A stretch of 32,000 bases of DNA from Halogeometricum borinquense DSM 11551. GTDB taxonomy: Archaea > Halobacteriota > Halobacteria > Halobacteriales > Haloferacaceae. How positions within the stretch are numbered: position 1 is the first letter of the stretch; each line of letters begins with the position of its first letter. Of this stretch, positions 1-32,000 are shown in pieces. Both the position numbers and the translations under genes were made by a program. The DNA lies in NCBI RefSeq assembly GCF_000172995.2, contig NC_014731.1, positions 150,001 through 182,000 of the forward strand, written 5' to 3'. The notes beneath the pieces were generated by a model. The model ran no database searches. It saw only the letters and a list, made by a program, of their open reading frames with translations, and had not been told where the DNA came from.

Positions 1-37
1 CTGCTCGTTCCTCAAACTGGCTTAACTAGACAGTGCC
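1..37 (-). mobile_element. Terminal 37 bp of a second, mostly off-window copy of the IS6-family element, in inverted orientation
   Basis: Positions 1-37 are the exact reverse complement of 22599-22635, the left end of the complete IS including the 15-bp IR GGCACTGTCTAGTTA. Confidence 0.9.
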
Positions 38-141
38 TCGAAGCCGTGCTGAATACAGAGTGCAAGTCGGTCACGGCCAAGTGGTATACAGATCAGGGGT
101 CTATCGGACGCTTTTTTAGACAATTTCGAGACATATAGGAG

Positions 142-594
142 ATGAATCTCTCTATCCGTAGGAGCCCACTCGCACAATTCAGTATTACAGCTGCGTCTTC
201 AGTCCTTGCCTCGAAGCTTCTCCGTCCCCAGACTCTCCTAGAAACAATCGTACTGGCAACTGCTGCTGGTCTTGGAGTCGTACTCAGTCAGCAGTTTTCC
301 CTGTCATACCATATGGACAATCCCGGATTAGACGCTGCTCAAATAGAAGTAGACGACGTACTGGCACCGAACGACAGCCCCAGTTACGAGGCAACGGCCG
401 CTCGAAGATGCACAGAAGATTCACCAGCGACGACCAATCTTACAAGAGACGCTCGGTACCGCTACGCAACCGAGGTGTGTTTCAGCCCAGAAAGCCGCAA
501 CAGAGACAGATTACCGGTTACTAACGGGAGTCCACGTCCGGTCGTTTTCTCCGACATAGCGTGCCCGGGGACGGATGAGACGGTTGTCTTCTAA
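142..594 (+). CDS. Hypothetical protein; doubtful ORF
   Basis: 150-aa ORF in a visibly lower-GC stretch next to the IS end. It has two hydrophobic N-terminal segments, no recognisable motif, and its 3-prime end overlaps the citrate synthase 3-prime end by 84 nt. Confidence 0.25.
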   Translation: MNLSIRRSPLAQFSITAASSVLASKLLRPQTLLETIVLATAAGLGVVLSQQFSLSYHMDNPGLDAAQIEVDDVLAPNDSPSYEATAARRCTEDSPATTNLTRDARYRYATEVCFSPESRNRDRLPVTNGSPRPVVFSDIACPGTDETVVF

Positions 595-1668
595 CTGCTC
601 GCGGCAGTGGGCCGTCCAACCACCGACGCGGGAGATACCGAACGTTGCCGTGAACAGTTCCTTCGGAACACCAACACCGTGGAGAAGCGCAGCAGTGTAG
701 AACTCGACGTTCGTCTGCAAGCGACGGTCCGGTTTATGCTCTTCGAGGATATCGACAGCAACATCCTCGAACGACGTAACGGTCTGGAAGAACTCGTCGT
801 CATCGCTGGCTTCGTAGAATCGTTCGGCGGCCTCCGAAAGCACTGCCGCACGGGGGTCTCGAACACGGTAGACGCGATGACCGAATCCCATCAATCGCTC
901 GCCGGCAGCCAGCGTCTCGCGGACGTACTCCTCAGGATTACCGGATTCGTGAACCGTCTGAAGCATGTCGAGGACGGGACCCGGTGCGCCGCCGTGGAGC
1001 GGTCCCTTCAGCGTCCCGACGGCGGCGGTCACCGCCGACACAACGTCCGACTCGGTCGAAACGACGACTCGGGCGCTGAACGTCGAGGCGTTCAGTCCGT
1101 GGTCGATGACGGTGTTGAGGTACGTCTCCAGTCCGCGAACCTCGTCATCGGTCGGTTCCACGCCGTTCAGCATATAGAGGTAGTTCTTAGCGTGACTGAA
1201 CTCCGCACGTGGTTCGACCGGGTCTTCATCCTGTAGATACCGCCAGTACGTTGCGACAATAGTCGGGAAGACGGCAACGATACGACGGATATCTTCGTCT
1301 ACGTCCTCGTCTCCGGTTCCGAGAGTAGCCGCGGCCGCACCCATTCGAAGGGCGTCCATCGCTGGTTTCTGCTCGTCAGCAGCTCGTTGGAGGACGGCGT
1401 GAACCTCGTCGCCGATTCCGCGACGGGCGGCGAGATCCGAGCGGAAGTCGTCAAGTTCTTCGCTGGACGGAAGTCGGTCGTGCAGCAAGAGAAATACGCT
1501 CTCCTCGTACGTCGCGTTGACTGCGAGTTCATCGACCGGGAACCCCCCGATAGTAAGTTCACCGACTTCACCATCGATTTGACTGAGACGTGTCTCCGCC
1601 ACAGAGACATCCTCCAATCCGCGACTAAGAACCTCGTTACTCATATCTCTCGTTTTATTTGACACCAT
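511..1668 (-). CDS. citZ: Citrate synthase
   Basis: The 385-aa ORF has typical citrate synthase blocks: GPLHGGA, MGFGHRVYRVRDPRA and the C-terminal RPRARYVG. Confidence 0.9.
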   Translation of the reverse strand: MVSNKTRDMSNEVLSRGLEDVSVAETRLSQIDGEVGELTIGGFPVDELAVNATYEESVFLLLHDRLPSSEELDDFRSDLAARRGIGDEVHAVLQRAADEQKPAMDALRMGAAAATLGTGDEDVDEDIRRIVAVFPTIVATYWRYLQDEDPVEPRAEFSHAKNYLYMLNGVEPTDDEVRGLETYLNTVIDHGLNASTFSARVVVSTESDVVSAVTAAVGTLKGPLHGGAPGPVLDMLQTVHESGNPEEYVRETLAAGERLMGFGHRVYRVRDPRAAVLSEAAERFYEASDDDEFFQTVTSFEDVAVDILEEHKPDRRLQTNVEFYTAALLHGVGVPKELFTATFGISRVGGWTAHCREQLEDNRLIRPRARYVGENDRTWTPVSNR

Positions 1669-1783
1669 ATTAATCGTGTGATATTGGCGTATTTCTCGAA
1701 TCTAAAACGGCCACAACAAGAGGCGGAAAGAATAGCCCGTTGTCGGAGAGGCTTGTTGTTCGCACCAACGCGGGGATTTCTCA

Positions 1784-1804
1784 CGTTCGGAGGGGTACCG
1801 AACG
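1784..1804 (-). terminator. Possible hairpin downstream of nirK
   Basis: cgttcgg / ccgaacg form a 7-bp stem with a 7-nt loop about 35 nt beyond the nirK stop. There is no clear T-tract. Confidence 0.25.
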
Positions 1805-1839
1805 GGGGAGAGTGGAAAACCGGCAGTTGCACTGCGCAG

Positions 1840-2952
1840 TTATTCTCCACCCCCGCCGTAGATGGGTCCTTCATCGGAACCGTCTACCTCAGGATCGAAT
1901 ACGTCGGTGTTCTTTTTGCCGGTCACGTCAATCTCAGCGAGGTTGCCCTTCCGAGCGACCCGCGAGAGGGCGTGGTCAACCAGTTTGATACGCTCTGGAA
2001 CGGGCATCTCCATCGTCCCGACCATCGTACTTCCCGGCGGGACCACCTGGGTCTGAATGTGCGTGTGGGGCTCCATCGACAGTGATCCGTTCGGGAAGCA
2101 ATCCGACCAGACGTTGCCGATGGGGTGGAAGTTCGACTGAAGGTTCGGCCCACCAGTCACCATGAACACGCGGGCCGTCTCTCCAACGTTCGCTTGCAAG
2201 GGCCCCCGGTTGGCCGCGGCATACGCATACTTCTCACCGTTGAGGAGGACGTACGTCGGATCCTCACGAGCCATGGCCTCGAAGTCGAAGCCGTGATGGC
2301 CCTTCGTACCGGCTTCTTTGTCGGTATAGAGTTCGTGCTGACCGAAGTAGAACTCGCGGTCAACCTCGGGGAGTCCCTCCTTCGGTTCGACGAGAATAAT
2401 CCCGAACATCCCAGCCGAGATGTGATAGTCGAGGTTCGGAACGGCACAGTGGTAGATGTACGCTCCCGGATACATCGCTTTGAACTGTTCTGAGTTCTCC
2501 TCGCCGGGCGCGGCGGTTGTGGCGACACTCCCACCACCGGTTCCGTAGATGGCGTGCATGTCCACGTTGTGTGGCATGTCGTTCTCCGGGAGATTCTTCA
2601 GCGTGAACGAGACGGTATCGCCCTGCCGAACACGAATCATCGGACCGGGGATCTGTCCGTCGAACGTCATGTAGTTGAACGTGACGCCCGGTTCAATCTC
2701 GGCGGTCACCTCCTTGGTTTCGAGCGTGACATCGTGATGTTTTGGTTCACTCCAATCGACTGGGTCGGGGATATCCGTCGGGTCGGCCGCTACTTTGTCA
2801 ACCGTCGGTTTTGACGTAGACTGTGCTGTGGACTGGGCGGTTTTCGTCATTGCCTCGGTTGCTTCGGATGCCTCTCCGCTACAGCCAGCAACGGACGCTG
2901 TACCACCGACACCCAGAGCCTGCAGGACACGTCGACGCGTAGTTGCGAACAT
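1840..2952 (-). CDS. nirK: Copper-containing nitrite reductase (NirK), Tat-exported lipoprotein
   Basis: The N-terminus is TTRRRVLQALGVGGTASVAGCSG (twin-arginine plus lipobox). Type-1/type-2 Cu ligand blocks are present: HNVDMH and YIYHCAVPNLDYHISAGMFG. The length (370 aa) is typical for NirK. Confidence 0.92.
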   Translation of the reverse strand: MFATTRRRVLQALGVGGTASVAGCSGEASEATEAMTKTAQSTAQSTSKPTVDKVAADPTDIPDPVDWSEPKHHDVTLETKEVTAEIEPGVTFNYMTFDGQIPGPMIRVRQGDTVSFTLKNLPENDMPHNVDMHAIYGTGGGSVATTAAPGEENSEQFKAMYPGAYIYHCAVPNLDYHISAGMFGIILVEPKEGLPEVDREFYFGQHELYTDKEAGTKGHHGFDFEAMAREDPTYVLLNGEKYAYAAANRGPLQANVGETARVFMVTGGPNLQSNFHPIGNVWSDCFPNGSLSMEPHTHIQTQVVPPGSTMVGTMEMPVPERIKLVDHALSRVARKGNLAEIDVTGKKNTDVFDPEVDGSDEGPIYGGGGE

Positions 2953-3011
2953 TGGCAGTTACCTCACACGTGAGCGTACCCATGGTACAACAATCAACCG
3001 CGTTCACGGTT

Positions 3012-3019
3012 CTATAAAA
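3012..3019 (-). promoter_or_regulatory. Putative TATA box of the nirK promoter
   Basis: The minus strand reads GGTTTTATAGAACC about 60 nt upstream of the nirK ATG, 10-12 nt downstream of the operator-like site at 3032-3043. Confidence 0.4.
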
Positions 3020-3031
3020 CCGGAACGGCAC

Positions 3032-3043
3032 CGAAGGTGTTCC
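3032..3043. promoter_or_regulatory. Imperfect CGAA-N4-TTCG-type operator upstream of nirK
   Basis: CGAAGGTGTTCC differs by one position from the CGAA-N4-TTCG frame and lies just upstream of the TATA-like element. Confidence 0.45.
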
Positions 3044-3100
3044 CACCACGGTTTAATACCAAATCGATTCCAACCGAGGCAGTCGAGTTGGGAGAATGGG

Positions 3101-3200
3101 AGGAGAGAGGATTAGGTGAAGTTGAGAAGTTGAGAGAGTGAGAGGAGAGAGGATTAGGTGAAGTTGAGAAGTTGAGAGAGTGAGAGGAGAGAGGATTAGG
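3101..3200. repeat. 42-bp tandem repeat (about 2.4 copies) inside a 146-nt C-free tract
   Basis: The unit aggagagaggattaggtgaagttgagaagttgagagagtgag occurs at 3101-3142 and 3143-3184, with a partial third copy to 3200. There is no C on the + strand from 3085 to 3230. Confidence 0.9.
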
Positions 3201-3308
3201 GGAGTGGATAAAGTGGAGTTGAGGAGGAATCGATGAGGCAGAAAAAGAAACTGGGAGAAGCAGTGTGGGAAAATCAGTGCGAGAAAAAATCGGAGAGCGA
3301 GAAACGGC

Positions 3309-5609
3309 TCAGTCGTCGTCTTCAGCCATCACGCGGTCGGGAATTGTCCCCGACGGCGCTTCTCCGGGCGTCGAGACTGGACGGAGCGTGAACCGTTTTT
3401 TCACCATGTCGTAGGCGAACACGAGCGTTCCGAGGATAATCATCGTGTCGCCCGGGAGGCGCGCCCAGAATAGAAGCTGGACGAGTTCACCGTTGTAGAA
3501 CGCGAGACTCCGAGCGGCGGCGTAACTCTGCGTAAACGCCGTCTCCAACTGCAGGAAGCCGACGGGAAGGACGCTCACGAACACCATGACCGCTAACCCG
3601 ATGTTCCAGAGCCAGAACGCCCACCGGAGACGCTTGCCAGTCCACTGAGCGGGCTTTGCGGAAATTCGAAGCATGTACGTCGCCATCCCCAATGCGAGGA
3701 AACCGAACGCACCGAACATGGCTGCGTGTGCGTGCCCGACCGTGAGATACGTCCCGTGCTCGTAGTAGTTGATGAGCGGGAGGTTGATGAAGAAGCCGAG
3801 AACGCCAGCGCCGACGAAGTTCCAGAACCCGCTGGCGATGATGAACATGAACGGGAGCGTGTACGGGAATCCGTCATCGCTGGTCGCCAGCGCTCGGTAC
3901 TGCCCCATCGCCTCAAACAGGATGAGGATGAGCGGAATGAGTTCGAGCGTGGAGAAAACCGATCCGAGCGGAACCCACACGTCGGGTTGGCCGACCCACC
4001 AGTAGTGGTGCGCCGCGCCGATCACACCCGATCCCATCACAAACAGGGCTTGGAACGCCACGGCTTTCTCGGCAGAGCGCTTTTTCAGGAGCCCCATGCT
4101 GACGAGGGTGAGGCCGACGATAGAGACGATGAAGAACTCGAACGCGCCTTCGACCCACATGTGGACGACCCACCAGCGCCAGAACTCCGTCATCACGATG
4201 TTCGTCTGCGGGGTATAGAGCATCCCAGCGGTGAACAGAAGGCCGATAGAACCGCCCGCGTAAACGATGAGATGGGCGAGACCGTAGCGGGATTCCCGTT
4301 TGATGAGCGGCCTGAATCCCCGCCAAACGAGCGCCGTCCACAGCACGAATCCGACGAGCAGGCCGACCTGCCAAAGGCGACCGACCTCCAGATATTCTAG
4401 TCCTTCGTTGCCGAGAATCCACCAGAGTGCGCCGTCGATGTATCCTTGCGCGCCGAACCAGATGCCCGCAAGTCCGCCGACGGCCGCGACGATGAGCGCA
4501 CCCAACAGGACGTGGATGTACGTCTTCTGACGAGGTGGTTCGTAGTTAGTCAGAAGTGGCGGCAGGAACAGTCCGGCCCCGAGCCACAGCGACGCAATCC
4601 AGAGAATAGCGAGATCCAAGTGGAACGTCTTTGCCAGCGAAAAGGGGAGAACACTGATGAGTTCGACACCGAACAGTTTCTCGATGCCGAAGAAGGCGTG
4701 GCGTTCGACGTAGTAGTGCGCGAGTAATCCACCGAGTAACACTTGGAGTGCGAACAACGCCCCCGCGAGCGGGATAAAGCGGGTTGCGGCACGCTGGCTG
4801 GGCGAAAGCGAAATTTCGTCCGGCGGTGGGACTTCGATGCTCGTTATCTCTGGTTCGGGAAGTTCGACCGAGTTGTAGAGCCAGACGCCGATACCGACGG
4901 CCGCAACCAGCAACACCATGCTGATGACGCTCCACGTCATCGTCGAACCGGTCGGAGCGTTACCGGCTGCGGGGTTGTACGGCCACTCGTTCGTGAAACT
5001 GTGATCGCTTCCGGGGCGATCCGTATGAGAGATCCACGCCGTCCACATCGCGAAGTCGGCGAACCGACGAGCGTCTTCAGCCGATCCGATGAAGTCCGCT
5101 GGGAGGCCACGCTCGGCCGATCCTTCGTGGTATCGCTGGACATACTCTTCGCGGGCCTGCTCATGGGCGTACACTTCAGCGGCCGAGTACCGAATCGTCT
5201 CGGTGTTCTTCGCGAGTGACTCGTCTAAGTCCGCACGAACGAGGCTGTTCACACTCGCCTGTTCGGCAGTATCGAGTTTCTCGTACGCCGACCCGTGACG
5301 CTCTTGCGCGTAGTACTCGCGCATATACTGGACCTTCAAGTCCAGGGCGTCGGCCGTGTAATCGACTCCGTAATAAGCTCCGTTACCGAGGATGGAGCCG
5401 TGGTTCATCAGTCCGTCCTTCTGGAACGCTATCTTCCCGTTCTGTACCTGTGACTGAGTAACGATGACGTCGCCGTCCGGTCCGACGACTTCCTTCGGGA
5501 TGGGCGGAACGTGCTGCGAAGAGTAGTACGCGCCGACACCCATCACCACGAGATTGATGATGAAGACGGCGACGAGCGCTTTCGCAATCGTTTGGCGACT
5601 GACTTTCAT
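3309..5609 (-). CDS. norZ: Quinol-dependent nitric oxide reductase (qNor, single-subunit NorZ/NorB type)
   Basis: 766 aa with an N-terminal TM helix plus the extension typical of qNor (GLMNHGSILGNGAYYGVDYTA). The heme-copper oxidase core has about 12 TM segments and His ligand blocks HYWWVG and GHAHAAMFGAFG. Confidence 0.9.
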   Translation of the reverse strand: MKVSRQTIAKALVAVFIINLVVMGVGAYYSSQHVPPIPKEVVGPDGDVIVTQSQVQNGKIAFQKDGLMNHGSILGNGAYYGVDYTADALDLKVQYMREYYAQERHGSAYEKLDTAEQASVNSLVRADLDESLAKNTETIRYSAAEVYAHEQAREEYVQRYHEGSAERGLPADFIGSAEDARRFADFAMWTAWISHTDRPGSDHSFTNEWPYNPAAGNAPTGSTMTWSVISMVLLVAAVGIGVWLYNSVELPEPEITSIEVPPPDEISLSPSQRAATRFIPLAGALFALQVLLGGLLAHYYVERHAFFGIEKLFGVELISVLPFSLAKTFHLDLAILWIASLWLGAGLFLPPLLTNYEPPRQKTYIHVLLGALIVAAVGGLAGIWFGAQGYIDGALWWILGNEGLEYLEVGRLWQVGLLVGFVLWTALVWRGFRPLIKRESRYGLAHLIVYAGGSIGLLFTAGMLYTPQTNIVMTEFWRWWVVHMWVEGAFEFFIVSIVGLTLVSMGLLKKRSAEKAVAFQALFVMGSGVIGAAHHYWWVGQPDVWVPLGSVFSTLELIPLILILFEAMGQYRALATSDDGFPYTLPFMFIIASGFWNFVGAGVLGFFINLPLINYYEHGTYLTVGHAHAAMFGAFGFLALGMATYMLRISAKPAQWTGKRLRWAFWLWNIGLAVMVFVSVLPVGFLQLETAFTQSYAAARSLAFYNGELVQLLFWARLPGDTMIILGTLVFAYDMVKKRFTLRPVSTPGEAPSGTIPDRVMAEDDD

Positions 5610-5677
5610 ACCAATTTGAGGGTTCCAGCCGGTCGGTGTTTATGATAGGGACTGTTCTCAGCGCTCGGGAGGTGTAC

Positions 5678-5689
5678 CGAACATATTCA
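5678..5689. promoter_or_regulatory. Operator-like half-palindrome upstream of nor
   Basis: CGAACATATTCA lies about 70-80 nt upstream of the nor ATG, with a TATA-like tcataaac (minus strand) at about 5638-5645. It is nearly identical to the site at 7226-7237. Confidence 0.4.
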
Positions 5690-5766
5690 GTTGGACGTAT
5701 AGCCGTCCGAGACGGGGCCATTCGGGAGAACGGAGCGCGAGTAGAAGACAGAGACGGACAGGAATA

Positions 5767-6045
5767 TCAGTCAACGTACAACGAGTAGAGGATAATCCCG
5801 AAGCCGACAGTGGTAAATAGACTTTCGACGACGAGCGCGAGATTCGGGTCGAGCGGAAGAAGTTGATCGACGACGCCCCCAAAAATAGCACCGAGGGTAA
5901 CAACGCCGAAACCGATTGCGAGCGCCCGAAGCGCCGGTGATCGAGTCCGCCTGTACGCTTTGAATGCATGATACGTAATAGACCCACCGAGCAGGAGGGC
6001 GAGCGTCTTGAGAACGACGAGCGCCGTTGCGACGTTCGGGGTCAT
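5767..6045 (-). CDS. Small membrane protein (3 hydrophobic segments), co-transcribed with the upstream wHTH regulator
   Basis: 92-aa ORF. Its ATG overlaps the stop of the 6042-6509 gene (ATGA, 4-nt overlap). It is hydrophobic throughout. Confidence 0.7.
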   Translation of the reverse strand: MTPNVATALVVLKTLALLLGGSITYHAFKAYRRTRSPALRALAIGFGVVTLGAIFGGVVDQLLPLDPNLALVVESLFTTVGFGIILYSLYVD

Positions 6046-6509
6046 GTCTCTTTTTGCACCTCAGACCACAGTTCGGACAGACGCTCTTCGGGCGACTGAT
6101 CTCGGTGTTCGATGATCAGTTCGATGGCGTTGTCTTCGGTGAGTGTGATTCTGACTTCGTCAAACGCGAGAATGTATCGCGTAGTGTGTCGGCCATCGGT
6201 TCGCAACTCGACCTGCTCTTCGAGGAGTGACGCCTCACTGAGGAGATCGAGCTTTCGGTACGTGGTCGAAAGCGGGACATCACAGGCGTCTGCGATGTCG
6301 TTTGCCGTCATCGCTCCATCGATGTGTTCGATGATCGTCCGGCAGTCTGGATCATCAAGTGCGTCTAACACGTCTTGTGTGTCCGGCGCGTCGGGAGCGA
6401 ACGGGTCACGTTCCATAGATTCTGTCCGGGCTAAAGTCGATTGTTTCGGAGTCAATTGGTAGGCCATCTGTCTGAGTTTCGTCCCGTCGTCTGGAGTGAG
6501 CGGAACCAA
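6042..6509 (-). CDS. Winged helix-turn-helix transcriptional regulator (ArsR/TrmB-like)
   Basis: The segment DVLDALDDPDCRTIIEHIDGAMTANDIADACDVPLSTTYRKLDLLSEASLLEE matches the ArsR-type wHTH pattern. The protein is acidic, 155 aa. Confidence 0.75.
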   Translation of the reverse strand: MVPLTPDDGTKLRQMAYQLTPKQSTLARTESMERDPFAPDAPDTQDVLDALDDPDCRTIIEHIDGAMTANDIADACDVPLSTTYRKLDLLSEASLLEEQVELRTDGRHTTRYILAFDEVRITLTEDNAIELIIEHRDQSPEERLSELWSEVQKET

Positions 6510-6559
6510 GTCCGCAAAGCGGTACTACTGGTTGAGATGGGGAGACGGCAGGTGGCATC

Positions 6560-7216
6560 TCATGGGTGTGGAGATTCTATCGTCGTCCCGTCGAGGTCCT
6601 CCAAGAACTGCTTTACAATCTTCTCCTCGGCGCGATGCAACGTCTCGCTACACGTTGACTTCGCCAGTTCGAGCGTTTCGGCGAGGTCGGTGAGCGAACA
6701 CTCCCGCGGTGTGTCGTAGTAACCACGTTCGACGGCAGCACTCACCAAGCGTAACTGCCGTTCGGTCAGCAACTGTTCGGGTTCGATATGCTGTCGGATC
6801 TCGTTGACAGTGAACGGAATACCGAACTCATCCAGTTGCGTTCCGAGTTCCGAGAGACGGTGTTGTGGAGCCGTAAGTTCCCACTCCGCCTGCCCGTCCT
6901 GAATTGTAAAAGGCATCGTCAACGGAACGCCCGAGTCCTGTACCGGAAAGAGGAGCAAGGGCATCGTCGTCTCGAACTGGACGAGTACCGTATCCTGGTA
7001 CTGCTGGAGGATTTCGAGTTCGACCACCGAATCGCTGTCCTGGATGTCGGAGACGACATCCTGCAAGTCTGGAGCCGTAATCTCTGCGAGTCCCACTCCC
7101 GCTTCGTCGCCAGTGAGTGCAGACAAGATACGAACCGTCGCGTCCGGGTGCGCACGTGTGACGTCGCCGATCCAGATACCGTCGGGAATCGTCACCGTGA
7201 GATTTGCTCGTGGCAT
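6560..7216 (-). CDS. Bat-like (HTH_10) DNA-binding transcriptional regulator
   Basis: The C-terminal LTERQLRLVSAAVERGYYDTPRECSLTDLAETLELAKSTCSETLHRAEEKIV is the bacterio-opsin-activator-type HTH common in haloarchaea. The N-terminal domain has no Cys cluster. Confidence 0.8.
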   Translation of the reverse strand: MPRANLTVTIPDGIWIGDVTRAHPDATVRILSALTGDEAGVGLAEITAPDLQDVVSDIQDSDSVVELEILQQYQDTVLVQFETTMPLLLFPVQDSGVPLTMPFTIQDGQAEWELTAPQHRLSELGTQLDEFGIPFTVNEIRQHIEPEQLLTERQLRLVSAAVERGYYDTPRECSLTDLAETLELAKSTCSETLHRAEEKIVKQFLEDLDGTTIESPHP

Positions 7217-7225
7217 TGTCTCAAT

Positions 7226-7237
7226 CGAATATATTCA
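7226..7237. promoter_or_regulatory. Operator-like or TATA-like element next to the Bat-like regulator start
   Basis: CGAATATATTCA lies 10-21 nt upstream of the regulator ATG. It could equally be a TATA element. Confidence 0.3.
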
Positions 7238-7260
7238 GGTCCCATACCAAGTAATATTGC

Positions 7261-7272
7261 CGAACATGTTCG
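7261..7272. promoter_or_regulatory. Perfect palindromic operator CGAACATGTTCG
   Basis: The 14-bp perfect palindrome ccgaacatgttcgg (7260-7273) sits in the divergent intergenic region between the Bat-like regulator and DUF2249. A half site CGAACACTATCG is at 7302-7313. Confidence 0.6.
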
Positions 7273-7350
7273 GCCAAACTGGCAGCGGGTCGAGGTTGCG
7301 ACGAACACTATCGGCACAAGGGGTATCTTTGACTCGGAGAAATACCGTGT

Positions 7351-7587
7351 ATGAGCTCAGAGATGCCCGAGAGAGAAACCCGCGAACTAGACGTACGAGA
7401 GATAGAGGGTGAACCGTTCGGAGAGATTGTGGCAGCACTTGATACGCTCTGCGAACACGAAACGCTGGTACTGGTCAACAGTTTCGAGCCAGTTCCACTC
7501 TACGACGTACTCGAACAGCGGGGATTCACGTACAAAACATCGCAGGAGGGGAGCGAGGAGTGGCACGTGAGAATTACGCACGCCTGA
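7351..7587 (+). CDS. DUF2249 domain protein
   Basis: 78 aa. RELDVREIEGEPFGEIVAALDTL...LVLVNSFEPVPLYDVLEQRGF matches the DUF2249 pattern I recognise from denitrification and hemerythrin neighbourhoods. Confidence 0.75.
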   Translation: MSSEMPERETRELDVREIEGEPFGEIVAALDTLCEHETLVLVNSFEPVPLYDVLEQRGFTYKTSQEGSEEWHVRITHA

Positions 7588-7647
7588 GGCAAACGACTCT
7601 ACGCGACCGGCCAACCGCGTCCGTGATCTAAAATACTCGACTCCGGT

Positions 7648-7926
7648 TCAGGGAGGCGTGTGCCAGATAACCGTCGCAACGAACTCGTCTGCTTCGACGG
7701 TCTCGAAATCGTAGCCTCTGTCGGTCAGTTTCGGGTACAGATGCTGTGGCGCACGGTCGTTCATCTGCAGGAGAACGGTTTCATCGTCTAGTTCGGTCAC
7801 CCGTTCGAGAGTGTTGCGAAGCGGTTTCGGTGGCGGAAGCTCCCTCGTGTCGAGCGTCTCCATCGGCCGGTCATCCGGTGCGCCCGTTTCTTCGACAATT
7901 CGTGTCAGGACTCCCATACGAGTCAC
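7648..7926 (-). CDS. DUF2249 domain protein (second paralogue)
   Basis: LDTRELPPPKPLRNTLERVTELDDETVLLQMNDRAPQHLYPKLTDRGYDF matches the same pattern. An alternative start (METLDT) is at 7863. Confidence 0.7.
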   Translation of the reverse strand: MTRMGVLTRIVEETGAPDDRPMETLDTRELPPPKPLRNTLERVTELDDETVLLQMNDRAPQHLYPKLTDRGYDFETVEADEFVATVIWHTPP

Positions 7927-7955
7927 TCAGTCGGCAAGGATGCAGACGATTGTCC

Positions 7956-7967
7956 CGAACACGTTCG
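7956..7967. promoter_or_regulatory. Perfect palindromic operator CGAACACGTTCG
   Basis: It lies in the 79-bp divergent region between DUF2249 (minus strand) and the radical SAM gene. Confidence 0.6.
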
Positions 7968-8005
7968 GCAGTTCGCTTTCGCACACAGCAATCGGAGTTG
8001 CCACT

Positions 8006-9118
8006 ATGAATCCCAGAGCGATCGACACGTCTCAGCGACCGTTCGTCCTCGTGTGGGAACTCACGCAGGCGTGCGAGTTAGCCTGCAAGCACTGTCGGGC
8101 CGACGCGAAACCGAATCGCCATCCGGACGAACTCACCACAGCGGAGGGACAGCAACTACTCGACGAGGCGGCCCAGTTCGGTGACGGGCAACTGGTCGTC
8201 CTCTCGGGTGGGGACCCACTTGCTCGGGAGGATGCCGCCGAACTCGTACAGTACGGAACCGACGCGGGTCTTCGAATGACGCTGACGCCGAGCGGAACGG
8301 CGTCCCTCACCCGTGACAGCATCGATGAACTAGCGGACGCGGGACTCCAGCGTGTTGCACTCAGTATCGACGGCGGATCCGCGGAGGCACACGACGCGTT
8401 CCGAAAAGAGAACGGGAGTTTCGATCAGACGGTCGCCGCGGCGGAGGCGGCGAAGTCGGCCGGGCTTCCGCTCCAAGTGAACACAACCGTGTGTGCGGAG
8501 ACGGTGGACGAACTCCCGAAGATACGCCAGTTGGTTGAGGATTTAGGTGCAGTACTCTGGTCTGTGTTCTTCCTCGTCCCAGTTGGACGCGGACGCGTCC
8601 TTGACCCTATCTCACCAGCACGCGCCGAGGGCGTGATGGAGTGGTTAAGCCACGTGGCCGATGAAGCACGGTTCGGAGTCAAAACGACCGAAGCCCCGCA
8701 CTACCGGCGCGTCGTCGCTCAGCGTGGAAGCGACTCGACTGACCGGCCGTCGGCGGACAGTATCGGTCGGCGGGCCGGAATCACCGCCGGCAACGGGTTC
8801 GCATTCGTCAGTCACATCGGCAAGGTGTACCCATCGGGCTTTCTGCCGCAATCAGCCGGAAACGTCCGAGAGCAAAGCGTCGTAGACATCTACCGGAATT
8901 CGGATTTATTCCGGTCGTTGCGCGATCCCGACGCACTCCGCGGTAAGTGCGGTGCGTGTGAGTTTCGGCATCTCTGCGGCGGGAGTCGATCACGGGCGTT
9001 CGCGTACACGCAAGACCCCTTGGAGTCGGACCCCCTCTGTGACTACGTCCCCGACGGGTACGAGGGCCAACTACCCGAACAGACGTTCACTGCACGAGAT
9101 GCATCGACCGCCGACTGA
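8006..9118 (+). CDS. Radical SAM/SPASM domain enzyme (AhbD/NirJ-like; probably the TIGR04053-type family)
   Basis: CELACKHC is the CxxxCxxC radical SAM cluster motif. Also present are the GGDPL glycine-rich SAM motif and a C-terminal Cys cluster GKCGACEFRHLCGGSRSRAF...PLCDY (SPASM). The start was trimmed to MNPRAID at 8006, because the longer ORF from 7811 overlaps the divergent gene and the operator. Confidence 0.85.
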   Translation: MNPRAIDTSQRPFVLVWELTQACELACKHCRADAKPNRHPDELTTAEGQQLLDEAAQFGDGQLVVLSGGDPLAREDAAELVQYGTDAGLRMTLTPSGTASLTRDSIDELADAGLQRVALSIDGGSAEAHDAFRKENGSFDQTVAAAEAAKSAGLPLQVNTTVCAETVDELPKIRQLVEDLGAVLWSVFFLVPVGRGRVLDPISPARAEGVMEWLSHVADEARFGVKTTEAPHYRRVVAQRGSDSTDRPSADSIGRRAGITAGNGFAFVSHIGKVYPSGFLPQSAGNVREQSVVDIYRNSDLFRSLRDPDALRGKCGACEFRHLCGGSRSRAFAYTQDPLESDPLCDYVPDGYEGQLPEQTFTARDASTAD

Positions 9119-9413
9119 ACGGTCCGCTGACGCACCCGCTGATTCGATTTCCGGAACCGAACTCGACATCGAGACAGCCCAAGAGACGATCCGCGCCAGT
9201 GGTGAGAGTATCAAACGGGACGAGTTGGAGCGTGCGTTCGCTACGCTCGAATCGGAGGGAGAACTCACGACCGAGCAACGGAGAATTGTCGAACGGATGG
9301 CGACAGAAATCGTAGACGAAATCCTCGCCGCCCCCGAATCGATGTTAGAGACTGACAAATCAGCGGACCGAACAGCGCAAACGGTAGTTGAACTGTTCAG
9401 CACCGACCGATAG
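9099..9413 (+). CDS. Small helical protein resembling the C-terminal dimerisation domain of glutamyl-tRNA reductase (HemA)
   Basis: 104 aa. LTTEQRRIVERMATEIVDEILAAPESMLE...AQTVVELF follows the HemA C-terminal pattern (LsxEQ...v..lt..ivnkllh.P...lk....LF). Its ATG lies 20 nt inside the radical SAM gene's 3-prime end. Confidence 0.55.
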   Translation: MHRPPTERSADAPADSISGTELDIETAQETIRASGESIKRDELERAFATLESEGELTTEQRRIVERMATEIVDEILAAPESMLETDKSADRTAQTVVELFSTDR

Positions 9414-9428
9414 ATCGAATCGGTCGGT
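9402..9428 (+). terminator. Strong hairpin spanning the stop codon of the 9099-9413 ORF
   Basis: accgaccgat / atcggtcggt form a perfect 10-bp stem with a 7-nt loop. The 3-prime arm can alternatively pair with 9433-9438 (gtcggt/accgac). Confidence 0.4.
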
Positions 9429-9513
9429 ACTGACCGACACCGAGAGGTACAGTCATCGAAGCGAATAGATTCATCACAAGCTTGAGGGAGACAACCGGTT
9501 ACGTTCAGATGTT

Positions 9514-10056
9514 ATGGAACGAGACGACCGATCGGTAAACCGTCGTACGATTCTCCGAGCGACTGGGGCGAGCGTCGTGGGCGTGGCGTTAGCTGGGTGT
9601 ACCGGAGGCGGAAACGGCAGTACCGAACAACCGGAGAACGAAGAAGACAGTTCGAGTACGAAAACTGCCGAAGACGAAAGCGGTGATGCGGCCGAATCGT
9701 CCGGTGGGTCGTCGGACTTCGGCGGATGGATGGACAACGTGAGTAACTTCGAGAGCGTCACCGACGCTACTGGAAAAGACAAAGTGACCGTGAAAGTAGG
9801 TGCCAAAGGAAACGGTGGTGCTTACGCGTTCGCCCCGCCTGCAATCCGAGTCTCAAGTGGGACGACCGTCGTCTGGGAATGGACCGGAAAGGGGAGCTTT
9901 CACAACGTCGCTGCCAAGGACGGGAGTTTCAAGAGCGAACAAGTCAATAAGAAAGGACACACCTTCGAACACACGTTCAAGGAGAGCGGAACGCACAAGT
10001 ACGCCTGCACGCCGCACGAGCCGATGGGCATGAAAGGCGTCGTCGTCGTCGAGTAA
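9514..10056 (+). CDS. Halocyanin (type-1 blue copper protein), Tat lipoprotein
   Basis: The signal is NRRTILRATGASVVGVALAGCTGG (twin-arginine plus lipobox), followed by an acidic linker. The cupredoxin ligands are H (FHNV) and C-x2-H-x4-M (YACTPHEPMGM). Confidence 0.9.
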   Translation: MERDDRSVNRRTILRATGASVVGVALAGCTGGGNGSTEQPENEEDSSSTKTAEDESGDAAESSGGSSDFGGWMDNVSNFESVTDATGKDKVTVKVGAKGNGGAYAFAPPAIRVSSGTTVVWEWTGKGSFHNVAAKDGSFKSEQVNKKGHTFEHTFKESGTHKYACTPHEPMGMKGVVVVE

Positions 10057-10103
10057 CCTCGGAAATCACGCTTCTATCGTTTTCTCAGTTCGGTGAAAGC
10101 ACG

Positions 10104-10430
10104 TCACTCAACGTATACGCGAGTGACATGACCACCGCACCCGCACTGCTGGATGTGTTCCCACGAGAGGTCGTCCCCGTAGGCTTCGTCCAACGCGTCG
10201 AAGAGGTACTCCGAAGGATGGCCGTGATCGCCGTGAGTGACGAGATTGACGTGGTTTCCGGGTTCCGTGTGCTCGATAGCGTCTATCGCCTGTGAGACGA
10301 CCAGATCAACGTCCACGGCGTGCTGCGGTTGTTCGAGGTTGGCCGACCACGAGTTATCGTGCGTGCGGTCGGTGACTGGTGTCGGTTCGTCGTGGCCGTG
10401 GTCCGAACTGTGAGATGAGTGCATCTTCAT
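10104..10430 (-). CDS. His-rich protein with a C-terminal CGCGG motif (candidate radical-SAM-modified protein)
   Basis: 108 aa from MKMHSSHSSDHGHDE, with internal THGDHGHPSEY and the C-terminus HIQQCGCGGHVTRVYVE. There is no signal peptide. The start was trimmed from the 193-aa ORF because the upstream part covers the operator pair and is not protein-like. Confidence 0.7.
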   Translation of the reverse strand: MKMHSSHSSDHGHDEPTPVTDRTHDNSWSANLEQPQHAVDVDLVVSQAIDAIEHTEPGNHVNLVTHGDHGHPSEYLFDALDEAYGDDLSWEHIQQCGCGGHVTRVYVE

Positions 10431-10466
10431 TTGAACGGACGCGACGAACGAGGAAAGAAACGCGGC

Positions 10467-10489
10467 CGAACATGTTCCGAACGTCTTCG
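10467..10489. promoter_or_regulatory. Two overlapping operator sites (CGAACATGTTCC and CGAACGTCTTCG)
   Basis: The sites are 10467-10478 and 10478-10489, sharing one base. They lie 37-59 nt upstream of the CGCGG-protein ATG, in the divergent region toward the membrane protein gene. Confidence 0.55.
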
Positions 10490-10622
10490 GGTGGAATCCT
10501 ACATTCGGCGAAGTCGAACGGTGAGACATGGCTGGCGTTCTGTTGAGAAACATGGCCGATGTACCGTCGAGAAACAGAAGGGACACCGAACGCATAGCGG
10601 GTGGAGACGGGTGACGGCAGCA

Positions 10623-11789
10623 ATGATTTCGCGGTGGTCCAGACGGTACGTACTCGTGAGTGCTGTGTTCCTCACAGGGTGGCAAGCGGGCGTCGTCGTC
10701 GGAATCCCGCGACGGACTGAGGTGGTTTTGGGACTATTCGGATTCGTCTTACACGTCATCTTCGGAAAGGCGTACTCGCTCGTTCCGACGTACTTCGATC
10801 GAACGGTGGCGTTTCCGTACGCGCCCGCCGTCCAGTTCCCGCTCGTTGCTGTCGGAACGGGCGGACTAGTCGCCTCATCGCTGGGTGTCGGACCGCCGTG
10901 GACCGGTGCGGCGGGTGCGATCCTGTGGTGTCTAGGTATCGGAACGTTTCTTTTTACCCTCGCTTGGACGATCCGAGAAAATCCGACCGGACGCGAAACG
11001 GCGACCGGCGACGCCAACGCTGAACGGCGGCCGGTAGACAGACTGGCAAACGGATTCGTCCCGGTCGCGCTGCTGTATCTACTCATTGGGGCGTACGAGA
11101 CGCTCGCGGTGTACACCGCTTTGCCACCCTTTCTCGACGGCTATCCGCCGCAGGTGACGCATTTACTTGCGGCGGGAACCGCTGGCGTGATGTTGTTTGC
11201 TCTTGGCTTCCGAATGCTCCCCCGATTTATGGTCGCCCACCCACCGCGCTGGCCCGTCGGTGTGGTTCTCTCTACGGGCGCAGTCGGCCCGGTGCTACTG
11301 GCCGCGGGACTCGGTAGCGGGTGGCTGTTTCAGCTCGGTGCGCTGGTCCAAGCCGTCGCCGTGGCCGGATTCGCCACCGCCGTCGGAACGCTGTACATCC
11401 GCTCTGATCGACGTCGCGTCGGATTCTACGGTGTCCTCGCCGGGGCTGGATTCGGCGTGCTCGCCATCACTCTCGGTCTCCTGTTCGCGTTCAGTAGGAT
11501 GTTGCCGTCACTCGTACGTGCGCATCTGCGTCTGAATCTCCTCGGGTTTCTCGGTCTCACTATCGTCGGCGTTACCTACCAGTTCTATCCGCCCGCTGTT
11601 GGAAATCTCCCGGGCGCGTCGAATCGAAGTGCTTTCTACTCGGTTATTGCACTCGCAGGCGGACTGCTCGCGCAACTCGTCGGTATCGGTGCGGGGGCCC
11701 CTCCACTAACGAACCTTGGCCACGTGCTGGCGTTGGGTGGGTCGCTCCTGTTTTTGTATCTAATCGTCGCCGCGTTGGATGCGAGGTGA
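10623..11789 (+). CDS. Polytopic integral membrane protein (about 12 TM by eye; possibly NnrS-like, unverified)
   Basis: 388 aa from MISRWSRRY, with about twelve hydrophobic segments. His residues sit at the starts of TM2 (HVIFG), TM6 (THLLAAG) and TM10 (AHLRLN). No soluble domain is visible. Confidence 0.65.
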   Translation: MISRWSRRYVLVSAVFLTGWQAGVVVGIPRRTEVVLGLFGFVLHVIFGKAYSLVPTYFDRTVAFPYAPAVQFPLVAVGTGGLVASSLGVGPPWTGAAGAILWCLGIGTFLFTLAWTIRENPTGRETATGDANAERRPVDRLANGFVPVALLYLLIGAYETLAVYTALPPFLDGYPPQVTHLLAAGTAGVMLFALGFRMLPRFMVAHPPRWPVGVVLSTGAVGPVLLAAGLGSGWLFQLGALVQAVAVAGFATAVGTLYIRSDRRRVGFYGVLAGAGFGVLAITLGLLFAFSRMLPSLVRAHLRLNLLGFLGLTIVGVTYQFYPPAVGNLPGASNRSAFYSVIALAGGLLAQLVGIGAGAPPLTNLGHVLALGGSLLFLYLIVAALDAR

Positions 11790-11794
11790 GATTC

Positions 11795-11806
11795 CGAACA
11801 CGTTCG
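11795..11806. promoter_or_regulatory. Perfect palindromic operator CGAACACGTTCG
   Basis: It is upstream of the multicopper oxidase gene and identical to the site at 7956-7967. Confidence 0.55.
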
Positions 11807-11864
11807 TCTGTCCGGAACACGAGTCGGGTGCCAAGAAAAACGAACAGCGACCGGAGACAGCGAG

Positions 11865-11874
11865 ATATATAAAG
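11865..11874 (+). promoter_or_regulatory. Putative TATA box for the multicopper oxidase operon
   Basis: atatataaag is the only strongly AT-rich element in the 11790-11962 intergenic region, about 90 nt upstream of the ATG. Confidence 0.35.
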
Positions 11875-11881
11875 AGGGTCA

Positions 11882-11893
11882 CGAACGTGTTCG
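11882..11893. promoter_or_regulatory. Perfect palindromic operator CGAACGTGTTCG
   Basis: It lies immediately downstream of the TATA-like element, a position compatible with repression. Confidence 0.55.
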
Positions 11894-11962
11894 CGCCGCT
11901 TTTCGGTCGGCAGGAACCGGCCTGACCCGCTATTTGTCGGGTCGTTTTATGCTCACCTGTTC

Positions 11963-13114
11963 ATGAGAGATCGCATTGGTGCCCCCGGAACGGGCCTCTC
12001 CCGACGAGAGTTCCTCGCAGCGACCAGCGGCCTGGGCACGGCCGCACTCGCCGGATGCCAAGCCCCGACGAACCAAGCGAGCGCGAAGGCCGCTCGACCC
12101 TCGACGACAGCCAACGGCGGCGATAGCAGTCTTCCGACAACCAGTCCACCGGAGGTCGTCAACGTTGACGAACAGGGCGGGAAGGTGACGCTGAAGACCC
12201 AGCCAGCCGTTCACGAGGCGCATCCACTCGACTCGATGGGCGGCCCGGTAAAACTACCGCGCGTGTGGGCGTTCCAAGCCGACGACCGCGACCCCTCCGT
12301 TCCCGGCCCCATAATCCGAACCACCGAAGGCGAGGAGATGGAGGTAACGCTGGACAATACGGACGGGAAGCGGCCGCATACGGTACACTTCCACGGTGCC
12401 CGGAAGGCGTGGAAAGACGACGGTGTCCCGACGACGACCGGGATTACGGTCTCACCCGGCGAGAAGCATACGTACACGATTCCGGCGAACGTGCCGGGGA
12501 CACACCTCTATCACTGCCACTTCCAGACGCATCGCCACATCGACATGGGGATGTACGGCATTTTCCGGGTCGATCCCAAGGGGTACGAACCAGCCGACAA
12601 GGAATACTTCATGACCGTCAAAGAGTGGGATTCACGTCTCAACCGTATGATGGCGGGCGAGGATGTGTCCTACTCGCCGCGGAACCGGACGCCGGACGTG
12701 TTCACAGTCAACGGAAAAGTTGCGCCGCGAACACTCCATCCAGAGGACGGGTCACCGCTTGTCGTCGAACACGGCGATTCAGTGCGAGTTCACTTCGTCA
12801 ACGGCGGCTACATGAGCCATCCGTTGCACATCCACAACCACCGCTTCCAGCGCGTGGAGAAAGACGGTGGAACAGTTCCGGAGGCTGCCCGCCACGAGAT
12901 GGACGTGACGAACGTCGCGCCTGCGGAGCGCCACACAGTCGAGTTCACCGCGGACGCCGATCCAGGGATCTACCTCATGCACTGCCACAAGGTCGAGCAC
13001 GTGATGAACGGGAACTTCTACCCCGGCGGAATGCTCACCGGGGTCGTCTACAAGGAAGCGATGAACACGGACATCTTCGACCAACTGATGCAGTACGCGG
13101 GATACGAGCAGTAA
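11963..13114 (+). CDS. Two-domain multicopper oxidase, Tat lipoprotein
   Basis: The signal is LSRREFLAATSGLGTAALAGCQ. Cu motifs are HTVHFHG, LYHCHFQTHRHIDMGM, HPLHIHNH and MHCHKVEH. At 383 aa it has two cupredoxin domains rather than three. Confidence 0.85.
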   Translation: MRDRIGAPGTGLSRREFLAATSGLGTAALAGCQAPTNQASAKAARPSTTANGGDSSLPTTSPPEVVNVDEQGGKVTLKTQPAVHEAHPLDSMGGPVKLPRVWAFQADDRDPSVPGPIIRTTEGEEMEVTLDNTDGKRPHTVHFHGARKAWKDDGVPTTTGITVSPGEKHTYTIPANVPGTHLYHCHFQTHRHIDMGMYGIFRVDPKGYEPADKEYFMTVKEWDSRLNRMMAGEDVSYSPRNRTPDVFTVNGKVAPRTLHPEDGSPLVVEHGDSVRVHFVNGGYMSHPLHIHNHRFQRVEKDGGTVPEAARHEMDVTNVAPAERHTVEFTADADPGIYLMHCHKVEHVMNGNFYPGGMLTGVVYKEAMNTDIFDQLMQYAGYEQ

Positions 13115-13123
13115 CCACGACGA

Positions 13124-13211
13124 GACAGAGCAGTAGCTACGACGTGACAGAGCAGTAGCTACGACGTGACAGAGCAGTAGCTACGACGTGACAGAGCAGT
13201 AGCTACGACGA
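13124..13211. repeat. 22-bp tandem repeat, 4 copies
   Basis: gacagagcagtagctacgacgt occurs at 13124, 13146, 13168 and 13190. A degenerate fifth copy (13101-13123) overlaps the oxidase stop codon. Each unit contains the 8-bp palindrome gtagctac. Confidence 0.92.
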
Positions 13212-13244
13212 GAAACGACACTAACGACGGCGAAATACAGAACG

Positions 13245-14336
13245 ATGACATCCGCAAGCAATCTCAGCATCAGTCGGCGAACAGTACTGCGCGGTGCCGC
13301 AGGTGCGGTCACGGCAGGAGTAGCCGCGGGGACGGCGGGAACCGCAACCGCACAATCCGGGGAGCCAAATTACAGCGACTGGTTCAAAAACACCAGCAAC
13401 TACGACAGCACCGTCGATAAAACGGGGAAAGACACCGTTACGATTACCGTCGGAGCAACGGGAAACGGCGGAAACTTCGCCTTCGGACCGGCTGCCGTTC
13501 GCGTTGATCCCGGGACAACCGTCGTCTGGAAGTGGAACGGCAAAGGCGGGTCCCACAACGTTGTCGCCAAAGACGGAAGTTTCAAAAGCGAGATGGTGGG
13601 CGAGACGGGTCATACCTTCGAGCAGACGTTCGAGAAAGAAGGGATCGTCAAGTACGCCTGTACACCGCACGAACCGATGGGGATGAAGGGAGCAGTAGTC
13701 GTTGGAAGTGCCGGTGACGGTGGGAACGATGGGAGCGAAAGCAGTGGAGATGATAGAAACGACGGAGATAGCGGAAACAGCGGAGACAGCGAAAACGACG
13801 GAGACGGAGCATCGGCAGAACAGGCCAGTGAACCCGAGTACGGCGACTGGTTTACCGACGTCTCGAACTTCGATGGGACAGTTGACCGAACCGGACAAAA
13901 CGAGATAACAGTTACTGTCGGAGCAACGGGGAACGGCGGAAACTTCGCCTTCGGTCCGGCCGCTGTCCGTGTTGACCCCGGCACCACCGTCGTCTGGGAG
14001 TGGAACGGCAAGGGGGGAACGCACAACGTCGCGGCTAAAGAGGGTAGTTTCGAGAGCGAAATGGTGGGCGAGACGGGCCACACCTTCGAACACACATTCG
14101 AGAAGTCCGGAGTCCACCGGTACGTCTGTGCCCCACACAAGACGATGGGAATGAAAGGTGCAGTCGTCGTTGGTGATGGCGGCGGGGCGGGTTCAGGTTC
14201 GAGCAATAATGCAGAAAGCACCGTGGATGACACACTCACTATCGCTGGCGGGGTTGGTCTAGTCGGTGCGCTGTTAGCCATGTTTGCGTTTGGATCACGG
14301 AGCAAGGCGAATAACCGTCGGGAGACAGGTCGCTAA
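13245..14336 (+). CDS. Tandem double-domain halocyanin with a Tat signal and a C-terminal TM anchor
   Basis: The signal is SRRTVLRGAAGAVTAGVAAG. There are two cupredoxin domains (SHNV...YACTPHEPMGM and THNV...YVCAPHKTMGM) joined by an acidic GD/SG linker. The C-terminal hydrophobic helix IAGGVGLVGALLAMFAFG is followed by basic residues. Confidence 0.88.
   Translation: MTSASNLSISRRTVLRGAAGAVTAGVAAGTAGTATAQSGEPNYSDWFKNTSNYDSTVDKTGKDTVTITVGATGNGGNFAFGPAAVRVDPGTTVVWKWNGKGGSHNVVAKDGSFKSEMVGETGHTFEQTFEKEGIVKYACTPHEPMGMKGAVVVGSAGDGGNDGSESSGDDRNDGDSGNSGDSENDGDGASAEQASEPEYGDWFTDVSNFDGTVDRTGQNEITVTVGATGNGGNFAFGPAAVRVDPGTTVVWEWNGKGGTHNVAAKEGSFESEMVGETGHTFEHTFEKSGVHRYVCAPHKTMGMKGAVVVGDGGGAGSGSSNNAESTVDDTLTIAGGVGLVGALLAMFAFGSRSKANNRRETGR
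13377..14173 (+). repeat. Intragenic duplication (two 329-bp copies, offset 468 bp) encoding the two cupredoxin domains
   Basis: Copies at 13377-13705 and 13845-14173 align without indels and share long identical runs (gtcggagcaacggg, aacggcggaaacttcgccttcgg, accgtcgtctgg, atggtgggcgagacggg). Confidence 0.85.
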
Positions 14337-14474
14337 CGGCTAAAAGAGGCAAATACGGGGAGTTGCAGCCGGTCACTGTCACCGGCCGCTTGGTCCAAGA
14401 TTTACCCACAAGAGAAATTCTTGCTTCGCCCAGTTATCGGAGGAGTTATCATATTTTAGGCCAGCCAAAATCAT

Positions 14475-15713
14475 ATGGCGAAAGACGCGAACGAGACGGA
14501 TGCACCGACGCGACGCGAGTACGTGAAGTATGGTGCGGTCCTCACGGGCGGGTTGCTTTCGGGATGTGCGGGTAACGCACCGACCGACTCCGAGTCAACG
14601 ACGACGGAGACGAATACGGAGACAGCGAACCAGTCCGGCTCATCGGGCGATTCAGAGACTGAGACGGACGCAACTAACCCTTACACGGTGTCGATGGCAC
14701 CGATGGGAGAAGTCGAGTTCGAACGCGTCCCCGAGAGCATATTCACGCGACTGACGCATCTCGCGGGGATGGCATTCGCACTCGGTCGCGGTGACGACGT
14801 CAACGCGATGCATGCGCCGGGATACTACGACGCGCTGTGGAACCAGTTTACGCCGCGTCTTCCCGGCGTCACACTCGACTGGAAGGGGCTGTACTCCTCG
14901 TGGGAGCCAAGCAAGGAGAAGCTCTACGAACTAGATAGCGATGTGCATCTCGCTGACCCGGCGGGAGTCTCCGCGCTCGACTCTTGGAATGCGGACGATG
15001 TCGAAGCGATTGGTGAGAATATCGCACCGTGGTTCGGAAACTACTACAGCGATAGACACGCCACGCCCCCAGAAGCGTGGACCGACGACTACCAGTACTA
15101 CGATCTGTGGGAGATGTTCGAACGAGTCGCACAGGTATTCCGCGAAGAGGCCCGCTACGAGGCGCTCGCCGAGATCCACCGACGCTTGGTCGAGACCGTA
15201 CAGGAGGAACTGCCACCGGTCGAAGCGCGACCGACTGCGGTATTGATCGGTCCGAGCGACCTCGAAAAGATCTACGCGTATAAACTGGACACGCCCGGAT
15301 TCCTGACGGCACACACGCGCGCCGCGGGCGCAGTTGGCGCGTTCGGTGACGACGTGCAGTCCGGATCAACCGTAGATGCAGAGACATTGCTTGATGCTAA
15401 CCCAGACGTGATCTTCGCACTCGGTGGGATGCATCCAAAAACCAGCATGGCGGATATCAGAGACGGACTCGGCGGAAACAACGTCACACGAGAGGTTGCT
15501 GCGGTAAAGAACGACCGAGTGTACGCACAAGGCGCACGGTACCAAGGCCCGATTCTCAACCTGTTCCAAATAGAGATGACGGCAAAGCAACTCTATCCCG
15601 ACCAGTTCGGTGCGTGGCCGACGTACGCCGAGGGTCCGTACCCGGAGATACCCGAAGACGAACAACTGTTCGACCGCGAGCGCGTGGCATCCATTATTCG
15701 CGGCAACTTCTGA
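14475..15713 (+). CDS. ABC-transporter substrate-binding lipoprotein (Fe-siderophore/cobalamin PBP type), orphan
   Basis: The N-terminus PTRREYVKYGAVLTGGLLSGCAG is typical of haloarchaeal iron/B12-type binding proteins, followed by a Thr/Ser/Glu linker. No permease or ATPase gene is adjacent. Confidence 0.65.
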   Translation: MAKDANETDAPTRREYVKYGAVLTGGLLSGCAGNAPTDSESTTTETNTETANQSGSSGDSETETDATNPYTVSMAPMGEVEFERVPESIFTRLTHLAGMAFALGRGDDVNAMHAPGYYDALWNQFTPRLPGVTLDWKGLYSSWEPSKEKLYELDSDVHLADPAGVSALDSWNADDVEAIGENIAPWFGNYYSDRHATPPEAWTDDYQYYDLWEMFERVAQVFREEARYEALAEIHRRLVETVQEELPPVEARPTAVLIGPSDLEKIYAYKLDTPGFLTAHTRAAGAVGAFGDDVQSGSTVDAETLLDANPDVIFALGGMHPKTSMADIRDGLGGNNVTREVAAVKNDRVYAQGARYQGPILNLFQIEMTAKQLYPDQFGAWPTYAEGPYPEIPEDEQLFDRERVASIIRGNF

Positions 15714-15751
15714 AAAGCCACGGTCGAAAAGCCACGGTCACGGTCCGCGAT

Positions 15752-15777
15752 CACGGCATTCTGGCCGTGTTTGGTTC
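15752..15777 (+). terminator. Possible intrinsic terminator after the binding-protein gene
   Basis: cacggc / gccgtg form a 6-bp stem with a 6-nt loop, followed by tttggtt. Confidence 0.35.
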
Positions 15778-15792
15778 GTGTGCTGTGGACAA

Positions 15793-15970
15793 AGTTGTAC
15801 GTGGGTAGTTGGAGTTAGTTGTACCGAGGTTGTTGAAGTTAGTTGTACGTGGGTAGTTGAAGTTAGTTGTACGTGGGTAGTTGAAGTTAGTTGTACGTGG
15901 GTAGTTGGAGTTAGTTGTACCGAGGTTGTTGAAGTTGGGTGTACGGAGATTGCTGGAGTTAGTTGTGTAC
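15793..15970. repeat. 24-bp tandem repeat, about 7.4 copies in two alternating variants
   Basis: Units start at 15793, 15817, 15841, 15865, 15889, 15913 and 15937, with a partial unit at 15961. Variant A is agttgtacgtgggtagttg[g/a]agtt and variant B is agttgtaccgaggttgttgaagtt, in the order A B A A A B plus one degenerate unit. The + strand is G/T-rich. Confidence 0.92.
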
Positions 15971-16146
15971 TATTGGCGGTTGATTGCGTTCTGCGAACGC
16001 TGGAACGGATAGCGGCGTTCAAACGATTCACGAACGTGCCAGAGCAAATCGCGTTGGTTCTGACTCGTGTTAGAACTAGGAAAGTATTTCCGGAAATTCC
16101 CAAGACTATAGTGAAAATTTAAGTTGCTGTGCTGGTTGGGCGCAGT

Positions 16147-17778
16147 ATGCACGAAGATATTGCCGCGATACGAGACGACTTTCCGATACTGAGTCGGTCA
16201 GTCGGTGACGAACAACTCGTCTACCTCGACAATGCCGCGACGACGCAGACCCCAGAGCAGGTTTACGACGTGTTTGAGGAGTTCTACGCCGGATACAACG
16301 CCAACGTTCACCGCGGAATCCACACGCTGAGTCACGAGGCGTCCGTCGCCTACGAAGAAGCCCACGATAGACTCGCCGAGTTCATCGGTGCGTCGGGCGG
16401 ACGCGAGGAACTCATCTTCACGAAGAACACGACCGAGAGCATCAATCTCGTGGCGTACGGCGTCGGGTTGAACGAACTCGGCCCGGGCGATAACGTCGTC
16501 ACGACGGAGATGGAGCATCACGCGTCATTAGTCACATGGCAACAAGTTGCAAAGCGAACTGGTGCCGACGTGCGGTTCATTCGCGTGGACGACGACGGGA
16601 AACTCGACTTGGAACACGCGGCGGAGCTGATAGACAACGATACGCAACTTATGTCAATTGTTCACGTTTCGAACGTCCTCGGAACGGTCAATCCCGTCGA
16701 GGAATTGACCGAGTTAGCCCACGAGCAGGACGCGCTCGTATTCATCGACGGCGCACAGGCGGTGCCGAACCGACGGGTCGATGTCGAGGAGATCGATGCC
16801 GATTTCTACGCCTTTTCGGGGCACAAGATGGCCGGACCGACCGGGGTCGGCTGTCTGTACGGCAAGCATCACCTCCTCGAATCCATGGAACCGTTTCTCT
16901 ACGGTGGCGAGATGATTCGGCACGTCACCTACGAGGATTCGACGTGGAACCGGCCCCCGTGGAAGTTCGAGGCAGGTACGCCGCCCATCGCGGAGGGGAT
17001 TGCCCTTGCTGCCGCTGCTGACTACCTCGATGACGTCGGGATGGACTTCGTCGAGGAGCGTGAAAACGAACTCGCACAGTACGCGCTCGAACGTCTCACC
17101 GAGCGTGACGACGTCGAAGTGTACGGCCCACCGCTTGGTGAAGCGCGGTCGGGGCTCGTCGCATTCAACCTCGACGGCGTCCACGGCCACGACCTCTCGG
17201 CGTTACTCGACGAACGCGGCATTGCCGTCCGCGCGGGCGACCACTGCACGCAACCCCTGCATGACAGGCTCGATATCCCTGGGTCCGTTCGTGCGTCGTT
17301 CTACGTCTACAACACCACCGACGAGATAGACCAGTTGCTTGACGCACTCGACGTTGCGCGGGACGAACTGGACTCGCACCTCGCCTCCGAGCAGTACCAC
17401 GACTTGGTGTACGAACACTACCGTAACCCACAGAATACGGGCGGGCTCTCGAATCCGACGTTCACGAAGCACTCAGAAGAGACCTCCTGCGGTGACGACG
17501 GCGAGTTCCACGTCGATGTCGCCGAGGACGGAACCATCGAAAACATCGCGTTCGAAAGCGAGAGTTGTGCTGTCAGTAGCGCCGTTGCTAGCATGCTGAG
17601 CGAACGACTCGAAGGCATGTCGCTCGAGGAGGTCGCCGAACTCGATGGATTCGTAGACGAAGTCCTCGACGGAACGTATCCTGACATCCGCCGTGACTGC
17701 GTTGTCGGCCCCGAAGAAGTCATCTGCGAAGCGGCGCGTGAACAGATGGACGGATCAAACGGACGCGCAGTGTTGTAA
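16147..17778 (+). CDS. sufS: Cysteine desulfurase SufS fused to a C-terminal SufU/IscU-like scaffold domain
   Basis: Present are LDNAATTQ, the PLP-lysine block FSGHKMAGPTG and the catalytic Cys block RAGDHCTQPLH. The C-terminal ~140 aa carry NifU/IscU-type Cys residues (SCGDDGEF, ESCAVSSA, RRDCVVGPE). An alternative start is at 16129. Confidence 0.85.
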   Translation: MHEDIAAIRDDFPILSRSVGDEQLVYLDNAATTQTPEQVYDVFEEFYAGYNANVHRGIHTLSHEASVAYEEAHDRLAEFIGASGGREELIFTKNTTESINLVAYGVGLNELGPGDNVVTTEMEHHASLVTWQQVAKRTGADVRFIRVDDDGKLDLEHAAELIDNDTQLMSIVHVSNVLGTVNPVEELTELAHEQDALVFIDGAQAVPNRRVDVEEIDADFYAFSGHKMAGPTGVGCLYGKHHLLESMEPFLYGGEMIRHVTYEDSTWNRPPWKFEAGTPPIAEGIALAAAADYLDDVGMDFVEERENELAQYALERLTERDDVEVYGPPLGEARSGLVAFNLDGVHGHDLSALLDERGIAVRAGDHCTQPLHDRLDIPGSVRASFYVYNTTDEIDQLLDALDVARDELDSHLASEQYHDLVYEHYRNPQNTGGLSNPTFTKHSEETSCGDDGEFHVDVAEDGTIENIAFESESCAVSSAVASMLSERLEGMSLEEVAELDGFVDEVLDGTYPDIRRDCVVGPEEVICEAAREQMDGSNGRAVL

Positions 17779-17937
17779 GCCGGGTTCGGTACCGTAGTCG
17801 GCTCTTGTGCCGGATTCGGATCATCTCGTTTTCGTCCTTATTCTCCTCGTTCCCGGCGTGATCCTTCTCTTTCTGAACATATTGTGAGACGGTTCGATTC
17901 GGTGCCTATTCAGTCGTGAAGATAGTACCGGGATCCC

Positions 17938-18357
17938 ATGGCAGAACTTCGCGCACATCATGTTGGAATCACGGTTTCAGACCTCGAAAACGCCGTCGAG
18001 TTCTATCAAGAGACGCTCGATCTCACGCTTCTGGACCGGTTCACCGTCTCCGGTGAGAATTTCTCAACTGCAGTCGGTGTCGATGGAGCGACCGGACAGT
18101 TCGCCCACCTCGAGGCTGATGGTGTCCGCGTCGAACTCATTGAATACGAACCCGAGGGTGCGAGTCGTGGAGAGGCGAGCATCAACCGTCCGGGGACGGC
18201 ACACCTCGGACTCACTGTTGAAGATATTGACTCGTTCTACGAGTCGTTGCCAAACTCGGTGGAGTCGGTGAGCAGACCCCAGACGACGGACACTGGAAGT
18301 CGGATTTTGTTTGTCCGTGACCCAGAAGGGAACTTGATAGAACTGTTAGAGAAGTAA
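17938..18357 (+). CDS. VOC (glyoxalase/bleomycin-resistance/dioxygenase) family protein
   Basis: 139 aa with HHVGITVSDLENAVEFY, AHLGLTVEDID and FVRDPEGNLIELLE, which is the typical VOC pattern. Confidence 0.8.
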   Translation: MAELRAHHVGITVSDLENAVEFYQETLDLTLLDRFTVSGENFSTAVGVDGATGQFAHLEADGVRVELIEYEPEGASRGEASINRPGTAHLGLTVEDIDSFYESLPNSVESVSRPQTTDTGSRILFVRDPEGNLIELLEK

Positions 18358-18387
18358 CTAACAGGTGTGACTGAGGACTTGAGTGAA

Positions 18388-19295
18388 CACCCACACCCCC
18401 GATTTCCGTCGTTCTGTACGAGGATAGACTGCCAGACGTAGCGGTGGGACAGGTTAAATGGTCGTTATGTTGGGGGCCCCCGTGTTTCCGTCGTTCTTGA
18501 GAAAGGAGATACTTGGAGACACACCCACCCCACGTTTCCGTCGTTTCTCATTACGAGGGGGGAGGGGTGTAACGGAGCTACAAGCTAGCTCCTTTCTTAT
18601 AATTCAGCTAATGGGCTGTTTACCCATATTAGATATAAATCTTTCTATTATTGTGGTTGTTTGAAGTAGTCGTGCCGTCTGCAAGCACTATCTTCACCTT
18701 GATTCATGTTACCGTTTCTCAATTGCCACTTGTCTGATGCAGCTCTTCATGAACAGTTCCTCGTGGATCAGATTGGAGGTAACACTATCGCGGAAGAACG
18801 ACGGAAACGTGGGGTGGGTGTGTTCAGGAGGTTCTCTATGTATCCCGAGTGTCTTGCCTTCTGATCAGCAAAGAACGACGGAAATGCGGGGTGGGTGGGT
18901 CGAATAAGACCGAGGACATCCACTACTCCGAGTTGAGAGTGTGGGAGGTTAGGTCGCGGGAGAAGTAGCGAATCGGAGAGAACGACGGAAATGTGGGGTG
19001 TCAGACGGGGGATTCGATTGGAAAACACTGTTGAGTGAATGGTACGGGTCTGATTGGAACGAGTGAGAAACATGAGTGAGAAACAGATGAGTCCGACTGA
19101 GAAATATCAATTCTACCTCAATAACTATCTCAATAATTTAGTTCCCTCCTCTTGTTACTCACAACGACGGAAACGTGGGGTGGGTGTGTTGAAACGTCGG
19201 AAATGCGGTTAACCTATCATTGAAAATGAGAAGCCTGAATACGGCACTTTGAGTGTTTTGAGATCGGATATAACGTCGGAAATCCGGGGGTGAAT
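18388..19295. other. Replication origin (oriC-type): inverted ORB arrays flanking an AT-rich unwinding element
   Basis: ORB-like elements have the core TTTCCGTCGTT plus a C/G-string. Three are C-rich on the + strand (18388-18414, 18476-18496, 18519-18547). Six are in the opposite orientation (18796-18823, 18873-18900, 18980-19004, 19162-19189, 19192-19214 degenerate, 19271-19295). The consensus is AACGACGGAAAyGyGGGGTGGGTGTG, immediately upstream of orc1. Confidence 0.85.
18590..18670. other. AT-rich duplex-unwinding element candidate
   Basis: tcttataattcagctaatgggctgtttacccatattagatataaatctttctattattgtggttgtttgaag is the most AT-rich stretch in the window and lies between the oppositely oriented ORB sets. 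Confidence 0.6.
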
Positions 19296-19334
19296 CGAAG
19301 GTGGTTTTAAGTTCTATGAGTCTCACCATCCCCT

Positions 19335-20594
19335 ATGGACAAAGAGGGGTCACAGGACATCGCTGCGGAAATTTTCGCACAGGAGGACCCAATCTTCAGG
19401 AACAAGTCATTGGTGGAAGTTGAACACGTCCCGAGTCCGGAACGAATCGTCGGTCGTGACGACGAAATTCGTGCCCTTTCGACGGAACTCCGGTCGGCGG
19501 TCAACGGCGACTCTCCTGAGAACGTTATCCTGTACGGCGAGACGGGGACGGGAAAGAGCCTCGTCGCAAAACACGTGGCGAAGGCTGCCAAATCCAATGC
19601 CGGTGACGTTCGAATCGGAACTGTCTACGTGGACTGCTCGACTGACGATACCGAGACGCAGGCGATCTCGACTATTGCCCGAACGCTGAACGACGAATCA
19701 GAGACTGACATTCGCGTTCCCGAGACGGGCCTCGCAAAAGCGGCGTACTACACGCGACTCTACACCATTCTCGACAAACTGTACGATGTCGTCATCATCA
19801 TCCTTGACGAGGCAGACATGCACCCCGACGACCAGATTCTCATGTCTCTCTCCCGGGCGGTCGAGACGGGGAAGACGGGCTGTCGAATCGGTCTCATTGC
19901 TATCAGCAACAAGGTTCGGTGGGCTGAGGATCTCAACGACCGAGTCAAATCGTCGCTACAACCGCGCGAACTCAACTTCCACTCCTACGACGCGAACCAA
20001 CTCCGCGCGATACTAGGTCACCGGCGGGATGCATTCCGTGAGGGAGTTCTTTCGGACGATGTGATCCCACTCTGTGCCGCATATGCGGCCCAAGATCATG
20101 GCGACGCCCGTCAGGCTATCGACGTGCTTCGAAACGCGGGAATGCTTGCTCAGCGCGACGGATCGGATACAGTCACCCGCGATCACGTCGAGGATGCGAA
20201 GATGGAGGCCGAGAAAGATCGTTTCCGTGATCTCATCGGCGGGTTGACCGTCCAGAAAAAACTCGTCCTCTCGGCGGTAACTGCCCTACATAAGGGCACA
20301 GACGATGATGAATTCTCGATGGCACAGATAATCGAGACGTACACCAAACTCTGTGAGGCGACCGGAACTTCTACCCGGTCGGATCGTCGCGTTCGAGACT
20401 TCGTGCGACGACTCGCCTTCCTCGATATCCTCGAACTCCGTAAGCAGAATCTCGGACGGGCGGGCGGTATCACCATCTATGCCCGTCTCCAACCTGACCA
20501 CGACTTGGATATCGTCCACCAGACAGCGATGGATGACGATCAGTTCGTGGTGGGCGAAGCCGAGTCCGAAAACGCGTCGCTCGATTCGTTCTGA
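19335..20594 (+). CDS. orc1: Orc1/Cdc6 replication initiator
   Basis: Present are the Walker A motif GETGTGKS, the Walker B motif IIILDEAD and a C-terminal winged-helix region. The 419-aa length and ORB context fit Orc1/Cdc6. Confidence 0.92.
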   Translation: MDKEGSQDIAAEIFAQEDPIFRNKSLVEVEHVPSPERIVGRDDEIRALSTELRSAVNGDSPENVILYGETGTGKSLVAKHVAKAAKSNAGDVRIGTVYVDCSTDDTETQAISTIARTLNDESETDIRVPETGLAKAAYYTRLYTILDKLYDVVIIILDEADMHPDDQILMSLSRAVETGKTGCRIGLIAISNKVRWAEDLNDRVKSSLQPRELNFHSYDANQLRAILGHRRDAFREGVLSDDVIPLCAAYAAQDHGDARQAIDVLRNAGMLAQRDGSDTVTRDHVEDAKMEAEKDRFRDLIGGLTVQKKLVLSAVTALHKGTDDDEFSMAQIIETYTKLCEATGTSTRSDRRVRDFVRRLAFLDILELRKQNLGRAGGITIYARLQPDHDLDIVHQTAMDDDQFVVGEAESENASLDSF

Positions 20595-20668
20595 TACGCC
20601 CCACTTGCCCGCAATTCTGACACGTCTCACCTGCCCGCAACCTTTACTCCCCCTCACCCCACCCCACT

Positions 20669-20696
20669 CCACCCCACCCCACGTTTCCGTCGTTTC
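20669..20696. repeat. ORB element downstream of orc1, preceded by a C-run tract
   Basis: ccaccccaccccacgtttccgtcgtttc has the same orientation as the 18388-18547 set, so orc1 is bracketed by inverted ORBs. Confidence 0.8.
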
Positions 20697-20730
20697 TCCC
20701 TCTCTGTCTTTTTCCTCTCTGCTGTTTTTC

Positions 20731-20761
20731 CTAGCAAAACTTTCTTTCCTAGTTTTGCTAG
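20731..20761. repeat. Inverted pair of the GTTTTGCTAG 10-mer
   Basis: ctagcaaaac(t) at 20731-20741 and (a)gttttgctag at 20751-20761 are separated by 9 bp, between the convergent orc1 and AAA ATPase genes. Confidence 0.8.
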
Positions 20762-20842
20762 TTTCACTATTGGTCCCAGAATTGCCGGTTCCGATTCACC
20801 GTTCAGTAGAATCTTTAGTAGGAAGGCGGCCGATACAGCCGT

Positions 20843-22411
20843 TCACAGCGACATCTGGGGATGTCTGTCGAACTCGTCGGAGTCAGTATCGCTGTTTGTG
20901 TTGTTTTGGTTCTCCGGTTTCTCTCCGGTTCGGTCGCTGTACGAGTCCGTCGCTTCGATAGCGGAGCGGAGGTGGCGAGCGGCGATTGGCTGTCGAGTTC
21001 CCGTATCGTACGTTTCCTCGATAGCTCGCCTCGCCGCCTCGTTCGCAATCGACTCGATGTCGCTTGCACTGAAACCGTCGGTCAATGTGGCGAACTCGCC
21101 TAGATCGCCCTCATCGATGTCAGTTGGTCGTTCTTGGAGGTGATGTAACAGCATCGACAACCTCGATTCGGCGTTCGGAAGCGGGACGGCTATCCACTCG
21201 TCGAAGCGACCTGTCCGGGTGAGTGCCTCGTCTAACTCGTCGAGTTTGTTCGTTGCGCCGATGACGACAACATCGTCTGCTTCCAGTTCGGCCAACTCCA
21301 TCAGGAGTTGGTTCTGCATCTGCCGTTCGCTCTGCGTGTTGTGCGTCGCACTTCGGTCGGTTCCGAGAGCGTCGAGTTCATCGATAAAGACGATGCTCGG
21401 CTGGTGTTTTCGAGCGACCTCGAACACTTTGGCGACGTTGTCCGCACTCTTGCCGACGAACTTGCTCGTCACGTTTGCCGGGGTGATTCGAAGGAACGGC
21501 CTGCCAAGTTCGCCAGCGAGAGCGCGACTGACGTACGTTTTCCCCGTTCCCGGCGGACCGTGAAGCAGGATTCCGTTGATGGTTCCAAGACCGTATTCTT
21601 CGAACAGGTCTGGGTCCCGAAGCGGGTTCAACACCGTCTGCTGGAGTCGATCTTTCACCTCATGCATCGCGGCCACGTCGTCGAACGTAATGTCGGGTTC
21701 GCACAACCACTGTTCGGCGTCAGAACTCGTCTGGTCGTCTCCGCCCGCCGGCCTGACTGCCTCGGACATCTCGTCGCTCACGTCGTCCGGTGTGGTCGGT
21801 TGTTTTTGATCTCCCCGTTGGAATCGGACGACTGCACGAACTTGTTTCGGCGTGATGTTGGCAAGGACCGTCGCATCTGCATGGGAGGCCCAGTCGAATT
21901 CGGCTTTGAGAGCGTCTCGGAGTTCGATATGGAACCCGTCCGGAAGTGACTGGACGAATCGACCGTTCCGACCAATGGGTGTTTGAGCGCGATCCCAGTC
22001 CCAGTACCGGTGTTCGGCCGCTCCTCGGGCCGCATTGTTAACAAACTCGACGGCGTCGGCGGCGTGTGCGCGAAGTCTCGCCGGGCTACACTGTGCCGCC
22101 GCTTCGGAGGTGATCTCTTCGGCGCGCGTCTCGCACGCTTCGGCGAACTCCTCTATCTGTTCCGTGCCGAGAACTCGTTCGAAGTGGAGTGTCGCGGCGA
22201 CATTCGCGGCAACCATCTGTCCGTCACGGACCAGAAACCCAGCGCTGGTGACGTACTCTCGCACCTGTTCGTCATCGGTTGTTCGGTCCCACGCGTACTG
22301 GATCCGCCCGAGAGTCCGAAGTGGTCGCGCGTCTTCGAGGCGGTAGCCCTGTCTTACGGACCCGTCCGCGCAGAGATACGCCACGTCGTCTGTGTGCCCC
22401 CCTACTATCAC
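20843..22411 (-). CDS. AAA-family ATPase (single classical AAA domain) with an uncharacterised ~250-aa N-terminal region
   Basis: Present are the Walker A motif GILLHGPPGTGKT, the Walker B motif SIVFIDELDAL, the second region of homology (ATNKLDELDEALTRTGRFD) and the lid DGFSASDIESI. I recognise nothing in the N-terminal half. Confidence 0.85.
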   Translation of the reverse strand: MIVGGHTDDVAYLCADGSVRQGYRLEDARPLRTLGRIQYAWDRTTDDEQVREYVTSAGFLVRDGQMVAANVAATLHFERVLGTEQIEEFAEACETRAEEITSEAAAQCSPARLRAHAADAVEFVNNAARGAAEHRYWDWDRAQTPIGRNGRFVQSLPDGFHIELRDALKAEFDWASHADATVLANITPKQVRAVVRFQRGDQKQPTTPDDVSDEMSEAVRPAGGDDQTSSDAEQWLCEPDITFDDVAAMHEVKDRLQQTVLNPLRDPDLFEEYGLGTINGILLHGPPGTGKTYVSRALAGELGRPFLRITPANVTSKFVGKSADNVAKVFEVARKHQPSIVFIDELDALGTDRSATHNTQSERQMQNQLLMELAELEADDVVVIGATNKLDELDEALTRTGRFDEWIAVPLPNAESRLSMLLHHLQERPTDIDEGDLGEFATLTDGFSASDIESIANEAARRAIEETYDTGTRQPIAARHLRSAIEATDSYSDRTGEKPENQNNTNSDTDSDEFDRHPQMSL

Positions 22412-22511
22412 GCCTACCTGTTCGATGACCCTCGTTAAAAAGCCGATTCTTCGTTCTCACTGTTGATACTACTTCTGAGGTGGTCTGGTCGCTTTTTGAG
22501 CATCTCTTAAA

Positions 22512-22552
22512 TTTGCTACCTTTGTTCTCTTTGCTATCTTTGCTAGCAAAAC
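22512..22552. repeat. Cluster of TTTGCTA repeats ending in the palindrome TTTGCTAGCAAA
   Basis: The sequence is atttgctacc tttgttctc tttgctatc tttgctagcaaaac, including the exact 10-mer ctagcaaaac at 22543-22552. It lies about 100-140 nt upstream of the AAA ATPase start. Confidence 0.75.
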
Positions 22553-22598
22553 CAGAAAATATAGTTTTTCTATATTGGCTCTATTGGATCGCCAATCC

Positions 22599-23343
22599 GG
22601 CACTGTCTAGTTAAGCCAGTTTGAGGAACGAGCAGGTCGTTGAGTTAGTTGGTCAAGATGCTCGCAGACCTGCTCAGCGAGTGCTTTGAGACGGATTATG
22701 AAGAAACTTGGGAGCGTGAGCGGACGGCGACACCCGTCAGGGTGTTCGCCGTCCAGCTCCACGCGACCGGGTGTTCGCTTAGAGAGACAAAAGAAATTCT
22801 TCGAATACTCGGCGTTGAACGCTCTCATCAAGCTGTTTGGCAGTGGGTACATCGACTGGCTGACAGCGGTCACAACCCGCCTGAGGCAACGCCGAAGCGG
22901 GTTGCGGTTGATGAGACCGCTGTCAAAATCAACGGTGAGTGGTCTTGGTTGTACGCCGCAATAGACATCGAGACGAAGCTGATTCTCGATGTCGAGTTGT
23001 TTGGACGGCATGGTACCGATCCGGCTGCTGCGTTTCTCCATCGACTTTCCGAGAAACATGATCTCTCAGATGCTGTGTTTCTGGTTGATGGCTATGGCTA
23101 TCAGACTGCCCTCTCTCGATTAGGATTGAGCGGTCGGCTTGACTACGTCGAGCGAAACCTCATCGAAAAATGGTTTCATACCCTCAAAATGCGAGTCGAC
23201 CGCTTCCATAATTCGTGGGTGGGCAGTCACGGAAGCGTCCGCGAGTGGTTCATACAATTTGCGCAATACTATAACTTTCAACGACCGCATCAATCGCTCA
23301 ACGGACGTACGCCGGTTGAGGAGGTCACTAACTAGACAGTGCC
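22599..23343 (+). mobile_element. Complete IS6-family insertion sequence (745 bp) with an 8-bp target site duplication
   Basis: The 15-bp perfect terminal IRs are GGCACTGTCTAGTTA (22599-22613) and its complement (23329-23343). The direct repeats GCCAATCC are at 22591-22598 and 23344-23351. The IR starts with GGCACTGT, as in IS26. Confidence 0.93.
22649..23335 (+). CDS. IS6-family DDE transposase
   Basis: 228 aa with an N-terminal HTH and DDE blocks VAVDETAVKING, FLVDGYGY and NLIEKWFHTLK. The stop codon lies inside the right IR. Confidence 0.9.
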   Translation: MVKMLADLLSECFETDYEETWERERTATPVRVFAVQLHATGCSLRETKEILRILGVERSHQAVWQWVHRLADSGHNPPEATPKRVAVDETAVKINGEWSWLYAAIDIETKLILDVELFGRHGTDPAAAFLHRLSEKHDLSDAVFLVDGYGYQTALSRLGLSGRLDYVERNLIEKWFHTLKMRVDRFHNSWVGSHGSVREWFIQFAQYYNFQRPHQSLNGRTPVEEVTN

Positions 23344-23524
23344 GCCAATCCGTTATTGTTCTCTTGGTTATCTCTGTTGTGCTATCTGTCTTTTCTACCT
23401 CGGCTATCTCTTCTGTCTCGTTCGTCACTGACCGCCGTACTATCTTGCTATTCAATCCTGTTGCTGACGATCAAACCGGGAACTTCTCGTATGCCTGATC
23501 AAGACCGCAGAAGCTTCCAAACTC

Positions 23525-23562
23525 GTTTTGCTAGCTTTGCTGGATTTTCTAGCTTTGCTGGG
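23525..23562. repeat. GTTTTGCTAG 10-mer plus related GCTTTGCTGG repeats
   Basis: The sequence gttttgctagctttgctggattttctagctttgctggg lies downstream of the 23589-24059 gene. Confidence 0.7.
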
Positions 23563-23588
23563 ACTCTAGGGTTTCCGATTTTTGTAGC

Positions 23589-24059
23589 TTATTGGTTTTC
23601 GTTGAGGCGGGCGCGAACGTCTTCCGGATCGAGTTCTTCGATGGCTTCCAGTCCCAGTGAGACGACGAGTGGGTAGAAGTGCCGGTTCTTCTCGAATCCT
23701 TCCTGATACTCGTACTCGTACTCGGCTTTCAGCATCGAGTACGCCCGATCTAAGTCCCGACGAACCGAGTGTGGGAGGTACATATACGTCGGCTTTTGCA
23801 CATCTTTGACGGATTCCTTCGGTTCGTCGGTCTCGTCCGTCGCTTCAGTCTCTTTTTTCTCTGCCGTTTCTTCTGTCTTTGCTGTCTCGTCCAGTTTTGC
23901 TGTCTCTGCTGCCTCTGCTGTCTTTGCTGATTCTCCCGTTTTGTCCGTCTCTTCGCTCTTATCCGTCTCTTCTGTCTCGTTGCTCTCGTCCGTCCGGGCT
24001 CGATCCCGAGCGCGTTGCCGTCGTCGCCGGAGTCGGTCTGCACGGTCTTCTCCGCTCAT
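23589..24059 (-). CDS. Acidic low-complexity protein translationally coupled to parA (candidate partition adaptor/centromere-binding protein)
   Basis: 156 aa from MSGEDR. Its ATG overlaps the parA stop (ATGA). It has a basic N-terminus (RLRRRRQRARDRAR), a Glu/Thr/Ala/Lys low-complexity middle and an ordered-looking C-terminal ~70 aa. No known motif was recognised. Confidence 0.6.
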   Translation of the reverse strand: MSGEDRADRLRRRRQRARDRARTDESNETEETDKSEETDKTGESAKTAEAAETAKLDETAKTEETAEKKETEATDETDEPKESVKDVQKPTYMYLPHSVRRDLDRAYSMLKAEYEYEYQEGFEKNRHFYPLVVSLGLEAIEELDPEDVRARLNENQ

Positions 24060-24877
24060 GCTTCGACCTCCACCGCCTCCAGATCGAACTGCTCGTCGAG
24101 GCCGGCGGCAATATCGCGGAACACCTCGCACATGTCACATTCGGGATTGAATTCGAGAAGCGACACGCCTGCATCCAGTGCTTTCTGTACATCTGCCCGT
24201 TCGCGTATCTGCCATACCGGCACGTCGTCGAATGCGGCGTTTATCCAATCGACCATCTCGCGGGCTTGCTTTTTCCGAACGTCGATGCGGTTGATGACGA
24301 CGCCTCGGTCCTTGATCTCTATCTCGTAGTCGTACTCCAACGCGTCTACGTGGTCGAACAGCAGTTCGAACGCACGCTTCGACGTGGATTCTGCGAGGGC
24401 GGGGATGAGGACGTTCTGGGTGGCAAAGAGGGCGTTATCCATCAGATTACCGAGATTCGGCGGGCAATCCACGATGACATAGTCGTAGTCGTCTTCGAGT
24501 TCTCGGAGGACCAACGACAGTTGTTCGCCGCTCCGACGCGAGAGCGTCAGTTCCGGTTCAGCGGCGGTCATGTCGATGTTCGAGGGGATAACGTCCATCT
24601 CCTCGTGTTCTCGAACTATCTCGGTCACTGACTCTCGCATCTCTGGGTCCGTGAGGCAGTCGAACAACGTCGGCGGTTCGTCGTCGTAGGCCTCCATCAG
24701 CCCGAGATTTTCCGTCGCGTTCCCCTGGGGGTCCAAATCAACGAACAAAACGTCGTGTCCTCGTTCGTTTATCGCACCTGCGACGTTGATGGCGATTGTC
24801 GTCTTCCCGACGCCGCCCTTCTGGTTCGAGATACAGAGTTTTGCTGGACCGGTCATACTGCACGGCTTGTCCATCAA
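24056..24877 (-). CDS. parA: ParA/Soj-family partition ATPase
   Basis: The deviant Walker A motif NQKGGVGKTT is present, with DLDPQGN and VIVDCPP. An alternative start (MTGPAK) is at 24856. Confidence 0.9.
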   Translation of the reverse strand: MMDKPCSMTGPAKLCISNQKGGVGKTTIAINVAGAINERGHDVLFVDLDPQGNATENLGLMEAYDDEPPTLFDCLTDPEMRESVTEIVREHEEMDVIPSNIDMTAAEPELTLSRRSGEQLSLVLRELEDDYDYVIVDCPPNLGNLMDNALFATQNVLIPALAESTSKRAFELLFDHVDALEYDYEIEIKDRGVVINRIDVRKKQAREMVDWINAAFDDVPVWQIRERADVQKALDAGVSLLEFNPECDMCEVFRDIAAGLDEQFDLEAVEVEA

Positions 24878-24900
24878 AACTTATACTTTCCGACAAAGTT

Positions 24901-24920
24901 GTTTTTGCCAGTTTTGCTGT
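24901..24920. promoter_or_regulatory. Degenerate GTTTTGC direct repeats just upstream of parA
   Basis: gtttttgccagttttgctgt lies 24-43 nt upstream of the longest parA start. Confidence 0.4.
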
Positions 24921-25032
24921 CTTGTCTTCGTTGTAACCGAGCAAATAGATCAGTCATACCCTCGATCTGAGGATATTGCTGTCCGAACGGCATCCGTCGC
25001 TAACCGCAGCGATTCATGGCTCACGCACGAAC

Positions 25033-25062
25033 GTTTTGCTAGTTTTGGTCGTTTTGCCTACC
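25033..25062. repeat. GTTTTGCTAG 10-mer followed by two degenerate copies
   Basis: gttttgctagttttggtcgttttgcctacc lies between parA and the PNPOx-like gene. Confidence 0.7.
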
Positions 25063-25065
25063 GAC

Positions 25066-25536
25066 TTACTTGCCCGTTTTCCGTCCCGTGACTGACGAGA
25101 TCTCCATCTCGAACAGCGTGAGTTCGATTTCGTCGATGGCTTCATCGAACACACGGAACGACCCGAACCAGTCATTGATCGTGGCGGCATCGAACTCTTT
25201 GCGTTCGTCACCGGACAGTTCGCTGAGCGTTCCTGTCACGAGGATGCTCCACGAGTCGTCTCCATCAACGCCGAAGAGAACGAAACACGCTTCTTTCGTC
25301 GTCTCCACGAATTCCAGTTTCTTGCTGTGGTCGTCGTCTCCGAGTCGGAAGAACAGCGACTCGCCGTCGTAGTGGTGGGAGACGGGCACGCCGTACGCCC
25401 TTCCCTCGTCTGCCAGCGATAACACTCCTGCAGTCTCCGTTTGGAGACGCTTCTCTATCTCTTCGTCTGTCATCCCGAGCGTGTACACGAATTCGATGTG
25501 GTCCATCGCTTCCGGTACATACGTTGCCGGGGTCAA
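25066..25536 (-). CDS. Pyridoxamine 5-prime-phosphate oxidase-like (FMN-binding split-barrel) family protein
   Basis: 156 aa. The overall pattern (GVLSLADEGRAYGVPVSHHYDGESLFFRL...) resembles haloarchaeal PNPOx-family proteins. This rests on recognition only. Confidence 0.5.
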   Translation of the reverse strand: MTPATYVPEAMDHIEFVYTLGMTDEEIEKRLQTETAGVLSLADEGRAYGVPVSHHYDGESLFFRLGDDDHSKKLEFVETTKEACFVLFGVDGDDSWSILVTGTLSELSGDERKEFDAATINDWFGSFRVFDEAIDEIELTLFEMEISSVTGRKTGK

Positions 25537-25702
25537 TCAATCAGTACGTATCGGGTGGGATGGAGTTTCGTCTTCTCTCCGCTCATTCTGTCTCGCCCCG
25601 CCTCATCTCCGCTTTCGTCTTTCTGTTTCGTTCAGTCAACTGATTGTAACCAGCGAAAATGCCATTGACTCGCTCACTCATAGTTTACTCAGGCGGATTC
25701 AC

Positions 25703-28450
25703 GTGTCCAGTTCCACAAGCCAGTTCGTCGTTCCGCTCGATGGGTCGATCACCGACCCCGCACTCGTCGGCGGAAAAGGTGCGAACCTCGCCCGTCTCGT
25801 TGATGCGGGCGTTTCCACCCCTCCGGCTCTGTGTATAACGACGGAAACGTACCGTGTGCTCTCATCAGATAAAACTAGCAAAACTCTCTTTGAGAGATTG
25901 GACAGTTTGGACAAAAAAGAGATGGAGGAAGCGACGGATCTCGCCGCCGAACTTCGGAATCACCTTCGAGACAGGCCGATTGCGGACGTGATACGAGACA
26001 AACTTACTGAGACACTGGACGAGGAGACACCCTACGCGATCCGGTCGTCCGCGACAGCAGAGGACCTTCCACATGCCTCGTTCGCGGGACAGCATGACTC
26101 GTATCTCAACGTTTGCGGCATCGACGCCGTGATCGAAGCCGTGCGCGACTGCATGGCGAGTCTGTTCACCGACCGCGCTGTCAGCTACCGGACGAAAAAC
26201 GGTATTTCGCACCGAACGGTAGCCAACGCAGTCGTCGTACAGGAGATGGTTGACGCCGACGCCGCGGGTGTCTTATTCACCGCCGATCCCGACTCGGGAA
26301 ATCGGACTGTCGCTGTCATCGAAGCGAATTTCGGCCTCGGCGAATCGGTTGTCGCCGGCGACGTGGAACCGGACGCCGTTCGCGTAGACCGGCCGACGAC
26401 CGAAATACGCTCGTACCGCGTCGGAACGAAGGCCGTTTCGATCCGGCCGCACGACGATGGCGGCACAGAGGCAGTCGAACTTGACACCGACAGCAATGCG
26501 CGTGTCCTCCGCACAGCACAGGTCAAAACGCTCGTCGCTCTCGGTGACCGAGTTGAGACGCTGTTCGACCGGCCACAGGATATCGAGTGGGCACTCGTGG
26601 ATGGGGAGTTCGTCGTCCTGCAGGCACGGCCGATATCGTCGCTCTTTCCGACACCGACGCCGGAACCGTCGGACGACCGACTGCACGTTTACGTGAGCAT
26701 GGGACACATGCAGGCGTTCCCCGAGGCGTTGCCGCCACTCGTCCGCGACGTGTGGATCGGCTACGCGAACACGATTCTAGATGCGTTCGGACTGGATCCG
26801 ACGGCATCGACGTTCGCCGCCGAAGCGGGCGGCCGCATCTTCATGGACTTCACGCCGATACTCCGTCTCCCGCTTCTCCGCGATGTGGTCGTAAACAGAC
26901 TCGAAGCGGTGAACGAACCGGTTGCTGCGGGGCTTCGTGACTTGTTGGCGCGGCGGCCCGAGGCGTTCCGTCCTGAACTCCCGTCGCCTTCGAGACTTCC
27001 CGTTCTCGCTCAGGTTGCGTGGACGACTGCGAAGCTCCTCGGGTCGGTTCTCCCGGCCACGTTGGTGAGTTTTCTCGCGTCGTTCGTCGGCGAACCGACT
27101 CCCCCGGAGCGGCACGAACAGCGGTTCGTCGCAGTCGGAACACGGCTAGCGGCGGGTGTTCGTGAACAACCGACTCCCGATGCTCGGGCGCGCGCCGCGT
27201 CGCGTTCGCTGTCTATTCCGGAGTTACTCGCCGACGTCTATCCGCGAATCGGCCCACTCATCGCGGCGTTCGTCATCGGCGGGTGGCTTCAGCGCCGGTT
27301 CCCCGATGCGAGAGAGGATGTGGACGCTATCGGCAAAGGATTCGAGCGTGAACTCGTCACGCGACTCAACCTCGGACTCGGTGACCTTGCTGACGTTGCC
27401 CGCACCCATCCTGAGGTGGCTGACGCAATCCGTGACGGGAAGCCGATTGATGAGGTGAGCGCCGTTGACGGCGGCGACACGTTCGCCGAGGCGTTCGACG
27501 CCTATCTCGATGAATTCGGTCATCGTGCGACGGGCGAACTCGACTTGAGCCGTCCGCGGTGGCACGAGGACCCCGCGACACTTCTCGGCGCGATTCGGGC
27601 CAACCTCGCTACCGAAGAGGCAGGCGAGCACCGTGACCGACTCCGGCGACTCACTGACGAAGCGGAGGCGGCGGTCGATAGGCTCGCAAAACGAGCGAAC
27701 CATGGCCTCCTCGGCCCGATCAGAGCGAGAATTGTCCGCCGGCTGATTCGGCGGTATCGCGCGTACATCCAGATACGGGAGTATCCGAAGCACGGAATCG
27801 CACACCTGTTCGACGCGTGGCGCGAGGCGTATCTGCAGGCCGGGAAAACGCTCTCCGCTCGCGGTGTCCTCACGGACGCCGACGACGTGTGGTTCCTTCG
27901 GCGAACGGAGTTGTTCGATGCGCTCGGCGGCGGTGAACCCGACGGCGACACATCCGATGGGGACACACTCGACGGCGACATATCGAACGACGACGCTCTC
28001 AACGTGGACATCGACGCGCGCCGAGCGGAGTTCCACCGCCACGCACAGATGGACGCACCACCCGTGCAGACGAGTGAAGGCGAGATTCCCCGCATCGAAC
28101 CTGATCGGAGCGGACTCCCTGCGGATGCGCTCGTCGGAACTGGCGTCTCATCCGGTGTCGTTGAAGGCGTTGCACGCGTCGTCTTCGATCCGACCGAGGC
28201 GACGGTCGAACGAGGCGAGATTCTCGTCGCGCCGTCGTCCGACCCCGGGTGGACGCCGCTGTTCTTGAACGCCGCTGGAATGGTTGTTGAGGTCGGCGGC
28301 CGTATCAGCCACGGTGCGCTCGTTGCCCGCGAGTACGGTCTGCCCGCCGTCGTCTCGGTCGCAGAGGCAACAGATCGTATCCAAACGGGGCAACGTGTTC
28401 GCATCGACGGAACGCGCGGTATCGTCGAAATTCTGGACGACGGAAAGTAA
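25703..28450 (+). CDS. PEP-utilising enzyme with rifampicin-phosphotransferase-like architecture (ATP-grasp PPDK_N domain, long helical middle, C-terminal swivel His domain)
   Basis: Present are LVGGKGANLARL, IRSSATAEDLPHASFAGQHDSYLNV, VVVQEMVDADAAGVLFTADP and QDIEWALVDGEFVVLQARPI. The C-terminal mobile domain has VGGRISHGALVAREYGLPAV. A GTG start at 25703 is inferred, since the only in-frame ATGs upstream overlap the divergent gene. Confidence 0.8.
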   Translation: MSSSTSQFVVPLDGSITDPALVGGKGANLARLVDAGVSTPPALCITTETYRVLSSDKTSKTLFERLDSLDKKEMEEATDLAAELRNHLRDRPIADVIRDKLTETLDEETPYAIRSSATAEDLPHASFAGQHDSYLNVCGIDAVIEAVRDCMASLFTDRAVSYRTKNGISHRTVANAVVVQEMVDADAAGVLFTADPDSGNRTVAVIEANFGLGESVVAGDVEPDAVRVDRPTTEIRSYRVGTKAVSIRPHDDGGTEAVELDTDSNARVLRTAQVKTLVALGDRVETLFDRPQDIEWALVDGEFVVLQARPISSLFPTPTPEPSDDRLHVYVSMGHMQAFPEALPPLVRDVWIGYANTILDAFGLDPTASTFAAEAGGRIFMDFTPILRLPLLRDVVVNRLEAVNEPVAAGLRDLLARRPEAFRPELPSPSRLPVLAQVAWTTAKLLGSVLPATLVSFLASFVGEPTPPERHEQRFVAVGTRLAAGVREQPTPDARARAASRSLSIPELLADVYPRIGPLIAAFVIGGWLQRRFPDAREDVDAIGKGFERELVTRLNLGLGDLADVARTHPEVADAIRDGKPIDEVSAVDGGDTFAEAFDAYLDEFGHRATGELDLSRPRWHEDPATLLGAIRANLATEEAGEHRDRLRRLTDEAEAAVDRLAKRANHGLLGPIRARIVRRLIRRYRAYIQIREYPKHGIAHLFDAWREAYLQAGKTLSARGVLTDADDVWFLRRTELFDALGGGEPDGDTSDGDTLDGDISNDDALNVDIDARRAEFHRHAQMDAPPVQTSEGEIPRIEPDRSGLPADALVGTGVSSGVVEGVARVVFDPTEATVERGEILVAPSSDPGWTPLFLNAAGMVVEVGGRISHGALVAREYGLPAVVSVAEATDRIQTGQRVRIDGTRGIVEILDDGK

Positions 28451-28456
28451 CCGCCG

Positions 28457-30361
28457 TCAGACCGCGAGCAGGTTCCAGTAGTGCAACAGCCAGTAGATGA
28501 CACCAGTCGCGGCGACGACGAGGCTGTAGTGGACGCGGGACACGAGCGACCACTCCCCGTCGTACCACGCTCGTGCGCCGAACCCGGCTGCCACGAGCGT
28601 CACAATTGCGCCGACGGTCGGCACGACGAACACAGCGTCGAACCACGCAGGTGGCCGGTTGTACAGCGTCGGACGGTCCATCCCCGACACGACAATGGAA
28701 CTCGCCGCTAGCGCAGCCACGAACAGTACCAGCCCACCGATCCCGGCCGCGGCGGTCCATCGCGCCCGTGTTGCCGACGGTGGCGGTGCTGTGCCGCCAC
28801 GGACGTGACGCCATGCTCGCGCTGCAGGCCACCATAGTAGCCCGGTTAGTGTGGTCACCGTCGCCACGGCCGCGAGCCAGCCCTGCACGGACAACTGCTG
28901 GAGATATCCGATCTGTTCGTATGCACCGAGTCCCTGCAACAGATGCGTTATTTCCCCGTCCTCGGTTCTGAACAGTATTTTCTCGTCTTTTTCGACGTGT
29001 TCGAACAGGAGCGGTTCGATTTCGACCCACTCGTCTACGCTGTCGCCCTGTTCGGTGATGACGCGGCCGTCGTCAGCGACACGGACATCTACCGGTTGTC
29101 GCTTGAGGTAGCCGAAGATGGCTTTGTCCTTGGCGGTCTTGTCGGTCACGCTCACGGAGCGATAGCGCCCGCCGAGTTCATCCGCACGTTCCGGCATTCC
29201 CGAAGGGGTGAGCTGTTTTTCGTCCGTCTCGACCGGTGCGAACCGTTCGAGCAATACATCGACTACCTCATTATTGGCGCTCGACGCCTCGGTACCGTGG
29301 GCGACGACGAACAACCCGGTGCCGTCCTCGGGAATCAGCGAAAATTCGCAGGCGAAATCCATCACTGCACCGCTGTGTCCCACTAGTCGGGTGTCGCCAC
29401 GGGACTCCTCGAACAGACCGAATGCCATCCCGTCGAATCGCTCGTGCGGCGTGTACCACTGCTTGTGCATCTCTTCGACAGCGTCCGCAGAGAGGATTCG
29501 CTCGCCGTCTACGACGCCGTCGTTCAGGTGGGCCTGTAGCAGACGCGCCATGTCGTTTCCGGTCGTGTGCAGTCCGGATGCCGGAGCAACGTCGGAGTAG
29601 AAACTCACCGTATCCTTGACGGCCTTTCCGCTGGCCGGGACAAGTTTCGACGGTGCCGGTCGGAACGTACTGTTCGTCATCCCGAGCGGTTCGAACACGT
29701 GCTTTGTGACGTACGATCCAAACTGCTGTCCGCTCACGTCAGCGACCAACTGCCCCGCGAGTGCGGCGGCATAGTTGGTGTACTGGCAGAGTTCACCGGG
29801 TGGTCTGACCCGCCCCGGTACGTTCGTCGAAACAGATTCGGCTAACGGGCGGACGTATTGTGGTTTGTTGACCGTGTCGCCCCATCCGCGAAGTTCGAAT
29901 CCGGGTGTGTGGGTTGCGAGATGTTCGAGCGTGATGGGTTCGTCGTACGTCTGCGGGATTTCGACGGCGTCGAGGGAGTCGTTGACCGGTGCGTCTACCT
30001 CGACTTTGTCTCGGTCCACGAGTTGCATCGCGGCCGTCCACGTGGCGACTTTCGACACCGATCCGACGCGAAAGAGCGTCTCGTCGGGTTTGACTGGGAC
30101 TGATTCGCTTTGGTACGCGTGTCCGTATCCCTCTGTGAGCGCGACTTCCCCGTCCTTGACGACGGCGACTGTCAAGCCGCCAGCGTCGTAGTTCGACAGG
30201 GCACGCTCGGCAGCGTCGCTGACAACCGATTCGAGGCTGTCATCCCGTGTCTGTGTCGCTGATGATTCGCCGCTCGCTAGACCGCTGGCAGCGACGACGG
30301 TACCGGCACCGACCGCAGTCGACCGCGATAGGAACTGTCGCCGTGATAGTGGGGATGTCAT
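28457..30361 (-). CDS. Serine hydrolase (beta-lactamase/PBP4*-like family) with a Tat signal and a C-terminal 4-TM domain
   Basis: The signal is SRRQFLSRSTAVGAGTVVAAS. Active-site motifs are SxxK (GSVSKV), YxN (YTNY) and HSG (VGHSGA). The last ~150 aa contain four hydrophobic helices. Confidence 0.8.
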   Translation of the reverse strand: MTSPLSRRQFLSRSTAVGAGTVVAASGLASGESSATQTRDDSLESVVSDAAERALSNYDAGGLTVAVVKDGEVALTEGYGHAYQSESVPVKPDETLFRVGSVSKVATWTAAMQLVDRDKVEVDAPVNDSLDAVEIPQTYDEPITLEHLATHTPGFELRGWGDTVNKPQYVRPLAESVSTNVPGRVRPPGELCQYTNYAAALAGQLVADVSGQQFGSYVTKHVFEPLGMTNSTFRPAPSKLVPASGKAVKDTVSFYSDVAPASGLHTTGNDMARLLQAHLNDGVVDGERILSADAVEEMHKQWYTPHERFDGMAFGLFEESRGDTRLVGHSGAVMDFACEFSLIPEDGTGLFVVAHGTEASSANNEVVDVLLERFAPVETDEKQLTPSGMPERADELGGRYRSVSVTDKTAKDKAIFGYLKRQPVDVRVADDGRVITEQGDSVDEWVEIEPLLFEHVEKDEKILFRTEDGEITHLLQGLGAYEQIGYLQQLSVQGWLAAVATVTTLTGLLWWPAARAWRHVRGGTAPPPSATRARWTAAAGIGGLVLFVAALAASSIVVSGMDRPTLYNRPPAWFDAVFVVPTVGAIVTLVAAGFGARAWYDGEWSLVSRVHYSLVVAATGVIYWLLHYWNLLAV

Positions 30362-30664
30362 CGATTGGAGACCTGCACTGAAACTACCGTGTGCATCGTA
30401 CGATGGGGAGACTATCCGTTTCGACAGTCTGACGAGATATCCTGCACACTCGCCGTGCGACTGTCTGGGCCGATTTGATTGGAGGTATTCGCATCTTAAT
30501 GACTATTCTTTGTCACTACCGACAGATAAGCTCCTCTATCGTGTTAGATCATATATCAATAAGTCCCCCTGTGTGGAACTTCTGTGAGCCAGTTCGAGCG
30601 CCTTCACTTCGCACCGACTCTCGTCGGTGATGCCTCTCGGAGGCGTTTGGGCATTGAGACTCGA

Positions 30665-31516
30665 TCAGTTTTTCGGCGCGAGCAGTTCGCCCAGCCAGCG
30701 GTCGAGTCGAGAAGCGTCTACATCACCGCTTCGGACGGTAACGACAGTGTTCTCACAGAGCGATTGGACCACTTCGGTCGTCGAACCATCGACGAACTCT
30801 CGGAGGCGACTCTTTTGGGGTGCGGCGATCACCGTCGCATCGTAGTACGAAGACTGGTCAACGATTGCTTGGGCGGGTGACCACCCCTCGTAGCGCCAGG
30901 TGTCGAACTCGTCGAAGTCGCCCAAGTGATTTGTGCAGTACTCGAATAGTGCATCAGTCTCACTACGTGATTCGTCGTTATCGACGACATGAAAGAAATC
31001 AATCCACGCGTCGTGTGTTTCGCCGATAACGCGTGCGATGTTGAGCGTCGTATCGAGATGTGGTCCTCGTGCCACTGGTACGAGACAGGATGAGAGACTC
31101 GCGACTTCGTTGCCGGGTGTCACTGTGACGTGGTTGCTTTCCGTCGTCAACGCGAATTCGCCGCCACCGAGGGTGGACCGGTGGTCGCGGATGTCGAAAA
31201 TCGTGGTGATGTCGAAGCGGTTCACCACGTCTTGGACCCATTCGGTCGTTATCGTTGCTGGACGTTCGAGAAAGCGCGTCTCGTACTCGACCGATACGTC
31301 GGCCGATTCGGGCTTCAGTGCTTGAGCGGCGGTGGTATTGTCAACGGGGACGACGAATCGGCCGCCGTCAGCGAGCGTCGCGGCGACCTGTACGAACTGA
31401 TTATCGACGGGTATCTCCGCATCAAAGAGACAGAGAACTCGCTCGACGGACGCTTCGCGCCAACCGTCCGAAGAGGTGCCCTTGGAGCTTTTGCCCTCTG
31501 TGAGACGGCTAAGCAT
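30665..31516 (-). CDS. Hypothetical protein, possibly a tandem universal-stress-protein (USP)-like fold
   Basis: 283-aa acidic ORF. The C-terminal half (CLVPVARGPHLDT...YDATVIAAPQKSRLREFVDGSTTEVVQSLCENTVVTVR) resembles USP domains. The N-terminal half is degenerate. Confidence 0.45.
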   Translation of the reverse strand: MLSRLTEGKSSKGTSSDGWREASVERVLCLFDAEIPVDNQFVQVAATLADGGRFVVPVDNTTAAQALKPESADVSVEYETRFLERPATITTEWVQDVVNRFDITTIFDIRDHRSTLGGGEFALTTESNHVTVTPGNEVASLSSCLVPVARGPHLDTTLNIARVIGETHDAWIDFFHVVDNDESRSETDALFEYCTNHLGDFDEFDTWRYEGWSPAQAIVDQSSYYDATVIAAPQKSRLREFVDGSTTEVVQSLCENTVVTVRSGDVDASRLDRWLGELLAPKN

Positions 31517-31581
31517 GGCCGATGCTTGTTTCGGGAGCTAATAAATCCCCTTCTCTGTTAATGCGGTCAAATACGGTCATC

Positions 31582-31821
31582 TCAGTACTTAAAATCGGAT
31601 TTAAGCCATCGTGCTCGGATAACACGCTCCGCTTTTTCGTCCCCGACCCGGTCCACCCACGTTTCGGCGTCCGGCCTCGAACAGGAGCGAATCTCCATGA
31701 GCGCAGCAACGAGATCAGAGTACGGACGCGGGTCTACCGGTTCCTCGGTCAGGTCTAACTCGTCTATGTTCGGTACGGGAACTGTCACGGATACTCTATT
31801 CGCTCGATACGCAACAGTCAT
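31582..31821 (-). CDS. Small hypothetical protein
   Basis: 79-aa acidic ORF with the GTTTTGCTAG motif 31 nt upstream of its start. No motif was recognised. Confidence 0.4.
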   Translation of the reverse strand: MTVAYRANRVSVTVPVPNIDELDLTEEPVDPRPYSDLVAALMEIRSCSRPDAETWVDRVGDEKAERVIRARWLKSDFKY

Positions 31822-31851
31822 TCGGCCGTCTTCTCAAAGATATTAAAGACA

Positions 31852-31874
31852 GTTTTGCTAGTAAAACTAGAACA
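31852..31874. repeat. GTTTTGCTAG 10-mer with an adjacent partial inverted copy
   Basis: The sequence gttttgctagtaaaactagaac lies in the intergenic region between the small ORF and the partial ORF at the window end. Confidence 0.7.
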
Positions 31875-31881
31875 GACAGCG

Positions 31882-32000
31882 CTACAACGACCGTTCGGGA
31901 TTACCGTACTGCATCATGTCGAGGAACATCGTCTCGAAGACTTCCTCGTCTATCGTCTCGACGATGTTCGCGTTCGGTTCGTTGTCGGTGACGCCGCGTT
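31882..32000 (-). CDS. 3-prime end of a gene continuing beyond the window (function unknown)
   Basis: My translation of the minus strand gives ...RGVTDNEPNANIVETIDEEVFETMFLDMMQYGNPERSL then a stop (cta at 31882-31884). It is acidic and haloarchaeal-like but too short for the ORF track. Confidence 0.35.
   Translation of the reverse strand, partial: RGVTDNEPNANIVETIDEEVFETMFLDMMQYGNPERSL

Follow-up and report, generated by a model that had tools for sequence, protein, structure and literature searches.

Gene content and palindromic sites of the cluster

The window, a 32,000-nt stretch of contig NC_014731.1 of Halogeometricum borinquense DSM 11551, contains a nirK-nor cluster with the following genes:

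1840..2952, minus: nirK, copper nitrite reductase (TIGR02376, 391.8 bits, cut-off 296)
3309..5609, minus: single-subunit nitric-oxide reductase of the heme-copper oxidase superfamily (weak CtaD match)
5767-6045, minus: DUF7521 membrane gene
6042-6509, minus: ArsR/HTH_20-like gene
6560..7216, minus: Bat-like regulator, 218 aa (Pfam HTH_10, E = 2e-18)
7351..7587, plus: DUF2249 protein (PF10006, E = 3.7e-21)
7648..7926, minus: second DUF2249 protein (PF10006, E = 2.2e-14)
8006-9118, plus: TIGR04053 radical SAM/SPASM (rSAM) gene (498.5 bits, cut-off 395)
9153-9413, plus: small ORF
9514-10056, plus: halocyanin gene (TIGR03102, 143 bits)
10104..10431, minus: CGCGG-family putative rSAM-modified RiPP precursor (TIGR03995, 138.4 bits, cut-off 70)
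10623-11789, plus: membrane protein
11963-13114, plus: two-domain multicopper oxidase (MCO)
13245-14336, plus: double halocyanin

Orthologues of the 3309..5609 product are annotated as cbb3-type subunit I (nor). The regulator is 100 per cent identical to a Halogeometricum borinquense protein and consists of an N-terminal alpha/beta domain, in which no Cys cluster is present, and a C-terminal HTH_10 (Bat-type) domain. The HTH_20 and DUF7521 genes lie directly downstream of it and are probably co-transcribed with it; the string Bat-like/HTH_20/DUF7521 is conserved.

The initial annotation had linked the promoters of this cluster by an inverted repeat, CGAA-N4-TTCG. All five exact sites that it listed (7261, 7956, 10478, 11795, and 11882) are present, its one-mismatch sites (3032, 5678, 7226, and 10467) are as it described them, and two more one-mismatch sites of the cluster had been overlooked (7302-7313 and 9462-9473). 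The sites and an associated element are as follows:

3032..3043: CGAAGGTGTTCC, weak nirK site, one mismatch, 79 nt before the nirK ATG (2952, minus)
3012-3019, minus: TTTTATAG element, 12 nt downstream of the nirK site
5678..5689: CGAACATATTCA, weak nor site, one mismatch, 68 nt before the qNor ATG (5609, minus)
7226..7237: CGAATATATTCA, proximal regulator site, one mismatch, centre at -15 of the regulator ATG (7216)
7261..7272: CGAACATGTTCG, exact, centre at -50 of the regulator gene and -85 of the DUF2249 gene (7351)
7302..7313: CGAACACTATCG, one mismatch, centre at -44 of the DUF2249 ATG (7351)
7956..7967: CGAACACGTTCG, exact, in the divergent DUF2249/rSAM promoter
10467..10489: CGAACATGTTCC and CGAACGTCTTCG, double site, starts 11 nt apart, one base common to both
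11795..11806: CGAACACGTTCG, exact, 6 nt beyond the stop codon of the membrane-protein gene, 157 nt short of the MCO ATG
11882..11893: CGAACGTGTTCG, exact, centre at -75 of the MCO ATG (11963)

The 12-bp palindrome has the extended consensus (C)CGAAC-AY/RT-GTTCG(G). Against the stricter form CGAAC-N2-GTTCG, the nirK and nor sites each have two mismatches; in this window they are degenerate, whereas the sites of the accessory genes are perfect. The exact site at 7261..7272 abuts the TATA-like element of the regulator gene (AATATTA), and the proximal site at 7226..7237 lies downstream of that element. The site at 7956..7967 is 44.5 nt from both the rSAM ATG at 8006 and an in-frame DUF2249 ATG at 7917, a geometry that makes 7917 the probable start of the second DUF2249 gene. 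From this site the rSAM gene, the small ORF, and the halocyanin gene (8006..10056) are probably driven as one transcription unit; the rSAM gene of other genomes usually takes second place behind a motif-bearing promoter. The double site lies 36-58 nt before the CGCGG ATG (10431, minus) and some 135-155 nt ahead of the ATG of the membrane-protein gene (10623), and the site at 11795..11806 may be a second, distal MCO site.

Enrichment within the window

Exact CGAA-N4-TTCG sites number five, compared with 1.77 expected per window from shuffled sequences, and at least five were found in only 2 of 100 shuffles. Although intergenic DNA makes up 19.7 per cent of the window on our manual gene map, all five exact sites (5/5) are intergenic on that map. 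They occupy four intergenic regions between 7.2 and 11.9 kb that total 577 nt, where about 0.03 would be expected; a Poisson estimate for five sites in 577 nt is of the order of 1e-9. Among the 256 palindromes with a 4-mer half-site and an N4 spacer, CGAA ranks first in the window with five intergenic hits, and each of the remaining palindromes has at most one.

No exact palindrome occurs at the window's promoters outside the cluster. The earlier statement that the window's other intergenic DNA is free of sites thus holds for exact sites but not for one-mismatch sites, three of which (23614, 23810, and 31959) fall in putative intergenic DNA. These three are probably due to chance, because 31 one-mismatch sites occur in coding DNA. 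By themselves, one-mismatch sites are not significant. Those at 3032, 5678, 7226, and 7302 are supported by conserved positions in orthologous promoters, and that at 10467 is supported by the abutting exact site at 10478.

Conservation in related loci

Across 80 related loci of other haloarchaeal genera (1.38 Mb), we found 369 exact sites versus about 70 expected, an approximately 5-fold over-representation, with an intergenic density about 5-fold above that of coding DNA; control palindromes were not enriched in these loci. The comparison of orthologous promoters that the initial annotation had suggested finds the sites kept at fixed offsets across genera. An exact site is present in 14/16 orthologous nirK promoters (peak centred at -86), in 6/8 nor promoters (peak centred at -73), in 27 of 30 promoters of the DUF2249 gene and 11 of 11 halocyanin promoters (both with a sharp offset peak), and in 29/32 promoters of the second DUF2249 gene (mode -44). 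The offset of the overlooked site at 7302..7313, -44, is the modal one among DUF2249 orthologues. MCO and CGCGG promoters are conserved on Halorussus, Halorubrum, and Haloferax plasmids: the site of MCO orthologues is centred at about -74 to -78 (exact in Halorussus limi and Hfx. larsenii, one mismatch in Halorubrum), and in Halorussus lipolyticus the CGCGG orthologue is preceded by an exact site with its centre at -45. Hfx. larsenii also has a nor site with a gap of 66 nt and two exact sites in the region matching the DUF2249/rSAM intergenic region. The shared cis-element proposed to join nirK, nor, DUF2249, rSAM, CGCGG, membrane-protein, and MCO genes is accordingly borne out by its conservation in orthologous promoters.

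It is extremely improbable that the palindromes are chance occurrences, BRE-like basal promoter elements, or RNA hairpins or terminators instead of operators. The haloarchaeal BRE consensus does also contain CGAA, and a consensus scan marks 7259-7274 as a terminator-like hairpin. However, a T tract is missing at most sites, the sites are restricted to one functional cluster while the window's other promoters lack them, and they stand at fixed distances before start codons in many genera. Moreover, point mutations of the motif lower promoter activity in Haloferax mediterranei (PMC10062603). Mutation, enrichment in the window, and orthologous promoters have already largely refuted a non-operator origin.

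Candidate binding protein

The regulator encoded at 6560-7216 had been named as an obvious candidate binder, and we find the palindrome in 69 of the 82 own promoters of its family, typically at -50 beside a TATA-like element and often with a second copy at -15. The sequence at 7261..7272 is identical at the matching offset in most of these 82 promoters, the position of 7226..7237 is occupied by an exact CGAATATATTCG in many orthologues, and paired sites are most often spaced, as the distal and proximal sites are here, by 35 nt (18 cases). Of the 'orphan' regulator loci, which lack denitrification genes for 10 kb around, 20/26 keep the motif in the regulator's own promoter, with 30 sites in 3.4 kb compared with 47 in 397 kb. 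The lack of a Cys cluster, also noted before, is confirmed, as the family keeps only two Cys residues, both inside the HTH. Judged from promoter sequences, this pattern favours the adjacent regulator as an autoregulated candidate binder. It is not proof of binding, because a pure target of another factor would keep the motif too.

One such factor could be a NarO-type regulator encoded elsewhere in the genome. NarO-type proteins combine an HTH_10 domain with an N-terminal Cys cluster and are proposed to sense oxygen; if one of them were the binder, the 6560-7216 protein would merely belong to the regulon or act at a second tier on a different target. As far as the work on NarO is represented where it is cited, denitrifying growth of Hfx. 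volcanii depends genetically on NarO, as does activation of nar and nirK, and the same study was the first to note the cis element. Both regulators are also found together on plasmids, with 5 kb between them in Halomarina, and some NarO genes carry the motif at -45. We nevertheless regard NarO as an unlikely binder here. Only 3 of 10 NarO-type genes have the motif in their own promoter (at -45), and the window contains no NarO gene. The HTH is all that NarO has in common with the window protein (37 per cent identity over 57 aa), and the putative recognition helix of NarO differs between genera while the motif is constant; the HTH of the Cys-less family is, like the motif, almost invariant across genera. 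Moreover, the motif is functional in H. mediterranei although that species reportedly has no NarO homologue (PMC10062603). Against the Cys-less protein as binder, variation in the recognition helix within its family did not discriminate motif-positive from motif-negative members.

The palindrome might also be read by the ArsR/HTH_20-like protein (6042-6509), whose gene lies with that of DUF7521 in the conserved string just downstream of the Bat-like gene. In Halobaculum, Halorussus, and Hfx. larsenii, this pair of genes and MCO are transcribed divergently, and the intergenic region that they share holds an exact motif in the latter two and a one-mismatch site in Halobaculum. But most regulator loci (e.g. 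Haloarcula and Halosimplex) keep the motif in the Bat-like promoter without an adjacent HTH_20 gene, and the few scorable HTH_20 promoters have no consistent site offset, so that this protein is a rather improbable binder.

Proposed regulation

We consider it probable, with some reserve, that the palindrome is an operator of the haloarchaeal denitrification regulon, read by a dimeric HTH_10 factor that activates its targets, and we infer that this factor is most likely the Cys-less 218-aa protein. Bound upstream of the predicted TATA/BRE region, it would activate transcription of nirK, nor, both DUF2249 genes, the rSAM-halocyanin unit, CGCGG, and the membrane protein/MCO/halocyanin unit of H. 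borinquense, with low oxygen or N-oxides as the presumed signal.

At the regulator's own promoter, the -50 site abutting the TATA-like element would mediate positive autoregulation, whereas the -15 site, a putative autorepression site, would overlap the point where transcription of a leaderless mRNA, or of one with a short leader, is expected to begin and provide negative feedback. A dual role in activation and repression, as suggested in the initial annotation, is plausible here. Repression at 11882, the site from which it had been read, is not supported, since the TATA-like run upstream of that site is not conserved in MCO orthologues; in these, the site is followed after about 45 nt by a TATA-like run, with the ATG about 28 nt beyond, and the window has a TTTTATG element at about -28 of the MCO ATG (11963).

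Comparison with known systems

The closest counterpart is the semi-palindromic motif of H. mediterranei, CGAAYATDKTYG (PMC10062603, 2023; PMC11218638, 2024), with the same CGAA-N4-TTCG core. Its mutated sites lie 79 (nirK) and 66 (nor) nt before the ATG, compared with 79 and 68 nt in the window; mutation lowered nor and nos promoter activity but not significantly that of nirK (PMC10062603). Both species have multiple motif copies in a nirK-nor cluster (eight in H. mediterranei; PMC11218638) and share the accessory genes for MCO, halocyanins, DUF2249, TIGR04053 rSAM, CGCGG, and the Bat-like HTH protein. They differ in genus and gene order. In H. mediterranei, the homologous cluster is induced under denitrifying conditions according to a 2024 RNA-seq study, which also proposes the cluster-encoded Bat-like regulator as a candidate (PMC11218638), and the halocyanin/TM protein/MCO string is reported as denitrification-induced operons. 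The wider regulon, presented as new in the initial annotation, had already been published: Table S8 of PMC10062603 places the motif at the MCO, CGCGG/nor, halocyanin, nirK, and DUF2249/TIGR04053 rSAM promoters. The motif and nearly all linked genes are thus previously published for a related species, and the present addition is comparative, namely the predicted operator in the own promoters of the Cys-less regulator family.

The tie to NarO and haloarchaeal nar/nir/nor promoters that the initial annotation drew is real: Hattori 2016, as cited in PMC10062603, connects haloarchaeal denitrification promoters, including those of Halogeometricum, with NarO. To the extent described there and in PMC11218638, the NarO system of Haloferax volcanii (Hattori et al. 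2016) resembles the window in combining an HTH_10-type regulator with an inverted repeat at promoters of denitrification genes. Between narO and nar on Hfx. volcanii pHV3 lies CGAATCCGTTCG, centred at -44.5 of narO. Unlike NarO, the window regulator lacks a CXnCXCX7C cluster; the N-terminal domains of the two are unrelated, and the window regulator is encoded in the nirK-nor cluster, whereas NarO is encoded upstream of nar.

The logic is analogous to that of the bacterial FNR/DNR/NnrR boxes of denitrification regulons (TTGAT-N4-ATCAA), likewise palindromes with a 4-bp spacer that are repeated before nir, nor, nos, and accessory genes and are read by a dimeric, often autoregulated factor responding to O2 or NO. 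The palindrome described here differs from them in sequence, in its HTH_10 candidate binder as opposed to a CRP/FNR fold, and in its setting of archaeal TBP/TFB machinery.

Palindromic sites of the nirK-nor cluster

The palindrome CGAA-N4-TTCG lies between genes of a denitrification cluster, which we mapped from ORFs together with NCBIfam and Pfam matches.

Genes of the nirK-nor cluster in window coordinates (from ORFs together with NCBIfam and Pfam matches; scores are given where they bear on the assignment)
1840–2952 (-), nirK
3309–5609 (-), single-subunit nor
5767–6045 (-), DUF7521 protein
6042–6509 (-), ArsR/HTH_20-like protein
6560–7216 (-), 218-aa HTH_10 regulator (PF04967, E = 2e-18)
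7351–7587 (+), DUF2249 protein
7648–7926 (-), second DUF2249 protein
8006–9118 (+), TIGR04053 radical SAM (rSAM)/SPASM protein (498.5 bits against a cut-off of 395)
9153–9413 (+), small ORF (weak PF00745 match, E = 1.4e-8)
9514–10056 (+), halocyanin
10104–10431 (-), CGCGG-family peptide (TIGR03995; 138.4 bits against a cut-off of 70)
10623–11789 (+), membrane protein
11963–13114 (+), two-domain multicopper oxidase (MCO)
13245–14336 (+), double halocyanin

A pattern search of the 32-kb window recovered five exact sites, starting at 7261, 7956, 10478, 11795, and 11882, and the gene map places all five between genes, as the initial annotation had described. Shuffled versions of the window are expected to hold 1.77 exact sites, and 2 of 100 shuffles contained five or more. 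Taken alone, the number is no more than mildly unusual; what tells is where the sites lie. Only 19.7 per cent of the window is intergenic, and the exact sites are confined to four promoter regions that together span 577 nt, in which about 0.03 would be expected. Among all 256 palindromes built from a 4-mer half-site and an N4 spacer, CGAA ranks first with five intergenic matches, and every other half-site has at most one.

Four of the five exact sites also match the stricter CGAAC-N2-GTTCG, and the abutting sites at 10467 and 10478 each differ from the strict pattern at one position. The nirK site (3032) and the nor site (5678) depart from the loose pattern at one position and from the strict pattern at two, and further one-mismatch sites, overlooked in the initial annotation, lie within the cluster at 7302 and 9462. 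The initial annotation had found no sites in the intergenic regions of the rest of the window; this holds for exact sites, but one-mismatch sites in putative intergenic DNA also occur at 23614, 23810, and 31959. A terminator-like match at 7259–7274 proved to be the palindrome itself; the scan that produced it gave no matches to sigma-70 promoters, a type irrelevant to archaea.

The window thus carries the haloarchaeal denitrification cis element (CGAAYATDKTYG, or CGAA-N4-TTCG), including its preferred core CGAAC-AY-GTTCG. Its nirK site stands 79 nt from the start codon and its nor site 68 nt, and several further copies precede accessory genes of the same cluster (MCO, halocyanin, DUF2249, rSAM, and CGCGG). 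The TIGR04053 rSAM/SPASM and CGCGG genes, both scoring above their curated cut-offs, lie about 1 kb apart. Mechanical ORF listing starts the second DUF2249 ORF at a GTG, and an in-frame ATG follows at 7917. This ATG is the likelier start, because the palindrome at 7956 then lies exactly midway (44.5 nt from each) between the rSAM ATG and the divergent DUF2249 ATG, at the modal offset of the orthologues.

Conservation of promoter geometry

With the regulator protein as query, a search in which each species was represented by one genome yielded 80 loci from many genera (46–76 per cent identity). These loci, 1.38 Mb in all, contain 369 exact sites, compared to approximately 70 expected, with a core preference for CGAAC-AY/RT-GTTCG and a flanking C/G that lengthens the palindrome. 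Intergenic density is about five times the coding density, and control palindromes show no such enrichment. This ratio was treated as a lower bound, since the gene caller used for the 80 loci is crude, ORF-based, and deliberately conservative, and its over-extended starts under-count intergenic sites.

Exact sites in orthologous promoters (counted between -250 and +20 nt relative to estimated starts)
nirK: 14 of 16 promoters, site centre peaking at -86
nor: 6 of 8, site centre peaking at -73
DUF2249 (7351 type): 27 of 30, modal centre at -44
DUF2249 (7648 type): 29 of 32, modal centre at -44
halocyanin: 11 of 11, centre at about -67 to -91

MCO and CGCGG orthologues were taken from a plasmid collection. 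In the former (Halorussus, Halorubrum, and Haloferax larsenii plasmids), the site is centred approximately 74–78 nt before the ATG, and a CGCGG orthologue has a site at -45. The nearest site to the rSAM gene in related loci is usually 350–680 nt upstream, which implies that rSAM generally comes second in a unit controlled by the motif. By this comparison, the weak nirK and nor sites of the window occupy the conserved places, and the one-mismatch site at 7302 has its centre at -44 relative to the DUF2249 ATG (7351). The nar, nirK, nor, and nos genes of Haloferax mediterranei have CGAAYATDKTYG in their promoters (PMC10062603, 2023), in line with the inverted repeat that the initial annotation mentions at haloarchaeal nar/nir/nor genes, and it stands 79 (nirK), 66 (nor), and 69 (nos) nt before the ATG. 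The comparative data show that the H. mediterranei motif is pan-haloarchaeal, with a promoter geometry that is fixed across many genera.

The regulator family and the candidate binder

The HTH_10 regulator at 6560–7216, whose sequence matches a protein of Halogeometricum borinquense DSM 11551 at 100 per cent identity, has the C-terminal domain of the NarO family (PF04967, E = 2e-18), but BLASTP aligns it with NarO, the Cys-cluster regulator of Haloferax volcanii, only over the 57-aa HTH (residues 150–206, 37 per cent identity) and not over the full length. The N-terminal Cys cluster (CXnCXCX7C) is absent from this protein and from all 82 recovered family members; its only Cys residues, C173 and C189, are both within the HTH, a pattern that holds across the 82, compared to positions of about 17, 81–86, and 91–96 in NarO homologues. 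The HTH-only alignment and the lack of the Cys cluster rule out its being NarO. Nor is it a bacterio-opsin activator (Bat) proper, which has PAS and GAF domains before HTH_10, as Pfam gives HTH_10 alone. The AlphaFold2 model, moderately confident overall (pLDDT 78.6), has a small alpha/beta N-terminal domain for which Foldseek returned no meaningful match in the PDB (the best compact one being Ta1207, 5m86, with a TMq of 0.44); a PDB sequence search with the regulator came back empty. The Cys-less family of approximately 215 aa is widespread in Halobacteria and distinct from NarO.

Members of this family carry an exact motif within 250 nt of their own start in 69 of 82 cases, with sharp peaks at -44 to -50 and -7 to -15. 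Twenty-six loci hold the regulator without a recognized denitrification neighbor, and 20 of them nevertheless retain the motif in the regulator promoter; across the 26, regulator promoters contain 30 sites in 3.4 kb, compared to 47 in 397 kb. Only 3 of 10 NarO-family genes carry the motif in their own promoters, and the putative recognition helix of that family is variable. The HTH of the Cys-less family is almost invariant; a correlation of the recognition helix with motif presence was dropped as uninformative, the helix being nearly invariant in motif-positive and motif-negative members alike. H. mediterranei has been reported to lack NarO (PMC10062603). Because of the frequent motif in the family's own promoters, its scarcity at NarO-family genes, the invariant HTH, and this lack of NarO, we favor the Cys-less regulator, on correlative evidence, as an autoregulated candidate binder. 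A regulator gene that is a mere target of another factor would look the same, however, as it is expected to show the same own-promoter signature. The HTH_20 protein (6042–6509), encoded next to the regulator, is an alternative candidate that is persistently linked to motif-bearing promoters.

The initial annotation had already pointed to the adjacent Bat-like protein as a candidate binder. Its description of a protein without a Cys-rich domain stands, as does the candidacy itself, but the proposal is not new: the Bat-like regulator of the H. mediterranei cluster has been proposed as a main regulator (PMC11218638, 2024). In literature later than PMC11218638, we found no identification of the binder.

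The string of Bat-like regulator, ArsR/HTH_20, and DUF7521 genes (5767–7216, -) is conserved across genera (fetched loci L002, L003, L012, L015, L037, and L089), and elsewhere the HTH_20-DUF7521 pair is divergent from an MCO gene; the string could constitute a second regulatory module within the regulon. On a plasmid of Halomarina sp. BND7 (L089), genes for a Cys-less and a NarO-type regulator (1727–2383 and 7001–7642) lie 5 kb apart inside one denitrification island. Cys-less and Cys-containing NarO-type regulators occur together on several other haloarchaeal megaplasmids too, and their co-occurrence suggests a two-regulator circuit.

Promoter architecture and mode of action

In the nirK promoter of the window, the site is 12 nt upstream of a TTTTATAG element, and MCO orthologue promoters keep a TATA-like run that follows the site by about 45 nt and precedes the ATG by about 28 nt. 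Activation from upstream sites agrees with mutagenesis in H. mediterranei, where point mutations in the motif significantly reduced nos and nor promoter activity, the drop at nirK not being significant (PMC10062603). Repression at 11882, which the initial annotation had read from a ATATATAAA run upstream of the site, is not supported, as this run is not kept in the MCO orthologues.

Repression is plausible solely at the regulator's own -15 site. In promoters of the Cys-less family, a TATA-like element immediately adjoins the distal site, and 35 nt is the commonest spacing between neighboring sites, seen in the window at 7261/7226. The regulator may control itself via two operators 35 bp apart that flank the TATA-like element, with the -50 operator activating its gene and the -15 operator mediating autorepression. 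It is conceivable, although we would put it somewhat short of probable, that the nirK/nor branch of haloarchaeal denitrification has the Cys-less family as its master regulator, binding the palindrome directly, with two-operator self-control and with the TIGR04053 rSAM/CGCGG pair and the DUF2249 proteins as obligatory co-regulated parts instead of bystanders, which may serve in NO, copper, or redox handling.

Other features of the window

The region at 18384–19290, directly upstream of orc1/cdc6 (19335–20594, +), resembles a replication origin. Three or more ORB-like repeats (CCCC..GTTTCCGTCGTT) at 18384–18547 and four to six inverted copies (AACGACGGAAAYGYGGGGTGGGTG) at 18795–19290 flank a lower-GC stretch upstream of the Orc1/Cdc6 gene, and a ParA gene (24056–24877, -) is in the same window.

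A purine-rich 42-nt tandem repeat (3086–3200, 2.7 copies, 95 per cent match) separates the nor stop codon from the nirK promoter. It has no copy in 87 other fetched loci and no Rfam match, and Rfam models matched nowhere else in the window. The small ORF between rSAM and halocyanin (9153–9413, +), weakly matching the glutamyl-tRNA reductase dimerisation domain (PF00745), has a homolog in one related locus only (L079). A gene that fuses a cysteine desulfurase (Aminotran_5) to a NifU-N scaffold (16129–17778, +), downstream of a periplasmic-binding-protein gene, is without the palindrome.

Significance and relation to the Haloferax mediterranei system

In hypersaline systems, denitrification by haloarchaea gives rise to N2O and NO. 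The window holds no element of a new kind; the comparison across loci helps in choosing experiments, with the Cys-less HTH_10 protein as the first binder candidate to examine and its two-site promoter as a test bed. The additions are modest: a fixed cross-genus promoter geometry, a two-operator regulator promoter, the distinction from NarO, and the rSAM/CGCGG peptide system and DUF2249 proteins as constant members of the regulon. Such membership offers the best clue so far to what these uncharacterized families do.

The initial annotation observed the operator system correctly and interpreted it in a broadly correct way. Its claim of novelty, that the regulon extends to the rSAM, CGCGG, DUF2249, and MCO genes, did not survive, because this extension, like the candidate binder, is published for the sister genus. 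In H. mediterranei, the 12.5-kb nirK-nor cluster has eight motif copies, and denitrifying conditions induce its DUF2249, halocyanin, and MCO genes (PMC11218638). A similar motif in other genera, including Halogeometricum, is attributed to Hattori et al. 2016 in PMC10062603. Supplementary Table S8 of the latter places the motif at MCO/HTH, CGCGG/nor, halocyanin, nirK, and DUF2249/TIGR04053 rSAM, and these accessory-gene places match those in the window. The operator system of the window is real, conserved, and already known, with the sister genus as the published case.

Follow-up and report, generated by a model that had tools for sequence, protein, structure and literature searches.

Genes of the NirK/qNor island

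The NirK/qNor island of Halogeometricum borinquense lies in a stretch of 32,000 nucleotides (hereafter the window), in which the block under study spans positions 7351-11789. The island setting proposed in a first-pass annotation was borne out by nirK (1840-2952, minus strand; TIGR02376, 391.8 bits) and by qNor (3309-5609, minus strand), which contains the Pfam domains NorB_cytochrome_c-like and COX1, and all open reading frames (ORFs) that it described were found in place or a few bases off. The block is best read as the accessory half of this haloarchaeal denitrification island, serving these two respiratory enzymes. The island is already known, and earlier work on Haloferax has described its palindrome and DUF2249 genes as well as the induction of the radical SAM (rSAM) and CGCGG genes. 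Just outside the block lies a Bat-like HTH_10 regulator without PAS or GAF domains (6560-7216, minus strand; Pfam HTH_10, E 2e-18). Both annotated DUF2249 genes matched PF10006: the first (7351-7587, plus strand) encodes 78 amino acids (E 3.7e-21) and is present in 35 of 87 related loci, and the second (7648-7926, minus strand) encodes 92, or 89 by another gene call (E 2.2e-14), occurs in 31 of the 87 and has weak TusA similarity in Pfam. The rSAM gene (8006-9118, plus strand) is overlapped at its stop, as noted before, by the start of a small helical ORF (9102-9413, plus strand), the product of which resembles the dimerisation domain of glutamyl-tRNA reductase, HemA (Pfam GlutR_dimer, E 2.3e-8, 34.7 bits for a cut-off of 22.9); the same small ORF also lies directly 3' of the rSAM gene in Halococcus, Halostella, Halomarina and Halohasta loci. 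The Tat-lipobox halocyanin (9514-10056, plus strand), a blue copper electron carrier, carries the RR motif and an LAGC lipobox, scored 143 bits on TIGR03102 and occupies a position orthologous to HVO_2145 and E6P09_00760. The CGCGG-family gene (10104-10430, minus strand) and a membrane protein gene (10623-11789, plus strand) complete the block, and a two-domain multicopper oxidase gene (11963-13114) lies beyond it.

The 388-residue membrane protein, present in 29 of the 87 loci, gave no Pfam or NCBIfam match at E 10. Its AF2 model (pLDDT 92.2, pTM 0.91) has 12-13 helices, and its only three conserved His residues, H44, H180 and H301, fall in TM2, TM6 and TM10, in agreement with the earlier description. 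The best 41 Foldseek matches in the PDB were all heme-copper oxidase (HCO) subunit I or NorB structures, with TMq up to 0.75. The modelled structure thus identifies a degenerate HCO-like protein, predicted to lack a CuB site and to hold no more than one bis-His heme. Pei, Li, Kinch and Grishin reportedly described in 2014 a set of HCO homology proteins that includes NnrS and related 12-TM families (work cited in PMC11218638). Such proteins have the same 12-TM subunit I fold with few conserved His residues and are encoded beside DUF2249 and denitrification genes, whereas the protein of the window has no Pfam NnrS or COX1 match and differs from NnrS-type proteins in its three conserved His residues, one per four-helix unit.

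A palindrome in the island promoters

The palindrome CGAACNNGTTCG occurs exactly at 7261, 7956, 11795 and 11882, that is, four times in the window where 0.16 copies are expected, and none of 100 shuffles reached four. The copy at 7261-7272, CGAACATGTTCG, lies inside CCGAACATGTTCGG in the divergent promoter of the HTH_10 regulator and the first DUF2249 gene. The copy at 7956-7967, CGAACACGTTCG, lies between the second DUF2249 gene and the rSAM gene, with the rSAM ATG 39 nt downstream. Two further exact copies (11795-11806 and 11882-11893) are upstream of the multicopper oxidase gene, as had been reported. The palindrome had also been placed in a third divergent promoter, that of the CGCGG and membrane protein genes; there (10431-10622) we found only two overlapping copies, CGAACATGTTCC and CGAACGTCTTCG, at 10467 and 10478 (10467-10489), each with one mismatch, 37-59 nt upstream of the CGCGG start. 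The palindrome corresponds to the CGAA-N4-TTCG or CGAAYATDKTYG motif of Haloferax denitrification promoters (PMC5746218; PMC11218638), and an equivalent motif is present in the DUF2249/TIGR04053 intergenic region of H. mediterranei (PMC11218638). Among haloarchaeal loci, CGAA-N4-TTCG was found within 350 nt upstream of the CGCGG gene in 100 of 129 (78%), against a background of 10%.

The H. mediterranei cluster E6P09_00735-00795 resembles that of the window in containing an HTH regulator, halocyanins, CGCGG, nor, TIGR04053, DUF2249 and nirK genes together with the same motif, and all these genes are induced under denitrification; it differs in gene order, and neither the HCO-like membrane protein nor the GlutR_dimer-like ORF appears by name in its table. 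In the RNA-seq data, log2 fold changes were 4.30 for CGCGG and 2.78 for the rSAM gene, neither of which is discussed in that study, 8.65 and 3.24 for the DUF2249 genes of the nirK/nor cluster, and 4.16 for the halocyanin E6P09_00760 (PMC11218638). The HTH_10 regulator of the window is a candidate for the binder of the palindrome: it is the commonest neighbour (46 of 87 loci), and E6P09_00735, an HTH regulator gene at the equivalent place in H. mediterranei, was proposed there as a denitrification regulator.

The radical SAM gene belongs with haloarchaeal ahbD

In profile searches, the rSAM protein scored 498.5 bits on TIGR04053 (cut-off 395), and the pairing of this family with a CGCGG family, named in the first-pass annotation, held for both proteins (138.9 bits on TIGR03995, cut-off 70, for the CGCGG protein, which also matched PF26005). 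The next-best model for the rSAM protein, and the closest characterised one, was AhbD (TIGR04545, 347 bits), a score short of the curated cut-off of 500 bits, which counts against AhbD identity. The nearest relatives of the family, namely AhbD, NirJ2, AhbC and NirJ, all act on tetrapyrrole side chains. The annotated motif CELACKHC (CX3CX2C) is present. A C-terminal Cys cluster, CGACEFRHLC-x20-C (CX2CX5C-x20-C), is also present, as had been claimed, but the SPASM domain is truncated to four Cys and falls below the Pfam cut-off (21.2 against 21.5 bits). These two motifs are common to the Methanosarcina barkeri and Desulfovibrio vulgaris AhbDs of TIGR04545, in which the C-terminal cluster is AuxII, whereas the four AuxI Cys of those enzymes are missing from the protein of the window, with Glu/Ser/Ser instead (PMC10452713). 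Ser stands at both AuxI positions (YPSGF and CGGS), and only one auxiliary cluster is left. This AuxI-less pattern has been published for AhbDs of non-methanogens including Halorubrum (Fix et al., PMC10452713).

Genetic evidence comes from Haloferax. The Haloferax gibbonsii gene at the HVO_2144 position shares 74% identity with the rSAM protein of the window and reached 495 bits on TIGR04053. HVO_2144 (ahbD) of Haloferax volcanii is a genetically defined anaerobic heme b synthase (PMC5746218, PMC8305020); it shares 42% identity with M. barkeri AhbD, which has been characterised biochemically (PMC8305020). Deletion of HVO_2144 abolished anaerobic growth, which added protoheme brought back completely in DMSO respiration and in part in denitrification (PMC5746218). 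Like the rSAM gene of the window, HVO_2144 lies in the nirK-halocyanin-nor island and has the palindrome in its promoter (PMC5746218). The Haloferax order nirK-DUF2249-rSAM-halocyanin-nor-CGCGG-halocyanin agrees with HVO_2141...2150 and E6P09_00775...00740; in that genus the CGCGG gene is about 4-5 kb away, beyond nor, whereas here it is 1 kb from the rSAM gene and convergent. The family is also found in anaerobic gene modules of Bacillus plasmids, and Gram-positive bacteria with the CPD pathway are known to have AhbD homologues (PMC13564367). A further member, about 50% identical to the rSAM protein of the window, is the megaplasmid-borne nirJ of Thermus thermophilus nirSJM, which is part of a nor/nir denitrification cluster (PMC7694296); unlike the gene of the window, it adjoins cd1 NirS, carries a heme d1 biosynthesis annotation by homology only and has no CGCGG gene on its plasmid.

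Judged by its sequence features and the genetics of the Haloferax orthologue, the rSAM protein is a predicted AhbD-type heme b synthase of the haloarchaeal kind. It belongs to the same family as HVO_2144, and the first-pass description of an uncharacterised enzyme without demonstrated chemistry or role has to be given up. A grouping with AhbD and NirJ had been named in that annotation as one half of its own refutation.

The CGCGG protein and its linkage to ahbD

The AF2 model of the 108-residue CGCGG protein (pLDDT 91.8) has a beta-alpha-beta-alpha-beta-beta fold in an 85-residue alpha/beta domain, with the C96-G-C98-G-G motif on an exposed hairpin. Conservation in the family is distributed across the whole domain, with W28, V61, T65, C98, G99 and G100 invariant. 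A Foldseek search with this fold returned no informative relative and no recognisable metal-binding or redox fold, and profile searches of the window genes scanned gave no protease or exporter family matches. The protein is predicted to be a folded cytoplasmic alpha/beta domain without leader or core peptide, not obviously a RiPP or peptide natural product. The protein had been called His-rich; the stretches are present, but as loops added beside the hairpin in haloarchaeal members, and are no feature of the family. The segments that prompted the metal-binding idea are thus seen in haloarchaea only. A Cu or NO cofactor role is speculation.

Linkage of the two genes exceeds chance in haloarchaea, as had been predicted. 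The rSAM gene lies within 300 bp of the CGCGG gene in 30 of 87 haloarchaeal loci, always downstream on the same strand, with strict CGCGG-ahbD adjacency in Halococcus, Haloarcula, Halorientalis, Halomarina, Halolamina and Halostella. Moreover, 13 of the 14 haloarchaeal plasmids with TIGR04053 also have CGCGG, and in one bacterial case the CGCGG gene immediately follows a NirJ1/AhbC-like rSAM gene. Counting against the pairing, the two genes of the window are convergent and 986 nt apart with two genes intervening, so they form no operon here; CGCGG genes stand without a nearby AhbD/NirJ-type rSAM in 26 of the 87 haloarchaeal and all 29 low-GC bacterial loci; and TIGR04053 occurs without CGCGG on more than 50 Thermus and Bacillus plasmids. 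We know of no CGCGG partner reported for a methanogen or sulfate-reducer AhbD. CGCGG relatives were found by pattern scan in only 341 stretches among 185,579 species genomes, and ahbD is said to be present in about two-thirds of haloarchaea (PMC8305020); therefore, AhbD can as a rule do without CGCGG.

One explanation of the linkage, that of the first-pass annotation and of NCBIfam, is that the rSAM/SPASM enzyme modifies the Cys pair or a nearby hairpin residue, for example to a thioether or Cys-derived cofactor, yielding a protein-derived cofactor or chaperone for denitrification. The curated name, 'CGCGG family putative rSAM-modified RiPP protein', labels the protein as an rSAM target and counts against a partner role. 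The operon-like pair, the common replicon and the invariant C98-G-G on its exposed hairpin fit this proposal, and some SPASM enzymes, such as anSME and QhpD, act on folded or large proteins. PqqE/PqqA, MftC/MftA, QhpD/QhpC and anSME/sulfatase likewise combine an rSAM with a C-terminal Fe-S domain and a small Cys-containing partner, often encoded directly upstream, whereas the enzyme of the window has a truncated, single-cluster SPASM domain and tetrapyrrole-acting relatives, and the would-be substrate is a conserved folded domain that in Bacillaceae has no rSAM neighbour. In addition, the rescue of the orthologue deletion by protoheme is expected of a heme synthase and not of a protein maturase (PMC5746218), TIGR04053 plasmids of Thermus and Bacillus do without CGCGG, and the enzyme lacks AuxI, the peptide-contacting cluster of some SPASM maturases (PMC10452713). 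We found no support for modification of the Cys pair and regard this explanation as quite unlikely.

Alternatively, the CGCGG protein could be independent of the rSAM enzyme and belong, as a small thiol or metal protein of the cytoplasm, to the regulon for anaerobiosis and nitrosative stress. It might serve to bind Cu, Fe or species derived from NO, to buffer them, or to work as a CxC redox switch, and its adjacency to ahbD would then arise only from common island membership. Consistent with this, CGAA-N4-TTCG lies upstream of CGCGG in 21 of 26 loci without island genes, and the gene stands alone in the 29 low-GC bacterial loci. A hemerythrin gene is directly 3' of it in Anaerobacillus and one metagenome contig; one bacterial cluster combines it with Crp, two HCO-like membrane proteins, YwiC, a cupin, three DUF2249 genes and NirK; and in the database protein P0186 CGCGG and cupin domains are fused. 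The His-rich loops of the haloarchaeal members also agree with such a function. On the other hand, strict order and adjacency across several genera exceed the needs of co-regulation, the second, unrelated bacterial case adjoins another heme-type rSAM, and Foldseek revealed no recognisable metal-binding or redox fold. We consider independence possible but doubtful.

A probable heme synthase with a proposed accessory partner

We favour, with a probability of roughly 0.55, the reading that the block encodes an AhbD heme synthase and denitrification accessories and that the CGCGG protein is not a RiPP but an accessory partner. Anoxia would turn the block on through the CGAA-N4-TTCG palindrome. CGCGG falls in one regulon with ahbD and, in one third of haloarchaea, probably shares an operon with it, in the order CGCGG, ahbD, HemA-dimerisation-like protein; we infer that the CGCGG protein is a partner of the AuxI-less AhbD clade. 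Its likeliest role would be that of a thiol or metal redox relay taking electrons from the two oxidative decarboxylations, and it may otherwise be a factor that hands off coproheme or heme. Both DUF2249 proteins, the degenerate HCO-like protein and the halocyanin would be nitrite/NO-responsive accessory or electron-transfer components. In AhbD itself, the SAM-bound [4Fe-4S] cluster would generate a 5'-deoxyadenosyl radical, which would turn two propionates of Fe-coproporphyrin III into vinyl groups by oxidative decarboxylation. Under conditions in which ChdC is unable to act, protoheme would thus be formed with neither O2 nor H2O2, and qNor and other heme b enzymes of anaerobic respiration would be supplied with it.

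A probable AhbD-type heme b synthase in the denitrification island

The product of the radical SAM gene (rSAM; 8006-9118, + strand) matched the radical SAM/SPASM family TIGR04053 over its full length with 498.5 bits, above the curated NCBIfam cut-off of 395, and the identical protein WP_013440767.1 is named TIGR04053 by NCBI. The second-best family was the AhbD model TIGR04545 (EC 1.3.98.6) with 347.2 bits, below its curated cut-off of 500, followed by NirJ2, the haloarchaeal 'pseudo-SAM' family, NirJ, AhbC and NirJ1, and the first peptide-maturase models (PqqE, MftC) reached only about 135 bits. The composition of the AhbD model may lie behind the sub-cut-off score, because the AhbDs of non-methanogens form a distinct Cys-pattern group (PMC10452713). 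According to Fix et al. (PMC10452713), all AhbDs share an N-terminal CX3CX2C and a C-terminal CX2CX5CX20-38C motif, and those of non-methanogenic archaea, Halorubrum included, keep both while the three AuxI Cys are replaced by Glu/Ser/Ser. Both motifs are present in the window enzyme (CELACKHC; CGACEFRHLC, 20 residues, then C), which fits the AuxI-less subgroup with KTTEAPHYRR, VYPSGFLP and CGGS, conserved in haloarchaeal, Thermus and Bacillus members. In keeping with this Cys pattern, its Pfam SPASM score falls just below threshold. A search of the rSAM sequence against solved structures returned only BlsE and PqqE, with no AhbD structure among the matches.

Although the enzyme had been described as uncharacterised, its Haloferax orthologue HVO_2144 has a published genetic function. 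HVO_2144, located between nirK (HVO_2141), a blue copper protein gene (HVO_2145) and norB (HVO_2147) and noted to carry a CGAA-X4-TTCG palindrome in its promoter, was deleted in H. volcanii by Kosugi et al. (PMC5746218). Aerobic growth of the mutant persisted, but growth by denitrification or DMSO respiration was almost lost; protoheme rescued growth on DMSO in full and denitrifying growth in part. Such anaerobic heme genetics is published for the Haloferax orthologue only (PMC5746218). In the list of Pfeiffer and Dyall-Smith, HVO_2144 appears as ahbD and shares 42% identity with the characterised enzyme of M. barkeri; these authors report ahbD in about two-thirds of haloarchaea (PMC8305020). 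At the position of HVO_2144 in Haloferax gibbonsii we found a TIGR04053 protein (495 bits) with 74% identity to the window rSAM, and the Haloferax locus order, nirK-DUF2249-rSAM-halocyanin-nor-CGCGG-halocyanin, agrees with the locus tags of H. volcanii and H. mediterranei. Taken from its motifs and by analogy with Haloferax, the rSAM is likely to serve the denitrification island as its AhbD-type heme b synthase, with a probability of roughly 0.8. The first-pass annotation, which held that the rSAM modifies the Cys pair of the CGCGG motif, had set a grouping with AhbD/NirJ against its own reading; that grouping was seen in part, and the modification found no support in this analysis.

The block belongs to a described island with a palindromic promoter motif

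Every ORF that had been listed for the block (7351-11789) was present in the window. Both DUF2249 proteins (7351-7587, +; 7648-7926, -) exceeded the Pfam PF10006 gathering score of 29.5, with 75.2 and 53.5 bits, and the Tat/lipobox halocyanin ORF lies at 9514-10056 (+). Profile matches placed nirK, qNor, a two-domain multicopper oxidase and a two-domain halocyanin in the flanks. The rSAM, DUF2249, HTH_10 regulator (6560-7216, -), halocyanin and membrane proteins are identical to Halogeometricum borinquense database entries, and the CGCGG protein has 97% identity with a Halogeometricum entry. The analysis bears out the first observation, and the module adds one more example of an already described island.

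The palindrome that had been noted in the promoters, CGAACNNGTTCG, occurs in four exact copies in the window against 0.16 expected, but the promoter between the CGCGG and membrane genes carries just two overlapping one-mismatch copies. In 100 of 129 haloarchaeal loci the 350 nt upstream of the CGCGG gene contain CGAA-N4-TTCG, compared with 10% of random windows; 21 of the 26 loci lacking island genes are among them. RNA-seq of H. mediterranei under denitrification gave log2FC values of 4.30 for CGCGG, 2.78 for rSAM, 8.65 for DUF2249, 8.06 for nirK and 5.73 for nor, and CGAACATGTTCG lies between CGCGG and nor in that species (PMC11218638, Tables S3 and S5); neither the CGCGG gene nor the rSAM gene is discussed in that paper (PMC11218638). 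By the motif in its promoters the block fits a haloarchaeal anaerobic/denitrification regulon, with induction known from H. mediterranei only. We conclude, with high confidence as to the motif, that the block is under the control of the known palindrome.

A DUF7521 membrane protein gene (5767-6045, -) and an ArsR-like HTH_20 regulator gene (6042-6509, -) overlap by 4 nt. Of the first 81 loci, 14 have the former and 23 the latter, frequently next to the HTH_10 regulator gene, and the pair may be another regulatory unit of the island. The two-domain, Tat/lipobox multicopper oxidase gene (11963-13114, +) is preceded by exact palindromes at 11795 and 11882, and certain Haloferax and Halobacterium loci hold a highly similar copy (75-79% identity). 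A few kb from the island, a SufS cysteine desulfurase (559 bits) fused to a SufU/IscU-like scaffold domain (16129-17778, +) could be a local Fe-S supply for cluster-rich anaerobic enzymes. The window also holds an Orc1/Cdc6 replication initiator gene (19335-20594, +). A secondary replicon seems to carry the island, since one database entry gives the DUF2249 protein 7351-7587 as plasmid-borne in H. borinquense DSM 11551; PLSDB has no entry for the source plasmid.

Membrane proteins with a heme-copper oxidase-like fold

The AlphaFold2 model of the 388-aa membrane protein (10623-11789, +) had a pLDDT of 92 and a pTM of 0.91. When it was compared with the PDB by Foldseek, the best 41 matches were all heme-copper oxidase (HCO) subunit I or NorB (TMq 0.61-0.75, E down to 6e-6), and the model displays the 12-TM fold with three-fold pseudosymmetry of HCO subunit I. 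H44, H180 and H301, one each in TM2, TM6 and TM10, are the only conserved His residues, so the protein has neither the six His of HCO subunit I (two hemes plus CuB) nor a COX1 match. Scans returned no Pfam family at E up to 10 and no NCBIfam family at E 0.01, and membership in NnrS or COX1 was rejected on these empty scans. The Foldseek matches, with only three conserved His and no matching Pfam model, point to an HCO fold without a binuclear centre, and at most one bis-His heme could be bound. A second membrane family of about 450 aa (454 aa), with a weak Pfam COX1 match (E 4e-8), was found in 25 of the 87 CGCGG loci (for example at 11280-12644 of locus L029), and it has distant relatives in a bacterial NirK/DUF2249 cluster (contig L083, 9196-10485 and 12001-13233). 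Its TM1-4 matched TM9-12 of the window protein unit to unit in hhalign. Both the window protein and the second family resemble the HCO-homology proteins that Pei et al. (2014, cited in PMC11218638) reportedly connected with DUF2249 and with NO detoxification.

The CGCGG protein as a predicted folded domain

The 108-aa protein encoded at 10104-10430 (-) scored 138.9 bits against TIGR03995 (cut-off 70), bearing out the first-pass pairing of TIGR04053 with a CGCGG family; it belongs to PF26005 in the newer Pfam release, with the motif at residues 96-100. The family is small: clustering at 50% identity leaves 103 representatives in a set of 1.84 billion proteins, and a pattern scan of 185,579 species genomes gave 341 encoding stretches. 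Most of the listed members come from haloarchaea, and those bacteria that are named are Bacillaceae (Neobacillus, Evansella, Anaerobacillus, Microaerobacter). Conserved positions span residues 28-102 from Bacillaceae through haloarchaea, with the blocks NWS..LE, YVNLVT, G.P and CGCGG[HY]V.RV across the whole domain; W28, V61, T65, C98, G99 and G100 are invariant and C96 is conserved at 90% or more, whereas the His-rich stretches are confined to haloarchaea. The AlphaFold2 model is a compact beta-alpha-beta-alpha-beta-beta fold (pLDDT 91.8) with CGCGG as the turn of the last hairpin, beside which the topology would place the conserved T65/G70/P72 loop. No PDB entry matched this model below E 0.01 in Foldseek; the weak overlaps, with Rossmann-like methyltransferases, are uninformative. 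A literature search by the identifiers TIGR04053 and TIGR03995 found nothing; one for 'CGCGG' with 'radical SAM' found no paper on the protein family, judged from titles and abstracts; and no mention of HVO_2143, 2146, 2148 or 2149 was found. The CGCGG domain is joined to a cupin in the database protein P0186, which may be a real fusion. Two other database proteins, P0140 (CGCGG-rSAM) and P0142 (CGCGG at the N-terminus of an HCO-like membrane protein), were given little weight as fusions, since their junctions look like frameshifted read-through.

The compact model and the conservation of residues 28-102 led us to reject a RiPP precursor, a short chain made up of a leader and an unstructured, variable core; by prediction and alignment, the CGCGG protein appears to be a folded protein rather than a leader/core peptide. 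The database label still makes it a protein substrate of the rSAM. The two genes of the window are convergent and 986 nt apart with two genes between them, unlike a RiPP cassette, and Pfam and NCBIfam scans returned no protease or exporter family among the window genes. We regard the substrate role as improbable.

Genomic association of CGCGG genes with AhbD

Neighbours were counted by targeted tblastn with strict clustering in 87 haloarchaeal CGCGG loci with at least 5 kb on each side. An AhbD-type rSAM was found in the flank of 49, and in 30 of the 87 an rSAM lies within 300 bp of CGCGG, invariably downstream and on the same strand. By replicon, CGCGG was present on 13 of the 14 haloarchaeal plasmids that have TIGR04053, often tens of kb off, and the rSAM conversely on 13 of 37 CGCGG-bearing plasmids. 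On one contig, CGCGG directly follows a NirJ1/AhbC-like rSAM. Gene order, replicon co-occurrence, co-induction and this second heme-type rSAM case led us to consider the CGCGG protein, tentatively and at odds somewhat short of even, as a functional partner of this AhbD clade, acting as a redox relay or heme hand-off factor. Against the idea weigh the CGCGG genes that stand alone in Bacillaceae and the numerous organisms and plasmids that have AhbD but no CGCGG. No AhbD/NirJ-type rSAM was found near CGCGG in 29 loci of low-GC bacteria. Island genes are absent from 26 of the 87 haloarchaeal loci; in some of these CGCGG sits between helicase, MutS-like and IclR-like genes, and on a Halorussus plasmid it lies amid unrelated genes. 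An independent thiol/metal protein of anaerobic or NO stress would be compatible with such stand-alone genes, less so with the association with AhbD in the haloarchaea; we think it unlikely.

Other neighbours recur. In two low-GC loci, Anaerobacillus and one metagenome contig, a hemerythrin-domain gene (about 181-185 aa) lies directly 3' of CGCGG (L088, 8309-8854, 18-nt gap; L084, 2083-2640, gap of about 200 nt), hinting at a connection with O2, NO or iron-centre chemistry in which no rSAM takes part. The recurrent small neighbours of Bacillaceae CGCGG genes had no Pfam match. A higher-GC bacterial contig has CGCGG beside Crp, two HCO-like membrane proteins, YwiC, cupin and DUF2249 genes, and NirK. 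A TIGR04347 'pseudo-SAM/SPASM' paralogue (655-691 bits), a relative of AhbC/NirJ, occurs near CGCGG in 15 of the 87 well-flanked loci and in shorter loci, and adjoins ahbD in those inspected, all outside the window (L010, 11865-12935; L116, 4563-5678; L051, 11531-12601, with two further NirJ/AhbC-like copies). In Halobaculum and Halobellus, where the rSAM is not adjacent, a protein of about 209 aa is encoded directly downstream of CGCGG (L006, 10331-10960; L002, 10408-11028; L007, 10376-11011). It had no Pfam or NCBIfam match, and its TPTTQFCPQT motif is reminiscent of DUF59 Fe-S assembly proteins.

The small helical ORF of the window (9102-9413, +; about 100 aa) overlaps the rSAM stop, is translationally coupled, and matches the dimerisation domain of glutamyl-tRNA reductase (GluTR, HemA) at E 2.3e-8. 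Relatives lie directly 3' of the rSAM in Halococcus, Halostella, Halomarina and Halohasta (L010, 11408-11746; L078, 11490-11783; L023, 11313-11801; L075, 5630-5944). As far as sequence similarity goes, this ORF is a further hint of a tetrapyrrole context, and it could link AhbD to the control of the first step of tetrapyrrole synthesis.

Outside haloarchaea, tblastn against plasmids detected TIGR04053 on 20 Thermus and 31 Bacillus cereus-group plasmids, compared with 14 haloarchaeal ones, and on those of Deinococcus and Brevibacillus. The Thermus member is the 'nirJ' of nirSJM, adjoining norCBH (PMC7694296). In a published view, bacteria of the coproporphyrin-dependent pathway took up AhbD as an oxygen-independent alternative to ChdC (PMC13564367), and the bacterial TIGR04053 distribution fits it. 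On the B. thuringiensis plasmid L172, TIGR04053 lies in a compact anaerobic module (4843-17095) with adhE, nrdDG, a YwiC-like gene, an FprA flavodiiron protein, rubredoxin and Crp/Fnr, and likewise on other B. cereus-group plasmids. Near the family, YwiC-like genes recur in Thermus as well, and also in L083, the bacterial contig with CGCGG. No CGCGG gene was found on the bacterial TIGR04053 plasmids, more than 50 of them from Thermus/Bacillus. That the CGCGG Cys pair provides AuxI ligands in trans was rejected as a general rule, since Glu/Ser/Ser is also the pattern of those Thermus and Bacillus TIGR04053 proteins whose plasmids lack CGCGG.

Implications for anaerobic heme synthesis

Two annotation traditions clash here: NCBI describes a peptide-modifying rSAM and its RiPP target, whereas haloarchaeal curators and heme biochemists describe AhbD. 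Settling the identity of the rSAM and the CGCGG protein would correct thousands of annotations and remove a false 'natural product' lead. In its most specific form, which we consider doubtful, the partner idea makes the CGCGG protein an unrecognised accessory subunit of AuxI-less AhbD, the missing physiological electron acceptor/relay or a coproheme/heme hand-off factor, in the oxygen-independent heme synthesis of denitrifying haloarchaea and facultatively anaerobic Bacillaceae. If so, 'rSAM-modified RiPP' would be a misnomer, and the HemA-dimerisation-like protein would tie the AhbD step to control of the first tetrapyrrole-synthesis step. If the CGCGG protein acts alone, it would be a small Cys protein, widespread and strongly induced, that belongs to the anaerobic and NO regulon. 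If it assists AhbD, it would bear on the electron acceptor of anaerobic heme synthesis and on the second decarboxylation by AuxI-less enzymes, and would explain how denitrifiers supply heme to NO reductase when the oxygen-dependent ChdC is unusable.
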